From positions 9,424 to 73,423 of IMG/VR virus record IMGVR_UViG_3300048592_000616: a stretch of 64,000 bases of DNA; one strand, 5' to 3'. The notes beneath the pieces are model-generated. The model saw only the letters and a program-made list of their open reading frames with translations, was not told where the DNA came from and ran no database searches. The position numbers and the translations under genes were made by a program. The stretch comes from a virus. Numbering within the stretch: position 1 is the first letter of the stretch; every line of letters starts with the position of its first letter. This document shows, in pieces, positions 1-64,000 of this stretch.

Positions 1-1070
1 CCTTCAAGCATATTGCTATCATGCCGGACAGCCACCAGGGGTATGGTATGCCCATTGGCGGCGTTCTGGCGACGCAGCACTACATCGTCCCCAATGCTGT
101 CGGGGTAGACATCGGCTGCGGCATGTGCGCCGTCAGGACGAACCTGGACCATGTGGAGCGAGACTCGCTTAAGGCTGTCATGGGGCGCGTGAGGCAGACG
201 GTGCCGGTCGGGTTCAACTCGCACGAGACGGTCCAAAGCATCCCGCTGGAACCGACCGGCAAAGTCAGCGACCTCGTTCAGCGCCTGTGGGATCAGGCCC
301 TATTCCAGGCCGGGACGCTCGGCGGCGGCAACCACTTCATTGAGTTCCAGGCCGGATCGGACGGCTACGTGTGGATCATGATCCATAGTGGATCGCGCGG
401 ACTCGGCTTCAAAACGGCCGGGCACTACGCCAAGCTGGCCGAGGAGACCAACACGCGGTACTTCTCATCGGTTGATCCTAAGCAGGGGTTGTCATTCCTG
501 CCGTTCGACGACGCGGCCGGTCGGCAGTACTTCGAGGACATGAAGTTCTGCACAGAGTACGCCTACCACAACCGCCGTCTGATGCTGGACAGAATTCAGG
601 AGGCGCTTGCCGAAGTCGTGCCGTCAGTTACGTTCTCGCCGGAGATAAACCTGCCGCACAACTACGCCGCCTTTGAGAACCACTTCGGGCAGAACGTTAT
701 CGTTCATCGGAAGGGCGCGACGCAGGCCAAGGCGGGCCAGGTCGGCATCATCCCCGGCTCACAGGGTTCCGCGTCGTACATCGTCGTTGGCAAGGGTAAC
801 CCTGACAGCTTTGAGTCCTGTTCGCACGGCGCGGGCCGCCGCATGGGGCGCAACGTGGCGCGAAAGACCTTGGACTTTGAGGGCGAGACCGAGCGGTTGA
901 ATGAGATGGGCGTGCTACACGCCATTCGCGGCGTTGGCGATCTGGATGAGGCCCCCGGTGCATACAAGGACATCGAGACGGTGATGCTTAACCAAGAGGA
1001 CCTGGTCGAGCGCTCGGTTCGGTTGGTGCCGCTGGGCGTCATCAAGAGTTCGGACGGTGGTTATGACTGA
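1..1070 (+). CDS. rtcB: RtcB-family RNA ligase (5' truncated by window)
   Basis: Motifs MPDxHxGYGMPIGG, GVDIGCGM, GTLGGGNHFIE, HSGSRG, HRKGA, SHGAGR, DEAPGAYK; the frame is open upstream of the ATG at 21 to the window edge. Confidence 0.95.
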   Translation, partial: FKHIAIMPDSHQGYGMPIGGVLATQHYIVPNAVGVDIGCGMCAVRTNLDHVERDSLKAVMGRVRQTVPVGFNSHETVQSIPLEPTGKVSDLVQRLWDQALFQAGTLGGGNHFIEFQAGSDGYVWIMIHSGSRGLGFKTAGHYAKLAEETNTRYFSSVDPKQGLSFLPFDDAAGRQYFEDMKFCTEYAYHNRRLMLDRIQEALAEVVPSVTFSPEINLPHNYAAFENHFGQNVIVHRKGATQAKAGQVGIIPGSQGSASYIVVGKGNPDSFESCSHGAGRRMGRNVARKTLDFEGETERLNEMGVLHAIRGVGDLDEAPGAYKDIETVMLNQEDLVERSVRLVPLGVIKSSDGGYD

Positions 1071-1914
1071 CACACCGGCCGCACAAAGCCGCCAGCTGCG
1101 CGAGGTGCGGGTGAGCGTTGACGGCCGTGACGTCGGCATCATCCACCCCACCGACGTCACGATAACGCCACTGCCGGTGCAGTTCGACGCGGACGTTGCT
1201 GACGGTCTTCGGCCGTTCGAGGCGGCCGCGCCGATCTTGGAACCCGTATCGTTTTCAGTGACCAGCCAGATGACGGACAAAACGGCTCGCGTGCTGTTTG
1301 GTCAAAAGGAGCACAACCCCGTGACTGACTTTATCGACATCACCAACCCGACCGCACTGCAGGCTCACAAAGACGACTGGGTCTGCGACGAATACGACCG
1401 GCTCTCCGAAGACGTATACGACGCCTATATGGACTCGTTGATCGCCCATATCAGCTACGTCCGCGAGGCTGGGTTGCGACTGCGCGTGCCCGATCTTCTT
1501 TTGCAAGGGCACGATCAAAGCAAGTTCAGCGGCCGAGAGTTCTATGGCTACGCCATGCACTTTCAAGGCGGTGGCGCACCGGCCGCGTTCGCGCGGGCAT
1601 GGCTGCATCACATCCATCACAACCCGCATCATTGGCAGCATTGGCTGTTTGCCGACGGGTTCACGCCGAAAGGCAGCGACGTCGAGAACGGCGCTGTGCC
1701 GATGCCGGGCATGTATGCGCTGGAAATGGTGGCCGACTGGTTGGGCGCTGGCCGGACGTATACGGGATCGTGGGACATGACCGAGTGGCTGGAGGTGAAC
1801 GTGCCGCGCATTCGCGTTCACAGCGCCACGGCCGTTTACCTGGCCAGGATATTGAACGACCTCGGTTACCGTGTGGACCCGGCCGCCTTTGGGTCCGCCC
1901 TCAAGCAAGGGTAG
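1057..1914 (+). CDS. HD-like phage protein (DUF5662-like)
   Basis: HDQSK, HHIHHNPHHWQHW and EMVADW motifs in the C-terminal half; true start uncertain. Confidence 0.7.
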   Translation: MVMTDTPAAQSRQLREVRVSVDGRDVGIIHPTDVTITPLPVQFDADVADGLRPFEAAAPILEPVSFSVTSQMTDKTARVLFGQKEHNPVTDFIDITNPTALQAHKDDWVCDEYDRLSEDVYDAYMDSLIAHISYVREAGLRLRVPDLLLQGHDQSKFSGREFYGYAMHFQGGGAPAAFARAWLHHIHHNPHHWQHWLFADGFTPKGSDVENGAVPMPGMYALEMVADWLGAGRTYTGSWDMTEWLEVNVPRIRVHSATAVYLARILNDLGYRVDPAAFGSALKQG

Positions 1915-1917
1915 TCA

Positions 1918-2430
1918 ATGGGACGCTTTTTATTTGCCCTGGTCGGTTGCGTGGGTTTGCTGCTTATTGCGGCTAGTTCCGTTATCGCCATGCCCGCCGA
2001 CCCGCCGCCCCCGCCGCCCGCGCGGCCGCCGGGGCTGTTCATCACCGTCTACGACTGGTCGCTGGGCGGCATCAATTGCAATGAGGACTGCGGGCAGACC
2101 TCGCTGACGACGACCGGGCCGGAGTTGTTCGGGTGGACGGCCGCTTGCCCCGTCGCGTGGTTAGGGCACATCAACACGACCGTCGTGACGATCTGGGGCC
2201 AGGAATACTGGTGTATTGATGCGTTCGGCGACGAAGTCAACCAGCGGCTGACGACGGTCAACGGCCGCCGGGTGTATCGCATCGACATCGCCGACAGCCC
2301 GCCAGCCGCGCACCCGTGGAACCAGGAGTGGGTGCCGTGGGGCGACTGGTCGAAGGAGTGGCGGCCGATGGCTGAATTCAACGAAATTCGCGAAGCGCGA
2401 CGGGCGGCGACGGCCGTCCTGGGAGACTGA
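1918..2430 (+). CDS. Secreted/membrane protein with degenerate 3D/DPBB-like domain
   Basis: Signal peptide, Pro linker, then ITVY...AACP...G.VVTI...CID...RIDI pattern resembling 3D domains. Confidence 0.45.
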   Translation: MGRFLFALVGCVGLLLIAASSVIAMPADPPPPPPARPPGLFITVYDWSLGGINCNEDCGQTSLTTTGPELFGWTAACPVAWLGHINTTVVTIWGQEYWCIDAFGDEVNQRLTTVNGRRVYRIDIADSPPAAHPWNQEWVPWGDWSKEWRPMAEFNEIREARRAATAVLGD

Positions 2431-2436
2431 ACCGGG

Positions 2437-2670
2437 ATGACGGCTCCCGCATTCCCCGACCAGCCGCCGCCCGTGGGCGAGAGCGACGTGGTCCTGCCAG
2501 TGGTGGTGGCCGCGCTGACAGCCCGCGCCGAACAGGGGCGCGTCAAGTACGGCACCTACCTGCGGGTCCGCAACGGCCGCGACCCGTTGATCGACGCCTG
2601 GCAAGAAGCGGCCGACCTGCTGATGTACCTGACCCAGGCCATCATGGAGCGCGACGGTTCGCTGCCGTGA
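2437..2670 (+). CDS. Small all-alpha NTP pyrophosphohydrolase-like phage protein
   Basis: RAEQGRVKYG...DAWQEAADLLMYL pattern (ExxD helix). Confidence 0.5.
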   Translation: MTAPAFPDQPPPVGESDVVLPVVVAALTARAEQGRVKYGTYLRVRNGRDPLIDAWQEAADLLMYLTQAIMERDGSLP

Positions 2671-2719
2671 CAACGACGACGCTTTGCGCTATCGTTGCGG
2701 CCACACGGAGGTAGACGCG

Positions 2720-3292
2720 ATGAGACTCAAACTGGTTGGAGTTGCTTTGATGATGTTGGCTGTGCTGGCCGCGTGCGGCGGCGCGGCCGATGGCGAGGCG
2801 TCGGCCGTGGCCACGGTGCCGCCAACGGTTACCGCGCGGCCGACGCCGACCGCGACGCCCGTGCGGCTGCCGGAGACGGCCGACGCGCTATGCCGGTGGA
2901 TCGGCAACCAAATTCTGGTAGAGCCTGACCGGCTGACCGAGTGCGCGGTGGATGACGAACGTGCTTCCAGCGCCTGGCTGCGGATCGCTTATCGCATGGA
3001 TCGCGGCGCGATGGACCGGGCGGCGCTGCTGACGGCGGCCGAGGTGTCCGAAATTCTGCACACCCTGACCGAGGTCGGATACCAGGACTATGCCCGCGTC
3101 GAGATCGTCGCCACCTACCCCACCAAGGACAAGTTCGGCAACACCGAGGAGACGGCCGCCTTCCGGGCCGACTGGGCACTCTCGACGCTGGACAAAGTGA
3201 ACTGGGCGGGCATCGACTTCCCGGCGCTGCTGGACCTATCGTCGCCGCCGCGCCTGGAGATGTCTGACGCCTTCGCGGCCGCCATCCGCTGA
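2720..3292 (+). CDS. Lipoprotein
   Basis: RBS ACGGAGG, lipobox LAAC, PTATP linker. Confidence 0.7.
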   Translation: MRLKLVGVALMMLAVLAACGGAADGEASAVATVPPTVTARPTPTATPVRLPETADALCRWIGNQILVEPDRLTECAVDDERASSAWLRIAYRMDRGAMDRAALLTAAEVSEILHTLTEVGYQDYARVEIVATYPTKDKFGNTEETAAFRADWALSTLDKVNWAGIDFPALLDLSSPPRLEMSDAFAAAIR

Positions 3293-3341
3293 CCCGACTC
3301 CCCCCACCCTGCCCCAGGCCGTTTCGCTGTCGCTGAAAATT

Positions 3342-3355
3342 AGAACATATGTACG
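3342..3355. promoter_or_regulatory. LexA/SOS-like box
   Basis: AGAACATATGTACG, matching the GAAC-N4-GTTC (Cheo-type) box with one mismatch. Confidence 0.55.
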
Positions 3356-3414
3356 CTGCCGGTTTGGCGGCCCGGCCGCGTTGCGCATCGTTGCCACCAG
3401 TTTCCACCAGTTGG

Positions 3415-3444
3415 TTGACAGGCCGTCGCGTTATATGTTATGAT
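3415..3444 (+). promoter_or_regulatory. Sigma70-type promoter with TATG-N7-CATA operator
   Basis: TTGACA-N18-TATGAT with TG extension. Confidence 0.7.
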
Positions 3445-3505
3445 GTGGTCATACCAAACGAACAGGGCAGCGCCCCGCTAGGGCCGAAAGGCAAGGAGAC
3501 CTGAG

Positions 3506-3748
3506 ATGCAAAACCCAACCGTAGCTTCTGACTTGAGCCGAACCAACGCCGAGCTAACCGTCCGCGCCATGCGGCACGCCTCCCCGATGGTCAGCCCGCG
3601 AGTATTCGCGGAGGGCAACGAGGAGGACACTTACCGGGTGGACGTGATAGGGTACATGAGCACGACCGGTCACCATAGCATCGCCATGTGGGCGAAGGGC
3701 TTCACCACCGCCCTGGAGATCGCGGCGACGGACATGGTGGCGAAATGA
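3506..3748 (+). CDS. Hypothetical protein
   Basis: RBS AAGGAG; overlaps the next gene (ATGA). Confidence 0.6.
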   Translation: MQNPTVASDLSRTNAELTVRAMRHASPMVSPRVFAEGNEEDTYRVDVIGYMSTTGHHSIAMWAKGFTTALEIAATDMVAK

Positions 3749-3990
3749 GCCAGCTATTGCACGAGGTCGAGCGGGTCTTTGCCCGCGTGGTCAACAAGGA
3801 GATCGGCGGCGGCAACATCGAGGTCTCGATGAACGGCCTGGCCGACGGCCGGATGCAGGTCTGCATATGCGGCCCGCTGGCCGACGTAGAGGCGGCCGCG
3901 CCGGTGCTGGCCGAGACGGGGCTGGCGCTCCTCGACGAGACCGTATTCCCCGACGATCCCGAATTCAAGTACATGCGCTGGGCTAAGTAG
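3745..3990 (+). CDS. Hypothetical protein
   Basis: ATGA coupling; protein-like composition. Confidence 0.6.
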   Translation: MSQLLHEVERVFARVVNKEIGGGNIEVSMNGLADGRMQVCICGPLADVEAAAPVLAETGLALLDETVFPDDPEFKYMRWAK

Positions 3991-4014
3991 GGACCGGCGC
4001 GCAAAGGAGACACC

Positions 4015-4272
4015 GTGAGCAGCATTGATCGATACATCGAGGTTTGGAAGGACGGCGACCCGGAGGATACCACCGAGTGGCTGGTGCTGCTGATGCAAGG
4101 CGGCCAGCTGCCGGAGCCGCCGGATGCAGTCGATGTGCTGGGCACCTTCCCCACCCTCAATGAGGCCCGCGCCTTCGCCGGGCGCGAGGCGGCCGAGCGT
4201 GGGCTGGAGGTATTCGAGGAGGACTTGGGCGGCGGGTATCCCCCGGCCGCGTGGGAGGCGCGGCCGTCATGA
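4015..4272 (+). CDS. Hypothetical protein
   Basis: RBS AAGGAG, GTG start. Confidence 0.6.
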   Translation: MSSIDRYIEVWKDGDPEDTTEWLVLLMQGGQLPEPPDAVDVLGTFPTLNEARAFAGREAAERGLEVFEEDLGGGYPPAAWEARPS

Positions 4273-4652
4273 GTCTTTGCGACTTCCACCAGTGCGACCT
4301 GTGTATCTATGTGTCCCCAGCGGGCATTGAGTGCCACGTGGCGGCCGATCGGCGGGTGCAAGAGATAGGACCGGAGCCGCCCCTGCCCAGCCTGACGGCC
4401 GATGACCACGAGTGGGCCGAGTGGCGTCGCCTTTTCCACAAGTACGCCAATGAGATATTCTCGGGCGAGACCCAGCCCATCGGCGGTCCGCGCGACGGGG
4501 AACACCGCACCTTCCAGACGTGGGCCGACTTGCTGGCCTATGTGGGCGACGTGGCGGCCGATGGGTACCGCGTGCCGGACTGGGTGGTTGGGACTATCCA
4601 GAGGGAGGTGGGCAATTCGCCGCAAGCCGCACCGGCCGATAAAATACCCTAG
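4269..4652 (+). CDS. Hypothetical protein
   Basis: ATGA coupling, RBS GGAGG. Confidence 0.55.
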   Translation: MSLCDFHQCDLCIYVSPAGIECHVAADRRVQEIGPEPPLPSLTADDHEWAEWRRLFHKYANEIFSGETQPIGGPRDGEHRTFQTWADLLAYVGDVAADGYRVPDWVVGTIQREVGNSPQAAPADKIP

Positions 4653-4875
4653 CAGACTACTAACTCAAGGCCAGAAGGGCGAGACCGATGTCTCGCCTTT
4701 CTGCATCCAGGTCGCGGTTGGGATGTATGACTTTCCGCAACAACCCGACCCTGTGTAATTTTGGCCCGTTTTTTACAATGACCACCGCGGCCGTTGTAGC
4801 CGAATACACTGCCTGCCCGGTTTGCGTCTTGACGGGGCGCGGGCTTTGCGGTAGTGTATCGGAGGACTAACCAAG

Positions 4876-4955
4876 CAAGGCTTGGCATGGCCAGGCAAGG
4901 CGGGGCCAGGCCTGGCGGGGCGAGGCCCGGCCTGGCGAGGCCCGGCATGGCAGGG
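4876..4955 (+). repeat. Tandem array of 16 CNNGG pentamers
   Basis: caagg cttgg catgg ccagg caagg cgggg ccagg cctgg cgggg cgagg cccgg cctgg cgagg cccgg catgg caggg. Confidence 0.9.
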
Positions 4956-4987
4956 AAAAAGGGGACGGCTTTCTGCCGTCCCCTTTT
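4956..4987. terminator. Bidirectional intrinsic terminator
   Basis: AAAAGGGGACGGC-tttct-GCCGTCCCCTTTT. Confidence 0.85.
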
Positions 4988-4993
4988 CGTTTC

Positions 4994-7900
4994 TCACTCC
5001 GCGCAGGTGATGACCTGGCGGCGGTTGTCCGGCCGCTGGCCCGGCGCGTGGGCCTCGCTGATCTCGCTGCGCTGGCCGTCGGCCTTCGTCCAGGTCACCA
5101 GCCCGTACATCCGCGAGAAGGTCCACGTCTCCTCGACGCGGCCGTTGGGCAGCAGCCACTGCAAGAGGATGCAGTCCCCAACGAATATCCCATTGACCAT
5201 CATTGCCTTCTGCGCGGCCGCCAGGCGGATCGTTGACGGCTGGCGGCGCTCCTCGGTCGTTTGGCAGTCGGCGATCCGCTGCCAGCGCACGAGCGGGTTA
5301 CGCGGGAACGTCTCCCCCACGGCCATCCGGCGCGGTGCCCAGACGCTGCCATAGACCCCCGGCGCGCCATAGAGCGTGTACATCATCCCGCCGCCCGGCG
5401 ACGTGTCGCGGCCGCGATAGATGGCCTTGTCGTCCGCGCCGAAATGCTCCCACTCGGCCGATAGCTCGTTGCCCTTCGTCAGGTAGTACCAGCCCGGCCG
5501 GTGCGGGTCGCGCTGGGTCTGGTGGCGCGCCTGGCTGCCGCTGCTGTGGCGCACCTCGAAGAGCGGCCCACGGCCGTCCGGGCCGAGCATCCCGGTCATG
5601 TAGGGCAGGAGGTCGATCTTGGTCGGGTCGGGTGGCTGCGGCTCCGGCTTCGGCGGCTGAGGCTTGGGTGGCGTCGGCGTTGGCGTCGGTGGTTTCGGCG
5701 CGGGCAGCGCGTCCTCCGGCCCGACGACGCGGACGGCGTCCCACTCCCCCACCGGCGCGTAGTAGACCAGCGTCTCCCCGGCCCGGCCGCCCGCGCGGCG
5801 GTAGGCATAGCTCACGCCGTCGATGACCTCGCGCTGCTCATCGGAGAGCGGATAGAGACCGTCCTCCAGCATCGCCGCCTGCAAAGCGAAGGTCGGCGTG
5901 TTGGCGATCCCCGGCGCGGCCGTGCCCAGCCGCCACATTGTCTCGGCCAGCGTCGGCGGCCTCGGCTCCGGCACGCCGCGCGGGATGAGGTACGCGGCCA
6001 GGTCGTCCGCCGTGCCGTTGAAGCGGTTCAGGTCGATCCGGGCGCTTGACGCGCCATAGCTCGGCCCGTGGCCGTCGTTGGCGTACTGCCAGAAGGTCCA
6101 GCCCCGGCCGCTGGCCCACGGCTCCGGCACGAGCGGCCGCGTGCCCTTGGTCCAGTTGGCGATCCATAGGTCGAAGGCCGCGCCCCATTTCGGCGCGCCC
6201 AGGGCCGAGCGCCAGTAGCTGTAGTTGGTATAGAGGATCGGCAGCCGGTCGATACCCATCTCGTCGAGGCGTACTTGCAGGCGCTCCAGGAACTCCAACA
6301 CAAACGCCGCCCGCTCGGTCACGGTCAGGCCGTTGAAGTTCCCGTCCTCCAGGTCCAGCACCGGCGGTAGGTCGCAGCCGTGCCGCTCGATGACGGCCGC
6401 GAACGTCTCCACCTGCTCCTTGGGCGGATCGAAGAAGTGCAGGTAGTGGTAGAAGCCATAGGGTAGCCCGGCCGCCATCGCCGCCGGGGCATACTCGTCC
6501 ACCCGCTCGTCCTGGTGCTTGCCATACGACGCGCGGATGAAGGCGAAGTCAACCTTGGCGGCCGCCTTGCCAAAGTCCATCGCCCCCTGCCACTTGGAGA
6601 CGTCGATCCCGATGACCTCGCCGCCCGGCTCCGGCTTCGGCGGTTCGGGCTTCGGCGGTTCCGGCGCGGGCGGTTCGGGTTCGGTGACGGCCGCGCGCAG
6701 GGACCAGCCGTCCAGGAAGAAATTGTTGGAAATGCCCCACTCGGCCGACATGTGGACGGCCAGCTTGAGCGGCCCGCCGCCGTGGGTGAAGGCGGTCGAT
6801 ATCTCGCGGTAGACCGGCCCGGTCGCGGCCGCAGGCCAGATGTCCAGCGGCCCGGCGACGGCCTGGTCGTTGACCTTGAGCGTATAGCGCGCCGAGTTGG
6901 TCTCCACCCGGTAGTCGCGCTTCTTGTCCGTCATGCGGTAGAAGTCCAGCCAGCCGCGCCACGTGAACACGTACCGACCAGCCGGTAGGTCGGGGAACTC
7001 CTGGACCAGGCGCGCCCAGAACGGTCGCCCGCCCGCGAACAGCTTGTAACACCACTGCCCATCGCGGATGAACCGCGCCGCCTCGTCGGCCGGTAGCTGC
7101 GCGGCCGACTTGTGGACGCCCTCCGGCTCGCCATACGCCTGGCCGGAGATCGGCGACTTGCCCGTATTCCAGGCGAAGCGCCAGCCGCGCGGCTGCTGGC
7201 TGGACTGGCTGATGTCGTCCCAGCCGCCCTCAAAGCCGGGGTTGGCGAGTAGCTCGGCCGTGCCCGGCGTGGGTGGCTTCGGCGGGTCCACCGGCGACGG
7301 CGTTGGCGCGTTGTCTTTGATGCGGTCCAGCAGGGCAACCTCGACGGCCGTGCCGGAGATGTCCCACTCCTTCCACACGCCCACGCTCCCCACCGTAAAC
7401 ACGGCCGCGCCGACCACATAGTCATCCTCGCGGATGCGCCGGTCATACCAGGCCAGCATGTCGGCGTACTTCTGTGGGTCCAGACCCATCGCCCGCCATG
7501 ACCCCACCGGCGCGCCCTTCGGCGTCACCGAGGCCACATCGTCACACCCGGCCTCGGTGATGATGAGCTGCGTGTCCCCCAGTCCGGCCGGGGCCAACAC
7601 CGTGTCCCACACGTAGCGATAGCGCAGGGCAGCCCAGCCCCAGGGATAAGAGCGGTCAGGGCGGCCGTGCCACACATCGGCCGTCAGGTTGCCGTTGGCG
7701 TCCACCTGTTTCCAGCCTACCCCATAGTCGGCCTCGTAGCCCATGTACTCGTGGAGGGCGATGTAGTGGCCGTTGTCGCGGGCGTGGCGAACGGCCGGGA
7801 GCAGATGAGGCCAGATGTCCATGCTTGGCGTGCCCACGGCGAAGCTGAAGTTGGCCCGCTTCTTGCCGATGGACTCATACAGCTTCATCATCTCGATGCA

Positions 7901-8278
7901 GTAGGCGCTGTACCAGGCCGCCTCATTCGCGTTGTCCGGGGGTATCTCGTTGTCATCCTCCCACACGTCAATGCGCGGGTTGGCGGTGTAGCGGTTGACC
8001 CGCGGCCGGTTAGCCCCGGCGTAGATGTCGGTCTGCGCCGCGAACCGCACCGCGGCCGCGGCCTTCGGCGTCTCGCCGCGGTGCATCAGCGCCTTCCAGT
8101 CGGTCAACCCCAGGGCGTCGTCCTGCTGGTCCAGCTTGCCGACAACGAGCGGACCGGCCGGGACAGACGATGACGCCCCCAGCCCCATCGGGTCGAACTT
8201 GTAGAGCACCGGCCCGGCCCCGATCCACTTTGCCAGACCGGGCGAACCGATAAAGTGCGGCCCCAGCTTACTTGACAT
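4994..8278 (-). CDS. Multi-domain cell-wall hydrolase/endolysin: N-terminal GH-A-like TIM barrel, carbohydrate-binding-like domain, GH25 muramidase, C-terminal domains
   Basis: GH25 motifs GIDVSKWQG, GFYHY, VLDLE, LWIANW, FWQY, IDLN; N-terminal DNE/ALHEY/ITEAG motifs; Pro-rich linkers; RBS GGAGGA before the ATG at 8278. Confidence 0.8.
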   Translation of the reverse strand: MSSKLGPHFIGSPGLAKWIGAGPVLYKFDPMGLGASSSVPAGPLVVGKLDQQDDALGLTDWKALMHRGETPKAAAAVRFAAQTDIYAGANRPRVNRYTANPRIDVWEDDNEIPPDNANEAAWYSAYCIEMMKLYESIGKKRANFSFAVGTPSMDIWPHLLPAVRHARDNGHYIALHEYMGYEADYGVGWKQVDANGNLTADVWHGRPDRSYPWGWAALRYRYVWDTVLAPAGLGDTQLIITEAGCDDVASVTPKGAPVGSWRAMGLDPQKYADMLAWYDRRIREDDYVVGAAVFTVGSVGVWKEWDISGTAVEVALLDRIKDNAPTPSPVDPPKPPTPGTAELLANPGFEGGWDDISQSSQQPRGWRFAWNTGKSPISGQAYGEPEGVHKSAAQLPADEAARFIRDGQWCYKLFAGGRPFWARLVQEFPDLPAGRYVFTWRGWLDFYRMTDKKRDYRVETNSARYTLKVNDQAVAGPLDIWPAAATGPVYREISTAFTHGGGPLKLAVHMSAEWGISNNFFLDGWSLRAAVTEPEPPAPEPPKPEPPKPEPGGEVIGIDVSKWQGAMDFGKAAAKVDFAFIRASYGKHQDERVDEYAPAAMAAGLPYGFYHYLHFFDPPKEQVETFAAVIERHGCDLPPVLDLEDGNFNGLTVTERAAFVLEFLERLQVRLDEMGIDRLPILYTNYSYWRSALGAPKWGAAFDLWIANWTKGTRPLVPEPWASGRGWTFWQYANDGHGPSYGASSARIDLNRFNGTADDLAAYLIPRGVPEPRPPTLAETMWRLGTAAPGIANTPTFALQAAMLEDGLYPLSDEQREVIDGVSYAYRRAGGRAGETLVYYAPVGEWDAVRVVGPEDALPAPKPPTPTPTPPKPQPPKPEPQPPDPTKIDLLPYMTGMLGPDGRGPLFEVRHSSGSQARHQTQRDPHRPGWYYLTKGNELSAEWEHFGADDKAIYRGRDTSPGGGMMYTLYGAPGVYGSVWAPRRMAVGETFPRNPLVRWQRIADCQTTEERRQPSTIRLAAAQKAMMVNGIFVGDCILLQWLLPNGRVEETWTFSRMYGLVTWTKADGQRSEISEAHAPGQRPDNRRQVITCAE

Positions 8279-8524
8279 GGCATCCTCCCACGGCCGCTGC
8301 GAGGCGGCCACTGTCTCCCCCTGCTCCCGTCGTCAATTCCCGTCTGTCGCTCGAATTCATGACATCCACCTCCGGCCGATATTGTATCACAACGGTTGCG
8401 GATGGTTGCGAAGTCGGCCGGTTGGTTGCGGATTTGGGCAGCGGCCGCCCGGCACATGAACCTTACCTATACGAAGGAACAGACCGCAACCGGCGCGAAC
8501 CGGGAAGTTGATGGTTGCAGTTGG

Positions 8525-8553
8525 TTGACAAGGGGTGCAGGTTATGGTATGAT
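8525..8553 (+). promoter_or_regulatory. Sigma70-type promoter with TATG-N7-CATA operator
   Basis: TTGACA-N17-TATGAT, TG extension. Confidence 0.75.
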
Positions 8554-8597
8554 ACTGTCATACTAAACGACAGGCACCCGCCCTAAAGGAGACCGAG

Positions 8598-8945
8598 ATG
8601 AGCCAGTTTTTCTACACCATAGCTTCCTACCGCAGCGTTGATGAGTTGAGCGGCCGTGAGGCGGCGCAGATCGCCGATGAGAATTGCACCGACTGCCACG
8701 GCGAAGGCCGGTACTACCAGGACGGCGACTGGGTGCCGTGGGGCAACGGCTGGGACAAGACCCCCGATGGCTACTGCATCTGCGGGTGTGTCGCCGAGGC
8801 ATGGGAGACCATGGCCGCGGAACTGAGCGAATTCGAGGACACCTGCGACGATGACGGCCCGTGGTCGCCGCGGATGCTGTACCTGATGGAGCGGTACGGT
8901 GATGAGGAGCAGCAGGCGGCCGCCCGCGCCCTGCTGACCGCGTAG
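8598..8945 (+). CDS. Hypothetical protein with CxxCxGxG Zn-finger motif
   Basis: CTDCHGEG...CICGC; RBS AAGGAG. Confidence 0.6.
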   Translation: MSQFFYTIASYRSVDELSGREAAQIADENCTDCHGEGRYYQDGDWVPWGNGWDKTPDGYCICGCVAEAWETMAAELSEFEDTCDDDGPWSPRMLYLMERYGDEEQQAAARALLTA

Positions 8946-9029
8946 CAGTTTCGGGGCGGCCCCTGCGGACCGCCCCACCCTATCAACCCAGCGGCCGCGG
9001 GCGGCCGCACAACAACAACGGAGGCAACG

Positions 9030-9251
9030 ATGGTTTTCAAGTATTGGTTCGACTTTGTAGTGACCGATGAGAACGGCGAGGAGTACGCCGCCTTGTTCCC
9101 GGTTGACATTGAGGCGTCTTCGGCGACGATGGCCGAGGCCCAGATGGCCGCCCTGTGGCGACATCACCTGTTGCCCGTGCTCCCGTCCGGCCGCGTGGGC
9201 GGCGGCTACTATCGCGAGGGCGAGTTGCCGGAGGGGTTCGAAGATGACTAG
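9030..9251 (+). CDS. Possible HicB-like antitoxin (N-terminal domain only)
   Basis: VVTDENGEEYAALFP...ATMAEAQ resembles the HicB pattern; overlaps the HicA-like gene; RBS ACGGAGG. Confidence 0.35.
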   Translation: MVFKYWFDFVVTDENGEEYAALFPVDIEASSATMAEAQMAALWRHHLLPVLPSGRVGGGYYREGELPEGFEDD

Positions 9252-9498
9252 GGCAACCGAGTGGCGCGAGTGCAAGGACGACCGCGACTGGGTGACCGTC
9301 GCCAAGCGCAAGGGGTACGAGGTCCGGTCGGGCAAGGGATCGCATACGTGCCTGGAGGTTAACGGCCGAAGCATCCCTGTTCCCAAAGGCGAGACGCGCA
9401 AGGGGACCAAGTCGTCTATCCTGCGGTCGCTGGCCGCAGCGGGGGCGATGGTCTTCGCCGGGTTCCTGGTGTTTACGATGCTGGCCACGGTCGCGTGA
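9244..9498 (+). CDS. HicA-like toxin with C-terminal hydrophobic helix
   Basis: KGYEVRSGKGSH...IPVP...KGTKSSIL, then AMVFAGFLVFTMLATVA. Confidence 0.65.
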   Translation: MTRATEWRECKDDRDWVTVAKRKGYEVRSGKGSHTCLEVNGRSIPVPKGETRKGTKSSILRSLAAAGAMVFAGFLVFTMLATVA

Positions 9499-9512
9499 CC
9501 GAGGCATGAGAG

Positions 9513-9538
9513 AAGCCGCTCCAACGAGCGGCTTTTTT
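9513..9538 (+). terminator. Intrinsic terminator
   Basis: AAGCCGCTC-caac-GAGCGGCTT-TTTT. Confidence 0.85.
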
Positions 9539-9549
9539 GTTGGCCGTTA

Positions 9550-9579
9550 TTGACAGTTGTTAAGGCGTGCCGTTATAAT
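9550..9579 (+). promoter_or_regulatory. Consensus sigma70 promoter
   Basis: TTGACA-N18-TATAAT. Confidence 0.75.
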
Positions 9580-9628
9580 TCCAAGTGGGTGTGGTGTAAG
9601 CGGCCGCCCGGCCGCGGAGGGTAGAGAA

Positions 9629-9832
9629 TTGGATAACGACGCAGCAGACGACGTAGACGACGGCCGTATGGTGACGGTCAGCATTTCGGTGGATCAGTCG
9701 CTGGTGGACGCTCTGGACGACGAGAAGCGCCGCCAGGACCGTTCGCGCTCGTGGATCGTGCGTCAGGCCATCGCGCAGTATCTCGAGAAGCAACAGAGCC
9801 GCCGAGCGCCGGAGGGTCCGCGCCATGCGTAA
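9629..9832 (+). CDS. CopG-like ribbon-helix-helix regulator
   Basis: VTVSISVDQSLVDALD...RSRSWIVRQAIAQYL; TTG start after GGAGG (alternative ATG at 9668). Confidence 0.8.
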   Translation: MDNDAADDVDDGRMVTVSISVDQSLVDALDDEKRRQDRSRSWIVRQAIAQYLEKQQSRRAPEGPRHA

Positions 9833-10205
9833 GGACGGCACGCTCCTACTGGTCTTGTTGGCCCTGGCGCTGGCCGGGCTGGGGATGATGAGCTTCTCGG
9901 CCCGCGGCGCGGCGCAGGACAGCTACACCTACGAGTCGCTCCCCAAGTCCGGCTACCAGATGGTCATAACCTCGCGCACGACCGCGGCGGCCGATGACGG
10001 CGGCGGTCGCCTGTTGCTGTTGGGCGTGGGGCTGATGGCGTCGGTCGTCGTGTTTCTCGGCGGCTCGCTGTTGGCGATGAACGGCGGGGCGAAGGTCTTG
10101 AAGGAGTTTCGGCTGACGCGCCGCGCCCAGCGCCGGTCGTCCCGCGCCCCGGCCGCGCCCGGTCGCCTGCCCGCCCTGCCGTCGCTGTACGAGGACACAC
10201 CATGA
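9825..10205 (+). CDS. Membrane protein (signal peptide plus TM helix)
   Basis: Two hydrophobic segments; overlaps both neighbours. Confidence 0.65.
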   Translation: MRKDGTLLLVLLALALAGLGMMSFSARGAAQDSYTYESLPKSGYQMVITSRTTAAADDGGGRLLLLGVGLMASVVVFLGGSLLAMNGGAKVLKEFRLTRRAQRRSSRAPAAPGRLPALPSLYEDTP

Positions 10206-11827
10206 CGCGCAGCCGCCTCCTCGCGCTACTGACGTTGTTGGCGCTGTTGGGCGTCGGCTGCGGCGGCGCGGCGACAACCACTCCCGGCCAACAGCCGCCG
10301 ATGGTCTTCTACTCCGACCAGGCGGCCGTCGATGCCCAGGCGACGCTGGCGGTCTACGCTTTCCAGGTGACGGCCGTCGCCCAGGCCACCCAGGAGGCCC
10401 AGCAGCGGGCCGTGGAGGCGACCAGGGCTGTCCAGCAGGCAACGGCCGACGCGCAGGCCATCGCGGCCCAACAAGCCACCGCCCAGGCCGTCCAGGCCAC
10501 GTCTACGGCGCAGTCTATGGCGATGGTCGCCACGGCGACGGCCGATGCGCTGTCGGCGCAGGCCACGGTGCAGGCGCTGACCATCGACGCCACGCGACAG
10601 TCGGCGGCCATCGTGGCCACGGCGTCGGCCGAGCAGCGCGCCGCCGATGCCGAGCAGCAGCTGGTGGCGGCCGAGATGGCGCGCCTCCAGGTCGAGCAGC
10701 AGGCCCGGCAGGCGGCCGTTGAGCGGGCGCGCATGCTGAACCAGATGTTGCCCTGGGGCATTGCGGCGACGGTGCTGGCGATGCTGGCCGTCGTGGGCGC
10801 GGTGCTGTGGCGGATCATCACCCAGGCCCGGCCGCAGCAGGCGGGCGATATGTGGCTGGCCTATGTGGACGGACGCCCGCACGTCATCGACGTCACGCCG
10901 TCGGCCGGGCGGCTGAGTTCGCCCCGCCCGCAGCTCCCGGCGACGACGGGGACCGACAACGACGCCGAGGCGGTGCCGCTGCTGCGGCCGTCGCGCGGTC
11001 ATGCCATGTTCGCCGGGCCGACGGGATCGGGCAAGTCCACGGCCATGCGCTACTTCCTGGAGCCGCGGCCGCACGTGGTCGTCATCGACCCGCACAGTAT
11101 GCCCGGCGACTGGCCCGGCGCGACGGTGATCGGCGCGGGCCGGAACTTCGACCAGATACAGGGCTACATGCAGTCGATGCAGTCGCTGCTGGCCGACCGC
11201 TATGAGCAACGCGCCGAGGGCGTGCGCGACTTTGAGAGTATCACCGTCGCCGTGGACGAGATGCCCGCCATCGTGGCCGCGCTCGGCCGGTCCATCGAGG
11301 ACATGTGGAAGGAGTGGCTGCGCGAGGGGCGCAAGGTGGGCCTGGACCTGCTCATCTCCACCCAGTCCCTGCGCGTCAAGACGCTGGGCATTGAGGGCGA
11401 GGGCGACCTGCGCGAAAATTTCGCGCTTGTGCTGGCCCTGGGGCAGACGGCGCTACGCGAGTTCCCGGCCCAGGCCCAGGGGATGCGCTGGCCCGCCGTG
11501 ATGTACACCCCGCAAAGCGGCCCGCGCCCGGTCATCATCCCGCAAATGCCGGAGACGGCCGTCTCGGTCGCCAACGGTAACGGCCACACCCGCCCGCCCG
11601 TCCGCGAGTGGCCGGTGATCTTGCCCGCCCCGACCAACGACCCCAACAACGTCACGCCGGAAATGCGTCGGCAGATCGTCCGGCTGGGCCAGATGGGCCA
11701 CTCCATCTCGGCCATCCAGCGCGCCGTCTTCCCGACCTACTCCAGCAGCGGCGGCCATGCCTTTGCCCGCATCAAGGACATCCTGCAGGCCGAAGGCGTT
11801 CTGGAGCCGTCCTCGTCGGCCGACTGA
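10202..11827 (+). CDS. Membrane-anchored FtsK/HerA-superfamily P-loop ATPase
   Basis: Lipobox-like LGVGC, Ala/Gln/Thr coiled coil, TM helix, Walker A GPTGSGKS, Walker B VAVDE, REGRK Arg finger, STQ motif, C-terminal HTH-like segment. Confidence 0.8.
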   Translation: MTRSRLLALLTLLALLGVGCGGAATTTPGQQPPMVFYSDQAAVDAQATLAVYAFQVTAVAQATQEAQQRAVEATRAVQQATADAQAIAAQQATAQAVQATSTAQSMAMVATATADALSAQATVQALTIDATRQSAAIVATASAEQRAADAEQQLVAAEMARLQVEQQARQAAVERARMLNQMLPWGIAATVLAMLAVVGAVLWRIITQARPQQAGDMWLAYVDGRPHVIDVTPSAGRLSSPRPQLPATTGTDNDAEAVPLLRPSRGHAMFAGPTGSGKSTAMRYFLEPRPHVVVIDPHSMPGDWPGATVIGAGRNFDQIQGYMQSMQSLLADRYEQRAEGVRDFESITVAVDEMPAIVAALGRSIEDMWKEWLREGRKVGLDLLISTQSLRVKTLGIEGEGDLRENFALVLALGQTALREFPAQAQGMRWPAVMYTPQSGPRPVIIPQMPETAVSVANGNGHTRPPVREWPVILPAPTNDPNNVTPEMRRQIVRLGQMGHSISAIQRAVFPTYSSSGGHAFARIKDILQAEGVLEPSSSAD

Positions 11828-11931
11828 CCTTATTTCTCGGCCAGGGGGTTGACCTGACGGCTGAACTACTGTAGTATGCTTATATCGTACTGATAGCAAG
11901 GCGAGACAAACGACACAGGAGAACAACACCT

Positions 11932-12273
11932 ATGAGTAGCTATTACACCCGCGCCACGAAGCGCGGACGCGGCACCGGGCCGACGGCCCGAACGACGATC
12001 AGCGGCGACGCGGCAGACTTCCTCTTCCTGCTGCTTTACAGCCGCGGGCTAAACAGCGTGTCCGGCGGCGTGCAGCTCGTCATGGACGACCTGCTGCAGG
12101 GCAACGCGGACGCGCAGCGATACTATGACGCCGCCGAGGCCATGGTCGCCAACGCGGTCGAGATGTGGGCGGCCGAGAACGGCGGCGAGGAACCGGACCG
12201 CAGCCAGCTGTGGCGCTTCATCTCCGACAACCTGGATCGGGTGATGACGTCGGTCAAGGAGACGGCCGACTGA
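11932..12273 (+). CDS. Hypothetical protein
   Basis: RBS AGGAG; upstream promoter TTGACC...TATGCT. Confidence 0.6.
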   Translation: MSSYYTRATKRGRGTGPTARTTISGDAADFLFLLLYSRGLNSVSGGVQLVMDDLLQGNADAQRYYDAAEAMVANAVEMWAAENGGEEPDRSQLWRFISDNLDRVMTSVKETAD

Positions 12274-12369
12274 CCCCGACTCCCACCCCGACTCAAGTCC
12301 GACCCGACCCCGACCCCGACTCCGACTGGCCCGACCCCGGCCAACGGCCGTCGGGGTCGGGGTCTTTTT
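12273..12369 (+). repeat. Degenerate CCGAC/ACCCCG hexamer repeats ending in an inverted repeat and T-tract
   Basis: accccgac tcccaccccgac tcaagtccgacccgaccccgaccccgactccgac...ccgacccc...gtcggggtcggggtc ttttt. Confidence 0.75.
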
Positions 12370-12383
12370 GTTATAGCAGCCCA

Positions 12384-12412
12384 TTGACACGCCAAGTTTG
12401 CCCTGCTACCAT
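12384..12412 (+). promoter_or_regulatory. parA promoter
   Basis: TTGACA-N17-TACCAT with TG extension; downstream ACAATGTGT direct repeat (12444-12463) is a candidate operator. Confidence 0.65.
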
Positions 12413-12495
12413 AAGACTGAACTCACGTGCGCCCACTGTGCGCACAATGTGTATACAATGTGTGTGTGCACTCACTACCAAGACGGAGGCAACAA

Positions 12496-13305
12496 GTGAA
12501 GGTTAAGATCATTGCAGTGACCAATAACAAAGGTGGCGTCGGTAAATCGACGACGGCCGGGAATGTCGCGGCTGCTCTCTCCGAGCGGGGGCCGACGCTC
12601 ATCGTCGATCTTGATCCGCAGGGCAACATGAGTGACTTCTTCGGGGTCAGGGATCGCGTTGGGGATCGGTGCGTCAGCCGGTTACTGTTGGGACAGGCAA
12701 CATTGCGGGAAAGCGTTGTCTCGCTGGATCGGCCGGAGGATGGACTAAACCGGCCGCGCCTGTTTCTGCTACCGGCTAGTGCGGACCTGGAGGAGGCCGG
12801 TGAGTCGTTGATCCTCGCGGACTATCAGGCCGCGCGACGCCCCGGCAGTAGAGCGGTCCCGCTAAAGAACTGTCTGAGCCACTGGTTGGCATCGGCCACG
12901 GACGTTTTTCAGTACATCGTCATTGACTGCCCGCCGAAGCTCGACGTGTTGAAAGCGGCCGTTTACCACTTCGCCCAAGCGTTGGTGGTTCCTACCAAGC
13001 CTGACCATTTGAGCATGGTTGGCGTCCGGCAACACACCGAGGACCTGGAGCGTTATCGCGCCGATGGAGCCACGGCTCGTCTTCGCTACATCTTGCCGAC
13101 GATGGTTCAGCCGCGGCAAGTCATGGACCGGCAGATGCTGATCGAGTTGATCTCGGTCTACGGTCGGGATCGCATTGCCGCCCCTATCCCCCTGGCCGTC
13201 GCCGTCAAGGAGAGCAGCGGCAGCGGTGGACGCACGATATTCGAGTATCAACCGGATCACGCAGCCGCCAAGGCGTATAAGCACCTGGCCGGGAGACTTG
13301 CCTGA
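12496..13305 (+). CDS. parA: ParA/Soj-family partition ATPase
   Basis: NNKGGVGKST, DLDPQGN, VIDCPP; RBS ACGGAGG before GTG at 12496. Confidence 0.92.
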   Translation: MKVKIIAVTNNKGGVGKSTTAGNVAAALSERGPTLIVDLDPQGNMSDFFGVRDRVGDRCVSRLLLGQATLRESVVSLDRPEDGLNRPRLFLLPASADLEEAGESLILADYQAARRPGSRAVPLKNCLSHWLASATDVFQYIVIDCPPKLDVLKAAVYHFAQALVVPTKPDHLSMVGVRQHTEDLERYRADGATARLRYILPTMVQPRQVMDRQMLIELISVYGRDRIAAPIPLAVAVKESSGSGGRTIFEYQPDHAAAKAYKHLAGRLA

Positions 13306-13619
13306 TGGATAACCTCTTAGACCAACTCGATAACACCAAGCCAACATCTAGGCAGTTTGACAAGACCGTCTCGACAGCCAGCGCCACGGCCGTAAAAGCG
13401 GCCGTCGGCAGCAAAGGTGCCACCGAAAAGCGAAAGACGATCTATCTCGCCCCGGAGGTGCAGGAATACATCCAGCAAACGGCTGACGATCTGGGCATTG
13501 GCGTGATGGCTTGCTATCGCTTTCTTTTGGTTCTCGGCCTTGAGGCTGTCCAGAATGGGCGGCGGCCGGAAGTGGTATCCGTCTCTTCTCGACTGACGAC
13601 CGACGACTGGCGGCCGTAG
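13305..13619 (+). CDS. Putative ParA partner (ParG-like RHH centromere-binding protein)
   Basis: Coupled to parA; flexible N-terminus then RKTIYLAPEV beta-alpha-alpha pattern. Confidence 0.5.
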   Translation: MDNLLDQLDNTKPTSRQFDKTVSTASATAVKAAVGSKGATEKRKTIYLAPEVQEYIQQTADDLGIGVMACYRFLLVLGLEAVQNGRRPEVVSVSSRLTTDDWRP

Positions 13620-13625
13620 ACAAGC

Positions 13626-13653
13626 AAAAGGGCCACCTCGCGGTGGCCCTTTT
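13626..13653. terminator. Intrinsic terminator
   Basis: AAAAGGGCCACC-tcgc-GGTGGCCCTTTT. Confidence 0.85.
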
Positions 13654-13907
13654 GGTGGGGCCGGGCGACCCCACTATACCAACGAACGAACCTTTAGCCG
13701 ACGGAGGCAGAAGATTCAGGACCACTATACCAGACATCCCCCACCCCCGCCAACCGCATATCATGAGTGCCGCATGAGTTAAACATTAGCGGCGGGTTAT
13801 TTTCTGCTATCATGCGGGTCAACGACGATCACACGCTGGAACTTTGTGAAACCGATGGCAACCGAACGGAGGGAAACCGATTTGGACAACAAAGGTGAAA
13901 GTAAGTT

Positions 13908-14126
13908 ATGGGCCTACAAGGAGTTTCGGTCCCGACGCAACAGCGTGGCCAGTTAGGGGCGAACTGTCGGGAGGCATGTTGTTTGGAGACGCTCCAAACG
14001 ATCTTGACCGCGAGGGAGTTAACGGGGCTGATCGAGCGCCGGGAAAAGACCGCCCAGCTGCAGGCGGCGGTCCTGGCTGCAAGGGAACGTTTATCGGACG
14101 AGTTTGAGAAGTATCGTTTGAACTGA
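13908..14126 (+). CDS. Hypothetical protein
   Basis: ORF with RBS-like AAGGTG; helical composition. Confidence 0.4.
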   Translation: MGLQGVSVPTQQRGQLGANCREACCLETLQTILTARELTGLIERREKTAQLQAAVLAARERLSDEFEKYRLN

Positions 14127-14178
14127 GCCGGGGCGGGAGGGAAGCCCACCTTGGCGACAGTGAAAGCAGGGGGTATCA

Positions 14179-14883
14179 ATGAAGGTTCTGATCGTGGACT
14201 CCAACGCGGAGTTCGCAAAGATGGTGGCGGCCGGATTACAGATGTTCGGCCACACGGCCGACGTGGCCCTGACCGCCGATGAAGCACTGACGCACTTAGC
14301 CTCCCTCGAATATTCAATGGTCGTCGTCGGCCTCCCATCGGCCGCCGCGTTTCTCCGCAAGGCCAAGCAGGTCGATGTCACGTTGTCGGCCGTTGTGTTG
14401 GGCCTGTCGCCCAGCGTGGCCGACGTGGTCGAGGTCCTGCGCGGCGGACCCAACGCCCTGGCCATCGACTACATCGTCAAGCCCGAGCCGCACCTGATCC
14501 GGCGCGTGGCTGAGGACATCGACGCCTACTTCACGCGGCTCCATGTGGGCGAGCTGATGGTAGACCGGAAGCTGCGGCGCGCGTACTGGGCCGGGGAAGA
14601 GCTGCAACTGTCGCCGGTCGAGCACGCCATCCTGACCACCTTCGCGATGAAGCCCTGGCAGGACATCACCTACGAGGAGCTGGCGCAGGCCGTTTACGAG
14701 AAGCCCGTCGCCCACGGCCGGGCCATGCGGATGTTGCGCGCGCCGCTTTCCCGGCTCCGCACCAAGCTCTCGGCTGCGGCCGGGCGGGATGTCATCATCT
14801 ACGGCTACAACGACGGCAACCGCTTGATCCCGTCATCGCCGCTGTACAAGACGGCGACGGCCGTCACCGACCCAGCCCCTTAA
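14179..14883 (+). CDS. OmpR/PhoB-family regulator with degenerate receiver domain
   Basis: MKVLIVD...DYIVKP receiver, then winged-helix domain (LSPVE..IL...ITYEEL...RLRTKL). Confidence 0.85.
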   Translation: MKVLIVDSNAEFAKMVAAGLQMFGHTADVALTADEALTHLASLEYSMVVVGLPSAAAFLRKAKQVDVTLSAVVLGLSPSVADVVEVLRGGPNALAIDYIVKPEPHLIRRVAEDIDAYFTRLHVGELMVDRKLRRAYWAGEELQLSPVEHAILTTFAMKPWQDITYEELAQAVYEKPVAHGRAMRMLRAPLSRLRTKLSAAAGRDVIIYGYNDGNRLIPSSPLYKTATAVTDPAP

Positions 14884-14918
14884 CCAGCGCCCGGACCAGC
14901 ACCGGGCGCTGGTCTTTC
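14884..14918 (+). terminator. Intrinsic terminator
   Basis: CCAGCGCCCGG...CCGGGCGCTGG-TCTTT. Confidence 0.7.
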
Positions 14919-14929
14919 ACCGCTCCCTA

Positions 14930-14958
14930 TTGACATTTGACGTTGGCCGTATTATCAT
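14930..14958 (+). promoter_or_regulatory. Sigma70 promoter
   Basis: TTGACA-N17-TATCAT. Confidence 0.7.
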
Positions 14959-15083
14959 GCGTTTCTGCCGGTTCCTGATGGTTGCTAAACCAACACCAGG
15001 GATCGACGGGCGGGACCCACAGTAATTGACCTGTTGTTTCAGCATCACTTCCTCGACGGCCCGCTAATAACAATTGTTAGTGC

Positions 15084-15111
15084 TTGACAAAAGGCCGCTG
15101 CGATGTATGAT
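15084..15111 (+). promoter_or_regulatory. Sigma70 promoter for the rep leader
   Basis: TTGACA-N16-TATGAT. Confidence 0.6.
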
Positions 15112-15120
15112 GATGTAGCA

Positions 15121-15223
15121 AAGAAAAACCCGCTGGTCTGGAAAACAGGCGGGTCTCTTTTGCGAAAACTATAACCGGGTGCCGGAGGGTTTCACGTTCC
15201 TGGCAGCCCGTTGTTGGACGTTG
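15121..15223 (-). ncRNA. Putative countertranscript RNA controlling rep
   Basis: Lies between the antisense promoter and the ACCCGC...GCGGGT hairpin flanked by A- and T-tracts (15121-15161). Confidence 0.45.
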
Positions 15224-15228
15224 CGAGA

Positions 15229-15257
15229 ATGATAGCATGCGGCGTCCTCTCTGTCAA
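15229..15257 (-). promoter_or_regulatory. Antisense promoter in the rep leader
   Basis: Minus strand reads TTGACA-N17-TATCAT with TG extension. Confidence 0.7.
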
Positions 15258-15278
15258 GCAATTTCTTAAGGAGACGCC

Positions 15279-16514
15279 ATGCGCGACGACGGTACAACTA
15301 CCTTTGTTCGGATGCCCGACAGCTTCGGGTTCACCCAGGTTCCCAACCCAACCGTATACGACGGCCGCCTGCCCTTCGAGGCGCTGGGCCTGCTGACGCT
15401 GCTTCTAGCGAAGTGCGAGCTGGCCGCCAACCGCGGCGGCCGGTGGGAGATACGCAACCGGCACCTGTACGCGATCTGCAAGGAGCGCAGCGGCTGGGGC
15501 CGGGAGAAGACCGACAAGCTGCTGGCGACCTTGACCCGGCTCGGCTACCTGGTCAGCGAGTGCCACCGCGACGGCGGCCGCTTCGCCTGGACGCGGACGC
15601 TCTACAGTTGCCCGATCCTCAACGTCGAGTACATGGCGACGGCCGAGGGCGCGGCGTTTCGCCAGGAGGTCGTCGGCCGTCACGGCACGGCCAAGGTGGC
15701 GCTGCTGGAGGATATCGCCACCGCATACGGCAAACCCGTAGACGGTGGGGACGCCACCATATACGGCTCCACCGGGTACGGTGAACCAGTAGATATAACA
15801 CAGACTCTTAATAACACAGATGATCATATACGCGCGCGCGAGGAAGCGACCGAAGACGCCGCGCCCGAACAAACCGAACCGGCCCGACCGGCGGCCGCCT
15901 CCAAACCCGAACAAACCGAAGAAGTCGAACAAACCGAACCCGTCTTCACGGCCGAGATGGCCTACCTCGTCAACGCTTTGGTGGATGTGACCGGCCTGCG
16001 GGCGCGGACGGCGCGGGGCGGGTGGACGCGAGCCTTCGAGGAGAGCCACGTCCCGCTGGCCCGCGAGCTGGCGGCCGCCGGGGTGACGCCCGACCAGGTG
16101 CGGGCGTGGTACGGCGATCCGGCCGGGTACTGGTACGCCGGGGACTGGCGCAGCCACGACCGGCTCGGCAAGCCGGTGCAGCCGCGGCACTGGCAGATCG
16201 AGGAGACCTACGGCCGGGCGGAGACGTGGACGGCGGCCGAGGCGAGGCCGGAGCTGGCGCAGCGCCCGCGCGGCGAGAGCGAGGGCGCGACCCAGTGGGA
16301 GCAGGTCTACAACGGCCTGCGGCGCTACGGGTTCCGCAAGTATAGCCAGTGGCGCGACGGCCTCGATGAACGGGCACAGCGGGCCGTCTCGGCCATCGGC
16401 GGGAGCAACCTGGCGGAGACGCCGGAGAAGGAGATGAACCCGGCCGGGTACAACACCGCCCGCCGGCGGTTCCTGGACTTGTACAACGGCGGCACCCTGG
16501 CCGCTGCGGACTGA
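15279..16514 (+). CDS. Replication initiator (N-terminal HTH, internal origin repeats)
   Basis: FTQVPN..DGRL..EALGLL N-terminus typical of phage initiators; internal repeats and AT-rich patch; immediately upstream of DnaB. Confidence 0.75.
   Translation: MRDDGTTTFVRMPDSFGFTQVPNPTVYDGRLPFEALGLLTLLLAKCELAANRGGRWEIRNRHLYAICKERSGWGREKTDKLLATLTRLGYLVSECHRDGGRFAWTRTLYSCPILNVEYMATAEGAAFRQEVVGRHGTAKVALLEDIATAYGKPVDGGDATIYGSTGYGEPVDITQTLNNTDDHIRAREEATEDAAPEQTEPARPAAASKPEQTEEVEQTEPVFTAEMAYLVNALVDVTGLRARTARGGWTRAFEESHVPLARELAAAGVTPDQVRAWYGDPAGYWYAGDWRSHDRLGKPVQPRHWQIEETYGRAETWTAAEARPELAQRPRGESEGATQWEQVYNGLRRYGFRKYSQWRDGLDERAQRAVSAIGGSNLAETPEKEMNPAGYNTARRRFLDLYNGGTLAAAD
15726..15938 (+). repeat. Probable replication origin: iterons and AT-rich tract within rep
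   Basis: TACGG repeats, TAACACAGA x2 in an AT-rich patch, CGAACAAACCGAA x3 (15866, 15908, 15926). Confidence 0.6.
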
Positions 16515-16552
16515 ACGAACGAACATAGGCAACGACGGAGGCAACGAAACTC

Positions 16553-17941
16553 ATGGCAGGATACAACGGACACGGCGCGGCGACGGCCGCTATGCCGGTC
16601 ATTGAAGACAAACTCCCCCCGCACAACCTCGACGCCGAGGCGGCCGTGCTGGGATCGATCCTGATCGACCCCGACTGCCTGCTGGAGCTGACCCCCTTCT
16701 TGCGGCCGGAGGACTTTTACCGGATGGCCCACCGCTGGGTGTATGAGGCCCTGGTGGCGATGGCCGAGCGTGGCGAGCCGGTGGACTTTCTGACGATCGC
16801 ATCAGAGATGACCCGGCGTGGGCAGTTGGCGGAGATCGGCGGTGAACCGGCGCTGATCCAGATGATCAACGAGGTGCCCACGTCGGTCAATGCCGAGCAC
16901 TACGGCCGTCTGGTGGCCGATGCCGGGCAGCGTCGCCGGATGATCGACGCCGCCGGGCGCGTGGCCAAGCTGGCCTACGACGAAGACCTGCCGGTGGATG
17001 AGATGGTGTCGCGGGCCGAGGCGGCCGTCTTCGCCGCTTCGGCCGGGCTGGCCTATGAGACGGTCCAGACGGCCGCTATGGCGATGGGCCATCTGTACGA
17101 TGTGACGATGGAGCGTCACGCCAACCCCGACCGCCTGGTGGGCCTGCCGACCGGGCTGCTCGACCTGGACCGGATATTAGGCGGGTTCAAGCGGTCGGAC
17201 ATGATCACCCTGGCGGCGCGGCCGGGCATGGGCAAGACCGCGCTGGCGCTGGGGACGGCGCTGCACACCGCCCACCGGCTGGGCAAGCGCGTGGCGCTGT
17301 TTAACCTGGAGATGTCGGCCGAACAACTGACGCGGCGGTTGGTGGCGATGGAGGCTGACCTGCCGTATGGCGACATCGAGAAGGGGCATCTGGGACCGGC
17401 CGAGATGGAGCGGTTCACGCGGGCCGTCGGCGAGCTGTCACGGGACCGGCTGTGGATCGACGCCACGTCGGGGCTGTCGCTGCCGCAGATCGCCTCGCGT
17501 TGCCGCCGCCTGTACGCCGAGTACGGACTGGACCTGATCATCATCGACTACATCGGCCTGATCCAGACCGCGACCGGCGAAAAGTTCTTCTCGTCCAACG
17601 ACCGCATCTCAGCCATCTCCCAGGGAGTCAAGCGGCTGGCGAGCGAGTTGGATACCCCGGTGCTGGCCCTGTCGCAGCTCAACCGCGGGGTGGAGGCGCG
17701 CAGTGACAAGCGGCCGATGCTGGCCGACCTGCGCGACAGTGGCGCTATCGAGCAGGACAGTGACGTCGTGATCTTCATCTACCGCGACGACTACTACAAC
17801 CCGGAGACCAGCGACCGGCCGAACGTGGCCGAGATCATCGTCGCCAAGCACCGCAACGGCCAGACCGGCGACGCCGAAGCGTTCTGGCACGCCCCGCGCG
17901 CCGCGTTTAAGAACCTGGAAAAGCGCGGCATCACGCTGTGA
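16553..17941 (+). CDS. dnaB: Replicative DNA helicase
   Basis: PPHNLDAEAAVLG, AARPGMGKT, FNLEMS, IIDYIGL, LSQLNR, DLRDSGAIEQDSD, KHRNG. Confidence 0.97.
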   Translation: MAGYNGHGAATAAMPVIEDKLPPHNLDAEAAVLGSILIDPDCLLELTPFLRPEDFYRMAHRWVYEALVAMAERGEPVDFLTIASEMTRRGQLAEIGGEPALIQMINEVPTSVNAEHYGRLVADAGQRRRMIDAAGRVAKLAYDEDLPVDEMVSRAEAAVFAASAGLAYETVQTAAMAMGHLYDVTMERHANPDRLVGLPTGLLDLDRILGGFKRSDMITLAARPGMGKTALALGTALHTAHRLGKRVALFNLEMSAEQLTRRLVAMEADLPYGDIEKGHLGPAEMERFTRAVGELSRDRLWIDATSGLSLPQIASRCRRLYAEYGLDLIIIDYIGLIQTATGEKFFSSNDRISAISQGVKRLASELDTPVLALSQLNRGVEARSDKRPMLADLRDSGAIEQDSDVVIFIYRDDYYNPETSDRPNVAEIIVAKHRNGQTGDAEAFWHAPRAAFKNLEKRGITL

Positions 17942-17996
17942 TCGCGGATTGGGGATTGACGGCCAGTTTACATGTGTGGTATGATACGGTAACACT

Positions 17997-18263
17997 ATGA
18001 CGACAGCCAAGCAGCTCCCTACTCGCGAATCCACGCCGACCGGCCGGTATCTGAAGGCCCAGCGGATGGTGTTGATCCAGATCGACGCCCTGCGCGACGA
18101 CGTGCGCCGGACGTTCCCGTGGGACCCGCAGGCGGTCGGGTATAGCGAGGCGTACACCGCCAAGCTGGGCGCGTCGTTGGAGCGGCTGGAAGCGCAGATC
18201 GCCGAGATGCGCATGAAGCTGATGGCATTTGAGAATTCACAACACGACGGAGGCAAGCAGTGA
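17997..18263 (+). CDS. Hypothetical protein
   Basis: Follows promoter TTGACG-N18-TATGAT; possibly near-leaderless. Confidence 0.55.
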   Translation: MTTAKQLPTRESTPTGRYLKAQRMVLIQIDALRDDVRRTFPWDPQAVGYSEAYTAKLGASLERLEAQIAEMRMKLMAFENSQHDGGKQ

Positions 18264-19477
18264 GTACATTTTTGTTGGACCAGTTAGCCGAGAGAGCGGC
18301 CGCTGAGGCAGCCGCGGCCCACGAGGCACTTCTGGCGGAACGCGCGGCCAAGCGCGAGGCGGCGGCCGAGCACATCGACACGTTGATCCCTGATGAGGTT
18401 CTCGCCGGGCTGGAGATCGAGGAGGACGGTACGTACTGGCGCTCGGATCGCGGCGGGGCGCAGACGGCCGACCTTGACAAGCTGGTGTTGCGGCTGCGGC
18501 CGAACACCTGGCGCAAGGAGATCGGCGAGTTGCCGTGGCTGTACCTGTGGGCGACGGAGGACGGCGGCGAGTCACCGAGCGTGTATCTGTCCAACGTGCA
18601 GCCCGGCGACCGTTACAGCGCCAAGCGACTGCGGCTGACCAATGCCGACCAGTGGGCCAACGACGCCGACCTGGCCGACATCGTGGCGGCCGTGTACGCA
18701 GTGTACAACGACAGGGTGGCCCGGCACGACGCCCAGGCCGAGAAGGAGCGTCAGCAGGCCATCGCCAGCGCCCGGCGCACGCTCGAGACCAAAGCCACGT
18801 GGGATTGGCGCGGGGTACGGTACGACGCCTTGAAAGGGCTGAACCGGCTGAAGGAAGTGGACCCGGACCGGGCGGCCGAATATGATGCCGACTATGCCGC
18901 GTTCATCGAGTGGGCGGACAAGGCGCAGGCCGAGGAAGAAGCCGAAGCGGCCAAAAAGCGCGCCGCCTGGGACGTGTACAAAGAGGCGTATGCCAAGTGG
19001 GACGCGGAAAAGACCGCGGTGCTCGATGAGTACGCCCGGGCGCTGCAAGCGGTGGCCGAGAAGTACAACCGGGAGTACAAGGTGTGGACGCTGGAGTACG
19101 GCGTGGTCGCGACCGACGATGACCTCGAAGAATTCATCACCACGGACAAAGTCAGAGTGACCGACGCCGAGGGCGCGCCCCTGACGGCCGACACGGTGTG
19201 GCATGTTCTTCACTACGGCACGATCTTGGATCGTCGCTTCGCGCACCCGGTCAGTCTGGATGGCCCCGAAATTCGCCAGAGCCGCGACGGCTACCATCCG
19301 ACAGTTGACATCTCGCCGTTGTCTTGGGTTCGGGTCTCGGTCTTGCCGACTGATGAGGCGGCCGCCTCAGCGGATATCCAGGACATCCCGCGCCCGGACG
19401 TGTCGCCGGAGCCGGTGAACCCGGACGGCCAGACGCAAAGCGAACTCGACTACAGCATGGCAGCGAACCGCTATTAG
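18260..19477 (+). CDS. Hypothetical coiled-coil protein
   Basis: RBS ACGGAGG; 405-aa ORF with typical codon usage. Confidence 0.7.
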   Translation: MSTFLLDQLAERAAAEAAAAHEALLAERAAKREAAAEHIDTLIPDEVLAGLEIEEDGTYWRSDRGGAQTADLDKLVLRLRPNTWRKEIGELPWLYLWATEDGGESPSVYLSNVQPGDRYSAKRLRLTNADQWANDADLADIVAAVYAVYNDRVARHDAQAEKERQQAIASARRTLETKATWDWRGVRYDALKGLNRLKEVDPDRAAEYDADYAAFIEWADKAQAEEEAEAAKKRAAWDVYKEAYAKWDAEKTAVLDEYARALQAVAEKYNREYKVWTLEYGVVATDDDLEEFITTDKVRVTDAEGAPLTADTVWHVLHYGTILDRRFAHPVSLDGPEIRQSRDGYHPTVDISPLSWVRVSVLPTDEAAASADIQDIPRPDVSPEPVNPDGQTQSELDYSMAANRY

Positions 19478-19563
19478 GCATCGGCCCAACGCGCAAGCCA
19501 AGGAAGCCGCCGACTCCAGCGGCTTCCTTGGCCCCACAAACCAACGACGGAGGTTAACCCATC

Positions 19564-19749
19564 ATGTTCCAGATCACTCACACCATCACCGTGACATTCG
19601 CCCGGCGAACCGGCCGGGGCAAGTCGGTCTATGTCTTTGACGGCCGCGGCGCGCAGGCGACCTACGGCATGAGCCGCGACGTGCGGCGTCGCTACGCCCT
19701 GAACTGCCACGGCGGCCGCGGCCCGGTGTTCACGTTTCGCTACTATTGA
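19564..19749 (+). CDS. Hypothetical protein
   Basis: RBS ACGGAGG. Confidence 0.5.
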   Translation: MFQITHTITVTFARRTGRGKSVYVFDGRGAQATYGMSRDVRRRYALNCHGGRGPVFTFRYY

Positions 19750-19838
19750 TCGTTGACAACCGGCCTGTTTTTATGGCACTATGTAGGAACCAACCGCAAC
19801 GAACGACAACCCAAATTCACCCAGGAGGTTAGCATGTC

Positions 19839-20090
19839 ATGTCCGCGCAATCACTATTCATTCTGAGGATCAACAAGTCCACGGGACTCGGCACGGCCGT
19901 GTGCCTCGACGGCCCCAAGTACACCCTGTCCTTCCCGGCCGCCCTGGCGCTGCTGGGCCATCTCCGCGACGAAGCAGCCATCCGTTGCAGCCTGTTCACC
20001 GACACGGACGAAACCTTCGTGATCGAGCAGCTCAACAACTACGGCGGCCTGCTGGAAGATGCGTCAGCCATGATCGAGGTGGGGCAATGA
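19839..20090 (+). CDS. Hypothetical protein
   Basis: RBS AGGAGG; upstream TTGACA promoter. Confidence 0.55.
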   Translation: MSAQSLFILRINKSTGLGTAVCLDGPKYTLSFPAALALLGHLRDEAAIRCSLFTDTDETFVIEQLNNYGGLLEDASAMIEVGQ

Positions 20091-20272
20091 CCACTTCAAC
20101 CGCCAAGCAAGCCCTGTTGGAGGCCGTGGCCGAGGCGATCCAGAACGCTTTGACGGCCGTCGAGCTGCAGGAGATCATGGACGGCCCGGTGTGGTACGGC
20201 GACGCCATTCGCCACTCGCTGGAGTCGGTCGAGGCGGCCGTGGCCGCCTATGTGGAGGCCGCCCATGCCTAA
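20087..20272 (+). CDS. Hypothetical protein
   Basis: ATGA coupling. Confidence 0.55.
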   Translation: MTTSTAKQALLEAVAEAIQNALTAVELQEIMDGPVWYGDAIRHSLESVEAAVAAYVEAAHA

Positions 20273-20588
20273 CCACGAGCTGCACACCGGTTTGCTGTTC
20301 CTGGCCGAGGATAAGGCCACACCGACGGCCGCGGACAAGGCGCGGGCGGCCTGCGTGGCGTTTGTCGCCAAGTACGGCACGCAACCGGCGCTGGTCCAGA
20401 TGCACCCGGCGCAAGCGGCCGAGATCGCCGACGGCTCCGTTTTTTTGGAAAGCGCGGTTCCTGACGGTTGCAACGTGCCGGTCGAAGGATCGCCCCGCGT
20501 GGCCTATCGGGACTATGTGCTGGTCATCGGCCCGGTGCCGGGCAAGACCCAGATCGACTATCAAAACACACATGGGGAGGTTCGCTGA
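20265..20588 (+). CDS. Hypothetical protein
   Basis: RBS GGAGG; overlap coupling. Confidence 0.55.
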   Translation: MPNHELHTGLLFLAEDKATPTAADKARAACVAFVAKYGTQPALVQMHPAQAAEIADGSVFLESAVPDGCNVPVEGSPRVAYRDYVLVIGPVPGKTQIDYQNTHGEVR

Positions 20589-21313
20589 TGCAAACAGTGA
20601 TGATCGACGGCCGCGGTGTGCGGCACTACATCGAGAACGGCCGGGCGCTGTGCGGCAAGATCGCCGACCACCTGGCCGAGTGCAACCCGGAGCGCTACGG
20701 CCGTCTGTGCGAGGCGTGCGCCGCCGTCATCGACGACGGGGGCAACGCGGCCGACTACGACTACGGCCGTGTGCCGAGCCGCAACGGCAACGGCCGCGTC
20801 TGGGTCGGCGGCAACGTGGCTAACGCCAAGGTGAGGCTGGCAGACAACGACCCGACGCAGAACTTCCGCACAGTGTACGCGCGCGAGGCTCGCGATCTGA
20901 TGCCCCACCTGGAGCACCCGGAGACGGGGCATCGCTACACGTTTTGCAGTCGTCCGGCCGGGGATGAGGCCAACGCCGCCCTTGGCATTTACTGCGACAT
21001 CTGCCTCGCCAAGGCGGCCGCGTACTGGCAGACCCTGACGCCGTTTGACGAGATCGAGGCGGGGAGCATCGTGCGCTGGAACGGAAGCGTTAAGGGCTTC
21101 GTCTCGCACCGCGACGGCGAGGTCTTTTTGACCACCGACGCGGGCGTTGAGAAGCGGATAGCGTCGCCGGTGGCCGAGCGTGCGGCGCTGCTGCTGGGCC
21201 CCGAAGTCGTCGATGCTATCGCCCTGCGCGCTCTGGCCGATGCGCCGCAGATGGTCAACCGGTTGCTGGTGGAGATGGGCCACTCGGCGGCCGTTCCCGT
21301 GGAGGCCGAGTGA
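20588..21313 (+). CDS. Hypothetical protein with repeated H...ALCG...CxxC Zn-binding motifs
   Basis: RHY..ALCG...CEAC and HLE..FCS...CDIC. Confidence 0.6.
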   Translation: MQTVMIDGRGVRHYIENGRALCGKIADHLAECNPERYGRLCEACAAVIDDGGNAADYDYGRVPSRNGNGRVWVGGNVANAKVRLADNDPTQNFRTVYAREARDLMPHLEHPETGHRYTFCSRPAGDEANAALGIYCDICLAKAAAYWQTLTPFDEIEAGSIVRWNGSVKGFVSHRDGEVFLTTDAGVEKRIASPVAERAALLLGPEVVDAIALRALADAPQMVNRLLVEMGHSAAVPVEAE

Positions 21314-21543
21314 TGGCCGCGCCCACCAACTACCAGCTTCTGTGGGCGGCCACGAATGCCGTGACCGCCCTGCGCCACACGGACCCCAAGACGGCCGCGT
21401 TCGGGGCGGCCGTGGATGCGGCGCAGACCGCGGTTCGCGAGATGGACGACTTCGCGGCCGAAGATGACAACGAGTACCTGCGGGTGACGGCCTATCGGCT
21501 GCGCAAGGTCATCGACGAGATCGCCCAGGGGGTGACCGCGTGA
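21313..21543 (+). CDS. Hypothetical protein
   Basis: TGATG coupling. Confidence 0.55.
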   Translation: MAAPTNYQLLWAATNAVTALRHTDPKTAAFGAAVDAAQTAVREMDDFAAEDDNEYLRVTAYRLRKVIDEIAQGVTA

Positions 21544-22370
21544 AGCGGCTCCCCACGGCCGGACAAGGCACCATCTGGCACGGCGACTGTCTGGACCTGC
21601 TGCGCCATGTGCCGGGCGGCAGCGTCTCGTTGATTTGCACCAGCCCGCCGTATCCTAAGATGAAGGGCTTCGACCTTGACGGGGAGCAGTGGCTGGATTG
21701 GTTCGTCGGCTGGGCCGACACGGCCGTCGCCGCGATGAAGCCCAACGGGGTCTTTGTGCTGAACATTTGGTTCGGCCGGGAAGACGACGGCTTCGCCGGG
21801 TCAGGGATGTTCGAGATTCCGCGCCTGGCCGAGTCGTTGGGGTTGCGCTTGCTGGACACCTACATTTATGCCAAGCCCAACCCGGCTCCGAACGGGCCAT
21901 TGACTTACTGCGACCCGCCGGGGTGGGAACCGATCTGGGTGTTCACCAATGCCCGCGATCCGCGCGACGTGACGTTCAACCCTTACCGCAAGGCATATGC
22001 GGCCAAGTCGCTGCGGGCCAACGGTGCGGTGTATACGACGCGTTCCCAGTCGGCCGATGCCCATCCGAAGGGCGCGCGGCAGACAACGCTAATGACCATG
22101 AGCAAGAGCGCCGACCAGAACCGGCCGAAGGCCAAGGGTATCAGCTTCCCGCGCGATCTGCCGCGCCGGTTCATCGGCCAGTATACAAACCCCGGTGAGT
22201 TGGTTCTGGACCCGTTTGCCGGAGTAGGGACCACCGTGCGCGTCGCGGTAGAGATGGGGCGCGCCGGTCTGGGTATTGAGATCGACGAAGACGAGGCGGC
22301 CAAGGCCCGCGAGTGGATCGCGGAGCCAATGCAGGGTTCGTTGCTGAAGAAGGTACCTGATGTTCATTGA
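21540..22370 (+). CDS. Beta-class N4-cytosine/N6-adenine DNA methyltransferase
   Basis: HGDCL, TSPPY (motif IV), VLDPFAGVGTT (motif I). Confidence 0.92.
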   Translation: MKRLPTAGQGTIWHGDCLDLLRHVPGGSVSLICTSPPYPKMKGFDLDGEQWLDWFVGWADTAVAAMKPNGVFVLNIWFGREDDGFAGSGMFEIPRLAESLGLRLLDTYIYAKPNPAPNGPLTYCDPPGWEPIWVFTNARDPRDVTFNPYRKAYAAKSLRANGAVYTTRSQSADAHPKGARQTTLMTMSKSADQNRPKAKGISFPRDLPRRFIGQYTNPGELVLDPFAGVGTTVRVAVEMGRAGLGIEIDEDEAAKAREWIAEPMQGSLLKKVPDVH

Positions 22371-23469
22371 CGACGCCGAACTGGAACGGGAGTATCACCC
22401 GGCCGCCCAGCTACTCCCGATGATGGAAGGTGATGATTACGCCGCTTTCCGCGACGATATCAACGCCCACGGCCTGTTGGAACCGATCTGGCTTTCCGAG
22501 GACGGCCGTATCCTAGACGGCCGCAACCGGCATCGCGCTTGCCTCGACCTGGGCATCGCGCCCGTCTTCCGCACATACACCGGCGACAGTCCGACGGCCT
22601 TTGCCCTCAGCCTCAACGCGCACCGGCGACACCTGACGGCCAGCCAACGCGCAGTGCTGGCTGTCGCGGCCCTGCCGGGGCTGGAGGCTGACGCGAAGGC
22701 ACGCCAATCCCACGGCCGTACCGCGCCCGGCCGAACGCTCCCGGCAATCTTGCCGGAAGCGTTCCCTGACGGCGGCGAGGCCCGCGAGCAGGCAGCGGCC
22801 ATAGTGGGGGCAAGCGCTCGCTATGTCAGCGACGCCAAGCGCCTGGCGGCAGAAGCGCCGGACCTGCTGGAAAGCGTGCGCGTTGGGGGCATGACGATCC
22901 CCCAGGCCAAGCGCGAACTGGTGGCCCGCGAACGCCGCGACGCCCCGCCGCTGCCGACGGACAAGTACCGCGTTCTCTACGCCGACCCGCCCTGGAGCTA
23001 TGGCAACAGCGGCATCATTGGCGACACCGACCATTACGGGCGCGTCGGCCGTCATTACCCGTCGATGACCATCGCGGAGCTGTGCGCCCTGCCGATCCGC
23101 GACATGGTCGAAGACAACGCGGTACTCTTTATGTGGGTGACGTCGCCGCTCCTGGCCGAGTGCTTTGAGGTCATCCGCGCCTGGGGCTTCACCTACAAGA
23201 CCTCGTTCGTCTGGGACAAGGTGCGGCACAACTTCGGCCACTACAACAGCGTCCGCCACGAGCTGCTGCTGGTGTGCACCCGCGGCAGTTGCACGCCGGA
23301 CGCCCCGACGCTCTACGACAGCGTCCAGACCATCGAGCGCTCCGACGTCCACAGTGAAAAGCCGGAGGCGTTCCGGGAGATCATCGACGCCCTGTATCCC
23401 CACGGCCGTCGCCTGGAGTTATTCGCCCGGCGCGACGCCGCGGGCTGGGAGACCTGGGGTAATGAGTAA
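22360..23469 (+). CDS. ParB-like domain fused to MT-A70 adenine methyltransferase
   Basis: ILDGRNR, N..RRHLTASQR; YADPPW, LFMWVT, HSEKP, LELFAR, WETWGNE. Confidence 0.9.
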   Translation: MFIDDAELEREYHPAAQLLPMMEGDDYAAFRDDINAHGLLEPIWLSEDGRILDGRNRHRACLDLGIAPVFRTYTGDSPTAFALSLNAHRRHLTASQRAVLAVAALPGLEADAKARQSHGRTAPGRTLPAILPEAFPDGGEAREQAAAIVGASARYVSDAKRLAAEAPDLLESVRVGGMTIPQAKRELVARERRDAPPLPTDKYRVLYADPPWSYGNSGIIGDTDHYGRVGRHYPSMTIAELCALPIRDMVEDNAVLFMWVTSPLLAECFEVIRAWGFTYKTSFVWDKVRHNFGHYNSVRHELLLVCTRGSCTPDAPTLYDSVQTIERSDVHSEKPEAFREIIDALYPHGRRLELFARRDAAGWETWGNE

Positions 23470-23944
23470 CGCACAGGCGCTGGCCGCCAGCCGCGCAGCC
23501 TACAACAACGGCTACTACGCCGACAAGCTCCAGCAGGGGCTGGAGTTTCAGGATGTCGTCACGGCCGCCCTGTACCAGCGCGGGATCGTCGTCGTGGGCT
23601 ATGCCAGCCGCCGCTACCAGCGCGAGAAGGGCGAGAACATGCTGGGGGCGGAGATCAAGCGCGACGGTCGCTTTCGGGAGACCGGCAACCTGTACTTCGA
23701 GACGGCCGAGAAGTCACACCCCGACAACCCGCGCTATGTGCCGTCCGGCTGCTACCGCGAGGACAACTCGTGGTTGTACGTGATCGGCGACGAGCGGACG
23801 GTCTACATCTTCCCGACCGCCTACCTGGTCAAGCTGCTGCCGCGCTACAAGTCGGTCAAGACCCCGACCTCGCTGGGGCACCTGATGCCCATTGAGGAGG
23901 CCGAGAAATACTGCATCCGGCGCATTGACCTGGACGCCGACTGA
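23462..23944 (+). CDS. PD-(D/E)XK-like nuclease
   Basis: GLEFQD...AEIKRD...TGNLYFE pattern; coupled to the methyltransferase gene. Confidence 0.55.
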   Translation: MSNAQALAASRAAYNNGYYADKLQQGLEFQDVVTAALYQRGIVVVGYASRRYQREKGENMLGAEIKRDGRFRETGNLYFETAEKSHPDNPRYVPSGCYREDNSWLYVIGDERTVYIFPTAYLVKLLPRYKSVKTPTSLGHLMPIEEAEKYCIRRIDLDAD

Positions 23945-24041
23945 TGTTTTTGCCCCGGCCGGTTCCGAACGGTTGCGGCCGGGGGTAGATGAAGCGAACG
24001 ATGAACACAACGAACGAACATAGCCAACAAGGAGACATTCG

Positions 24042-24191
24042 ATGAACGTATCATGGATCGTAGCGGGCGTGGCCCTGGGGGCCATCCTATTTGTAACCCT
24101 GGGGGTCAGTGGGGCCGTGGCCGCGGCCGTGCTCATCGTGGGGATCGGCTTCGTCGCCGCCCAGGCGACGGGGGAGGGGGACCATGTTTGA
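24042..24191 (+). CDS. Small membrane protein
   Basis: RBS AAGGAG; MNVSWIVAGVALGAILFV..., two hydrophobic stretches (below the ORF-track cutoff). Confidence 0.5.
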   Translation: MNVSWIVAGVALGAILFVTLGVSGAVAAAVLIVGIGFVAAQATGEGDHV

Positions 24192-24378
24192 GTTTCTATT
24201 CTTGGTCGCCAAGATCGGCGCGCTGGGCACGGCCGCGGCGTTCGTCGCCTCGTTCGCGCTCGACATTATCAACGGCGACTGGGGCCGCCGCATGATGGAG
24301 GTGGTGCTGACGTTGGGCGCGCTGACGGCCGTGTGCGCGGCCGGGATGGTGTTGACGGTCGCACTGGAGGCCGGATGA
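24184..24378 (+). CDS. Small membrane protein
   Basis: Two hydrophobic helices; overlap coupling. Confidence 0.5.
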   Translation: MFEFLFLVAKIGALGTAAAFVASFALDIINGDWGRRMMEVVLTLGALTAVCAAGMVLTVALEAG

Positions 24379-24839
24379 ACGGTATAACCCCGGTCGCACC
24401 CCCGCCCCGGTTTGAATGGGACCTGATGTCGCCCTACGATGCGGCCGATGCCGCGTACTACCAGCGGTACATCGTCCCGATGGACGCGATGGGCAAGCCC
24501 CGGCCGCGCGTCACCTCGCGCGGGACGTACCACACCGACCGATACACTCGCTGGCGGGCTGAGTTCGAGCACCACTTTGGGCCGATGACCGTCGAGCCGC
24601 CGTGGGCGCTGCGCGCGGTGGTCGTGCGCCGAATGCCCAAGTCGTGGAGCAAGAAGAAGCGGGCCGAGATGGACGGCACGCCCTGCCAGACCACACCCGA
24701 CGCCGACAACGCGGCCGGGGCGATCATGGACGTGCTGTTCGGCCAGGACAACTCGGTCGTCTTCCTGGAGGTGATCAAATTGTGGGGCGAGGAAGCCTAC
24801 ATGGACGTTGAGGTCTGGCACGTCGGGGCGCACCATTGA
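24375..24839 (+). CDS. rusA: RusA-like Holliday junction resolvase
   Basis: GKPRPR, PKSWSKKK, PDADN, QDNSVV. Confidence 0.85.
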   Translation: MNGITPVAPPPRFEWDLMSPYDAADAAYYQRYIVPMDAMGKPRPRVTSRGTYHTDRYTRWRAEFEHHFGPMTVEPPWALRAVVVRRMPKSWSKKKRAEMDGTPCQTTPDADNAAGAIMDVLFGQDNSVVFLEVIKLWGEEAYMDVEVWHVGAHH

Positions 24840-25207
24840 ACACCTGGGGGGTCCTGAATCAACTGCGCCACGGCCGCATTCAACAACGACCCATCGACGG
24901 CTTTCACTACACCGCCGCCAGCGGCACGGTCGTGCCGGATGAGAGCGTGTTCGCGGCCGTCGGCGCGGGATATGCGGACATCAGTCCCGACCTGCGCTGG
25001 GTGTCCATGACCGTCGCCGGGGAGAACTACTGGCTGGAGAACGGCCCGGCCGACATGGTCGGCACCTGCGAGTGCCCGTGTCACGTCGAGCCGCGTGTGG
25101 CGCAGCTCTACCCGGTGGACATGCAACGCGCCGGATCGCGGTTGACCCTGGTATGCGGGGTGTGTCGCGTGGCGCTCAAAGAAGAGGAGCGCCGCCGTGT
25201 CCAGTAA
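24836..25207 (+). CDS. Hypothetical Zn-binding protein
   Basis: CECPCH, CGVC. Confidence 0.5.
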   Translation: MNTWGVLNQLRHGRIQQRPIDGFHYTAASGTVVPDESVFAAVGAGYADISPDLRWVSMTVAGENYWLENGPADMVGTCECPCHVEPRVAQLYPVDMQRAGSRLTLVCGVCRVALKEEERRRVQ

Positions 25208-25427
25208 GCGCCGGTTGCGCCGCCGCTCCTGCGAGGGCAAGAAGGCTTACGCGACGGCCGTCGAAGCCGAGGCGGCCGCCAAGCGACTGCGGGGCGCGTT
25301 CTGGACATCGCGCTATCGGTCATACAAGTGCCAGTTCTGCGGCCGGTGGCACGCCGGTCGCGCCTCGAACAAGGACTACCAGGCTATGCGCGCCGACCAG
25401 GCCAACCGGGCCAAGCGCAACGGTTAG
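25197..25427 (+). CDS. Small Zn-ribbon protein
   Basis: CEGKKAY...YKCQFCGRWH. Confidence 0.65.
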   Translation: MSSKRRLRRRSCEGKKAYATAVEAEAAAKRLRGAFWTSRYRSYKCQFCGRWHAGRASNKDYQAMRADQANRAKRNG

Positions 25428-25463
25428 CAAGCCCTATTGGCGACTGACAAGGAAGAAGGTAAA

Positions 25464-25913
25464 ATGGATCGCGATATGCAACCAACAGGAACCGCCGACA
25501 ACAGCAGCGACGCGCCGAGGATGCACCGAACGACCGAGCGCGTGTGGCGCTACATCTGCAAGTTCGCCACGGCCTATCACGGGCGAGTGCCGACGTTGCG
25601 GCGCATCGCCGCGGCCGTGGGGCTGGCGTCGACCAACACCGCACATGTTCACATGCAGAAGCTGGTCAAGTTGGGGTTGTTGGGGAAGGACGATGTGGGC
25701 TACTACATCGAGGGCGCGGTGGTGCTGTTGCCGCCGCCGCACGGTGGGGAGACATGGGCCGACATCGTGGAGACACATCTGGACTGGGAAGACCTGGCTA
25801 ACCGGCTCGAGGCGCTGGAGGCACGGGTCACGGCCGACGCCGAGGCGCGCCGCAAGGACGCCGAGATGCTCCCGTTCATCACGGCCGCGACGCCGTTGCC
25901 GGGGGTGAACTGA
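25464..25913 (+). CDS. LexA-type winged-helix DNA-binding protein without peptidase domain
   Basis: PTLRRIAAAVGLASTNTAHVHMQKLVKLG; start may be the ATG at 25476. Confidence 0.75.
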   Translation: MDRDMQPTGTADNSSDAPRMHRTTERVWRYICKFATAYHGRVPTLRRIAAAVGLASTNTAHVHMQKLVKLGLLGKDDVGYYIEGAVVLLPPPHGGETWADIVETHLDWEDLANRLEALEARVTADAEARRKDAEMLPFITAATPLPGVN

Positions 25914-26434
25914 TGTCCATTGACTGGAGGGTGCGGACGCTGGGCGAATACGTCGCCACAACCGGATACGACCGTTGCAAGACCTGCGGCCAGTGGGTCT
26001 ATAACTCGGCGCGCCAGGTACACGACAAGAATTGTCAGATCGTCTTCGACGCCTGGGGCACGCCGGAGGAGATGTTGGCCCTGTGGCGCGCCGACCCGAC
26101 GATAACCGTTGCCACGCTGATGGTCCCGATCCCCGGCGTCGCGCCGAGCTACATGGTCAGCCGCCTGCACTACGCGGGCATGGAGAGACACGAGCTGGCG
26201 AATCGGTACGGCGGGGCGTTCTACGTCAAGGGTCGCCCCCGGAAGAAGGCCAGGAAGAGGGACCCCAACACCTGCAAGCGGTGCGAGGTGTTGTTGTCAG
26301 TCACCGGCCGGGCCGACGGCCGCAAGGACTTGTGCCCGATGTGCGCCGAAGAGATCGGGACGTCGCGCTGGAAGGAAGCGCCCGCCAAGACCCGCGCCGG
26401 TAGGACAAAGCGTCAGGCGGAGACGGCCGGATGA
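25913..26434 (+). CDS. Hypothetical Zn-finger protein
   Basis: CKTC...H...C, CKRC, CPMC. Confidence 0.55.
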   Translation: MSIDWRVRTLGEYVATTGYDRCKTCGQWVYNSARQVHDKNCQIVFDAWGTPEEMLALWRADPTITVATLMVPIPGVAPSYMVSRLHYAGMERHELANRYGGAFYVKGRPRKKARKRDPNTCKRCEVLLSVTGRADGRKDLCPMCAEEIGTSRWKEAPAKTRAGRTKRQAETAG

Positions 26435-26462
26435 CCAACGACGGGCAGCGGGGTGACTTTGT

Positions 26463-26489
26463 AGCACAAATGTTCGGCAGTGCTATAAT
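26463..26489 (+). promoter_or_regulatory. SOS-like box overlapping an extended -10 promoter
   Basis: AGCACAAATGTTCG followed by TGCTATAAT. Confidence 0.55.
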
Positions 26490-26512
26490 GGGCCTACCTC
26501 CTGTGGATGTAT

Positions 26513-26560
26513 GGGGCGGCCGTTCTCTTCCCTCCGTGACGGCCGCCCCGTCTTTTTTCT
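26513..26560 (+). terminator. Hairpin terminator with anti-SD loop
   Basis: GGGGCGGCCGT-tctcttccctccgtg-ACGGCCGCCCC-gTCTTTTTT. Confidence 0.75.
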
Positions 26561-26587
26561 TCAGCCCACGCCAACCAGACGCACAGC

Positions 26588-26601
26588 AGAACATATGTCT
26601 A
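26588..26601. promoter_or_regulatory. SOS-like box
   Basis: AGAACATATGTCTA. Confidence 0.45.
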
Positions 26602-26791
26602 TTCGTATAGCCATTGGACACTATGCTTTGTTGGCGTTCAACAAGACCAAGAAAAAACCAAACGAAGGTCAGTGAATTTTGGAGGAAGGTAGATGATCAC
26701 GGAGGGCAGCGGTACTAGCGGGGGTAAGCAGTGTAACCGGCGCGGCGACGTCATGTAGGGGACGACCGGCCGGTAAGGGGGGTAAGCCACG

Positions 26792-27508
26792 ATGGCGACA
26801 TTGACGAAGGAAGAACAGGCGCGTATTGAAGCCGAGGCTGAGAAGCTGGCAATGGCGACGACGCTGGCGACGGCCGACGATCTCCAGGCGGCCGTCGATT
26901 CATGGGTGACGACGCTGAGCGGTGGGGCCAAGCGTCGCTCGACGTTGTTGGCTGTGGCGGCCGGTGAGGTCAACGGGCAGTCGCGCAACGAGATATTCAG
27001 CCGCAAGGACGTGGTCAACATCCGCACCTTCTACCATGCCGACAAGGGGTACTTCAACGACCCGGAGTTTCGGCTGGCGCTGGAGGTGGTCACGCGGCTG
27101 TACCGGCGCTGGGAGGCGTTGGAGACAACGCGCTTCCTGGCCGAGCGGCAGGCGGCGTTCCGCGAGAAGACCTTCAAGACGGCCGACAAGATGCTGGAGC
27201 GGGCGCAAGAGATGTTGGAGTTCCCGCTGCGGCGGACGGAGAAGTCCGAAGACGGTCAGACCGTCATCATCCAACCGGCCGCCTGGAACCTCGGCAACGT
27301 GCCCGGCCTGGTCACGACGGCCGACAAGGTGGGCCGTCTCGCGCTGGGGATGGAGGGCGAACGCGCGGCCGTAGACCTGACATGGGCCGAAGCGCTGCCG
27401 GACGGGATCACCGTCGAGGAGGCCGAGGAGGCCAAGCGGCAGTTTGCCAAGCTGCTGGCGGCGCAGTCGCTGCGTGCGGCCGACGAAGGCGACGAGGACA
27501 GCGAGTAA
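26792..27508 (+). CDS. Putative terminase small subunit
   Basis: Helical protein upstream of TerL; KVGRLALG motif and acidic tail as in TerS-like proteins. Confidence 0.5.
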   Translation: MATLTKEEQARIEAEAEKLAMATTLATADDLQAAVDSWVTTLSGGAKRRSTLLAVAAGEVNGQSRNEIFSRKDVVNIRTFYHADKGYFNDPEFRLALEVVTRLYRRWEALETTRFLAERQAAFREKTFKTADKMLERAQEMLEFPLRRTEKSEDGQTVIIQPAAWNLGNVPGLVTTADKVGRLALGMEGERAAVDLTWAEALPDGITVEEAEEAKRQFAKLLAAQSLRAADEGDEDSE

Positions 27509-27606
27509 GATGGTCAAGTCGGTCTCAGCGCGCTTACCTGCATTGAAAGACCCACATTTGCGACTATTTCGCAAATACGGCCGTTTCGTGATGGAAAAAT
27601 GGTGAG

Positions 27607-27852
27607 ATGACCGTCCGCTACAACCGCAACCAGCGCCGATGGTGGGCCGACGACGGCCGGTGGACCGTCTGGGAGAACCGACGGCCGATCGAGGGCGGCA
27701 TGGGCGGGTACACGGCCGTGGACTACGTGAATAACGATGTGTGGCGCGGGCTACTGACGCTGGGCGAGGCCCTGGTGACGGTCGCCCCGGCCGACGACGT
27801 GCAAGCGGCGCTGGCTTTGACATTCCCCAAGGAGACAGAGAGCGATGGATGA
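27607..27852 (+). CDS. Hypothetical protein
   Basis: ORF overlaps the next gene. Confidence 0.5.
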   Translation: MTVRYNRNQRRWWADDGRWTVWENRRPIEGGMGGYTAVDYVNNDVWRGLLTLGEALVTVAPADDVQAALALTFPKETESDG

Positions 27853-28216
27853 CAGTGCGCAGTTTGAGTACGACGTGGTGTGGCAGTTGGCCGAGCTGAA
27901 CCGCCGACTGAACGCCGATCTGCAACGGGAGCGCGTCCGGCGCATCGCGGCCGAGACGGTGCTGGCGCAGAACGGCATCGAGATCGCCCGCATCCGCTAC
28001 GGCGGTGAGGAGGTCGAACACGGCGACCCGGTGACGGTCGTCGCCGTGGAGCGGGAGAGCGACGGGGCCGACGACCGGCCGCTGCCGGAGGCGCAGTACG
28101 AGACGGCCGACGGCGACGGGTACACCGAGGCGATCAACCGGGGTGACGTGGACCCCACGTGGCCGGGTGCGCCCGCCTTCCTCGAAGAGCTGAAGCGGGC
28201 CGGGGTGGTGTGGTGA
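27845..28216 (+). CDS. Hypothetical protein
   Basis: RBS AAGGAG; coupling. Confidence 0.55.
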   Translation: MDDSAQFEYDVVWQLAELNRRLNADLQRERVRRIAAETVLAQNGIEIARIRYGGEEVEHGDPVTVVAVERESDGADDRPLPEAQYETADGDGYTEAINRGDVDPTWPGAPAFLEELKRAGVVW

Positions 28217-28361
28217 TGGGCAAGAATGGACATGATAGCAAAATTCCAGTGCCGCCAAGCCCAAACACGACAGAGATAAGGACCGGCGGGGCGGTTGGTT
28301 GGGAGCTGGCCGTGCTGGTTGCCGTGGCGCTAATGGTGTTGAAGATGCTGGGGGCGTGGTG

Positions 28362-28988
28362 ATGGGTGGCGGCGACATGGTCAGCGGCGCGCCCGCGGCC
28401 GTCAACGGCGGCCTCATTGTCGGCCGGGAGCTGCGCGAGTTGGTCATGGAGGCCATCGACCTGGCGATACCCACTCAGAAGCGGACCAACAACGTGCCCT
28501 CGTGGGGGCTGGGACCGGCCGGGTACGACGTGCGGTTGCGGCAGTTGATGGTGCGGCAGTTCGCCCTCGCCGACCCCGGCGAGGCGGCCGATCCGCAGCT
28601 CATCGACCCGATGGACGACAGCCAGGGACCGTACATCTCGCTGCCCATCGGCGTCGCCAAAGACGGCCGCGACTACGTGATCATCAGCCCCCGCGCGGCC
28701 GTGTATGCCGAGACGGTCGAGGCGTTCGACATCCCCGACGACGTGCTCGTCCTGCCGGTCGGCAAGTCCACCTACACCCGGCACGGGCTGGCGCTGCTGG
28801 CGACGCCGTTTGAACCGGGCTGGCGCGGCTGGCCGCGGGTGACACTGGTCAACACCACCGACCGGCCGATCAAGTATTACCTCGGCGGCGGCGGGATGCA
28901 GTGTCTGTTCTTCCGCGTCCCCGGCGCGACGGCCTACGACGGCCGTTATCAGGATCAGCAACCGACCCAGGATGGCCGAAGCGCGTAA
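28362..28988 (+). CDS. dcd: dCTP deaminase
   Basis: SWGL..AGYDVRL, ETVE.FDIPDDV, GKSTYTRHGL, TPFEPGWRG, Y.GRYQ. Confidence 0.85.
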   Translation: MGGGDMVSGAPAAVNGGLIVGRELRELVMEAIDLAIPTQKRTNNVPSWGLGPAGYDVRLRQLMVRQFALADPGEAADPQLIDPMDDSQGPYISLPIGVAKDGRDYVIISPRAAVYAETVEAFDIPDDVLVLPVGKSTYTRHGLALLATPFEPGWRGWPRVTLVNTTDRPIKYYLGGGGMQCLFFRVPGATAYDGRYQDQQPTQDGRSA

Positions 28989-31752
28989 CTTGCTGGACCC
29001 CGCGGCGTGGAAGGATCGAGCGGCCTACGACCGCTGGATGGCCGAGGCGCGCGCCGATGCCGCGGCGTTGAAGTCCACCGGCTGGCGACCGGCGGCCGAC
29101 AACTGGCGCAAGCGCATCCCGGCCATCTTCGCGCCGTATCTGTGGCACCCGTTCTCCGATCCCCACATCGAGCTGTGGGACTGGGCGGCGGCCGTTGAGC
29201 GCGACACGTCCCCGCGGCCGTTCGTGGCCATCTGGCCACGGGGTAGGGGCAAGTGCCTGGACGGAGATACTCCGATACAAATGGCCGACGGGCAGCGAGT
29301 CCCCATCCGGGACGTCCAGGTGGGAGATCGCGTCGTATCATGGGACGCGGCCGCGGGAGACTTTGCGCCACGGCCCGTCACCCGGAAATGGGATAGCGGC
29401 AGCAAGCCATGCATTCGCGTGAAAACGACGACGCGCGAGATTACGCTTACTCCGGCGCATCGAGTGCTTACTTTCAACGGATGGAAAACGGCCGGGGAGC
29501 TTGAGCCCGGGGATCGCATTGCCTCACCAAGGAGGATACCGCTTGAGCGGGCGGCGGCGCGACCGATTGAGGAAGCCAAGCTGCTGGCCTATATGATCGC
29601 CGAGGGTGGCTGCGGGCCAAATGCCGGCACTCCACTTTTTACAAATTTTGACGAGCCGGTCGTGGAAGACTCTAAGCGATGCGCGGCGGCCGTTGGGCTT
29701 ACCGTGAACGACAGGGCGCGACAGGGGCATTACAGCCTGACGAATGGTGGTTTGCAATGGACGAAAGATCAAGGGATCGCGGGACATCTGGCATTGACGA
29801 AGCGCGTCCCTCAGTGGGTATTCGGGCAGCCGGAAGCGCATCGCTGGGCCTTCTTATCGGCCATGATGGATACCGATGGCTGGTTCTCCTGTGACCGTGG
29901 CGGGATTACCCTCGCTAACGAGGGACTTATTGATGACCTGCGGACGATATTTCTATCGGTCGGCATTTACGGGAACGTTATATTTAAGAAGAACGACTTC
30001 GCCAGCGCGTGGCAGTTTGAGATGGATCAGGAGTGCCTGTCGCTTGCCCTTCACAAAATGGTGATGATAAACAAGACCGGTCGGTTGAGGGAGGTGCTCA
30101 AAACCAATCGCTATAGCTTGATCGATACATACCCCAAAGAGATACTCCGAAACTTACCGAAGGGGATGAATCGCGCGTTGCGAAATAAGTATGGGCTGCG
30201 GGCGACGACGTCGTACGCCGTAACGCGGCCGAAACTGCGGCGGGCCATCAAAGCCTTCCCTCTTGATCGGTGGGTTCAACTTGAGAGCCAGCCTATATTT
30301 TGGGACGCGGTCTCGTCAATCGAGGAGGCCGGAACCCGGCCGACTTATGATATCGAGGTGGCCGGTACTCACAACATGATCAGCGGCGGGCTGATCACTC
30401 ATAACAGCACGGCGGCCGAAATGGTCACGGTGGACTGGGGTGGCCGGGGGGCGCGACGGTACATCCTATACTGCAGCGAGACGCAGGACCAGGCCGACAA
30501 ACACATCGCCACCATCCAGCGCATGCTCGAGCGCGAGGCGGCCGAAGCGTACCCCAACTCCGTCGGGCGGCCGCGCATCGGCAAGCACGGCAGCAAGACG
30601 TGGCGGCGCGAGGTGATGACCACAGTCTCAGGGTTCACGGTCGAGGCCATCGGTCTCGACAAAGCCGTTCGGGGACAGAAGATCGACTGGGCGCGACCGG
30701 ACGGGATCATCCTCGACGACGTGGACGCCCGGCACGACACCGAGAACGCCGTCCGCAAGAAGATCGAGACGATCACCGGCAGCATCCTCCCGGCCGGTGC
30801 GTCCAACTGCGCGGTGCTGTTCGTGCAGAACCTCATTCATGAGAACAGCATCGCCCACATGCTCAGCAAGCGGCCGGGCACGCCCGGCGCGGCCGACTTT
30901 TTGGCCAACCGCATCATCAGCGGCCCCCACCCGGCGATGGAAGGGTTGCAGTACGAGTACCAGGCCGACGCCGAGGAAGGGCGGCACTGGGTGATCACGG
31001 CCGGTCGCTCGCTGTGGCGCGGGTTCGATGTGGCCGTGTGCCAGGAGGAGATCAACCGCGCCGGGCCGACATCGTTTGAGTTGGAGAGCCAGCACGAGGT
31101 CGATACGGCCGATCCGCAGGCGCTGCTGACGCCGGAGCAGCTCGACGCGACGCGGGTGTTCACCCAGCCCGACCTGGCGCGCATCGTCATCGGCGTGGAC
31201 CCATCGGGCGGCACCGGCCAAGTCGGCATCGTCGGAGTGGGAACGGCCGTGCTGGGCAAGGTGACGCACGGGTACACCGTCGCCGACAACTCGACTCCGG
31301 CGGGGACGGGATCGGCCGAGTGGGCGGCGGCCGTGTTGCGGCTGTACTACGCCCTCGGGGCCGACGCCGTCGTCGTCGAGACGAACTTCGGCGGCGACAT
31401 GGCGGCCGAGAACATCCGCGCCGTCCGGTTGACCGGGCCGGACGGGGAGCTGCTCGTGGATGGGAAAGACGTGGCTATCGTCCAGGTGTGGGCCAGCCGG
31501 GGCAAGGAAGTCCGGGCGCAACCCGTGGCCACGCTGTTCCAGCTCGGCAAGGCCCACCACGTCGGCCACTACCCGGAGCTGCAGAAACAGTGGACGCGCT
31601 GGGTGCCGGGGACCAAGCCCAGCCCGGACCGGATGGACGCCGAGGTGTGGGGGTATACGTACCTCATGCTGGGCGAAGGGATCAAGGGGAGCGGCGAACG
31701 GCCGACGGCCAGCAAGGGGCGCGTCGTCAGGGCCGAAGACCTGTTTGGGTAA
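28972..31752 (+). CDS. terL: Terminase large subunit containing an intein
   Basis: PRGRGK/S Walker A, RPDGIILDD Walker B, RNase H-like nuclease IGVDPS, VETNFGG, SPDRMDA. Confidence 0.92.
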   Translation: MAEARNLLDPAAWKDRAAYDRWMAEARADAAALKSTGWRPAADNWRKRIPAIFAPYLWHPFSDPHIELWDWAAAVERDTSPRPFVAIWPRGRGKCLDGDTPIQMADGQRVPIRDVQVGDRVVSWDAAAGDFAPRPVTRKWDSGSKPCIRVKTTTREITLTPAHRVLTFNGWKTAGELEPGDRIASPRRIPLERAAARPIEEAKLLAYMIAEGGCGPNAGTPLFTNFDEPVVEDSKRCAAAVGLTVNDRARQGHYSLTNGGLQWTKDQGIAGHLALTKRVPQWVFGQPEAHRWAFLSAMMDTDGWFSCDRGGITLANEGLIDDLRTIFLSVGIYGNVIFKKNDFASAWQFEMDQECLSLALHKMVMINKTGRLREVLKTNRYSLIDTYPKEILRNLPKGMNRALRNKYGLRATTSYAVTRPKLRRAIKAFPLDRWVQLESQPIFWDAVSSIEEAGTRPTYDIEVAGTHNMISGGLITHNSTAAEMVTVDWGGRGARRYILYCSETQDQADKHIATIQRMLEREAAEAYPNSVGRPRIGKHGSKTWRREVMTTVSGFTVEAIGLDKAVRGQKIDWARPDGIILDDVDARHDTENAVRKKIETITGSILPAGASNCAVLFVQNLIHENSIAHMLSKRPGTPGAADFLANRIISGPHPAMEGLQYEYQADAEEGRHWVITAGRSLWRGFDVAVCQEEINRAGPTSFELESQHEVDTADPQALLTPEQLDATRVFTQPDLARIVIGVDPSGGTGQVGIVGVGTAVLGKVTHGYTVADNSTPAGTGSAEWAAAVLRLYYALGADAVVVETNFGGDMAAENIRAVRLTGPDGELLVDGKDVAIVQVWASRGKEVRAQPVATLFQLGKAHHVGHYPELQKQWTRWVPGTKPSPDRMDAEVWGYTYLMLGEGIKGSGERPTASKGRVVRAEDLFG
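29254..30405 (+). mobile_element. Intein (384 aa) with LAGLIDADG homing endonuclease
   Basis: Starts CLDGDT, block B TPAHR, LAYMIAEG and FLSAMMDTDG motifs, ends YDIEV...THN followed by Ser; lower GC. Confidence 0.93.
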
Positions 31753-31756
31753 ACCA

Positions 31757-31942
31757 ATGACGAAGACAACGGAAACAGACCTTTACAACGAAGCACTCGC
31801 GGCCGCGGACCGGCTGCGGGCATTCATACAGGACCGATACGCCACGAAGTCAGTGACCCGGAAGAGCGCGGCCGAACTGCGCGATCTCATCCGGGCAGTC
31901 GATGCACTCCTGGCGGTCCTACCGGATGACCAGCAGCAGTGA
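31757..31942 (+). CDS. Hypothetical protein
   Basis: ATG just after the TerL stop. Confidence 0.45.
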   Translation: MTKTTETDLYNEALAAADRLRAFIQDRYATKSVTRKSAAELRDLIRAVDALLAVLPDDQQQ

Positions 31943-32171
31943 TGACATCTTCGGCGGCAACCGCGCGCCGGTCGCGGTTACCCACGGCAAGCCCGCGGCC
32001 GCGCGGCCGCCGCGCAAACCGGCCACCCGCGAGGAGAAGCTGGAGAAGTTCCTGCGGCGCATCGCTGGGTTGCAACCCGGCCGGTACGTCATCGTGATCA
32101 CCGTTTCAGCCACGGGCCTCCAGGACTGGAGCGTACAAGAAACAGGCAAAGTAGAAGGAGACAACATCTGA
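31926..32171 (+). CDS. Hypothetical protein
   Basis: Overlap coupling. Confidence 0.45.
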   Translation: MTSSSDDIFGGNRAPVAVTHGKPAAARPPRKPATREEKLEKFLRRIAGLQPGRYVIVITVSATGLQDWSVQETGKVEGDNI

Positions 32172-32530
32172 TGGCAGAAGGAACCGTGAAACTTATCAAA
32201 GACAGCGCCGGGCTGCGGACGGCCGGGGGGCGCGTGCTCCTCGACAGCGACGGACTGCATACGGCCGGGTTCCGGCTCGACCGTATGCTGGGGGAGGGTC
32301 CGTTCCCGCTCCCGGTGCGGGATGTGGTCGTCAAGGACATCTGGCCGGAGACGCGCCGGATCGTCTTCTGGGCGACGCAACCGGCGCTGGAGACCATCCG
32401 CGCCCGCGAGTTCGGCCGCCTGCGGCCGTGGGACCCGGAAGTGACCAGCCTGTGGGGTCTGGACGTATCGCCACTGTACGACTTCGACGCGGTGGCCGAC
32501 TACATCCAGCGCCTGGAAGACGGAGAGTAA
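32171..32530 (+). CDS. Hypothetical protein
   Basis: RBS AAGGAG, TGATG coupling. Confidence 0.6.
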   Translation: MAEGTVKLIKDSAGLRTAGGRVLLDSDGLHTAGFRLDRMLGEGPFPLPVRDVVVKDIWPETRRIVFWATQPALETIRAREFGRLRPWDPEVTSLWGLDVSPLYDFDAVADYIQRLEDGE

Positions 32531-32736
32531 CCAATGGCATCAAGAGTCAAACCAAGCAAGAAGCGCAAGACCCCGCGGCCGACCCGCCCGCCGCCACCAC
32601 GTCCGACCCCGCGCCCGACGACCCGCCCGCCGCCTAGCGCCGCCCCACACTGTATTACCATTGTATTACCCGCCGACGGCCGCTTATACGGCCGTCGGCG
32701 GGTTGCGTTTGGGGCAGGGCGGCCGGTTGCAGTTGG

Positions 32737-32765
32737 TTGACGGTTTGCGCGTTACGTGATATGAT
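32737..32765 (+). promoter_or_regulatory. Sigma70 promoter with TATG-N7-CATA operator
   Basis: TTGACG-N17-TATGAT, TG extension. Confidence 0.7.
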
Positions 32766-32811
32766 ACGGGCATACTTAACGAACGGCCGGGCGGCCGACT
32801 GGAGATAACCG

Positions 32812-33198
32812 ATGGCGAAGAAAACCTACACGATCCCTTTCCAAAACGGCACAACCCGCGTTGTGACCATGAGCGCCGTGGTTGGCGACGAGGTCTTTGG
32901 GGTGCACCGCAGCATCGACCGCAAGAAGGGCTGGACCCTGACACACCTACCGACCGGCCTCAAGCTGGCCTACCTCGATCTCAAGCGGACGGCCGTGGGC
33001 TGTGCGGAGAACCTGCTCCAGGAAGTGCCGGACGTGGACTGGTCGCTGGCCGACGGAGACGAGATGGTCGGTCGATACGGCCGTGACTTGAACGGCGCGG
33101 CCTACATCGTGAAGTGCTGGGAGGACGGCCGGATAACGGAGCCGATCACCGTCAAGCAGGCCAAGACCTGGGCCGAGAACCGGAACCCGCTGGGGTAG
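32812..33198 (+). CDS. Hypothetical protein
   Basis: RBS GGAG; WTLTHLPTG motif common in phage proteins. Confidence 0.6.
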   Translation: MAKKTYTIPFQNGTTRVVTMSAVVGDEVFGVHRSIDRKKGWTLTHLPTGLKLAYLDLKRTAVGCAENLLQEVPDVDWSLADGDEMVGRYGRDLNGAAYIVKCWEDGRITEPITVKQAKTWAENRNPLG

Positions 33199-33233
33199 CA
33201 AGTTAGTTCATAATAACCCATAAGGAGATACCG

Positions 33234-34184
33234 ATGAGTGACCTAGACTTTTTCAATGATGCGGCCGTAGACCCGGCCTTGTACGAAGCGGAGAAGGCCG
33301 TGCGCGTGTCCTTCCCGACGATCAGCTGGCAGGGGCAGCACGGCAGCCCCATCGTGGGCACGTGGGCGCTCGACGACAACGGCGGGGAGTTGCCCGGCCC
33401 GTTCTGGCGACGGGAGAAGGTCCAGTTTGGCGGCAACCCCAACAGCCCGTATGTGGACGCGATGCTGACCGAGCGCCTGCGCTGCTGCGTCCTGGGATTC
33501 CGGCAGCGGTGGTCGGCGACCGACCCCAACGGCACGGTCCACTGCTACCCCGACGCCACGCCGCCCAACCAGCGGCCGCAGGGACGGCCGCAGAGTCACC
33601 TGCAAGTGGCCGTGACCATGCCCGGCGACCCGACGGCCGTCTATGCCCTCGGCCTGAACGGCCCCAGCAAGACTAAGCCGTTCCTCAATGAGAACGACGG
33701 GGCGGAGAACGCCATGCCGCTCGGTGTGTGGCCTCGCCTGCGCCGCTATGCGGCGGCCGCCAGTGAGCAGCAGGGCCAGCGCATCCCGGCGCTGTGCACG
33801 TGGTGGATCGACCTCGTGCCTCACCGGGCCGCGGCCGGATCGCCCCGCGCCGGGGAGTTCATCTACGTCACCGAGGGCACCACGAAGGTCGCCCACATGC
33901 TGCCCTACGTGGCCGACCTGCGCACCGACCGCGACAAGGGCGGCGATGCCAACGACGGCACGGTCCACCACCCGCGCACGCGCTTTGTCGGCCGTGACTT
34001 GTTCACCGAGTATCAGCGCATCTACAAGGCGACGATCCGCGACTGGGCGGCCGAGTGGGATACGGCGTACACGGCCGAGCCGGAGGAAGACGGCGGCCCC
34101 TACCCGCCCGCCCCGGCCGCGTCCGGTCCCAGCCCTGCCGGACGACGGCCGTCGCCGCCGGAGCCGCCCGACGACTGGCTGTAG
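33234..34184 (+). CDS. Possible ssDNA-binding/annealing protein
   Basis: RBS TAAGGAG; beta-rich core with Pro/acidic tail ending DDWL. Confidence 0.4.
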   Translation: MSDLDFFNDAAVDPALYEAEKAVRVSFPTISWQGQHGSPIVGTWALDDNGGELPGPFWRREKVQFGGNPNSPYVDAMLTERLRCCVLGFRQRWSATDPNGTVHCYPDATPPNQRPQGRPQSHLQVAVTMPGDPTAVYALGLNGPSKTKPFLNENDGAENAMPLGVWPRLRRYAAAASEQQGQRIPALCTWWIDLVPHRAAAGSPRAGEFIYVTEGTTKVAHMLPYVADLRTDRDKGGDANDGTVHHPRTRFVGRDLFTEYQRIYKATIRDWAAEWDTAYTAEPEEDGGPYPPAPAASGPSPAGRRPSPPEPPDDWL

Positions 34185-34335
34185 GCAGTAAACCCGGCCG
34201 CCCGGCCCCCGCCAAACAGCAACATTTTGTAGACCAATTTATGAGATGTTGCTGTTTTTGTGTCGTTATGTGGTATGATATGTGCATACTAAACGAACGG
34301 GCACGGACCCGAAATTCAGACGGAGGTTAACTCTC

Positions 34336-34854
34336 ATGGCAACCAGATCATACGTCATCTTCCACAATGCGGCCGAAGGGTTCTACACCGGCGCGTACAT
34401 CCACTGGAGCGGCGCGCCGTTGCCGGGGGACTGGGTGGGCGGCATCCTGCAGGACCACTATCAGGACCCGGCCAAAATTCGCAAGGCCATCGCCCTGGGG
34501 TCATGCAGCATCCTGGCGGCCGATCCCGGCGACGAGGCCCACCCCTTCGAGGCGGCCAACGACTACGCGGATCGTGGGGTCAGCACGTACTACCGCCGCG
34601 ACCGGGGGGATGCGTGGGACCACACGGCCCCGCAGTGGTCGGGCGACTTGTACCCGATGCTGAACACGGCCTTGGAGGGGATGGGCTGCGAGTACGTCTA
34701 CCTGTGGACGGACCGGGGCGATGGCCCGCAGTGGTACTGGGCGGCGCTGTGCTGGGGCGACGTGTACGATGCGGAGTCGGTGCTGGACTGGGAGCCGCTC
34801 GGTCCGCACCTGGCGGCCGTCATTGCCGAAGAGGCGGCGCGGGACCAGATGTAA
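34336..34854 (+). CDS. Conserved phage hypothetical (MATRS...YxHxxGxP family)
   Basis: MATRS..., YIHWSGAP...G.IL.DHY, YYRRDRG, EYVYLW; RBS ACGGAGG. Confidence 0.65.
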   Translation: MATRSYVIFHNAAEGFYTGAYIHWSGAPLPGDWVGGILQDHYQDPAKIRKAIALGSCSILAADPGDEAHPFEAANDYADRGVSTYYRRDRGDAWDHTAPQWSGDLYPMLNTALEGMGCEYVYLWTDRGDGPQWYWAALCWGDVYDAESVLDWEPLGPHLAAVIAEEAARDQM

Positions 34855-35052
34855 CCCCCACCGCCCCCGGCGGCCGCCTGGAGAACGGCCGCCGGGGGCG
34901 CACCCCGTCAATTTGTTGAATCATTGGATCAATGCTATAATTGATCCCGTCGCAAGGTTCCGAACGGTTGCAGAGTCGGCCGGTCGGTTCCCCAGACGGT
35001 AACTGAATCATTTCGCCGGGCCATCATACCCGGCCGACGCCAGGACCACAGA

Positions 35053-35090
35053 AACACGGCACACCCTCAAGGTGTGCCGTGTTTTTTGTT
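35053..35090 (+). terminator. Intrinsic terminator in the leader of the head operon
   Basis: AAACACGGCACACC-ctcaa-GGTGTGCCGTGTTT-TTT. Confidence 0.8.
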
Positions 35091-35122
35091 TCCGGGTGAG
35101 CGAAGGGAACAGGGGGAAGTGA

Positions 35123-37450
35123 ATGAGTAGCAAGCAGAAGTTTCGCGAAGTCGTCGATGACGGCGTTTCGCTGCTTGAACAGACGGCCGATCGGCCGGGC
35201 CGACGCATTCGGGCTATCGGCGCGGTCGCGGACGTCGTCAACCGTAACGGGCGGCGCTATTCCTCAAGTGTACTCCGGGAGGCGGTCGAGCGGGCGCAAG
35301 CCAAGCTGAGCCGCTCCCTCGGTCACGGGAATGCACTCCTCGGTGAGGCCGACCATCCGCAAGACAACCGGCCGCGTGTACTGCTGACTGTGGTGAAGTG
35401 GGAGGACATTCAGTTCAACGAGACGACCCGTCAAGTTGAACTGGAGGGCCGTCTCATCGAGTCCAGCGCAGGCCGCGATCTCTTGGCTTTGATGGATGCG
35501 GAGCTTTACCCCGGCGTGTCGCTGCGCGGCTACGGGACCAGTGACTGGGTAGACGGGGACGACGGCGCGCTCGTCGAGGAAGTGACTTGGCTGGAGTTGA
35601 CCGGGTTTGACCTGGTCTTCGAGCAGAGTTTCCCCGAGGCGGCCGTGACGGTCCTGGAGCAGTCCGAAGAGAAAAACCAAGACGAGATCGAGGAAGGGGA
35701 GTCCAACATGGAAAAGAATGTGCAAGACCCGGTGGCCGAGCAGGCCGCCGCAGTTCCGGTCGTTCAGGATACGGAACTGGCTCGGAAGATGACCGAGACG
35801 ATGGAAAAGGCCCAGGCGGCCGAGAAGGCCCAGGCTGACGCTGAGAAGGCGCTGGCTGAGGCGAAGGCCCGCGAGGCCAAGCTGGCCGAGGAGAAGGCGG
35901 CGCTGGAAGCGGTGCGCGCTGAACTGGAGAAGGCGCAGCGCGAGCGCGAGATCGCCGAGGCGATCACCGAGGCCACGGCCAAGCTGCCGTATAGCCAGGC
36001 CATTAACGGCCGACTGACCGAAGCGGTGAAGGCCGCGCAGCCGCAGACGGCCGAGGCCGTGGCGGCCCTGGTCGAGGCCAAGCGCGCCGAGTACGACGCT
36101 ATCGTCGCCGCGGCCCGCGTGACGGCGCAGGGCGGCATCGCCGTTCTGGGTCCGGTGTTTGAGCGCGAGACGGGTCAGCCGGAGTTCGCTGTGCCCGCCT
36201 ACCAGCTGCAGGAGCAGATGGTCGCCCGCGGCCGTGCTGCCAAGCGCAACCTGGCGCAGGATGCGACGCGCGGCGGCCTGATGGCCCGCCAGATGCTGGA
36301 GTCGTTCGACAAGGCGTACCGCACGCAGTTGATCCAGGAGTCCAATGACCTGCGCCAGTGGCAGGAAGCGGAGTCCACGACCGATCTGAACCTGCCCTAC
36401 TCGGTGATGCGGACCATCATCCCCGAGGTGTACGCCGAACTGGTGGCCGCCAACGTCTTCGACGTGGCCACCATCGAGAACAGCCCGGCGCGGCTGTACT
36501 TCGAGAACTACGCCGCCGAGTCCGGCGCGGCCCCGGCCATCGTGGACGAGGTTGTGACGGCCGCTTTGGGTGGCTGGGTTGCCCTGGCCAACAAGCGCAT
36601 TCGCCCCGGCACGGTGGTCCTGACCAACTCCGGCGCGACGGTGACCTACGTCGAGAACACCGACTACGTGGTGGACTACGCCAACGGCCGTCTGTACGCG
36701 CTGACCGGCGGGGCCATCACCAACTCGCAGTCGCTGAAGATCGACTACACCTACGAGAAGGTGCGCGGCGGCGAGGGCGCGGGCATCCAGCGCGGCAAGG
36801 GCCAACTGTCCTTCCAGACCATCGAGACGGCCGCCGACCGGCTGGCCGCTCTGGTCAACGACGAGGCGATGACCTTCGCCCGAACGCAGCTGGGCTGGGA
36901 CGCGATGACGCGGACCATGGCGATGCTGACCCGCGAAATTCGCGAGTACATCGACCAGGGCATGATCCGTCTGGCCGTGGCCAACGCCATTGTCTCCGGC
37001 AACTCCGGCGGCACGTGGACGGCCTCGGGCGCGGACTACGGCGATCTGGTCGAGAAGCTGGGCACGGCCAAGGTGGCGGTCGAGAACGACTTCTACATGC
37101 CCGCCTACTTCCTGATGAGCAAGACCAACGCCGACCGCCTGTCCAACTGGACCGGCCTGACCCGCGACGGTTTCCCCGACGCGGTGCTGGGCGCGGCCGG
37201 TTTCGCCAACATGCAGATCAAGGGCCTGCCGGTGTTCTCCAGCGTCCACATGCCGGACAGCGTGATCGTTGTCGGCCACCCGGAACTGGTGCAGCACCGC
37301 GTGCTGGCCTCCAAGCCGCTGCATCTGGAAGGTCCGTTCCAGGGCTATTCCAGCGGCAACGTGACCGCGGCCAAGGAATGGTACGCGGAAGAGTACAACG
37401 CCACCGTGAGCCTGATCCCCAACAAGGGCGGGTTCGTCAAGGTCGCGTAG
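35123..37450 (+). CDS. Fused prohead protease / scaffold / major capsid protein
   Basis: NRNGRRY, LGEADHP, GVSLRGYG, FDLV (T4 gp21-like protease motifs); AEKA coiled coil; C-terminal capsid-like region. Confidence 0.85.
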   Translation: MSSKQKFREVVDDGVSLLEQTADRPGRRIRAIGAVADVVNRNGRRYSSSVLREAVERAQAKLSRSLGHGNALLGEADHPQDNRPRVLLTVVKWEDIQFNETTRQVELEGRLIESSAGRDLLALMDAELYPGVSLRGYGTSDWVDGDDGALVEEVTWLELTGFDLVFEQSFPEAAVTVLEQSEEKNQDEIEEGESNMEKNVQDPVAEQAAAVPVVQDTELARKMTETMEKAQAAEKAQADAEKALAEAKAREAKLAEEKAALEAVRAELEKAQREREIAEAITEATAKLPYSQAINGRLTEAVKAAQPQTAEAVAALVEAKRAEYDAIVAAARVTAQGGIAVLGPVFERETGQPEFAVPAYQLQEQMVARGRAAKRNLAQDATRGGLMARQMLESFDKAYRTQLIQESNDLRQWQEAESTTDLNLPYSVMRTIIPEVYAELVAANVFDVATIENSPARLYFENYAAESGAAPAIVDEVVTAALGGWVALANKRIRPGTVVLTNSGATVTYVENTDYVVDYANGRLYALTGGAITNSQSLKIDYTYEKVRGGEGAGIQRGKGQLSFQTIETAADRLAALVNDEAMTFARTQLGWDAMTRTMAMLTREIREYIDQGMIRLAVANAIVSGNSGGTWTASGADYGDLVEKLGTAKVAVENDFYMPAYFLMSKTNADRLSNWTGLTRDGFPDAVLGAAGFANMQIKGLPVFSSVHMPDSVIVVGHPELVQHRVLASKPLHLEGPFQGYSSGNVTAAKEWYAEEYNATVSLIPNKGGFVKVA

Positions 37451-37526
37451 TCTCGCCTCTGACATCTGATCGCCCGGCGGCCGGTTGCACACCGATCGGC
37501 CGCCGGGTTTGGAGAGTCCAACCACC

Positions 37527-37937
37527 ATGCAATATGTGACCGTAACCAACCCGACCGATGGCCTGCTGATGCTGGCCGGGGCGTATCTGTTCCCCGGCGA
37601 GTCGCGGGCGGTGCATCCGGCGCTGGCCGCGCAGGCCCTCGCCGACAGCCCCGCCCTGGTCATCGTGGACGCGGAACCATCTCTGGCTGGGGAGCCGGAA
37701 GACACTGACGGCGACAAGACGGCCGATGACAAGACGACCGACGACGAGACGGCCGACGACGAGACGGCCGACGACGAGACGGCCGACGACGAGACGGCCG
37801 ACGAGAACGCGCCGGAGTTGACGGCGCTGGCGTCGCTGTCGAAGGCGGAGCTGGTCGTGCTGGCCGAGGAAAAGGGTCTCGAGGTCGGCCGGGCCACGAA
37901 GTCGGAGATCATCGAACTGATCGAAGCGGCCGAGTAA
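37527..37937 (+). CDS. Head-associated protein with acidic repeats and C-terminal HeH/Rho-N-like motif
   Basis: DETAD repeats; LSKAELVVLAEEKGL...TKSEII. Confidence 0.65.
   Translation: MQYVTVTNPTDGLLMLAGAYLFPGESRAVHPALAAQALADSPALVIVDAEPSLAGEPEDTDGDKTADDKTTDDETADDETADDETADDETADENAPELTALASLSKAELVVLAEEKGLEVGRATKSEIIELIEAAE
37713..37802 (+). repeat. 15-bp coding tandem repeat (6 units)
   Basis: GACGAGACGGCCGAC x4 exact plus 2 degenerate units. Confidence 0.9.
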
Positions 37938-37949
37938 GCAGGTCTCTCT

Positions 37950-38603
37950 ATGACGACCCTGACGGCATTGACAGCGCAGTTGGCGGCGAGTGTCCCGGCG
38001 AAGGGCGGGGTGCCGACGACGGCGCAATACGAGCAGGCGATCAAGGATGCGGCGGCCGATCTGGGCCGCCGCTGTCCGCGTCGGCTGGTCGGCGTGCTGT
38101 CCGTTGTGCCCGGCACGGCGACGTATGCCCTACCGGCCGGGTTCCGCAAGATGATCCGGCTCGACCGCCTGACGGGCGGCACGGTCCGGCGCGACGCCTC
38201 CGGGATGCTGGTGCCGTTCTCGATGTCCTTCACCGAGGATACGGTGATCGACAACGGGCAGATCACGTTCTTCCCGACGCCGCAATACACGCTGGATCGC
38301 CAGTTCATCTACATGGCCGGGTTCCCGTATGACGGCGGCAGCGACGCCTTTCTCGGCCTGCCCGACGACTACGAGGGCGCGCTGATGCTCAAGGCGCAGG
38401 CGGTGCTGCTGCGGCAGATGGGCAACGGCTCGGCCGGTGGCTTCGCCTACCAGATCGGCGACGTGCGGGTGGACAAGAAGGACGCGGGGTCGTCCTACAG
38501 CACCCAGGCGGCGACGGCCGAGGATGCGTACCTGGCGGCCGTGGCGGCCATCAACGGCAAGGTCGGCGTGCGCGGCGACTACCGGCCCGAGGAGTACCTA
38601 TGA
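37950..38603 (+). CDS. Head-tail adaptor/connector protein
   Basis: Position; YQIGDVRVD motif. Confidence 0.6.
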   Translation: MTTLTALTAQLAASVPAKGGVPTTAQYEQAIKDAAADLGRRCPRRLVGVLSVVPGTATYALPAGFRKMIRLDRLTGGTVRRDASGMLVPFSMSFTEDTVIDNGQITFFPTPQYTLDRQFIYMAGFPYDGGSDAFLGLPDDYEGALMLKAQAVLLRQMGNGSAGGFAYQIGDVRVDKKDAGSSYSTQAATAEDAYLAAVAAINGKVGVRGDYRPEEYL

Positions 38604-38923
38604 CGCTGACGGCGCAGGACCTGGCGACCATTGCCGACGATGTGGCCGCCATCGTCGATGAGTACGGCTTCATGGCCGTCTCGCGGCGCGGCGGGGTGAC
38701 GATGCCCGCCCAGAAGGTGCGCGTGGCACTCTCCGGCCCCGGCGGCCGCAAGGAGGGCGCGTACACCCAGCAGGCGATGGCCCAGGCGACCATTGTCGGC
38801 GCGGCCGGTCTGGACATTCAGGTGGACGACGTCTGGCTGATCAACGACGCGCGCTATCGGGTGGTATTGGTCCACCCGGATCGGCGCGCCTTCGTCCAGG
38901 CGCAGGCGGAGCTGGAGCAGTAG
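38600..38923 (+). CDS. Head closure protein
   Basis: Position; DIQVDD...RYRVV beta pattern. Confidence 0.55.
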   Translation: MTLTAQDLATIADDVAAIVDEYGFMAVSRRGGVTMPAQKVRVALSGPGGRKEGAYTQQAMAQATIVGAAGLDIQVDDVWLINDARYRVVLVHPDRRAFVQAQAELEQ

Positions 38924-38925
38924 CA

Positions 38926-40326
38926 ATGGCGAGCATGCTGGATCGCATTCGCAAGGTGCTGGTCAGTGGCGAGTCGGTCCCGCCCAACACCAGCCGGGAG
39001 ATCAGCCCGCCCCACCGGCCGTCGTCGCTCTACGAGCAGTTCGCGGCGGCGCAGGGCCGCACGGCCGTGATCCGCGAGTGCCGCGAGATGTACCAGACCG
39101 ACCCGCGCGCCAAGGCGGCGCTGACGGCCCTGGCGCGGGATGTGGTCAATAGCGGCTTCGGCATCACCGTGACCGAAGGCCCGCGCGCCGAAGAGGCGCA
39201 GCAGATAGCCATCGACACGATCCGTCGCCTGCGACTGGAGCGGGAGCTGGCCCGGTGGATACGGATGACGGCCAAGGAGGGCGATACGTATCTGGAGTTG
39301 GGCATCAGCCGCGACGCGGAGATCGTCGAGATCACGCGCAAGCCGACGCTGCAGATGGTCCGTCTTAGTGATGAGTTCGACCGCTTCCCTGACCCGCTGC
39401 AGGCGTTCGCCTGGGGCGACACGATGACTATCGCCGTCGGCCGTGTGCCCGACGATGCCGTTGTGTTCCCGCAGTTTCTCATCGTCCACGCCCGCTGGGA
39501 CCATGACACCAACAGCCGCTACGGGTCGCCGGAATTCGAGTCAGCGCTGGGCGCGTGGAAGCGGGTGCGCGAGGGCGAGCGGGACGTGGCCGTGCGCCGC
39601 AAGACGCGGGCCGGGGTGCGTTACCAGCACTCGCTCATCGGCGCGTCACTTGAAGAGGTGGAAGCCTACAAGGAAGCGAACCGCGACGTGCTGGACGCGC
39701 CGTTCGCGGCCGTGGCCGACTATTTCAACAATTTCGACGGCGGCATTAAGGTCATCGAGGGTGACGCCCGGCTGGGGGAGATGGGCGACATCGAGCACCA
39801 TTTGCAGACGTGGTCGGCCGCGTCGTCGGTGCCGCTGGAGCTGCTGGCCTACGGCGCGAGTTTGAACCGCGACGTGCTCGGCGACAAGCGCGAGCAGTAC
39901 GCCGAAACCCTGGCGCAAATACGCGAGTGGGCAGCCGATGAACTCATTCTGCCGATCATCGAGCGGCAATGGCTGCTGGCGGGCATTCTGCCGGAGAGCT
40001 ACACGTACAGCGTCAACTGGCCGCAGAAGGACACCATGACGCCGGAACAGTGGAAGGCGCTGGCCGAGGCGACGCAGGCGATGCTGTTCTCCGGTTGGTC
40101 ATGGGAGGCCATCTGGGCCGCCGTCTCGCGGTATCTGCCGCCGACGATGACCCTGGAGGCCCTGCGCGGCGAGTTGCCGGCCACCCCCGCCCCTGATGCC
40201 GACCCGGCCGATGATGACGCGGCCGACATAGAAGCGACGGCCGAGGCGATGCGGCTGGCTCACCGGGACACGACCGATGCGGTCAACGCGCTTGTGACGC
40301 GGCTGGGGGAGGCGTTCGGTGTTTAA
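38926..40326 (+). CDS. Portal protein
   Basis: 466 aa; GDTYLE, IVHARW...RYGSP, VPLELL motifs; followed by the minor head gene. Confidence 0.8.
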   Translation: MASMLDRIRKVLVSGESVPPNTSREISPPHRPSSLYEQFAAAQGRTAVIRECREMYQTDPRAKAALTALARDVVNSGFGITVTEGPRAEEAQQIAIDTIRRLRLERELARWIRMTAKEGDTYLELGISRDAEIVEITRKPTLQMVRLSDEFDRFPDPLQAFAWGDTMTIAVGRVPDDAVVFPQFLIVHARWDHDTNSRYGSPEFESALGAWKRVREGERDVAVRRKTRAGVRYQHSLIGASLEEVEAYKEANRDVLDAPFAAVADYFNNFDGGIKVIEGDARLGEMGDIEHHLQTWSAASSVPLELLAYGASLNRDVLGDKREQYAETLAQIREWAADELILPIIERQWLLAGILPESYTYSVNWPQKDTMTPEQWKALAEATQAMLFSGWSWEAIWAAVSRYLPPTMTLEALRGELPATPAPDADPADDDAADIEATAEAMRLAHRDTTDAVNALVTRLGEAFGV

Positions 40327-41311
40327 CACGGCCGTCAGCCCCATCTCTGCCCACGGCGGCCCGGCCACGCGCCGGGCGCTGGCGCTGTATCTCGAGGATG
40401 CGGCCGCTGTGGAGCGTCGTCTGGCGGTGGACGCGGTGTTGCCGCGCTTCGAGAAGCAGGTTGCCCGATGGTTCATGGCCCAGGGCCGGACCGTCGTCAA
40501 GGCGCTGTCTACGATGGCCGACCGCTTTGACCGCAACGCGGCCGAGGTGGCCGCCATGCGCGGTGTCCTCGACGAGCAGGCCGGGTCAGACGTTCGGCCG
40601 CTACGGGAGGACCTGAGTCCGGCCGAGTGGGAGTTCCTGCTGGCGCAAGCGATGTTCGAGGACTATCCCGACTGGCTGGCCTGGCCGGACAACACGCAGC
40701 CCCCGCCCGGCAGCCCATCGGCGCTGAGCGCCATTCTGGTGGGCTTCATGGCCGCCGCGTTTTTGTCGGGGGCGGAGTCGGTAGTCATCGGCTCGCCGAT
40801 AGCGCAGATCGACACGCGGTTTGGCTTCGGCTCGGACGACGCGCAGGCGTACGCCCGCAACCGGGCGGCCGCGCGGGTGACGGGCATTAACGAGACGACG
40901 CGGGCTGAGCTGAACCGGATGATCGCCACGGCCGTTCGCGAGGGCGCGGACTGGAAGAAGCTGGGCAAGCAGATCGAGGGTAAGTTCGCCGACTTCGCCG
41001 GGCCGCCGCTGTTCCCGTCCAAAAAGTTCCGCAGCCGCGCCCAGGCCGTCGCCGCCTACGAGATCGGCGACGCCTACGAGGGTGGCCAGTGGGCGCGCAT
41101 TGAACGGCAGCGCGCCCTGGGCGATGCGTTCGAGAAGAAGTGGCTTAATGCCGGGGACGGCAAGGTTCGCCCGGCGCATGTGGTCAACGGCCGGGCCGAC
41201 TGGGTGCCGATGGACAACGCCTTTCCGGGCGACGGGGCCATGCGGCCGCCGACGGACCCCGGATGCCGCTGTACGCTGATCTGGCGACGGGTGGTCGCCG
41301 GGGCGGGGTAA
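40319..41311 (+). CDS. Minor head protein (Mu gpF/SPP1 gp7-like)
   Basis: INETTR, KKWL..GDGKVRPAH, PGCRC. Confidence 0.8.
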   Translation: MFNTAVSPISAHGGPATRRALALYLEDAAAVERRLAVDAVLPRFEKQVARWFMAQGRTVVKALSTMADRFDRNAAEVAAMRGVLDEQAGSDVRPLREDLSPAEWEFLLAQAMFEDYPDWLAWPDNTQPPPGSPSALSAILVGFMAAAFLSGAESVVIGSPIAQIDTRFGFGSDDAQAYARNRAAARVTGINETTRAELNRMIATAVREGADWKKLGKQIEGKFADFAGPPLFPSKKFRSRAQAVAAYEIGDAYEGGQWARIERQRALGDAFEKKWLNAGDGKVRPAHVVNGRADWVPMDNAFPGDGAMRPPTDPGCRCTLIWRRVVAGAG

Positions 41312-41313
41312 CG

Positions 41314-41544
41314 ATGTCGGTGACGATCATGATCGACGACCAGTACGCAACTGTTCACCGCCTGGAGTGGTCCGGCCCGCCGATACTGCGGGCGCTGTTG
41401 CAGGCTACGACGGCCGACGCCGGATGCTTTGAGGGCCGCAGCGACGCCGACCGCGCCGCGGCCGATGATGCGGTGCTGTACTTCCAGACGATGGGCTTTG
41501 AGGCGTCGGTCGTCACCGAGGAGGACATCCCGTGGCTAAATTAG
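41314..41544 (+). CDS. Hypothetical protein
   Basis: ORF between head and tail-completion genes. Confidence 0.45.
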   Translation: MSVTIMIDDQYATVHRLEWSGPPILRALLQATTADAGCFEGRSDADRAAADDAVLYFQTMGFEASVVTEEDIPWLN

Positions 41545-41924
41545 GCAACGGTGGCGTAACCATCGAGTGGACGAAGACGCCGGAGATGGCGGCCGCGAAG
41601 GCGCGGCGCATCGGCGAGGCGATGAAGACCGGGGCCTACCGGGCGATGGTTGACATGGCGCGCGAGTCGGAAGCGTGGATGAAGGAGAACCGCTCCTGGA
41701 ACGACATCACCGGCGATGCGCGCAAGGGTCTTATTGCCGCCGCGGACCGGATCGGGGACACGACGACGCTTCTGGTCATGGGGCACCAGGTGAGTTACGG
41801 CATCTATCTGGAGAAGGCCCACGGCGGCCGGTATGCCGTCATCGTTCCGGCCGTTTACTGGACCATCCCGCGCTTGCAGGACAAGTTGGCGGGTGAGTTG
41901 CGGAGGGCGCTGGGTGGCATCTAA
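41532..41924 (+). CDS. HK97 gp10-like tail completion protein
   Basis: W.D.TG.AR..L, H.VSYGIYLE..HGGRYA.I.P. Confidence 0.75.
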   Translation: MAKLGNGGVTIEWTKTPEMAAAKARRIGEAMKTGAYRAMVDMARESEAWMKENRSWNDITGDARKGLIAAADRIGDTTTLLVMGHQVSYGIYLEKAHGGRYAVIVPAVYWTIPRLQDKLAGELRRALGGI

Positions 41925-42333
41925 CGCTGACCGGATCGCCGATGTGCTGCGGGCCGATGTGGACCTGACGGCGCTGCTGGACGGCGGGATACACCGCAAG
42001 TCGGAGATCACGCGCCAGAACGCGGCCGACGCCTTTGATGACTTCGGTCAGATCAAGGGGACGGCGCTGGTGAAGTCGGATGGGGAGTTCCCCGCTGGAC
42101 CCGGCGGCCGGGCGGCCGTGGAGGGGGTCTCGGTCTATTTGTACCACCGGGACAACCTCGACCTGCTGGGAACGGCGCTGGAGCGGGTGCTCGCGCTGGT
42201 GGACCGGACGCAGATCGTCGGGGCCTTCTTCGAGGCCCGCACGTCGTATGTGTCCGGCGAGTTGGAAGACCAGGCGCTGGGCTGCCCGATGCGCCAGGTG
42301 CGGTTTGACGTCACGAAGTCAAGGTGGCGCTAA
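41914..42333 (+). CDS. Tail terminator-like protein
   Basis: Position and size; RBS GGAGG, GTG start. Confidence 0.55.
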   Translation: MASNADRIADVLRADVDLTALLDGGIHRKSEITRQNAADAFDDFGQIKGTALVKSDGEFPAGPGGRAAVEGVSVYLYHRDNLDLLGTALERVLALVDRTQIVGAFFEARTSYVSGELEDQALGCPMRQVRFDVTKSRWR

Positions 42334-42394
42334 TTTTTGCCCGGCGCGGTTGCAGACGGTTGCGGCGGGTGAGTAGAGCGAACGGGAGAACGAT

Positions 42395-42730
42395 ATGGCA
42401 AGGACAGCGGTAACAGTGGAATTGATGCCCACGGCCGGGGGCGCGGCGACGTATACGGCCGCCAACGCTGACGGTCACAAGGCGGTCTGGTCGAAGGACC
42501 TATTTTTGCACGTGAAGGCACCGCAGAACCGGGCGATCACCATCTTGACGCCGGGGATGGTCGATGGGTTGGCTATCGCCGACCGCGTCGCCACGCCGGT
42601 CCCGGTCGGGGGTGAGTTGTTCATCCCGCTGGGGCGGTCGGCGTATGTCCAGGCAGACGGCTACGTCTACTGGGACTACGACGCGGTGACCTCGACGACG
42701 GTGGCTGTGCAGCGGCTGGGAGTCGGCTAA
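42395..42730 (+). CDS. Virion structural protein (hypothetical)
   Basis: Beta-rich; VDGLAIADR, YVQADG motifs. Confidence 0.55.
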   Translation: MARTAVTVELMPTAGGAATYTAANADGHKAVWSKDLFLHVKAPQNRAITILTPGMVDGLAIADRVATPVPVGGELFIPLGRSAYVQADGYVYWDYDAVTSTTVAVQRLGVG

Positions 42731-43188
42731 TGGCTGGCAAGAAGCAAGACAAAGACACGGTGTTGGTGCGCGCGGCCGTGGGGCCGTGGGTCCGCATGGT
42801 CGGCGAGTACGAGTTTTCGGAGGCGACGGGCTGGGTGCAGGCGGTTGACCTGGAGACAGCGGCCAACCTGCTGACCTACCCGACGCCGAACTACTTTCTG
42901 GCGGAGCGGCCGTCGGCAGCCATCCGGCAGCGGATCGCCGACATCCTGGGCATCGGGGTGGACAACATTGTCTGGCCCGCCGGGGGCGGTGAGGCCGAGA
43001 CGAAGGCGGAGCCGCTTCTGCGAGACATCGTCGGTGAGCGTGAGGCCGAGTTCGCGGCGCTGGGAGTGACGTCGGTTCCCGCGCTGGCGGCGTTGGACGA
43101 GGAAGGGATCGAGCGGTTGGCGACCGGCAGCGGGGCCAGCCGGGAAGAGGTCAAGGGCTGGGTCGCGGAGGCGGCCGGTCAATTATAG
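42730..43188 (+). CDS. Hypothetical protein with C-terminal HhH-like motif
   Basis: IVGEREAEFAALGVTSV..LA. Confidence 0.55.
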   Translation: MAGKKQDKDTVLVRAAVGPWVRMVGEYEFSEATGWVQAVDLETAANLLTYPTPNYFLAERPSAAIRQRIADILGIGVDNIVWPAGGGEAETKAEPLLRDIVGEREAEFAALGVTSVPALAALDEEGIERLATGSGASREEVKGWVAEAAGQL

Positions 43189-43227
43189 ACAGTCGCCACA
43201 GAGCGATGGGGAAAAGGGAGTTGAATC

Positions 43228-43758
43228 ATGGCAAATGCAGCGTACGGTAGTTTTGTGTTCGGTCTGCGTGACCTCAAGGTCACCAACCTGGCCGGGACCT
43301 TGCAGGAGGACCTGCTGGGCGGTCAGGAGTTGAGCTTCAAGCCGGAGTTCCGCGGCGGGGAGCAGTATGGCGATGACCGTCTGTTGTCGGTCATCTCGTT
43401 CATCGTTGGCGGCACGGCCGATGTCACGGCCGGAGCGCTGTCCAGCGCGGCCATGGCGATCATGTTCGGCCGGACGTTGACCGTGGGCGGAACGTCGCCG
43501 AACGAGACCACGACGATGAAGCTGAGCGCGGGCGACAACATGCCCTACTTCAAGTTGTACGGCCAAAGCGTCAGCGAGAACGGGGACGGCCTGCATGTCC
43601 TGCTGGCGAAGTGCAAGGTGATGAGCGGTGGGGCGGTGGAGCTGCGCGAGAACGGCTTCTACTCCCCGTCGTTCTCCCTGCGCGTGGTGGACGACGGCAC
43701 CAACGGCGTGGCCCGCATCATCCAGAACGAGACGGCGACGACGCTGCCGACCAGCTAG
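43228..43758 (+). CDS. Major tail (tube) protein
   Basis: FGLRDLK, YGDD, PYFKLYG, LAKCKV; upstream of chaperone and tape measure. Confidence 0.8.
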   Translation: MANAAYGSFVFGLRDLKVTNLAGTLQEDLLGGQELSFKPEFRGGEQYGDDRLLSVISFIVGGTADVTAGALSSAAMAIMFGRTLTVGGTSPNETTTMKLSAGDNMPYFKLYGQSVSENGDGLHVLLAKCKVMSGGAVELRENGFYSPSFSLRVVDDGTNGVARIIQNETATTLPTS

Positions 43759-43812
43759 TGTAACCGGACCCTGCGCCTGCGAGGGCGCGGGGTCGGGCCA
43801 AAGGGAGCATCT

Positions 43813-44265
43813 ATGTCCGAACGACTGGAAGCGGCCAGGGCGGCCCTGTTCAAGGAGATGGAGGTCCACTTCGGGTCGATCCTGATCCGGCAGGTGGACC
43901 TCCACGACCTGTTGCTGACGGGCGGCATCCCCGTGCCGCTCATCGCGGAGGTGGACGGCAAGTTCAAGGACCTGGCCGACGACGAGCAACGCCTGACGCC
44001 GGAGGCGATCCAGAAGGTCATGCCTTATCTGGATCGGGTGGTCATTGCGGCCGTCGTCGATCCACCGATCACCCAGCACGGCGGCGAGGACAGCCTGCCG
44101 GTCAACGTCTTCTTCGCCACGGAGAAGCTCATCATTGCCGCCGCAGCGACGCCGGGGTCGTCGCTGGGACCTTTTCGTACGGGACAGCAAGAACCTGCTG
44201 GAACTGCACTGGCTGGCGACGACGTATCACCAGCGGCCGAGCCAGATACTGGGGATCACCAATAG
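43813..44265 (+). CDS. Tail assembly chaperone (G)
   Basis: Position between tail tube and tape measure; slippery CCT TTT CGT at 44170-44178. Confidence 0.7.
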   Translation: MSERLEAARAALFKEMEVHFGSILIRQVDLHDLLLTGGIPVPLIAEVDGKFKDLADDEQRLTPEAIQKVMPYLDRVVIAAVVDPPITQHGGEDSLPVNVFFATEKLIIAAAATPGSSLGPFRTGQQEPAGTALAGDDVSPAAEPDTGDHQ

Positions 44266-44428
44266 CTGGGAGGCGTACCAGTTGGACTATGTGACGCTCA
44301 TCACCGCCCAACGCGCCGCCCAGGAGGCGCGGGAGACCCCGCCGTCCGTGGCCGACAAGCGGCCGGGCGAGACGCTGCCTGACGGCCGCAAAGTCGGCAG
44401 TTGGCGCATGTTGGCCGGAGGCGACTAA
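44174..44428 (+). CDS. Frameshift extension of the tail chaperone (GT), +1 frame
   Basis: LATTYHQRPSQILGI...AYQLD; no RBS/start of its own; stops 5 nt before the tape measure ATG. Confidence 0.65.
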   Translation, partial: FVRDSKNLLELHWLATTYHQRPSQILGITNSWEAYQLDYVTLITAQRAAQEARETPPSVADKRPGETLPDGRKVGSWRMLAGGD

Positions 44429-44433
44429 CCACC

Positions 44434-47400
44434 ATGACGACAGTCATCGAAGTTGACGGCAAAATTCGCCTAGACTCCAGCGACGTCGAGAAGGGCGCGA
44501 AGAAGGCCGAGAAGTCGCTGCTGAACATCGGCAAGGTCGCCAACCCCAACCTGGCGGCGCTGGGCCTGACCGTCGGCAGCGTCGGTCTGGCGCTGGGCAC
44601 GGTCGCCAAGGCGGCCGAGATGGCCTACTCGACCATCAAAGAGGGCGCGGCGCTGGAGCTGGCCCGCAGCCGCTTCGACAACCTGACGGCCAGCATCGGC
44701 ACCACGGCCGACTCGCTGTTGGGTAAATTGCGCGAGGCGACCGGGGGCATGATCTCCGATGCCGAGTTGATCGCCTCGGCGACCGACATGATGAACCTCG
44801 GCTTCGCCAAGACCGAGGACCAGGCGGTGAGACTGACGTCCGTCGCGGGTCAGCTGGGCTGGAACATGCAACAGCTAACGCTGACGCTCGCCAACCAGTC
44901 CACCATGCGCCTGGATGCCTTGGGGCTGTCGGTCGAGGAGGTCACCGGCCGCTTCAAGGAGCTAAAGGCTTCGGGGATGGCCGCGCAGGACGCCTTCCAG
45001 ATGGCGGTCATCGAGGCCGGTGAGAAGAAGCTGGAACTGCTGGGCAGCGCGGCCGAGACGTCGGCCGGCAAGTTGCAAAAGTTCGAGGCGGGCTGGGCCA
45101 ACTCGACCAACGCCATGAAGATCGCGGCCGTGCAGTTGGCCGACAACATCGGACTGATCGAGTCATTGAGCAATGTCACGTCGGGCCTGGCGCGTTCCAC
45201 CGGGTTTTCCGATGAGCTGGACCGGGCGCTCCAGAACCGCATCATCACCCTCGAACGCTATGAGGAGCTTCGCAACACGTCGCGGGGGTCGAACATTAAC
45301 CACCGCACCGGCGAGATCATCGACGTCGGCGCGTTTGACCAGCTAGACCTGCTGTACAAGCTGAAAGAGGCGCTCGACAACGCGGCCATCAGCCGCGAGC
45401 GCTACAACGAACTCGTCGAGGCCAGCGCGACGGCCGAGGGCTACAAGGCGGCCCAGCTCGAGGTCGATACGCTGATCATCTTGAAGGCCGCGCTGGACGA
45501 GGCGGCCATCAGTCAGGAGCGGTACAACGAACTGGTGCTAATGGCCCAGGGGGGCAACACCGAAGGCGCGACCCGGCAGCTCGAACTCCAAACGCAGATC
45601 AACAAGCTGTACGAGAACGGCGCTATCTCCCTGGCCGCCTACATCCGCATGACGGCCGGTCTAAAAACCAACACGGCCGCCGTCGCCGCAGAGGTCAGCG
45701 GCTACACGTCGCAGCTTCGCGGCAACGCCGAGGAGATGGCGCACCTGGGCGGGGAGACCCACAAAGCGGCCGGTGAGATATGGGACTGGCGCGAGTACGT
45801 CGGGCAGACGGCCGAAGAGACCCGCGCCTTTGAGGCGGCCCTGGCCGACGCCGCTTTCGCCCAGGAGGTCGTCGCCGCCCGCGCCCGCATGGCCGCCGAG
45901 GCCGTCACCGCGCTGTCGGTCGCCTTCAACTCCATTTCGGCCGACTACATGAATGACCTGCCCGGCGCAGACGACCCGCTCGTCACGCCGGAGCGGCAGG
46001 TGTCCTTCGTCGTCGCCGGGCCGACCAACGACCAGACAGCGCTCCTCCAGGAGTACCAAGACCTGTATGACAAGGCGGCCGACAAGGTCCGCGACCTGAC
46101 CAACGGGATCGGCACCTTCGGGATGGAGCAGGACAAGGTCAACGATGCCCTCGAAGAGGCCAACGCCGAGATGGCCTACTACGGCGGGCTGATGGAGCCG
46201 CTGCGCTCCATCCCGACCGAGGTCGGCACGGCGCAGCAGGGCATGACGGTCAACGTCAACGCGGCGCGGACGGCGCTCTTCGAGCAGGCGCAGGCGGCCG
46301 GGGCCAACGCCCCGGCGCTGGTAGCGCTTGGCGTCGCCACGGGGCAGATGACCGAGGCCCAGGGCGAGGCGGCGCTCAAGGCGGCCGCACTGTTCGCCCG
46401 CATCCAGGAGCTAGGCGTCCTCATTGCCGGGGGCATGTCCATCGACGTGGCGATGAACCTGCTGGACTCGTTTATTGCCCAGATGAACGGTGAGTTCATC
46501 CCCACGACCGGCGACATCCCGCCCGCCATGGCCGACGCCAAGGAGGCCGTGGGCGAGTTTGGGGACTCGGCCAACGACGCCGAGGAGGACACGCGCGGCC
46601 TCAAGGAAGCCGTCGATGAGTACAACGGCACCGAGGCCACGGCCTACCTCTACCTGGACGACGACAAAGCCTGGACCGACCTCGATACGCTCAACGCGGC
46701 GCTGGAGGCTTACGGTCACTCCAGCTATACCGCTTACCTGGACACAGTGGTCAACCCGCCGAACAACAATGGCGGCGGCGGGGGCGGCGGTGGGGGTGGG
46801 ACCGGCGACGATCCCGACCCGGTCCGCGACGACCGCAGCGTCGGCGGCGGCAAGGGGGGTGCCAAGTCGCCCATCGCGCAGTACCGGGAGCTAGGGCGGG
46901 CGCTGGGCGCGGCGATGGTTGGCGGGATCGAGCGGGAGTTGGTGGACGGGCAGAACACCGTCGCCAAGCAGATCGTGGCCCTGGGTAACAGCGCCAGTCG
47001 CTTGTTCAACAGCTTCATGAGCGCCATGCCGGACCTGTCGCCGGATATCGACAAGGCGTCCGACGCTTTGCAGACGGCCGTGGACGCCCTCGCGCCGTTC
47101 TGGAGCGATACGGTCATCGACAACATCAATGACATGGACCCGGCGCAGGCGGCCGAGGCGCTGCGTAACCTGCGGGCGCGCAGCGTCTACCAGAACAACC
47201 CGGAGGCCAAGCGACGACTGGAGGAGGCGATCCGGCTGGCCGACGAGCGCAACCGCCTGGAGGCCGAGTACGCCGAACAGCAGAAGAAAATTCTCGAATA
47301 CCAGGAGCGCCAAGCGCAGCTTTCCTTCCTGCAAACGCAGCTGGAGCTATTGCAACTCATCCGGGACAACGGCCTGGACGCCAACATCCTGGCCGGGTTG

Positions 47401-47748
47401 ACGCTGGGCCTCGACGCCGACATGGATAGCCTGATGGCGGTCATGATGGAGGTCATGCAGTCCATCATCGGCGCGGCCGAGGAGGAGCTTGGTATCCACT
47501 CGCCATCCACCGTCTTCGCGGAGATCGGGCACCAGATGATGGCCGGGCTGGAGAAGGGCATCCGGGGCGGCGGCGACATGGCCTCGATGTTCCTGGGCAA
47601 GGACCTGTACCGCAGCGCCGACATGCTGCGCGCGGCGGTCGCCAACAACTACAACAACCGCAACCTCTATATCTACGGTGGCGTGAGCGTGCATCGCGAC
47701 ACGCCGTTCAGTTCGTTCATTGAGGAGTTATACGGGGTGTCACAATGA
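44434..47748 (+). CDS. Tape measure protein
   Basis: ~1100 aa helical Ala-rich protein; LGIHSPS motif; RBS GGAGG. Confidence 0.9.
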   Translation: MTTVIEVDGKIRLDSSDVEKGAKKAEKSLLNIGKVANPNLAALGLTVGSVGLALGTVAKAAEMAYSTIKEGAALELARSRFDNLTASIGTTADSLLGKLREATGGMISDAELIASATDMMNLGFAKTEDQAVRLTSVAGQLGWNMQQLTLTLANQSTMRLDALGLSVEEVTGRFKELKASGMAAQDAFQMAVIEAGEKKLELLGSAAETSAGKLQKFEAGWANSTNAMKIAAVQLADNIGLIESLSNVTSGLARSTGFSDELDRALQNRIITLERYEELRNTSRGSNINHRTGEIIDVGAFDQLDLLYKLKEALDNAAISRERYNELVEASATAEGYKAAQLEVDTLIILKAALDEAAISQERYNELVLMAQGGNTEGATRQLELQTQINKLYENGAISLAAYIRMTAGLKTNTAAVAAEVSGYTSQLRGNAEEMAHLGGETHKAAGEIWDWREYVGQTAEETRAFEAALADAAFAQEVVAARARMAAEAVTALSVAFNSISADYMNDLPGADDPLVTPERQVSFVVAGPTNDQTALLQEYQDLYDKAADKVRDLTNGIGTFGMEQDKVNDALEEANAEMAYYGGLMEPLRSIPTEVGTAQQGMTVNVNAARTALFEQAQAAGANAPALVALGVATGQMTEAQGEAALKAAALFARIQELGVLIAGGMSIDVAMNLLDSFIAQMNGEFIPTTGDIPPAMADAKEAVGEFGDSANDAEEDTRGLKEAVDEYNGTEATAYLYLDDDKAWTDLDTLNAALEAYGHSSYTAYLDTVVNPPNNNGGGGGGGGGGTGDDPDPVRDDRSVGGGKGGAKSPIAQYRELGRALGAAMVGGIERELVDGQNTVAKQIVALGNSASRLFNSFMSAMPDLSPDIDKASDALQTAVDALAPFWSDTVIDNINDMDPAQAAEALRNLRARSVYQNNPEAKRRLEEAIRLADERNRLEAEYAEQQKKILEYQERQAQLSFLQTQLELLQLIRDNGLDANILAGLTLGLDADMDSLMAVMMEVMQSIIGAAEEELGIHSPSTVFAEIGHQMMAGLEKGIRGGGDMASMFLGKDLYRSADMLRAAVANNYNNRNLYIYGGVSVHRDTPFSSFIEELYGVSQ

Positions 47749-49736
47749 AGATCGTGAGTTTCGGCGGGTTGGCTTTGAATAACGCCACCTACACCGCCAG
47801 TTTCCCCACCTCCTACCAGCAGCCCGGCCGCGAGGTGGCCTATGCCAGCCGCCACGGCCGCCCGCCCATCGCCACGGCCATCAACTACACCGTGTTTGCG
47901 CTGCCGCCGCTGGAGGTCGCCATTGACGGCGTGGGGGTCGATGTGGACGCGGCGCGCCGGGCGCTGTTCGCGGCGTTTGACACGCGGCGCGAGGCGCGGG
48001 CGCTGGTCATCTCCGACGATAACGGCAGCAACGAGCGGTTCCTGATGTGCATCTGCCGCCAGCCGGATCAGGTCATGGGCAAGGGTGCGTTCTCTTTCGC
48101 GTTCTCCCTCCTGGCGGCCGAGGAGCAGGAGTTCGCCAGCGTCCAGGAGACGGTGGATACCTGGAACCTGACCGCCAGCGGCCAGACGCGGATGCTGACC
48201 GTCACCGGCGACCTGGACACCGACCCGATCTACGAGATCACCCCCACGACCGCCAAGAGCGGCAGCAACCTCACCGAGCGCCAGTTCGCGGCCGTGCGCT
48301 GGTATGGCACGGCGACGAAGGGCTGGCCGGTGGACATCACCAACGCCTCGTTCGACACGGCAGCGCTGGTGACGGCGGGCAAGGTGTCAGCCGCGAGCAA
48401 CATCACGGTGTTCGTCAACGGCGTTGAGGTGCGACGCTGGATCGTCGGCTTTAACACGACCACGACGAAGGTCTGGGTCAACCTCGACTTCGAGGCCGGT
48501 CGCCAGAACCGGCTGTCCGGCTGGGACGGGGAGGCCGAGCGACCGCTCTCGTCCGGGGACGAGCCGACGTCGCTGATCTTGCGCGAGAGCATCGACCAGT
48601 GGCCGGAGACCGGCATCCTGATGATCGGCACCGAGCTATTCACCTATAAAGGCCGCGACCCAGGCCGCGCCACGCTGCTCGGCGTAGCGCGGGCGCGGCA
48701 CGGCAGCACGGCCGGGGCGCACTCCAGCGGCGCGTCCTGTATCGCGATCCAGAACAACATCATCATTGCCTATGGCCCGGGGACGACCAACAAGACCGAG
48801 TTCACCGAGGACACGATCCCGCTCGGCAACGGGTACTACAGCTACGACGCGCGCAAGCCGATGATCGACCTCACCGCCAGCAGCAATGCGTCGTGGAAGT
48901 GGACGACCTTCGGTGAGGCATCCAACCCGCGCGCGGCGGAGTGGGACAATGTCTTGACGACCTTTGGGCATTCGCTATTTAGTGACCCGACGTCCGGCAC
49001 CCTGGTGTCGCCTTTCGAGAACATCGGTATCCGCATTGACGACGACGAGTTAAGCGGCATCTCGCGCTGGACCATGCCCCTGGCACGGCCGGTCATCTCC
49101 TTTGGCGTGGTTGGCGTGGGGAAGATAATGCGATCGCTAGGGCGCTCCCAGACCCCAGCCGACTACTGGGGGATCAACTTCGTAACTGCGGACAGCACCG
49201 GTTCGGAGCGCACGGCGTTCTCGCTGCCGCAGCCGACCGTACCAGAGGGGGGACCTATCGACGCGGGCGCGGGTAGTATCACCCTGGTCAAGAACTACAG
49301 CGGGACGACCACGCCGCTCTCCCCACACGAGGCCGGGCGCACGCTGTCCCTCAAGGCGTTTGGCCGGGGCGCGATGTCCATCTACTTGTCCGAGGTAAGG
49401 GTCGGCTTCGGCAACGGCGCGAATGACGACATGACCGTCACCCTGTACCCGCCCGCCACGATGTATGACGCCAACACCCAACTGACCAACGTCACGACCG
49501 GCGAAACGCTGACTATCCGGCTGCCGATGGAGCCCGGCAAGACGCTGGTCATAGACACCCAGCGGTACACCGTGACGTATGACAACGGCGGGACGAACCA
49601 GTATCAGGCCGTCCGGCGCAATAGCGCGCGCCCTGAATGGCTGCGACTCGTGCCGGGGACGAATTTGCTACGGGTGACAGAGCCGGGCCTGACGGGCCTG
49701 ACACTGACCACCCGCTGGCGAGAGGTATACCGCTAA
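47745..49736 (+). CDS. Distal tail protein with insertion
   Basis: After the tape measure; C-terminal WLRLVPGTN...WRE. Confidence 0.7.
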   Translation: MKIVSFGGLALNNATYTASFPTSYQQPGREVAYASRHGRPPIATAINYTVFALPPLEVAIDGVGVDVDAARRALFAAFDTRREARALVISDDNGSNERFLMCICRQPDQVMGKGAFSFAFSLLAAEEQEFASVQETVDTWNLTASGQTRMLTVTGDLDTDPIYEITPTTAKSGSNLTERQFAAVRWYGTATKGWPVDITNASFDTAALVTAGKVSAASNITVFVNGVEVRRWIVGFNTTTTKVWVNLDFEAGRQNRLSGWDGEAERPLSSGDEPTSLILRESIDQWPETGILMIGTELFTYKGRDPGRATLLGVARARHGSTAGAHSSGASCIAIQNNIIIAYGPGTTNKTEFTEDTIPLGNGYYSYDARKPMIDLTASSNASWKWTTFGEASNPRAAEWDNVLTTFGHSLFSDPTSGTLVSPFENIGIRIDDDELSGISRWTMPLARPVISFGVVGVGKIMRSLGRSQTPADYWGINFVTADSTGSERTAFSLPQPTVPEGGPIDAGAGSITLVKNYSGTTTPLSPHEAGRTLSLKAFGRGAMSIYLSEVRVGFGNGANDDMTVTLYPPATMYDANTQLTNVTTGETLTIRLPMEPGKTLVIDTQRYTVTYDNGGTNQYQAVRRNSARPEWLRLVPGTNLLRVTEPGLTGLTLTTRWREVYR

Positions 49737-50297
49737 GTGGAAACCATCACTTTATTCCCCACGGCCAGCGCTCATGACGCCCGCGAGATAGGTACCGGCG
49801 TGGTGTCGGTGAGCGACACCGAACTCATTCTAACCTCGGGTCTGCATTGGTCCGGTCTGTGGGTTGACGCGACGGCCTATGCGAGCGACCTGCCCGGCAA
49901 GGTAACGGCGGCCACGTTGCATTACTACCCCAGGGGCACCGGGTATGACACACCCAACTTGACATGGTATGGGGAGGCTGCGAACTCTGCCGCAGTCTTT
50001 ACCACGGCCGACTATAACATCAGCAGCCGCACGCCGACTGCGGCCAGCGCATCCGATGTGGGATCAAGTGTGGGAGGTGGGAAGCGCAGCATCGACATAA
50101 CAAGCATTGTCCAAGAGATCACGTCGCTGCCGGGGTGGAGTGGGCCAATTGCCCTGCAAGGCGATTGTGCTGGCGGCGTCAACTTGCGCATCTATGCCCA
50201 CGACAACGGTTCAAGTATCTGGAGTGTGGAGATCGAATACCAGAGCGGCAATTTGGCCGCCCTTATGAGCGCCGACCGGCGCAGGAGAGTGCAATAG
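49737..50297 (+). CDS. Minor tail protein (DNRLRE-like beta domain)
   Basis: Position; DITSIVQEI motif. Confidence 0.5.
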   Translation: METITLFPTASAHDAREIGTGVVSVSDTELILTSGLHWSGLWVDATAYASDLPGKVTAATLHYYPRGTGYDTPNLTWYGEAANSAAVFTTADYNISSRTPTAASASDVGSSVGGGKRSIDITSIVQEITSLPGWSGPIALQGDCAGGVNLRIYAHDNGSSIWSVEIEYQSGNLAALMSADRRRRVQ

Positions 50298-51145
50298 TGA
50301 CTCAGTACTTGAGTTCAACTTCCGGCAGTATCGTCATGGGGCCGTTCCAAAGCATCACCGACGGATCGCTCATGACCGGGCTGGCCGGGAGCATCACTGT
50401 CTACCGCATCACACCAAACGGGCGAGTGGCGCGAGACAGCACTGGCACCATCACCCACCTCGGAGGCGCATGGTACAACGTGCCGCTGTCGAGCGTAGAC
50501 CTCACCCGAAGCCCCGCAAACTCCCTGAACGTGACGTTCTCGGCCGTCGCAACCGGGGCGGCCCCGGTCTGGCATGAATGCTTGCTGTTCACCTCGGATT
50601 GGCATGCTGCGATGTTCGGCGGCTCTCGCCTCAAAACGGAGCTTGCCTCCATCGCCTGGGACGGACCGCTGGTTCCCGACTACATAGTGAACCTCGTAAA
50701 CGCGTTTGACGGCGTGACCGGCTACGACTTTCCCGGCAGCTCTATCGATGCCAACGTGTACCAGATCAACTACAACACCTCTGCCGCGCAGAACTTGCGC
50801 AAAGCCTACGACGGTGCGACCGGCTACGCCCACCCGTTCAACACATACCCGGCCAACGTCACGTCGATCAACGGATCGGCGACGGCCGCGGCTGTCCTGC
50901 GGCGGGCCAACGAAGCGCCAGTTATCAGCGTGGTCGCGGCGGGGTCCCCGACCTCGACGGCGTTCCCGGTCTCTCTCGGCGGCACCTATGGCACCGGTGC
51001 GCTCATCGGCCGAATCGTTTACTTTACGACCGGCGCGCGCACGGGGTGTTCGCAGGTCATCTCGGCGTCCACCTCGACGCTCATCACCCTGGCGTCGGCG
51101 CTGCCCGGCGCGCCCGGTGTAGGTGACGCCTTCATCATCGTCTAA
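50297..51145 (+). CDS. Minor tail protein
   Basis: GTG start after AGGAG; C-terminal FTTG...ALPGAPGVGDAFII. Confidence 0.55.
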   Translation: MTQYLSSTSGSIVMGPFQSITDGSLMTGLAGSITVYRITPNGRVARDSTGTITHLGGAWYNVPLSSVDLTRSPANSLNVTFSAVATGAAPVWHECLLFTSDWHAAMFGGSRLKTELASIAWDGPLVPDYIVNLVNAFDGVTGYDFPGSSIDANVYQINYNTSAAQNLRKAYDGATGYAHPFNTYPANVTSINGSATAAAVLRRANEAPVISVVAAGSPTSTAFPVSLGGTYGTGALIGRIVYFTTGARTGCSQVISASTSTLITLASALPGAPGVGDAFIIV

Positions 51146-52311
51146 TGGCCGACCTACTGTACATCCGTCGTCGCCGAATCGGTGGGGTGACGGAATTCCC
51201 CAAGGACTACCTCATCGTCCTGCCGCGGCCGGTCACGCCGATCTACGGCAGGGAGATCAGCGACCGCCGGGTGGGCCTGGCACCGATCCGCACCCTTATC
51301 GGCGACGCCAATTCCGGGACATTGCTGGGGGAGATCGCCGCCGACTTGCAGCACGTCTCTTGGCTGATCAGCCGTCACGGCGACGCGGAGTTCGTTCTGC
51401 CGTCCAACGACCCCGCTGTGCGCTCCGGCCTTATCCAGCCCGGCCGCCGGATCGCGCTGGAGATCGACAACGGCCTGCCGGTATGGGGCGGGGTGATCGA
51501 CGTACCCACCGACAACGACGGGCTAACGACGACTTGGCGGGCCTATGAGTCCAGCTACTTGCTGCGCTCTCGCTACACCGGCCGCCACGTCAAGTTCGCC
51601 AAGGTGACGGCGGGCGGCGTGGTCAGCGCGCTCATGACGGCCGCCAATGCGGGCGCGCTGTCCGGGATCGTGCTGATCGTCCATGACAGCGGCGAGACGA
51701 CGATCACCCAGGAGTACCACCTGGAGGCGCTCTACGACGTATTCGAGCGGGACATCTGGCCGCTGCTGGAGTTCCGCATGACGCCGGTCGTCACCGACTC
51801 GATCTCGTTCATCATGGAGGTCGGGGTGCGGATCGGCCGCGACGTTTCCGGGCGCGTGGCGCTGGTGCAGGGGGTCAACACCGACCGGCCGAAGGTCACG
51901 ACCCAGGGGCCGATCATCAACCACCTCACCTACGCGGCCGGGGACGGGGCATGGGACCCGTCGGCCAACGACGCTCGCGCCGTGGTCACCGTCTTGGACG
52001 ACAGGAGCATCAAACGCTATGGCCTGCGCCAGGGTGTCCATATCGCCAGCGTCAACGACGCGCCGACGTTGGAGAAAATGGCGACGGCAGACCTGGCCGA
52101 GATGCGCGAACCTTACCGGGCTATCTCGCTTAGTGCGCTTAACCTGCCACCGGCAACCTTCGGTGACTACCAGGTCGGCGACACGGTGAGTGTCGAGTTA
52201 TTCGGCGAGTATGGGATGGGCGGCGGCGATGACAGGACCGCCCGTGTGTTGGGACGAGAGTTTCGGCCGGCCGACGGTGTCTGCCGCCTGATCCTCGCCA
52301 ACAACCGATAG
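51145..52311 (+). CDS. Baseplate hub/Tal-like minor tail protein
   Basis: VWGGVI, SIKRYGLRQ, YQVGDTV motifs. Confidence 0.65.
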   Translation: MADLLYIRRRRIGGVTEFPKDYLIVLPRPVTPIYGREISDRRVGLAPIRTLIGDANSGTLLGEIAADLQHVSWLISRHGDAEFVLPSNDPAVRSGLIQPGRRIALEIDNGLPVWGGVIDVPTDNDGLTTTWRAYESSYLLRSRYTGRHVKFAKVTAGGVVSALMTAANAGALSGIVLIVHDSGETTITQEYHLEALYDVFERDIWPLLEFRMTPVVTDSISFIMEVGVRIGRDVSGRVALVQGVNTDRPKVTTQGPIINHLTYAAGDGAWDPSANDARAVVTVLDDRSIKRYGLRQGVHIASVNDAPTLEKMATADLAEMREPYRAISLSALNLPPATFGDYQVGDTVSVELFGEYGMGGGDDRTARVLGREFRPADGVCRLILANNR

Positions 52312-52321
52312 GGAGCTACAC

Positions 52322-52552
52322 ATGAATGCACGAGGATCAAGGCGGATCGACCGGGTGGCGATCCCGGACAACATCATCGACCAAATGGAAACGCTCAAGC
52401 GCCAGGTGGCCGAGCTACGTCGGCGCACCATCACCCCGCCCAGCACGACGCCGACCGTCCGGCGCACGGCCGAGGACGGTCGGGTATTCCAACTGCAAAG
52501 CATAGAGCTACGCGGCCGTTCGCACTACTTCTGGTCGGAGGTGAGCGAGTGA
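52322..52552 (+). CDS. Small tail-associated protein
   Basis: Coiled LKRQVAELRR typical downstream of Tal. Confidence 0.5.
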   Translation: MNARGSRRIDRVAIPDNIIDQMETLKRQVAELRRRTITPPSTTPTVRRTAEDGRVFQLQSIELRGRSHYFWSEVSE

Positions 52553-55500
52553 CAACTTACTACGTCAACGCCGGACCCAGCGGTAACAACAGCAACGACG
52601 GCCGGTCCTCCGGGTCACCCTGGAAGACGCTGAGTAAGGCGGCAAGCTCCATCAGCAACGGCGATACCGTCAAGATCGCACCGGGCACCTACTCCGAACG
52701 CCTGACAATCCGCACCCCGAACTCGACTTGGGAGCACGACGGCACTGCCGGGACGGTCTATATCGAGGGCGGCTATACCAACACGACCGCCTGGAGGAAC
52801 AACAACCAGACCTACCGGCCGGACCAAGGCAGCTGGGGGACGGGCACATGGAACGCCGGTGGATACCAAAACCTCGTGAACATCGAGGCCAGCGGGGTGA
52901 CGCTCAACGGCAAGACCAAGTACGGCATTGTCATTAGATATGCGCCGGGCGAGGGGCTTCAGACAACGTTGGACGGCCACGACGCGATCATCAAGTTCGT
53001 ACACGTGGACTACTGCTACGGCGGCGGCTGGCGCATCTTCAGTAATGACACCTTGGTCGAAGATTGCGCCTGTACGCGGTGCGGCCTGCAGTTGTTTGAC
53101 CCGGATTCCCTCGCCGTCGGACCGGCGGGCGTCCCCGTTGCGTTTCTGGTGGCCCAAACCGACATCAATCACAGAACCGAGCGGGTTACCGTGCGTCGCG
53201 TCATTTCCCAATGCAACTGGGGGGAGGGTATCGCGGCGGGCTTCGGCTCAATAGATGTCGTCGTCGAGTCCTGCGAGAGTTCCACGAACTACCATCTGGC
53301 CTTCTATGCCAACTGCGGCCGTGACGCCACCTTTCGGAACAACATCGCCTGGTGGGACGCCGCCGCATCCGACTTTACGGGATCCAGCGGTGATACCGCA
53401 GACGGGTTCGTGTTTGGCGATGAGAGCAAGCGGCTGGCTAGCAGCGACCTGCCCTCCTTATCCGCAAGGTATTACAACAACATCGCCATCGGGGTTCGTC
53501 GCGGTTTTCAGATACGAAACAACGGCAGCAACTACAGAACGCAGGTCGACGGTTTGTACTTCGGGTTCAACACCATTATTGCCACCGCCGACGCCAAATT
53601 CGCCATTGACCTTGGAGGCGCACCCCCCAACGCCAACCCGAAGGCGCTCATCGAAAACAACGTCATCGAGGTGCTGGGGGGCGCGGTGACGGCGAAGGGG
53701 ACGGACAAATACACCTTCCGCAACAACGTTTGGCGTAGCACCCCGCCGTCCTCGGCAAGAGGGGCGGGCGATGTCTACGCTAACCCTCGGCTAACCAACC
53801 CCAACTTCACCTTGCCCGCCACGAATTGCAACAAGAAGGGGGCATCCTTCACGCCGGTCAGCATCCGTAACAGCATCCAGTTCGCCCAGTTGCAATCCAC
53901 TAGCCCGGCGATCAACAAAGCCGCGTCCGGGTCGGCCGGGGGCGTCACCCCGCCATCCGTGACGACTGACATCTCCGGCGCGGCGCGCGGCGCGGCGCGG
54001 GACTGTGGCGCGTGGGAGTTCGGCGGGACGCCTACCGACCCGGGCGACGAGTTGACCGCCAACTTCTCGCAGTCGGCCACATCGGGCGAGGTGCCGCTGA
54101 CGGTCAACTTCGTGGATACCAGCGTCAGCACCGGCACCAAGACCGCCTGGTTGTGGGACTTCGGGAACGGCGCGACATCGACCGTGCAGAACCCGACCTA
54201 CGTCTATAGCACGCCGGGGGTCTACACGCCGAGCCTGACGGTCTACGACAACAACGGCCTGCAGGCGACCAAGACGGGATCGCCGATCACCGTCATCCCG
54301 GCCACGGAACCGCCCAGCGGCGGCGGGAGCGGCGGCGTGGCGGCCGCGCGGGCGACGACGCGCACCTCGACCGGCAGCCAGACGATCACCGGCCTGGGCA
54401 CCAAGACGCCGCTGGCGCTGCTGTTCATCTTATCCGGCGCGCCGACGGTGGGCACGCAGGCCGATAACGCGCACCTGTGTATCGGCGTGTGGACGCCCGC
54501 CGCGCAGTACGCCCAAGTCATTGGCGGTCGCGACAACGTGGCGGCCATCGACGACCGCAGCGGCCACGTCGTCGGCAGGGTTCTGGCTCGCCACAGCACG
54601 GCCGACGGCTACACCGGCCTGGCGCAGGTGACCAGCGTCGGGCCGGGATCGGTGACACTGGAGTACACACATGTGTTCCCGGCCGCCTACCAGTTGACGG
54701 TGGTGTCATTCGGCGGCGCGTCGGCGCAGGCGAAGGTATCGGCGGCCGTGGCCAGGGCCAAGGGCAGCGCGTATGCGCTGGCGGACGGCGACCTGTCGCT
54801 GATATGGTCGGCGTTCGGCGACGTCACGGGGCTGGCGCAAATGAGCCTGGGCGCTGCTGAGGCCGGGGCGCAGGTCTACCATGCCTGGCGCGGCCGCTCG
54901 GTACAGGGCGCGACAGACATCAACTCCTGGACCGGCGGTGGCGTGTCGCTCAACTACCTGTCGCCCGACAGCAAACGCGCCTATATTGACGTTGCCAACG
55001 TGGCCTCCGGGGCGGCCTCCGTCAGCACTAACGACATCAACAAGCCGGTCGTCTCCCTGGGCGTGCGCGGCATGGGCGCAGTCAAGGTGGGGCAGTTCCT
55101 TGCTCCCAGCGCCGCAGGGTCGTCCAGCTACACCGTTGGCTTCGCGCCAACGCTCGTTATCCTTTGGGGCGGGCTGATACCGTCCATTACCGGCGCGCAG
55201 GCCAACAATAACCCCAACAACAACGCGTTCTGGATCGCCGTCGTGACGGCCGCCGGGACGTACTACACGGGTATCGCCTCGACGGACGGGGTAACGACCT
55301 CAGACACCAAGAGCCATGCCGAGAACAGCATCAAAGTCTATGACGGTGGTGGCACCGTGCGCTTGGCCGGGGCGGTGACGCTGGACGCGGATGGGTTCGA
55401 CGTCAACTGGACCACGCCCCGGACGGTCGGCGTCAACTACCTCGCCATCGAGGGCACGGTCGCGCCGGACAACGCGCTGGTCAACTGGTCGGCCGCGCCG

Positions 55501-56025
55501 AAAGAGATCGACGAGGGCGAGGCCGTCACCTTTACCAACCTTACTAACACCAACGGGGCGGCGGTCAGCGGCTACGAGTGGGACTTCGGCGACGGCAGCA
55601 CGTCCACCGAGGAGGACCCGGTACACGTCTACACCGACTGGGGCACCTATACGGTGACGCTCACGGTGACGACCAACATCGGGCCGGTCTCCCTGGCGCG
55701 GCAGGACTATATCACGGTCAACTACGTGCCGGTCTACATGGACATTCTGACGCCGAGCGACCCACTGCCCGTGACCAATACCAGCAAGACGGCGCTCAAC
55801 CTGGAGCTAACGGACGATGACGACTACAACCAGATGTACCTTAACACGCACGGCCACGAGTTGATCCTCGACGGCGCGGAGATCGAGATCGACCCGGGGC
55901 CGCGCAACCCGGCGCAGGGGCGCATCCTGATCTACTTCGACAGCAATGTTGGCACCAACGGGTCGCTTATGGCGCGGCTGGCAGACGGCAGCACGTTCGT
56001 CATCGCGGGGCTAACCCCGGCCTGA
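52549..56025 (+). CDS. Tail fibre/receptor-binding protein: right-handed beta-helix plus two PKD domains
   Basis: TYYV...G.NSNDG...PWKTL..A...GDTV...GTY; SPAIN...DCGAWE; WDFGNG and WDFGDG PKD motifs. Confidence 0.8.
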   Translation: MTTYYVNAGPSGNNSNDGRSSGSPWKTLSKAASSISNGDTVKIAPGTYSERLTIRTPNSTWEHDGTAGTVYIEGGYTNTTAWRNNNQTYRPDQGSWGTGTWNAGGYQNLVNIEASGVTLNGKTKYGIVIRYAPGEGLQTTLDGHDAIIKFVHVDYCYGGGWRIFSNDTLVEDCACTRCGLQLFDPDSLAVGPAGVPVAFLVAQTDINHRTERVTVRRVISQCNWGEGIAAGFGSIDVVVESCESSTNYHLAFYANCGRDATFRNNIAWWDAAASDFTGSSGDTADGFVFGDESKRLASSDLPSLSARYYNNIAIGVRRGFQIRNNGSNYRTQVDGLYFGFNTIIATADAKFAIDLGGAPPNANPKALIENNVIEVLGGAVTAKGTDKYTFRNNVWRSTPPSSARGAGDVYANPRLTNPNFTLPATNCNKKGASFTPVSIRNSIQFAQLQSTSPAINKAASGSAGGVTPPSVTTDISGAARGAARDCGAWEFGGTPTDPGDELTANFSQSATSGEVPLTVNFVDTSVSTGTKTAWLWDFGNGATSTVQNPTYVYSTPGVYTPSLTVYDNNGLQATKTGSPITVIPATEPPSGGGSGGVAAARATTRTSTGSQTITGLGTKTPLALLFILSGAPTVGTQADNAHLCIGVWTPAAQYAQVIGGRDNVAAIDDRSGHVVGRVLARHSTADGYTGLAQVTSVGPGSVTLEYTHVFPAAYQLTVVSFGGASAQAKVSAAVARAKGSAYALADGDLSLIWSAFGDVTGLAQMSLGAAEAGAQVYHAWRGRSVQGATDINSWTGGGVSLNYLSPDSKRAYIDVANVASGAASVSTNDINKPVVSLGVRGMGAVKVGQFLAPSAAGSSSYTVGFAPTLVILWGGLIPSITGAQANNNPNNNAFWIAVVTAAGTYYTGIASTDGVTTSDTKSHAENSIKVYDGGGTVRLAGAVTLDADGFDVNWTTPRTVGVNYLAIEGTVAPDNALVNWSAAPKEIDEGEAVTFTNLTNTNGAAVSGYEWDFGDGSTSTEEDPVHVYTDWGTYTVTLTVTTNIGPVSLARQDYITVNYVPVYMDILTPSDPLPVTNTSKTALNLELTDDDDYNQMYLNTHGHELILDGAEIEIDPGPRNPAQGRILIYFDSNVGTNGSLMARLADGSTFVIAGLTPA

Positions 56026-56043
56026 CGGGAGGAGAGGCATAGC

Positions 56044-56331
56044 GTGCACACTATCCAGCGCATTACCGACATCATCCAAGCCATTGACCTGGTCGCCTTC
56101 ACGGCGGCGCTGCTGCTGGCGGCCGGGATCAGTTGGCGCTGGCCGCGCTGGCGCTGGCCGCTGCTGCCGGTGATGTTCTACGCCTTGAACGGAACCATCT
56201 TCTACATGGTCGTCGTTCTGGAGCTAACCAACTTCCGCACGCTGTGGTCGGCCGCCCTGCGGTTGCAGGGCATCCTCTCCATCCTGACCGCGCTGATCGT
56301 CCTGGCGTGGAGGCTCCGCCGCTCCTCATGA
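56044..56331 (+). CDS. Three-TM membrane protein (holin-like)
   Basis: Three hydrophobic segments; RBS GGAGG. Confidence 0.55.
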   Translation: MHTIQRITDIIQAIDLVAFTAALLLAAGISWRWPRWRWPLLPVMFYALNGTIFYMVVVLELTNFRTLWSAALRLQGILSILTALIVLAWRLRRSS

Positions 56332-56960
56332 CCACCGCCGACTGGTTGCAACTGGCCGTGTTCGCCGTCGTCCTCGTGGCGGCCGTCATCATCGCCGCGC
56401 GGACGGTGCTGGTCGTCATCGGCAGGGAGACGGACCGCGACAAAAACTTCGAGGACAAGCTCCAGGACATCCGCGAGCGGGCGGCGACGATGTACGCCAA
56501 CATGGAGGCGGCGCACAGCAGCGCCCTGCGCCGCATGGACGACCTGGAGGACGAAGTGTCCCGCCTGCGCGAGGAGAACGCCCGGCTCCAGGCCGAGGTG
56601 GACAGCTACCGGCAGATCATCGCCGTCGTGAACGGCCGTGTCCAGGCGCTGGAGCTAGGGGCGTCGATCCTGACGCAGCAACTCAAGCGGCACAGCCTCG
56701 ACCCGGAGTGGGCACCGGAGGACGCGGTGATGGTGCCGGTCCCCGTCCGTCCCCAGGAGTTGGCCGACCGTATCCGGCGCGCCTTCAATGTGGAGGAGAT
56801 GAACGACCTGGCGACGAGGCTGGAGATCGACCCGGAGGACATCGCCGAGCGCACGGCGACCGGCCGGGCGCGGGCGCTGGTCGGCGCGGCCGAGCGGCGC
56901 GGCAAGTTGGGGTTGCTCATCGAGACGGCCAAGGAACTGCGACCGAAAGGCAATTGGTAA
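56328..56960 (+). CDS. TM + coiled-coil protein with C-terminal effector-associated (EAD7/death-like) domain
   Basis: AFNVEEMNDLA..LEIDPEDI...TGRARALV...ERRGKL..L....ELRP..W. Confidence 0.65.
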   Translation: MTTADWLQLAVFAVVLVAAVIIAARTVLVVIGRETDRDKNFEDKLQDIRERAATMYANMEAAHSSALRRMDDLEDEVSRLREENARLQAEVDSYRQIIAVVNGRVQALELGASILTQQLKRHSLDPEWAPEDAVMVPVPVRPQELADRIRRAFNVEEMNDLATRLEIDPEDIAERTATGRARALVGAAERRGKLGLLIETAKELRPKGNW

Positions 56961-57007
56961 GGAAGGCTAGTGTGAATGCGGCCGCCCTGCGCGGCCAAGG
57001 AGAAGCA

Positions 57008-57292
57008 ATGGACAACAACAAAGTACAACGACTACCGGCGTGGATGGTCTCGCTGCTCAACAGTCGGAAGTTCTGGCTGGCGGCGATGGGCGTGACGGCC
57101 GGGATCGTGCTGTTCGTCCGGGGCGAGATCGCGGCCGACCAGTTGGTTGACCTCATTCTCGTGCTGGTCGGCGTGGTCATCGCCAGCATCGCCATCGAGG
57201 ACGGCGCGGAGAAGTTAGGCGGAGGACGTCTCATCGAAGTGGCGTTCGATGACGACGAGGAGGACGACGATGAACGACAATTCCAAGGCTAA
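57008..57292 (+). CDS. Holin
   Basis: SRKFW motif, two TM helices, acidic tail; RBS AAGGAG. Confidence 0.7.
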   Translation: MDNNKVQRLPAWMVSLLNSRKFWLAAMGVTAGIVLFVRGEIAADQLVDLILVLVGVVIASIAIEDGAEKLGGGRLIEVAFDDDEEDDDERQFQG

Positions 57293-57758
57293 CTACCTAT
57301 GGATACTGTTCGGGATCGCCGTCATCGCCCTGCTCATCGGTATCCAGGCGTGCCGCGAACGACCGTCGCCCGACCCCGTGCCGCCCACCGCGACGGTGAC
57401 GGCCACGCCCACGGCGGCCGTCGATGAGGTGGCTACAAAGACGCCCACACCAACCGCAGCGACCGCCACACCGACCCCACGGCCGCCAACCGCGACGGCC
57501 ACCGCCACCGCAAGACCAACGGAAACGCCGGTGGTTCCCGCGACGGCCACGCCGGAGTTGATCGGCGTCCATCGCGTCATGCCGGGTGACACCCTGTGGG
57601 ACATCGCCGGGGCATGGTACGGCGGCGCGGGGTGCTACGAATACTGCGGACATCTCAAGTGGGCGCTCATCTTCGAGGCCAACCGCGACCGCATCGACGT
57701 ACCGCAGCTCATCTACCCCAACCAGTCGTTGCGGGTACCGAAGCCGCAAAATGAGTAG
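57270..57758 (+). CDS. Membrane-anchored LysM protein
   Basis: TM/lipobox-like IQAC, PT/TAT linker, HRV.PGDTLWDIA...IFEAN...LIYPNQ.L.VP. Confidence 0.85.
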   Translation: MNDNSKANYLWILFGIAVIALLIGIQACRERPSPDPVPPTATVTATPTAAVDEVATKTPTPTAATATPTPRPPTATATATARPTETPVVPATATPELIGVHRVMPGDTLWDIAGAWYGGAGCYEYCGHLKWALIFEANRDRIDVPQLIYPNQSLRVPKPQNE

Positions 57759-58068
57759 CAAGCGCACGAAGGGCCGTTTTTCGGCCCTTCCTTATATAAG
57801 GGCGACCGATCTGGCGGTGACGTGGGTCATCAGCCAACACGCGGACGGCCGGGAGGAGCGCACGGCTTACGCGACCCGGCTGGATGCCGAGATACATCTC
57901 TCGCTGATACCCGAAGACAACCGTGCGGCGCTGGCCGAGAGCGGGCTGGCGGCCGATCCGACCGCCAAGGGGTACGAGACCGACGACCGGCCGTTGCCCG
58001 ACGGCCGCTTGCCGGACGCATACGTGACGCGGGCCAGAATTGAACCGGGCCTGTATAGCGTCAACTAG
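57751..58068 (+). CDS. Hypothetical protein
   Basis: Overlap coupling. Confidence 0.45.
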   Translation: MSSKRTKGRFSALPYIRATDLAVTWVISQHADGREERTAYATRLDAEIHLSLIPEDNRAALAESGLAADPTAKGYETDDRPLPDGRLPDAYVTRARIEPGLYSVN

Positions 58069-58085
58069 ACAGTTTGGGGAGAGCT

Positions 58086-59057
58086 ATGTTGCAAGACAAC
58101 GCAATTGTGCCGGTCGTCAGCGATCTGCACGGCATGAGCACCGTCGGCCTGATGCCGCCGTCCTGGCGCACCGACGACGGGCAGACCGTGCTCCAGAGCC
58201 AGGTGCAAGCGTGGCTGTGGGGGAAGTGGACCGGCTACTGGGGCATCATCGCCGCCGAGAAGGAGCGCACCGGCTACCCGGTGGTGGCCGTCGTCAACGG
58301 CGAGACCGTGGACAAGAACTGGCACCCGACCGTCCAACAGCTAACCGAGTTCGAGCCGACGCTCATCGACGCGGCCGTTGATATCCTCGCCCCGGCCATG
58401 GCCGTGGCCGACTACTTCCTGTTCACGCGCGGCACCGAGGCCCACGTTGGCCTGGGCGGGGCGCTCGACGAACTCGTAGCCCGGCGCATTGCCGAGCACA
58501 AGGGCATCCACGTCATCCGCAACCGCGAGGGCGCGTACTCGTGGCTGTGGTTCTGGGGCAAGTTCGGCGGGGTCTCGATGGACATCGCCCACCATCCCGG
58601 CCACGGCTACATGCGCGAGTGGACGGCCGGTGGCGACGCCAACCGGCTGGCCGCGTCGATCCTGATGCGCTACGCCAAGCTGGAGCTGCCGTGCCCGAAG
58701 ATCACCTGGCGCGGCCACAACCACAAACCGACCGACTCGGCCGACAACTACCCGACCCGCGCCGTCATCACGCCGTCCTGGCAACTGGCGACGCACTTCG
58801 GCCACCGCATCGGCGGCGGGTTCCTGCCGGTCGGCGGGGCCTACACCGTCTGCCGCCACGGCAGCTACGACGACACCATCCGCAAGGTTTACTCCGAGTG
58901 GCCCATCACCGTCGATGACTGCTGGACGCCCGACATGCTCTCGGACGCCGTGGTCGAGATGGCCGAGGGCGGCCGGACGGCCGTAGCGCGCGAAGCCGAC
59001 CAGCCCGACACCACACCCGGCAAGGTCCGCGGGTTCATCGGCCGCCTGCGGGGATAA
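58086..59057 (+). CDS. Calcineurin-like metallophosphoesterase
   Basis: SDLH, NGETVD, RGTEAH, AHH, RGHNH. Confidence 0.8.
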   Translation: MLQDNAIVPVVSDLHGMSTVGLMPPSWRTDDGQTVLQSQVQAWLWGKWTGYWGIIAAEKERTGYPVVAVVNGETVDKNWHPTVQQLTEFEPTLIDAAVDILAPAMAVADYFLFTRGTEAHVGLGGALDELVARRIAEHKGIHVIRNREGAYSWLWFWGKFGGVSMDIAHHPGHGYMREWTAGGDANRLAASILMRYAKLELPCPKITWRGHNHKPTDSADNYPTRAVITPSWQLATHFGHRIGGGFLPVGGAYTVCRHGSYDDTIRKVYSEWPITVDDCWTPDMLSDAVVEMAEGGRTAVAREADQPDTTPGKVRGFIGRLRG

Positions 59058-59129
59058 CGGCCGCCTCGCCAACGCATCACCAGCGGCCCGTCTTCCGGCA
59101 GGGGAGGCGGGCCGTTCTGCTTTTGGTCC

Positions 59130-59158
59130 TTGACACGGCATGTAGCAAACGTTACAAT
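59130..59158 (+). promoter_or_regulatory. Sigma70 promoter (leaderless start likely)
   Basis: TTGACA-N17-TACAAT with ATG at 59165. Confidence 0.7.
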
Positions 59159-59164
59159 TGCAAC

Positions 59165-59488
59165 ATGACGCAACCATCAGGAACACAAGACAACACAGCG
59201 CAACCCGTCACCTTTGCCGAGGAGAAGTTGCTGGCGCTGCTGCGGGCCGAGACGACGGTCGAAGACCGGCCGGACCCGGACGGCGCGATGACCTCCGATG
59301 AGATCAGGGATCGGCTGGGGTGGGGGCGGACGCGGGTTAACAGCTTGATCCGCAAGCTCCAGGATGCCGGGGCGCTGCGTTTGAAGTGGATACCCCGGAC
59401 GCGCACCGATGGCCAGGCGTATCGCGCCCCGGCGTGGTACGTGGTCAACGGCCGCGATCTGATGGACGAGGTAAACGATGGCGACTAA
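59165..59488 (+). CDS. Winged-helix DNA-binding protein
   Basis: MTSDEIRDRLGWGRTRVNSLIRKLQDAG. Confidence 0.7.
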   Translation: MTQPSGTQDNTAQPVTFAEEKLLALLRAETTVEDRPDPDGAMTSDEIRDRLGWGRTRVNSLIRKLQDAGALRLKWIPRTRTDGQAYRAPAWYVVNGRDLMDEVNDGD

Positions 59489-59678
59489 GCAGCAGCACGT
59501 GCTGGTCCGCGTGCCCATCGACGGCCGTCGTATCGCCAAGCGATATGCGGCGACGGCCGGGGTGTCCATGGCCGACTGGCTGCTGGAGGCCATTGTGTTT
59601 CTCAGCCAGGTTCAAGAGAAGAAAGCACGCGATGCCCAGCAGTCGGCATCGCGCCCCAACAACGAGATCGACGGCTGA
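59478..59678 (+). CDS. RHH-like small DNA-binding protein
   Basis: VLVRVP...AKRYAATAGVSMADWLLEAI. Confidence 0.55.
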   Translation: MATKQQHVLVRVPIDGRRIAKRYAATAGVSMADWLLEAIVFLSQVQEKKARDAQQSASRPNNEIDG

Positions 59679-59898
59679 CAGCCGAGGTTTACCGGATGGC
59701 CTTATGCCACATCTTCCATGCCCATGCGTGAATGCAGCTTCTGCCCGGCGGGGCCATCCGGCCGCCGGGCGGGAGTGTTCTCTATCCGCGAGTTTGTTCG
59801 GGCGTCGGCCACTCACCGCCGCCTTCCATTTCCGAGGCCATCGGCAGACGCGGTTACACCTCGCGTCTGCCGCCACGGCCCACCCAGGAGCGTAACGA

Positions 59899-60267
59899 AT
59901 GACCAACTGGTTACGCAGTGTGTTTGCGCCGCAGCGGACGATCTCCGTCCCGCCGCTGCCACCGGCCGAGGCAAGGGCGCGGGTCGAGGCCAAGCCGACG
60001 CCCCTCCAGACCCAGCACGCCGAGCGGCGGCAGATCATGCGGGCCGAGGCCGAAGCGCACCTTGACGACGCCCACTTTGTCATGACCTCGATGACGGCCG
60101 ACATGGAGGCCATCGAGGCGCACATGGCCGAGCGCTGGGAGCAGGGGGCCGGACTGGCCGAGACAGAGCGCCACATGCGCCAGGCCAGAGAGTTAGCGGC
60201 GGCCGTGCACCGGCTGAGCGCGTTCCTGGTCGAGTTGCGCGAGACTTGCGATCCAAGTCTCGACTAA
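59899..60267 (+). CDS. Hypothetical protein
   Basis: RBS AGGAG. Confidence 0.6.
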   Translation: MTNWLRSVFAPQRTISVPPLPPAEARARVEAKPTPLQTQHAERRQIMRAEAEAHLDDAHFVMTSMTADMEAIEAHMAERWEQGAGLAETERHMRQARELAAAVHRLSAFLVELRETCDPSLD

Positions 60268-60651
60268 CTATGAGATCGAAGCGGACCCGTCAAGGGCCGC
60301 CGGTTTACCGGATGATGACCATACAACCAACCCCACCCATTCCTCAGCACAGTGACAAGGACGGCCGGGCCATCCGGCGGCCGTCCTTTCATCAGCTATC
60401 CCGGCCCGTCAAGGCCGAAGCCGGTTGCGCCGGGGTGTTCCCGGCGTCGGGCGCAGACCGTCCCGTCAACAACAAATTCAACCGGGACGGACAACCGCGG
60501 TCTTTTGTTAAGGCCCAGCCGTCTGGACAACGACTGGTGTCCGGCCTAACCGAAACAGGCACAGGTAGTCAGGCGGCCGTGCGGCGAGAACCGTTAACCC
60601 AACTGCCCGCGAGCTGCGCGGCCGCCACTTTCAACGCGAGACGGTGAAACG

Positions 60652-61020
60652 ATGGACATGACTTTGACGATCAGCGAAGCGGCGACGGCCAAGTTCGCCG
60701 AGGCGGCCGAGGCGGCCGGGCAGACGGTGCCGGAGTTGGTGATGTGGCTGCTGGAGTCCACGGTGGAGCAGATGGTCAAGGGGACCGTCGTCGATGTCGA
60801 TGAGTCGGGCAACGGCGACTCCGATGGGTCGGCGTGGTTCAACTGGCCGACGAACAAGCCGGAACCGCTGTGCCTGGCGCAGCTGGACAACGGCGACGTC
60901 ATCGCCCTGGCGTACCGCAACGGCCGCTGGGAGGGCATCGCCGACCACAATGCCGGGCTGGTGTACCAGAACGTGCTCAGCTTCCAACCGGCCGCGGTTG
61001 GGGTGGTAGGAACAGAGTAG
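60652..61020 (+). CDS. Hypothetical protein
   Basis: RHH-like N-terminus. Confidence 0.5.
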   Translation: MDMTLTISEAATAKFAEAAEAAGQTVPELVMWLLESTVEQMVKGTVVDVDESGNGDSDGSAWFNWPTNKPEPLCLAQLDNGDVIALAYRNGRWEGIADHNAGLVYQNVLSFQPAAVGVVGTE

Positions 61021-61383
61021 ATGGACGACTGGAGCAACGACTGGCTGGAAAAGCGGCCCGAAGCGGCCGTTGTCGCGCCGAGTGCACCGCCCACACCGAC
61101 TGCCGTCGATGACTTCGACCTCGTCGAGGCGCTGGACCGGCTCGACGCCATGCGGGCGGAGATCGGCCCGGCCATCGACCAGATGACGGCGCTGGAGAAA
61201 CGCATCCGGGAGCACGTCCTGGAGACGGGTGAGAAGGACGGCCGCATTACGATCCGACGAGGGTCTACGCGGTACGTTGTAGACACCCGACGACTGGTGG
61301 AGTTTGCCGAGACGGTCCCGGCCGTGTGGGCCTTTATCGAAGAGAAGGAGACGCCGCCGAGTGTGGCGATCCGCAAGCTATGA
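61021..61383 (+). CDS. Hypothetical protein (Gam/gp157-like coiled coil possible)
   Basis: Coiled coil then beta hairpin. Confidence 0.5.
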   Translation: MDDWSNDWLEKRPEAAVVAPSAPPTPTAVDDFDLVEALDRLDAMRAEIGPAIDQMTALEKRIREHVLETGEKDGRITIRRGSTRYVVDTRRLVEFAETVPAVWAFIEEKETPPSVAIRKL

Positions 61384-61532
61384 AAACAAACGAGCCTAGC
61401 AACAACAGCATGGGGCCGGTGGTCATCCTATTGGGGTTGCTGGTCGCGGCGGCCGCCGGGTCGCCATTGTCTATCGTCGTCGGCGCGGTCGTGCTGGTGA
61501 TCGGCGCGGCGCTGACGGCATTGGAGGAGTAA
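61380..61532 (+). CDS. Small membrane protein
   Basis: Hydrophobic; ATGA coupling. Confidence 0.45.
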   Translation: MKTNEPSNNSMGPVVILLGLLVAAAAGSPLSIVVGAVVLVIGAALTALEE

Positions 61533-61753
61533 TGAACCGAGAAGATCGACGACTTGCCGGGTTCTTCGTCTGCCTCGTCTTGGCGGCGGCCGCCGGGGTG
61601 GGAGCGCTGGCTTCCGTGGTGTTGGTCGTGGATGCCGTGAACCACAACAGCGCAGCCGCCGCTATTCTGCACACGACCATCGCGGCCATGTTGGCGGTCG
61701 TGTCCGTGGATGCGGCGCGCGACGCGTGGCGCTACATGCGAGGCGACCGATGA
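61532..61753 (+). CDS. Small membrane protein
   Basis: Two hydrophobic helices; RBS GGAGG. Confidence 0.5.
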   Translation: MNREDRRLAGFFVCLVLAAAAGVGALASVVLVVDAVNHNSAAAAILHTTIAAMLAVVSVDAARDAWRYMRGDR

Positions 61754-61965
61754 GCGACGGCGATCACATGACGATGAGCAACACGGCCGACGGCGCGTAC
61801 CTGGCGCGCTGCGCCAACTGCGGCCGGGCCGAGGTATTCACGCCGCCGATGTCGGTGGATGCTTTCTTTGTCGGCCTCAAGCGGTTCGAGCAGGAACACG
61901 CGGGCTGCCAGCCGGGCGATCAGGAACGGGCGCTGGCGGCCGCGCTGGAGGAGCTGGAGGACTGA
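61750..61965 (+). CDS. Small Zn-binding protein
   Basis: CANCG...HAGC. Confidence 0.5.
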   Translation: MSDGDHMTMSNTADGAYLARCANCGRAEVFTPPMSVDAFFVGLKRFEQEHAGCQPGDQERALAAALEELED

Positions 61966-62780
61966 TGGGAGAAAACAGCAAGATCGAATGGACCGACTAT
62001 ACCTGGAACTCTTGGATGGGTTGCACCAAAGTTAGTCCTGGCTGCAAGTTTTGTTACGCGGAAACCATGATGGACACGCGCTGGGGTAAGGTCGAGTGGG
62101 GGCCGCAGGGCCAGCGCGTCAGAACGTCGCCCGCTAACTGGAAGAAACCATTGGCGTGGTTCAAGAGGGCACGGAAGGCCGGTGAGCGCCGCCGAGTATT
62201 CACGGACTCCATCGCGGACCTATTCGAGCATAAGCCCGACCAGCCGGAAATGGACGACTGGCGCGCGGCCGTCTGGAACCTCGTCGAGGCCACGGCGGGC
62301 GACGCCGACGGCGGCCTGGACTGGCTGATGCTAACCAAGCGGCCAGAAAATGTACCGTCGATGGTACCGGCCGCCTGGATGCGCGCCAGGTTCCCGGCAG
62401 CCGTGTGGATCGGCACATCCGTCGAGGACCAGCGCCGCGCCGATGAGCGTATCCCGCACTTGTTGGCACTCCCGGCGGCCGTGCGGTTCCTGTCGGTGGA
62501 GCCGCTGTTGGAGCCGGTTGACCTGTGGGAGGCGCGTTACCTGCTGCCCGGCGGCGGGAAGGGTTCGGCGTTTGCTTGGGCGATAGGCGTTAACTGGGTC
62601 ATTGTCGGCGGCGAGAGCGGCCACGGCGCACGGCCGATGCACCCTAAGTGGGCATTGGACATTCGCGATCAGTGCGCGGCGGCCGAGGTGCCGTTCTTTT
62701 TCAAGCAAATGTGCGACGAACGTGGCCGCAAGTTGCCGTTCGGGCACATCCCGACCGTGACCGCCAAGGTGCCCGCATGA
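61965..62780 (+). CDS. Phage Gp37/Gp68 family (DUF5131) protein
   Basis: SKIEWTDYTWN...GCTKVSPGCKFCYAE, LTKRP, SVEPLL, WVIVGGESG, PFFFKQ. Confidence 0.9.
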   Translation: MGENSKIEWTDYTWNSWMGCTKVSPGCKFCYAETMMDTRWGKVEWGPQGQRVRTSPANWKKPLAWFKRARKAGERRRVFTDSIADLFEHKPDQPEMDDWRAAVWNLVEATAGDADGGLDWLMLTKRPENVPSMVPAAWMRARFPAAVWIGTSVEDQRRADERIPHLLALPAAVRFLSVEPLLEPVDLWEARYLLPGGGKGSAFAWAIGVNWVIVGGESGHGARPMHPKWALDIRDQCAAAEVPFFFKQMCDERGRKLPFGHIPTVTAKVPA

Positions 62781-63268
62781 ACAACGTCCGCCTCACCGAC
62801 AAGGAGAAGGCGGCGATCCTGCGGCTTTATCGCCAGGGGCTGTCGTTCTCGGAGATCGGCCGTCGGGTTGGCCGGACCCACGATGCGGTGCGTTACCTGG
62901 CTGAAAAGGAGGCTGGGTATATCGGCCGCCCGCGTCGCCCTGTCACCCCCCGGGACCTCGCCGAGATGCAGCGGCTGTACTACGAAGGTCTGACGTTTAA
63001 GGAGATCGGCCGTCGGGTCGGTCGGCACCGTGAAGTGGTGCGGATGCATCTGGTGCAAACCGGAGACCATGTGGTGATACCGCAGGGCCTGTCGGACCGC
63101 GACTCACTGAAGGTCGCCCAGTTGTACCGGCGCGGCGTGATGGTCGATGCCATCGCCGACCGCTTCGGCATTACACTGCCCTCGCTGTATCGGCACCTGC
63201 GTAGACACAATGTATCACTGCGACGGCCGCACGCCTCGACCGTCGCCCAGGAAGGAGCGACCTCATGA
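62777..63268 (+). CDS. Protein with three tandem HTH motifs
   Basis: LY..GL.F.EIGRRVGR x2 and LY..G..VDAIADRFGI. Confidence 0.75.
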   Translation: MNNVRLTDKEKAAILRLYRQGLSFSEIGRRVGRTHDAVRYLAEKEAGYIGRPRRPVTPRDLAEMQRLYYEGLTFKEIGRRVGRHREVVRMHLVQTGDHVVIPQGLSDRDSLKVAQLYRRGVMVDAIADRFGITLPSLYRHLRRHNVSLRRPHASTVAQEGATS

Positions 63269-63552
63269 ACGACGATCCCGACACAGGCGACCAGAGCGGA
63301 GCCTACATCCCTTGCCAGTGTGGCGAGGTGGCGCACTTCCTGCACCTGTACTACTGGCGCGTCTATCCGGTCCGCGAGTTGTGCATTTCGGTGGGATCGG
63401 TCTACGGGGTCACGCCGCCACTCCGTGAACGGATCGCGGCCGCCTGGAAGATGCTGCGCGGCCGTCGCCACTTCTTCAACGAGGCTGTTGTGCTTGAAAG
63501 CTCGCTCAGGGCGGCATTGGCGGCCCTGGAGGCAGAGAGAGGCGACGCATGA
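63265..63552 (+). CDS. Hypothetical protein
   Basis: RBS AAGGAG; CxC...H. Confidence 0.55.
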   Translation: MNDDPDTGDQSGAYIPCQCGEVAHFLHLYYWRVYPVRELCISVGSVYGVTPPLRERIAAAWKMLRGRRHFFNEAVVLESSLRAALAALEAERGDA

Positions 63553-63678
63553 CCACCGTCTATGCGGCCGTCATCCTCGTCTGCGGCGGTATCCCGCTGC
63601 TGTTCCTGGCGATGCTGCGGTATGCCAGGATGACGACGGCCGGGTATGAAACCGACGCGCTAAAGGAGCACTGAACTC

Positions 63679-64000
63679 ATGGTTATCACCAAGAAGATCG
63701 AGATGACGGCCGATGTGGCCGAGCACATTCGACAGCTGCAGTGGGCACCCGACGGCCGATCGGCGGTCATCGTCGCCCAACTGGACCGGCCGACCTACAC
63801 GGCCGTCAACAAGGTTTTGGCGGCCGTCGGCGGCAAGTGGGACAAGCAGGCCAAGGCCCACGTCTTCCCCGACGACGTGCGCGAGGCGCTGGGCGTCGCC
63901 GTGGACAACGGCCACGTCGAGGTGGAGGTTGACGGCTTCTTCGAGACGCCACCGGCCGTCATCGACCGCATGTTGGCCCTGGTGGCCGTGGAGCGCACGG
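63679..64000 (+). CDS. DNA methyltransferase, N-terminal part (3' truncated)
   Basis: QLDRPTY..VNKVL...GGKW...AHVF...FFETP pattern typical of phage methyltransferases; RBS AAGGAG. Confidence 0.65.
   Translation, partial: MVITKKIEMTADVAEHIRQLQWAPDGRSAVIVAQLDRPTYTAVNKVLAAVGGKWDKQAKAHVFPDDVREALGVAVDNGHVEVEVDGFFETPPAVIDRMLALVAVERT

Follow-up and report, generated by a model that had tools for sequence, protein, structure and literature searches.

What is made from a run of 16 uninterrupted CNNGG pentamers lying between two genes of a phage, and on what could it act? The run is found in a window of 64,000 nucleotides, by which we mean the whole stretch of DNA analysed here. This window comes from a 73,423-base IMG/VR record (65.6% GC, ~72% complete according to CheckV, linear and without end repeats), whose gene content includes DnaB, methyltransferases, a terminase, head genes and siphovirus-type tail genes. 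The kind of element is already known from VIPR, the subject of three bioRxiv preprints of 2026, and the array is very probably a further vrRNA, in what we read as the solo, vipr-targeting form. We put the probability of the full reading, in which a solo vrRNA targets vipr and serves against VIPR, at about 0.6.

In the available portions of the preprints, VIPR is composed of a minimal RAMP protein, Vipr (~20 kDa), and of vrRNAs with 9 to 16 YNNGG repeats and a structured 3' tail, in which GGY is conserved and NN is hypervariable (10.64898/2026.04.26.720920). Double-stranded DNA is recognised through NN, one base being skipped per unit, and transcription is repressed; in nature this is directed at competing phages, prophages and satellites (10.64898/2026.04.26.720920). 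Cryo-EM showed a helical filament with one Vipr protomer per repeat, where the contact with G1 of GGY is made by residue H17 in SUSP1 Vipr (10.64898/2026.04.26.720927). According to the available part of the third preprint, 'solo' vrRNAs, which depend on Vipr borrowed in trans, are present in satellites and in 346 VIPR-null Enterobacteriaceae phages; an array counts as solo when its contig has no Vipr or when the closest Vipr is more than 20 kb away (10.64898/2026.10.15.759431). Solo vrRNAs are directed at the vipr gene (in its early or late codons), at the vrRNAs of other phages, at satellites or at host REP decoys, and ~90% of the vipr-targeting ones are wobble-aligned (10.64898/2026.10.15.759431). 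The features of the present locus are as follows.

4251-4652, + strand: hypothetical ORF of 133 amino acids without a family match, the upstream neighbour
4779-4995, + strand: 217-bp cassette with promoter-like site, repeat tract and terminator, an indel relative to a close relative
4829-4857, + strand: promoter-like site by direct reading, TTGACG (4829-4834), 17-nt spacer and TAGTGT (4852-4857), a putative promoter
4876-4955, + strand: repeat tract of the probable vrRNA, 16 CNNGG units, by direct reading and regex
4956-4987, no strand assigned: 3' tail and bidirectional intrinsic terminator, by direct reading and folding
4994-8311, - strand: endolysin of 1105 amino acids with a GH25 core (PF01183, E = 4.1e-27; endolysin PHROGs), the convergent neighbour

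Direct reading and a regex both returned C..GG perfect in 16/16 units of the array (4876-4955, + strand). Units 1 to 8 are CAAGG CTTGG CATGG CCAGG CAAGG CGGGG CCAGG CCTGG and units 9 to 16 are CGGGG CGAGG CCCGG CCTGG CGAGG CCCGG CATGG CAGGG. The resulting NN series, AA TT AT CA AA GG CA CT GG GA CC CT GA CC AT AG, holds nine distinct dinucleotides. In the GGYNN register the array consists of 15 complete GGC-NN units plus the first NN, which is preceded by AGC. It is the only CNNGG run of at least four units on either strand of the window (regex scan), and no other YNNGG run in the 73.4-kb record exceeds four units. On the + strand a CNNGG begins at 3.3% of the positions, so that by our arithmetic 16 consecutive units would occur with a probability of ~2e-24 and chance is excluded. 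Tandem Repeats Finder reported periods of 5, 15 and 20 with scores of 39 to 68. No Rfam family at the gathering threshold and no tRNA or tmRNA were found in the window, and blastn of positions 4000-6000 against GenBank phages returned no match.

Two other tandem repeats of the record differ in kind. A 12-nt repeat of ~13 copies (YGGKMCGCCGCA) lies upstream of the window, at 775-935 of L173 (G000:C1), in the 3' end of ORF 415-996, and is not a pentamer array. A 15-nt repeat at 37712-37804 of the window (6.2 copies, 93% matches) lies inside ORF 37485-37937, among the head genes, and encodes an acidic (DDETA)n stretch.

The array occupies a 340-nt gap between ORF 4251-4652 (+) and the endolysin gene (-). 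The sequence-only reading had described a promoter-like TTGACG-N17-TAGTGT upstream of the 16 units and a strong A5-hairpin-T4 terminator behind them, and direct reading bears out all three. A sigma-70 consensus scan of 4000-6000 called no site at all, and it passed over TTGACG-N17-TAGTGT because TAGTGT matches TATAAT at three of six positions; against the E. coli consensus this is a weak -10 element (3/6). The terminator is composed of A5 (4956-4960), the stem arm GGGGACGGC (4961-4969), the loop TTTCT, the stem arm GCCGTCCCC (4975-4983) and T4 (4984-4987). Its hairpin (4961-4983) begins 6 nt past the last unit and folds with -25.0 kcal/mol in a 45-nt context. A terminator scan did not call this hairpin, probably because the A and T runs lengthen the stem beyond the rule of the tool. 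For the putative transcript 4864-4992 the predicted energy is -78.4 kcal/mol, which 200 shuffles place at z = -4.9. Among the sequencing runs listed as containing this DNA, none is of RNA. Another strong hairpin terminator (~4671-4703, -24.9 kcal/mol) directly follows ORF 4251-4652, so that, together with the terminator at 4956-4987, the cassette is insulated on both sides. The stop codon of the endolysin gene lies 7 nt past the T-tract.

A coding role of the array was considered and rejected. The open + frames over it cross the terminator and run antisense into the endolysin gene, in agreement with the earlier statement that there is no credible ORF; arrays elsewhere are interrupted by frame-shifting 4-nt CAGG units, and the region is missing from a close relative. 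The locus is thus best described as a non-coding small-RNA gene reaching from a putative promoter to a terminator, as had been proposed, and this description agrees with the vrRNA genes of the available VIPR texts. The same holds for the proposed selection for a period of 5 nt in which GGC is constant and NN can vary (10.64898/2026.04.26.720920, 10.64898/2026.04.26.720927, in their available portions).

Several further genes of the window deserve mention. The endolysin gene is the only long minus-strand gene in an otherwise rightward-transcribed record, and the N- and C-terminal parts on either side of its GH25 core (residues 569-748) are long and lack annotation. At 21-1914 a gene for an RtcB RNA ligase (PF01139, E = 5.5e-101) precedes a DUF5662 gene; genes for RNA repair are often interpreted as a counter-defence that offsets the action of tRNA nucleases. 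ORF 22360-23466 combines ParB-like N-terminal matches with a DNA methyltransferase C-terminal part and adjoins a second methyltransferase gene at 21540-22370.

We then asked where arrays of this grammar are found. A scan of IMG/VR for (CNNGG)x10, the kind of regex search that the sequence-only reading had suggested, returned at least 120 contig stretches. Among the matches listed, the contigs have 39-76% GC and variable NN, and often carry several arrays. As a rule these arrays lie between genes, and behind them comes a ribosome-binding site with ATG, a hairpin or a T-arm-like element. The last of these, a GGTTCGA..CC element downstream of the arrays in L018, L022, L073 and L083, resembles the T-arm of tRNAs and may represent the pseudoknot tail in some of the VIPR clades. 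With a profile that took the 195-aa protein of phage SUSP1 as its seed, a Vipr homolog was detected in 84 of the 120 listed stretches. Of 85 loci among these listed matches, 84 have the array on the same strand as vipr; the distance between the two has a median of 21 nt and is at most 730 nt. Arrays situated in the reading frame of conserved proteins would have spoken against a small RNA, and this was not the pattern observed. The Vipr proteins fall in phrog_4652. In SUSP1 itself (KT454805.2), TNNGG arrays flank the 195-aa and 146-aa genes (vipr-vap1), which agrees with the available account of that phage (10.64898/2026.04.26.720920).

The array of the window fits this family. vrRNAs have at least four and typically 9 to 16 YNNGG units with invariant GGY and variable NN, as observed here. 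When compared with 283 vipr-adjacent arrays (median 11 units, 95th percentile 20, Y being C in 3176 of 3388 units), it lies within their range in unit number, C at Y and NN diversity. GC hairpins directly after arrays are also present in VIPR+ loci of the clade that it is predicted to target, for example L198, L223 and L196. We consider it very probable that 4876-4955 is a vrRNA-type element.

As far as the available texts describe type II VIPR (Escherichia phage SUSP1 and a P. fulva prophage; 10.64898/2026.04.26.720920, 10.64898/2026.04.26.720927), the locus shares its 9-16 YNNGG units with invariant GGY and variable NN and, as a predicted RNA, its size of ~100 nt; its 3' hairpin may correspond to the structured 3' end. 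It differs in the lack of vipr or vap beside the array or in the 73 kb and in the lack of a pseudoknot tail. The Y position also differs, being always C in this array and mostly T in SUSP1.

The absence of vipr was assessed in several ways. A six-frame local HMM search for Vipr found none in the 73.4-kb record (best E = 1.4), nor did phrog_4652 or the profiles A1 and A2 match it; these profiles may miss divergent Vipr types, and A1 detects Vipr in six other records. In the same record, hhalign for a divergent RAMP gave probabilities below 1% throughout, a G-loop regex matched in spurious frames only, and PHROG and Pfam annotation of the 71 ORFs assigned none to phrog_4652. Canonical arrays lie beside vipr, often with vap, whereas the genes near this one encode hypothetical proteins, a lipoprotein and the endolysin. 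Since there is no vipr beside the array or in the record, this is not a canonical VIPR locus. By the published definition the lack of Vipr makes it a solo (orphan) vrRNA, on a contig that is ~72% complete and reaches 14.3 kb upstream of the array.

An alternative is a native vrRNA of a VIPR+ phage, which we regard as unlikely. In this explanation vipr would sit in the missing ~28% of the genome and the array would be a distal guide gene with its own promoter. The incompleteness and linear form of the record, its lack of end repeats and the short upstream sequence favour such an arrangement, as does a complete genome (G023, L118/L119) with arrays ~10 kb from vipr. VIPR+ phages, too, are reported to carry guides against other VIPR systems (10.64898/2026.04.26.720920; 10.64898/2026.10.15.759431, in their available portions). 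Against it, the nearest array is at most 730 nt from vipr in the 85 VIPR+ loci among the matches listed. The array is, moreover, already solo by the definition in the available preprint text unless vipr lies 14-20 kb upstream (10.64898/2026.10.15.759431). When we searched 20 whole records that contain a Vipr-free array stretch, five had Vipr elsewhere and 15 had no detectable Vipr. Those 15 include two complete genomes with terminal repeats, G003 and G004, so that arrays without detectable Vipr do occur in complete genomes. The arrays concerned are a 10-unit array directly after a DnaC-like loader gene (L042, 10307-10356, in G003) and an 18-unit array (L054, 3461-3550, in G004); neither guide had a scoring match to vipr genes.

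A solo vrRNA should have a target elsewhere. We scanned for targets as published, that is ungapped, on both strands, with the NN dinucleotides joined by one wildcard and with shuffled guides as the null. The best match to a vipr CDS is 26/32 (0.81), or 26/30 (0.87) in the 15-unit GGYNN register, and the shuffled guides reach a maximum of 22 to 24 of 32. This best identity, 81%, is just over the published threshold of 80%, and the locus that gives 26/32 (L186/L189) was first fetched by a guide-derived pattern, so that only the matches of 24/32 and 25/32 are free of that bias. With a 1-nt-skip identity of at least 0.8, above the null, it belongs to a known class of solo targets, the vipr CDS. 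The best-matching vipr lies on a VIPR+ contig of 66.7% GC (65.6% in the window), with an array directly upstream.

The signal persisted in sets of different origin. In 89 vipr CDS gathered without the guide, the best match is 24/32 (0.75), compared to a null of 19.5 +/- 0.8 (z = 5.7). In the 15-unit register it is 24/30 (0.80), z varies between 5.7 and 6.3 across registers, and none of the shuffles reached 24 in two runs (0/1000 and 0/500). In 153-154 vipr CDS the best match is 25-26/32 (z = 6.7-7.4), and 26/30 in the GGYNN register (z = 8.9). Throughout 1.1 Mb of array loci, all six matches of at least 23/32 fall at one homologous N-terminal vipr site, in frame; over the same 1.1 Mb, 200 shuffled guides had a maximum of at least 24 once and a mean of 0.04 matches of at least 23. 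Skip rules of 0, 2 and 3 nt gave 18-20, which is the level of the null. At least 22/32 is reached by 37 of the 154 sampled vipr genes, and these 37 matches all have the sense orientation. Of 80 further vipr loci, which were retrieved with a Vipr peptide pattern, 72 have the N-terminal site as the best match of the whole locus.

Only 2 of 243 other arrays reach z >= 4 against vipr genes, and a vipr match is therefore not a general property of such repeats. None of the 30 other solo arrays of the IMG/VR sample reaches z >= 4 against vipr genes, so that targeting of vipr is not generalisable from that sample. There is no self-target in the phage's own record, where the best 1-nt-skip match is 20/32. 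Two seeds of eight NN each (half-guides) found 18 and 19 stretches in IMG/VR, with a best match of 22/32 and no perfect target, and the full 16-NN pattern had no occurrence in JGI metagenome contigs or GTDB genomes. A 10-NN seed returned two matches in metagenome contigs and four in GTDB. All of these lie in one conserved host gene (HKGHLGDPLE), and at 23-24/32, a chance level, this candidate was rejected.

Written as codons, the guide reads x-(F/L)-(I/M)-(H/Q)-(N/K)-G-(H/Q)-L-G-(D/E)-P-L-(D/E)-P-(I/M)-(S/R). The consensus of the targeted clade, the N-terminus of SUSP1-like Vipr, is L-L/V-M-H-N-G-R/Q-L-A-D-P-L-D/N-P, and the conserved motif at the target is L-MHNG-L-DPLDP of SUSP1-like vipr genes. 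The skipped bases are the codon wobble positions of the target, and the matches translate in frame. H16 and N17 are invariant in A2, and the H of the motif aligns with SUSP1 H17. The guide positions Q and G face R and A in most Viprs. Of the 611 Vipr relatives found, 120 were listed, and the best among these fit 12 of the 16 codon classes when compared as proteins. Since the NN code corresponds to a conserved Vipr N-terminal motif, the most likely function, judged from sequence, is that of an anti-VIPR guide that would use borrowed Vipr against the vipr gene of a rival. For a native vrRNA the same target would be a hazard, as a guide against the most conserved codons risks silencing the phage's own vipr if it is of the same clade.

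The solo element is also discrete in the genome. In a close relative, represented by contigs of 6508 and 5282 nt from runs X3 and X4 (two other activated-sludge studies) that align to 4640-4778 and 4996-5599, position 4778 is followed by 31 unrelated bases and then by 4996, and the 217-bp cassette is missing. The cassette is a discrete module, present in one of two close relatives and absent from the other, through gain or loss. Other contigs with GGCNN arrays occur in the same activated-sludge runs, at depths of up to ~48, which indicates that elements of the same repeat grammar share the habitat. An endolysin-based search for relatives of the phage returned none, and a TerL-based search returned five fragments, none with Vipr. 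The tail and leader of the array had no similarity to the sampled array loci (blastn-short), and in IMG/VR the pattern of four units followed by AAAAAGGGG returned no array with the same start of the tail. As the tail has no sequence relative, the donor Vipr clade cannot be named from it. A distant relative (L182, 37% terminase identity) carries two YNNGG arrays, 5111-5172 and 5750-5819, around an AT-rich insert; no Vipr was found in its 38-kb record (45% complete).

Dispensability in the close relative, together with the imperfect target match of 81%, could be taken as the sign of a non-functional remnant, such as a decaying vrRNA copy, or of simple tandem duplication by slippage. The array indeed has some period-15 structure: at lag 3, 4 of the 13 NN pairs are identical (31%), around the 96th percentile of arrays with at least 12 units, and the period of 15 in Tandem Repeats Finder comes with 83-87% matches. 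A comparable lag identity is nevertheless present in 14% of 114 arrays (at least 12 units) of Vipr-encoding loci. Decay is also at odds with the absence of any degenerate unit, with the intact promoter-like site and strong terminator, and with an NN string that still fits a specific site of a conserved gene (z >= 5.7). We therefore judge a remnant or slippage product to be quite improbable.

The sequence-only reading had drawn an analogy to Bacillus TRAP and proposed a ring-shaped RNA-binding protein or a defence protein as the partner of the RNA. TRAP sites of the Bacillus trp leader are 9 to 11 GAG/UAG triplets, 2-3 nt apart, bound by an 11-mer ring. The present array resembles them in its periodic triplet, its short variable spacers and in the one protein subunit expected per triplet. 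It differs in the triplet itself, since GGC is fixed in 16/16 units (the GGY kind) and (G/U)AG in none, in the predicted RAMP filament that takes the place of the 11-mer ring, and in spacers that would be informative for DNA recognition. The idea of repeated protein binding thus stands, with one protomer per repeat as in the available VIPR texts (10.64898/2026.04.26.720920, 10.64898/2026.04.26.720927), and the ring does not. A repeat unrelated to VIPR, be it a TRAP-like ring sponge, a two-tier G-quadruplex or a CCNGG restriction or methylation decoy, could in principle draw on the GG-N3 spacing for two-quartet G4s, on CCAGG, CCTGG and CCCGG among the units and on the lack of Vipr in this contig and in the 15 records above, yet it is scarcely credible given the tight linkage of the same grammar to vipr in the listed IMG/VR stretches, the experimental evidence in the available preprint sections that YNNGG repeats are a Vipr-bound guide (10.64898/2026.04.26.720920, 10.64898/2026.04.26.720927), CCNGG in only 6 of 16 units, and an NN order that fits vipr codons far above shuffles under the 1-nt skip alone, which none of these options predicts. 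The quadruplex and the restriction decoy are not needed once the variable NN are read as a gapped guide for double-stranded DNA. The idea of a sponge, which fails in its original form, survives in so far as a solo vrRNA would compete for and redirect a rival's Vipr (10.64898/2026.10.15.759431, available portion). The interpretation first given to the locus is in this way partly supported.

On the anti-VIPR reading, the stand-alone gene would produce a vrRNA of ~120 nt, from its own promoter-like site to the hairpin. As the contig has no Vipr, the solo vrRNA must borrow the protein in trans, presumably from a co-infecting or resident VIPR+ element. Each GGY would be held by one Vipr protomer, giving a helical filament that presents the NN to double-stranded DNA, where every third target base is skipped and binding would repress transcription. 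Loaded onto the Vipr of a rival, the guide would thus silence the rival's own vipr gene, and the rival's own guides would perhaps be diluted too. The phage carrying the cassette would be expected to benefit.

This arrangement has precedents. Like the solo vrRNAs of VIPR-null phages and F5 satellites in the available part of the preprint, the array is of the GGYNN type, is followed by a tail, has neither vipr nor vap on its contig and would rely on Vipr borrowed in trans, and its predicted target is the early codons of a rival vipr, wobble-aligned and without a self-target (10.64898/2026.10.15.759431). The published cases, in that same part, are found in SUSP1-family Enterobacteriaceae phages, at the site of a vipr-vap1 deletion, with tails that match the SUSP1 pseudoknot tail (10.64898/2026.10.15.759431). 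Here, in contrast, the carrier is an unrelated siphovirus-like activated-sludge phage of 65.6% GC, the tail is a plain terminator hairpin, and the array belongs to a self-contained promoter-to-terminator cassette of 217 bp that is entirely missing from a close relative. There is also a likeness to RNA anti-CRISPRs and phage mini CRISPR arrays ('dummy' crRNAs), which are guide-like phage RNAs without an effector that exploit the effector of another (10.64898/2026.10.15.759431, as far as its available text covers them). Unlike these, the element would act through Vipr and not Cas, has a pentamer scaffold and not repeat-spacer units, and would be directed by phage against phage, not against host immunity.

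VIPR is a newly described RNA-guided DNA-silencing system that is proposed to predate CRISPR, and its solo guides have so far been documented, in the available literature, in Enterobacteriaceae phages and satellites. Three points are of moderate interest here: the carrier has no relation to the enterobacterial phages of the published cases, the guide forms a self-contained cassette that behaves as an indel, and its predicted target is in the codons of the motif that reads the scaffold. If true, our reading extends the vipr-targeting solo guides to an unrelated high-GC phage of activated sludge. The codons that it would target encode the histidine motif that reads GGY, and mutations to escape there should be costly. 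More tentatively, and with odds that we place somewhat below even, solo vrRNAs beyond SUSP1-like enterobacterial phages may travel as portable promoter-guide-terminator cassettes of ~220 bp that are gained or lost by a single indel, the present one being tuned to the clade-wide invariant codons of Vipr and not to a single rival gene. In that event one guide, by skipping wobble positions and relying on invariant codons, could silence vipr across a whole clade of competitors. The locus provides a concrete guide-target pair for asking whether phages turn borrowed Vipr on its owner outside the E. coli model.

Follow-up and report, generated by a model that had tools for sequence, protein, structure and literature searches.

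The operon at 9550–11827 of the window, the whole 64,000-nt stretch of viral DNA that was analysed here, may encode a sequence-directed dsDNA pump that moves its element between the cells of a filament in the manner of TraB and its clt site, a reading that we place just short of an even chance. At its centre is a 541-aa membrane-anchored ATPase, for which structural modelling predicts an FtsK-type fold and which is followed, in the window and in most related loci, by a cluster of short repeats. It is with the same near-even confidence that this ATPase can be said to work like TraB, and such a likeness would not by itself place it in the TraB family: an FtsK alpha domain is absent, the fold match of the C-terminal domain is not significant and the sequence similarity is weak (E 1e-3). 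The preliminary description of the region as a TraB-like module holds in part: the FtsK-type fold, the co-occurrence of ATPase and repeats and the covariation between them speak for it, and the weak family tie (that same tblastn E-value, and an absent alpha domain) speaks against it. All of the features described below lie on the plus strand.

Operon structure and the small genes

A sigma-70-type promoter (TTGACA, 18 nt, TATAAT) that agrees with the consensus at 12 of 12 positions is found at 9550–9579, immediately 5′ of three overlapping genes; the scan of 8400–14300 in which it was detected returned five promoter-like sites, as against 1.0 ± 1.0 in shuffled sequences. A terminator-like hairpin followed by a T run can be read from the sequence upstream of this promoter, at about 9505–9535. 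The first gene (9668–9832) encodes an RHH (CopG-type) regulator (RHH_1, E 3.1e-13), which is 54 aa in length if ATG 9668 is the start and which also matches repressor families in PHROG (E 4e-5 to 9e-3). The mechanical ORF spans 9557–9832, but because position 9557 falls within the promoter, ATG 9668 is the likely start. The product of the second gene (9825–10205) is a membrane protein of 126 aa, in which two hydrophobic segments (residues 3–27 and 59–92) are followed by a basic stretch and a Pro-rich tail; the gene shares 8 nt with the RHH gene and overlaps the ATPase gene through an ATGA sequence. The consensus promoter, the overlapping three-gene unit and the order of RHH regulator and membrane protein ahead of the ATPase had all been proposed in the preliminary description and are borne out by these observations.

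The 126-aa protein is 24–35% identical to ORFs of 143–153 aa that lie directly 5′ of the ATPase gene in five of the six loci compared, the exception being locus L013, where the corresponding ORF is unlike it (16% identity). Judged from such comparisons, the membrane protein and the ATPase appear to form a conserved cassette, new here, which is also present on other viral contigs and in small integrative elements of Chloroflexota MAGs.

Architecture of the ATPase

The 541-aa protein (10202–11827) is a lipobox-anchored, membrane-spanning ATPase with an FtsK-type core. Its signal peptide (10202–10261; hydrophobic segment at residues 4–27) carries a lipobox of the form L-x-A/G-C-G, in which Cys20 is invariant in all 51 aligned homologues. 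Composition (33% Ala, 17% Gln and 10% Thr) and the AF2 model together define a putative extracytoplasmic helical region at residues 41–184 (10322–10753); the model contains two long helices (41–116 and 121–208) with a low-confidence break at 112–127, and the end of the second coincides with a TM helix at about residues 185–208 (10754–10825; hydrophobic segment 181–209). Invariant columns and fold matches delimit the RecA-like core at residues 255–452 (10964–11557), which is modelled with a pLDDT of >90 and in which the invariant columns place the Walker A motif around G277-K278 and the Walker B motif at D352-E353. In the same model, residues 486–530 (11657–11791) form a C-terminal three-helix, HTH-like domain. 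The overall architecture is kept in 51/51 aligned homologues. The protein is predicted to be anchored in the cytoplasmic membrane through an N-terminal lipid-modified Cys and one TM helix, with some 145 Ala/Gln/Thr-rich helical residues modelled outside the cell and a minimal ATPase and the three-helix domain modelled inside; the lipobox-like signal, the external Ala/Gln/Thr-rich region and the TM helix of the preliminary description are thus upheld.

Fold and family of the ATPase

In Foldseek searches, the top matches of the model were the FtsK motor (6t8g, E 2.5e-8), TcpA (6o1x, E 7e-7) and EssC/EccC. The best VIA match was to TcpA (Z 16.7; 190 aa, rmsd 2.8), followed by FtsK (6t8b, Z 15.4), EccC/EssC (about 14.5), HerA (13.4) and VirB4/TrwK (11.6); the alignments to TcpA and FtsK begin at residue 252–255, and the range of the model aligned is 253–452. 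The ATPase has an FtsK-type fold by these comparisons, as had been expected of it, and the pump reading is weakened in that the score of TcpA, a coupling protein for ssDNA, is no lower than that of FtsK. At the level of sequence, Pfam FtsK_SpoIIIE was touched at E≤0.01 by 45 of 51 homologues, weakly (best 1.3e-7), and the 541-aa protein itself gave no match to this family at that threshold, just a weak one to AAA_22; its FtsK assignment rests on its fold and its homologues. Alignment with the sequences of solved FtsK structures yielded no match past the P-loop. As just ~45 residues (209–254) part the TM helix from the core, the protein is without an FtsK alpha domain, and neither it nor its homologues matched FtsK_gamma in Pfam. 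The best tblastn match to a Streptomyces plasmid ORF (695 aa; E 1e-3, 27.5% identity over residues 206–429) is to a protein that is itself weak for FtsK_SpoIIIE (E 1e-3), and no match at E≤1e-3 was obtained among 50,697 deposited phage records. The 695-aa ORF shares a gene cluster with a DUF2637 protein and is found about 2.9 kb downstream of it.

The C-terminal domain had been described as an HTH, and its three helices are present in the model; the fold match is not significant. Foldseek found no significant match for this domain (best E 1.3), and the best VIA scores (Z 5.1) were to transposase/resolvase HTHs, with the gamma domain of FtsK (2ve8) at Z 3.9 and an rmsd of 3.2 over 52 residues.

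The repeat cluster and its neighbourhood

Direct CCGAC(C/T) repeats, about 8–9 copies with a period of 6/12, occupy 12272–12327 (TRF: 9.7/4.8 copies, score 56). Twelve CCGAC/GTCGG sites are found in 12241–12360, and no other 120-nt segment of the 64 kb has more than five. The array begins 445 nt downstream of the ATPase gene, the densest 120-nt cluster being at +414 from the stop. One extra direct copy and inverted copies (GTCGGGGTCGGGGTC) follow at 12330–12364, and these final copies make up the stem of a strong intrinsic terminator (12330–12361), in which 12 pairs precede a T run. A 113-aa ORF (11932–12273), preceded by a promoter-like site (11849–11877; TTGACC, 17 nt, TAGTAT; 9/12 matches), separates the repeats from the ATPase. 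It is coding-like (GC3 0.89), had no family in Pfam or PHROG searches and gave no credible alignment with the ORFs downstream of the ATPase in other loci, so it is not conserved. The distance of ~450 bp given earlier for the repeat cluster can be retained, and the description is amended to include the intervening ORF and the terminator formed by the 3′ copies. That the repeats lie behind an inserted ORF and are in their 3′ part a terminator counts against the pump reading.

Downstream of the terminator, a promoter (12384–12412; TTGACA, 17 nt, TACCAT; 10/12 matches) precedes a ParA-type partition ATPase (12496–13305; AAA_31, E 9.7e-31; phrog_164, E 3e-41), whose likely start is GTG 12496 after GGAGG. 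From this promoter to the start of ParA there are separate 11-nt repeats of the GTGCRCA type (12427–12475; period 11, 3.3 copies), which are likely to be the operator or centromere of the ParA partner; GTGCACA-like repeats are also seen 5′ of ParA in loci L025/L037 and L028. The partner, a 104-aa protein (13305–13619), is kept after ParA in L003 (L003:5494–5829; 27% identity, E 2e-7). It belongs to no Pfam family, and its position, together with an RHH-like pattern read by eye, suggests that it is ParG-like. In the window, L003, L004, L025/L037 and L028, ParA comes directly after the ATPase gene or no more than about 1.5 kb away from it, and so it does on the Pseudanabaena plasmid pPg_01, whose ATPase gene precedes ParA and a ParB_N-like gene. 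The possibility that the CCGAC repeats are themselves a ParABS centromere was considered and is not supported, because equivalent repeats follow the ATPase in elements that lack ParA and because ParA has repeats of its own.

Repeats in related loci and their covariation with the ATPase

With motif classes picked by eye, the densest 120-nt class-motif cluster of the locus lay between -67 and +132 nt from the ATPase stop in 19 of the 21 related loci tested, with 4–14 sites in these clusters against 1–5 elsewhere in the locus. In L010 two clusters tied, one of which is found where another copy of the ATPase gene has its 3′ end, and the cluster of the window lay farther off, at +414. Repeats are visible immediately 3′ of the ATPase stop in nearly all loci read, as arrays of 5–9-bp repeats that typically comprise several direct copies and then inverted ones; the clusters of L010, L026 and L035 are short, and L041 has no repeats. 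An unsupervised test of exact 6-mers ranked the stretch downstream of the gene in the top 5% of its own locus for 17 of 32 loci, and in a mismatch-tolerant 7-mer test the downstream region was not separable from the GC-rich coding background. No repeat cluster follows the gene in any of three distant cyanobacterial plasmid relatives (pDU1, pCC7120zeta and pPg_01). In chromosomal elements the repeats follow the ATPase, and ParA is absent. The co-occurrence of ATPase and repeats that had been proposed as a check on the preliminary description is therefore positive (19/21 loci), ParA-less chromosomal elements included.

The repeat motif tracks the residues that open the last helix of the C-terminal domain (helix 3), and not overall relatedness. 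Between the ATPases of L003 and L004, identity is 85% in the C-terminal 300 aa; the former has the helix GGRAFYVIR and the repeat GTCCTACC, the latter the helix GGQAGQVIR and the repeat GTCCGACT. The more distant L036 (60%) has helix and motif in common with L004, and L031 (74%) and L040 (51%) have both in common with L003. From these sequences we infer that the C-terminal domain of the ATPase reads the repeats, which in the window would be the CCGAC copies at 12272–12364.

Hosts and element context

The relatives with a named source were found in MAGs of Ardenticatenaceae, Anaerolineae, Ca. Trichofilum and Chloroflexia, which are filamentous groups, and the window belongs to a tailed phage whose host is probably a filamentous member of Chloroflexota. 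In L008, L011 and L012, a DUF3854 Rep-like protein, an Xis-like HTH_17 protein, the ATPase and a large serine recombinase are encoded within about 8 kb, which amounts to an AICE-like set (Int, Xis, Rep and a single FtsK-like Tra in a small element). The integrative elements of Chloroflexota also encode a DUF2637+wHTH membrane protein. Cyanobacterial DUF3854 proteins have been described as plasmid Rep proteins (PMC10079941).

Proposed mechanism and alternative explanations

Under the pump reading, the C-terminal domain would recognise the repeats, and a ring of the ATPase would load there on the dsDNA of the element and pump it over the septum or envelope to the neighbouring cell of the filament, through a conduit that may be formed or held by the external helices and the small TM partner. 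The operon would be repressed by the RHH protein. In the phage, a plasmid prophage maintained by ParA could in this way spread or persist along the filament with no need of virions. For the Chloroflexota elements of ~8 kb that carry Rep, Xis and a serine recombinase, the cassette would supply the transfer function, as TraB and clt do in Streptomyces plasmids and AICEs. A wider claim, which we regard as possible and put forward tentatively, is that the TM protein, the lipoprotein-anchored ATPase and the 3′ repeats constitute an unrecognised single-protein dsDNA transfer system, a TraB/clt analogue of separate descent. Such a system would be common to tailed phages, integrative elements of about 8 kb and, in shortened form, small plasmids of multicellular filamentous bacteria, including Chloroflexota and cyanobacteria (pDU1, pCC7120zeta), and would allow a plasmid prophage to spread along the filament free of virions.

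A role in segregation beside ParA suits the data nearly as well as transfer. The ATPase would then be an element-specific septal pump, a private FtsK/SpoIIIE that loads on the repeats, clears or pushes copies of the plasmid prophage or of the excised element through closing septa and cooperates with ParA. No cell of the filament would then be left without a copy, and element-free cells would receive none; taken as a specific explanation, this is in our judgement unlikely. It draws on the same evidence of fold, anchor and repeats as the transfer reading and on the proximity of ParA in the loci named above, and the direct-then-inverted layout of the repeats is reminiscent of polar loading sites that point towards one another, for which the KOPS of FtsK offer the comparison. 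The cassette is, however, kept equally in ParA-less integrated elements, which replicate with the chromosome and would therefore leave a segregation pump little to do before excision, and a pump at an open septum needs neither long external helices nor a lipid anchor. What the top VIA match would suggest instead is an FtsK-type coupling protein like TcpA of pCW3 (Z 16.7), serving ssDNA conjugation through a pore encoded elsewhere, with the repeats belonging to an oriT-like region to which RHH accessory proteins bind. The window operon does open with an RHH protein, two relatives are named ‘type IV secretory system conjugative DNA transfer family protein’ by NCBI, and a NikA-like RHH protein (L008, E 2.6e-6) and a weak VirD4-like ORF (L007, E 1.3e-7) are found upstream of Rep. 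We nevertheless consider this explanation improbable: the 73-kb phage record (estimated to be 72% complete) contains no match to AAA_10 (VirB4-like) or to the PF03432 relaxase, two profiles that atypical relaxases could escape, and a limited profile set identified neither a T4SS family nor a relaxase among 18 ORFs in the 15 kb that precede the L007 and L008 elements. Moreover, the motif covaries with the ATPase's own C-terminal helix, which is unexpected if an RHH protein reads the repeats, and the repeats remain in place whilst the upstream regulators vary by locus (RHH, HTH_17).

The least probable of the explanations weighed here is a role in superinfection exclusion, defence or another membrane function, whereby the ATPase would keep incoming DNA out, expel it or export a protein, and the repeats would be a mere terminator or operator. 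The partial identity of the window cluster with a terminator would fit, as would weak PADLOC matches to mad8 (E 1e-6 for the window protein, 7e-10 for L008) and the presence of HerA-type defence ATPases among the VIA matches (Z 12–13), and FtsK-like genes of Streptomyces phages have been reported with no function given (bioRxiv 10.1101/2024.02.16.580700; PMC13587820). Against it, the neighbourhood of the ATPase showed no further MADS genes and no HerA-partner genes, the repeat arrays of most related loci are without a T run, and exclusion does not explain why a cis site should be specific to the lineage and covary with the protein.

Comparison with known systems

TraB forms hexamers, binds clt regions with direct 8-bp repeats and works with Spd membrane proteins encoded in translationally coupled operons under a repressor (PMC4447253), a mechanism thought to be adapted to hyphal growth (PMC3429521). 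TraB homologues are reported only from Actinobacteria (PMC3548315), and AICEs almost only from Actinomycetales (PMC3429521). The parallels with the present cassette are a lone FtsK-like ATPase at the membrane whose C-terminal part recognises DNA (as predicted for the 541-aa protein), element-specific short repeats beside the gene, small membrane proteins in translationally coupled genes with a small repressor upstream, and residence in small Rep/Int/Xis elements of filamentous hosts (PMC4447253; PMC3429521); DUF2637 membrane proteins accompany both the Chloroflexota cassette and a Streptomyces plasmid. In contrast to TraB, to which its sequence similarity is barely detectable, the 541-aa protein combines a lipobox, an external helix of about 145 aa and one TM helix with a bare RecA-like motor and a C-terminal three-helix HTH in which no wing is seen; its repeats are of 5–9 bp, direct then inverted, and the cassette occurs in Chloroflexota hosts and also in a tailed phage.

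FtsK/SpoIIIE share with the 541-aa protein the FtsK-fold core and the order of membrane anchor, motor and small C-terminal, putatively DNA-binding domain, and possibly also loading directed by a short oriented motif, as with KOPS/SRS read by gamma. They differ from it in having an alpha domain and a 4-TM domain, and the present protein gave no Pfam FtsK_gamma match and a Z of 3.9 to the gamma domain; the present gene is borne on an element, and its repeats form a cluster next to it instead of being scattered over a replicon. TcpA of pCW3, a coupling protein of Firmicutes, is the best structural match and likewise has an N-terminal membrane anchor and resides on a mobile element; its own C-terminus is not known to read a cognate repeat array. 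It uses a VirB4-type pore and an atypical relaxase (PMC3548315), and the phage record is without an AAA_10 or PF03432 match. TdtA of ICEth1 from Thermus thermophilus is a hexameric, membrane-located, DNA-pushing ATPase of a small integrative element outside Actinobacteria; it acts with a NurA-like nuclease and a restriction enzyme in generalised transfer, and the abstract describes neither cognate cis repeats nor a lipoprotein anchor (PMC5365140). The FtsK-like ATPases of Streptomyces phages resemble the present one in belonging to tailed phages of filamentous hosts and are listed with no function (bioRxiv 10.1101/2024.02.16.580700; PMC13587820). Literature searches found no description of such a system in Chloroflexota or cyanobacteria.

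Implications

Single-protein, FtsK-like dsDNA conjugation has so far been treated as a peculiarity of mycelial Actinobacteria. The prediction made here is directly testable, because protein–motif pairs that differ by four residues exist (L003 and L004), and pDU1 and pCC7120zeta, classical plasmids of Nostoc/Anabaena, carry distant relatives in a filamentous host that is genetically tractable. If the transfer reading is true in filamentous Chloroflexota, this route of gene flow would have arisen or spread more widely, wherever cells stay joined; if it is true in a tailed phage, it would give phage genomes a second, virion-free way to move.

Operon organization and architecture of the ATPase

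The 541-aa ATPase P0001 (10202..11827 (+)) is encoded within a three-gene operon in which stops and starts overlap. The operon follows a TTGACA-18-TATAAT promoter at 9550-9579, which gave 12/12 matches in a promoter scan and is immediately preceded by the terminator-like hairpin of the upstream gene. The first gene encodes an RHH protein (RHH_1, E 3.1e-13) whose likely start codon is ATG 9668, as the mechanical ORF begins at 9557, within the promoter; the product of the second gene is 126 aa long and has two hydrophobic segments. P0001 also contains two hydrophobic segments (residues 4-27 and 181-209), separated by a stretch in which Ala makes up 33%, Gln 17% and Thr 10%. Across 51 aligned homologues the invariant positions comprise Cys20 (L-x-A/G-C-G), Gly277-Lys278 (Walker A), Asp352-Glu353 (Walker B) and a run of motor residues. 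An AlphaFold model (mean pLDDT 77.8, core >90) places helices at 41-116 and 121-208, the second of which contains the transmembrane (TM) helix, ahead of a RecA-like core and three C-terminal helices (486-530). Only about 45 residues lie between the TM helix and the core, so P0001 lacks the FtsK alpha domain and has a minimal motor. Modelled alone, the C-terminal domain forms a three-helix bundle (pLDDT 75) whose best structural matches are HTHs, namely the Tc3 and IstA transposases, Sin resolvase, NarL and sigma region 4. None of these is significant: both Sin resolvase (Z 5.0, rmsd 1.6 over 42 residues) and the FtsK gamma domain (Z 3.9) fall below significance, and the domain is therefore termed HTH-like rather than a gamma domain. 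The preliminary description of the operon was right in its elements: promoter, overlapping three-gene unit, lipobox, Ala/Gln/Thr region, TM helix, ATPase, C-terminal helical domain and downstream repeats.

When compared with curated libraries P0001 is nearly an orphan, with matches to AAA_22 in Pfam (E 8.6e-4) and to phrog_2666 (E 1.7e-8). No NCBIfam family was found for it, a tblastn search of 50,697 phage records returned no match, phmmer against PDB sequences gave only low-complexity matches to the Ala-rich region, and a profile built from the homologue alignment matched PDB entries solely around the P-loop. Despite the FtsK assignment made initially, P0001 itself does not reach a match to Pfam FtsK_SpoIIIE; the assignment holds through its fold and its homologues. 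Foldseek ranked the FtsK motor first (E 2.5e-8) with TcpA and EssC/EccC next, and VIA-align gave Z scores of 16.7 for TcpA, 15.4 for FtsK, about 14.5 for EccC/EssC, 13.4 for HerA, 13.2 for the STIV packaging ATPase and 11.6 for VirB4, such that the modelled core is of the FtsK type. FtsK_SpoIIIE is touched by 45 of the 51 aligned members and DUF87/HerA by 35 of the 51 (E<=0.01). A further 117 proteins, mostly of 500-570 aa, match P0001 at E<=1e-3, the closest being P0002 (86% identity), P0003 (72%) and P0004 (65%), and an exhaustive search of 50%-identity representatives retrieved 1,681 at E<=1e-10, of which 303 reach E<=1e-30.

Distribution of the family

Pattern scans recovered 4 viral contigs, 47 metagenome loci and 18 loci in species-representative genomes. 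Of the latter, ten come from Chloroflexota MAGs and match over a long stretch (Ardenticatenaceae, Anaerolineae, Anaerolinea, Ca. Trichofilum aggregatum and Chloroflexia), seven come from cyanobacterial genomes or MAGs and match over a shorter stretch covering the motor only (Phormidium, Myxacorys, FACHB-63 and T3Sed10_344R1), and one lies in a Patescibacteria MAG. A filamentous habit is shared by these Chloroflexota and the cyanobacterial genera named. Among 401 sampled genomes of the phylum to which genome G001 belongs, 10 match at E<=1e-20 and G001 alone has a full-length match, so the cassette of TM protein and ATPase appears to be uncommon in this phylum.

A tblastn search of plasmids found distant relatives that keep the motor motifs and the C-terminal G-Y-x-G-G helix; they are encoded by small plasmids from Nostoc, Tolypothrix, Calothrix, Moorena and Pseudanabaena. 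They include proteins of 377-436 aa from the Nostoc plasmids pDU1 (6.4 kb; NC_008440.1, 1557-2690) and pCC7120zeta (5.6 kb; NC_003241.1, 2957-4129), both of which on reading have the C-terminal helix but neither lipobox nor external helices, and from Pseudanabaena pPg_01 (5614-6924, with motor motifs present). No repeat cluster follows the gene in any of these three plasmids. pDU1 is the replicon of Anabaena shuttle vectors. pCC7120zeta also encodes a CopG-type RHH protein, and in pPg_01 ParA and a ParB_N-like gene come after the ATPase relative, with a DUF3854 protein nearby.

Repeats downstream of the ATPase

In nearly all of the 32 loci read 3' of the ATPase stop, a cluster of short repeats begins at the stop or within about 70 nt of it; none was seen after the stop in L041. 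The repeats fall into lineage-specific classes: GTAGTAG/GCTAC in most chromosomal elements, GCTAC-N6-GTAGC in six or more units (L016, L038 and L039), GTCCTACC (L003, L031 and L040), GTCCGACT (L004 and L036), GAAGCA (L027 and L033), GGTAAC (L006 and L013) and AGTATTG (L005). In the CCGAC and CCTAC classes several direct copies are followed by two or three inverted ones. An unsupervised test, in which the commonest exact 6-mer on both strands was scored in 200-nt windows and ranked within its own locus, placed the post-ATPase region in the top 5% in 17 of the 32 loci, one of which (L028) scored through a ParA-associated motif. A supervised test used class motifs chosen by eye in 21 of the 32 loci; the other 11 comprised near-duplicates of those tested, L041 and the L005 class with its single member. 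Many of the related loci are closely related among themselves. The preliminary description had proposed co-occurrence of repeats in related elements as a check, and this was borne out: in 19 of the 21 loci, the 120-nt stretch richest in the class motif across the entire locus lies between -67 and +132 nt relative to the stop, with 4-14 sites there versus 1-5 elsewhere. In L010 there was a tie, the other cluster being at the 3' end of a second ATPase copy. A mismatch-tolerant 7-mer statistic did not separate the post-ATPase region from GC-rich coding background, and exact-word tests were therefore preferred.

For the window, CCGAC/GTCGG (the motif of L004 and L036) occurs at 12 sites within 12241-12360 and at no more than 5 in any other 120-nt interval of the 64 kb, which indicates that its cluster is an element of this kind that an inserted 113-aa ORF has displaced by 445 nt. 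The initial estimate of about 450 bp between ATPase and repeats was accurate, but the interval is occupied by this ORF, which has its own promoter, and the cluster ends on its 3' side in a strong terminator (12330-12361). A terminator is a true account of 12330-12364; as a full account of the repeats it was rejected, because most of the related arrays have no T run.

Candidate readers of the repeats

Several proteins encoded nearby might bind these repeats. A ParA centromere was rejected, and so was the ParA partner as reader, because elements without ParA keep the repeats and ParA has repeats of its own: GTGCACA-type repeats lie between the parA promoter and start codon in the window, L025/L037 and L028, and different ParA-proximal repeats are found in L003 and L004. 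Repeats serving the ParA partner only, the outcome named beforehand as counting against a transfer role, would not fit this persistence where ParA is missing. Sites for the upstream regulator are unlikely, since the regulator family changes (RHH in the window, HTH_17 elsewhere) while the repeats stay, and the same applies to a DUF2637 protein with a winged helix, which is absent from the window and L004.

The best candidate is the C-terminal helix of the ATPase itself, because the motif tracks this helix and not overall relatedness. The ATPases of L003 and L004 are 85% identical over the last 300 residues, with an identical motor stretch; L003 has GGRAFYVIR with GTCCTACC repeats, whereas L004 has GGQAGQVIR with GTCCGACT repeats. 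L036, which is 60% identical to L003, has both helix and motif as in L004, and L031 (74%) and L040 (51%) have both as in L003. This covariation involves few lineages and is suggestive rather than proof.

Chromosomal elements

In the chromosomal loci of Chloroflexota MAGs (L007-L015), the ATPase lies within a conserved block of about 8 kb (L008 3596-11645, for example). With gene calls taken as longest-ORF picks, the block encodes, in this sequence, a DUF3854 protein (566-777 aa), an excisionase-type HTH_17 protein, a membrane protein of 250-330 aa with a C-terminal winged-helix-type HTH (matching DUF2637 in L011), a two-TM protein of 145-153 aa overlapping the ATPase start, the ATPase, a 152-aa ORF in some loci only, and a large serine recombinase. 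Judged by gene content, the block looks like a small integrative element. Host genes come after it in L011 and L012, and in L008 the recombinase has downstream of it a DUF2637 protein built like the block's membrane protein, this gene and the start of a second recombinase occupying 12171-13445. In genome G005 the ATPase is present twice, with 8 kb between the copies. Identity between the window's 126-aa protein and the two-TM ORFs is 24-35% in five of the six loci compared, which marks the TM protein and ATPase pair as a conserved unit.

DUF3854 proteins have been described as CyRepA plasmid replication proteins of cyanobacteria (PMC10079941). A Rep, an Xis-like protein, a recombinase, one FtsK-like ATPase and small membrane proteins are given as the defining content of the AICEs of Actinomycetales (PMC3429521), and the chromosomal block has the same gene content. 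Counting against a clean AICE parallel are a weak VirD4/TraG-like ORF (L007 10-1581; T4SS-DNA_transf, E 1.3e-7) and a NikA-like RHH ORF (L008 3124-3450; E 2.6e-6), each upstream of the Rep-like gene, with a familyless ORF of 495-523 aa between them. These ORFs may form a mobilisation module of the same element; no other T4SS families were found among 18 ORFs scanned across 15 kb further upstream in L007 and L008.

The phage and its other genes

The source of the window is a tailed phage: its IMG/VR record (73,423 bases, of which the window covers 9424-73423; classed linear, estimated 72% complete) yielded in an ORF scan an RtcB ligase, a DnaB helicase, two DNA methyltransferases, a large terminase, a protease/capsid region, and tape-measure and tail proteins. 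No integrase was found among the ORFs scanned, and the ParA gene with its small conserved partner suggests a plasmid-type prophage. Neither AAA_10, a PF03432 relaxase nor DUF2637 was found in the phage record. GC3 is 0.72 for ParA and 0.68 for its partner, whereas the genes for the RHH protein, the TM protein, the ATPase and the 113-aa ORF have 0.80-0.92, and the partition genes (12496-13619) may be of other origin than the ATPase operon (9668-12273). An OmpR-type response-regulator-like protein (14179-14883; Trans_reg_C E 5e-6, phrog_731 E 5e-19) is encoded downstream of ParA, and at the equivalent place in L003 (7743-8435) an ORF has, by eye, a response-regulator-like N-terminus; the ATPase, ParA and regulator region therefore appears syntenic between the two phages. 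The spot of the window's 113-aa ORF, between ATPase repeats and ParA, is occupied in the viral contigs L004 (7480-8349) and L003 (3445-4290) by an ORF of 281-289 aa, which in L004 is of the antirepressor type (P22_AR_N E 4.6e-23, ORF6C) and shares N-terminal sequence with that of L003. This spot seems to be a cargo insertion point.

Elsewhere in the window, the RtcB-type RNA ligase is encoded at 21-1070 (phrog_1075, E 1e-104) and a protein with Effector-associated domain 7 (EAD7) at 56133-56960 (E 5e-12). The endolysin-like protein (4994-8311, - strand) is unusually large at 1105 aa, with long flanks and Pro-rich linkers around a central GH25 domain (E 4e-27). The large terminase (926 aa, 28972-31752) matches terminases over residues 492-903 only, and its N-terminal half has a weak helicase-like match. 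The strongest tandem array is a 15-nt repeat at 37712-37804 (6.2 copies, 93% matches, TRF score 158).

Comparison with known systems and proposed function

TraB of Streptomyces recognises direct 8-bp repeats in clt and forms hexamers, interacts with Spd membrane proteins of translationally coupled operons, and is restrained by a repressor (PMC4447253). The cassette with its repeats follows the same working logic, but the N-terminal architecture of P0001 is unlike that of TraB, the alpha domain is absent, the C-terminal fold matches are below significance, and the best tblastn match to Streptomyces, a 695-aa plasmid ORF (E 1e-3), is at the edge of noise; for these reasons P0001 is not filed as TraB. 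That ORF, within locus L076 (S. microflavus plasmid NZ_CP109321.1, 1-6326), belongs to a series of small hypothetical genes opening with a DUF2637 protein about 2.9 kb upstream, so DUF2637 accompanies FtsK-like ATPases both here and in the Chloroflexota elements. P0001 also differs from FtsK proper in two defining features, the Pfam FtsK_SpoIIIE cut-off and the alpha domain. TraB homologues were reported from Actinobacteria only and TcpA homologues from Firmicutes only (PMC3548315), and Thermus TdtA is described as an FtsK/HerA-like donor ATPase of an ICE outside Actinobacteria (PMC5365140). FtsK-like genes of Streptomyces phages are listed without function in two reports (bioRxiv 10.1101/2024.02.16.580700; PMC13587820), and a search of the main-text literature found no relevant publication on such a system in Chloroflexota or cyanobacteria.

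The main competing explanation, a private segregation pump cooperating with ParA, is favoured by the recurrent adjacency of ATPase and ParA; it is nevertheless judged unlikely. Less well supported still are a TcpA-like coupling role, which is improbable for a phage ATPase that differs from TcpA in having, by the AAA_10 and PF03432 profiles, no VirB4 or relaxase company, and exclusion or some other function, which is slightly more doubtful again. MADS or HerA defence was rejected, as there was only a weak mad8 match in PADLOC and partner genes were not found.

Our tentative preference, held at a little short of an even chance, is for a sequence-directed dsDNA pump with TraB/clt-like logic. What is shown are the signals for membrane topology, a core of the FtsK type, conservation of the TM partner, lineage-specific repeats next to the gene and their covariation with the C-terminal helix; the working steps are predicted. 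The RHH protein would hold the operon off. The C-terminal domain of the ATPase is predicted to bind the repeats, at which the ATPase ring would load onto the double-stranded DNA of the element. With the external helices and the TM partner helping to span the wall, the ring would then pump this DNA through the septum or envelope into the next cell.
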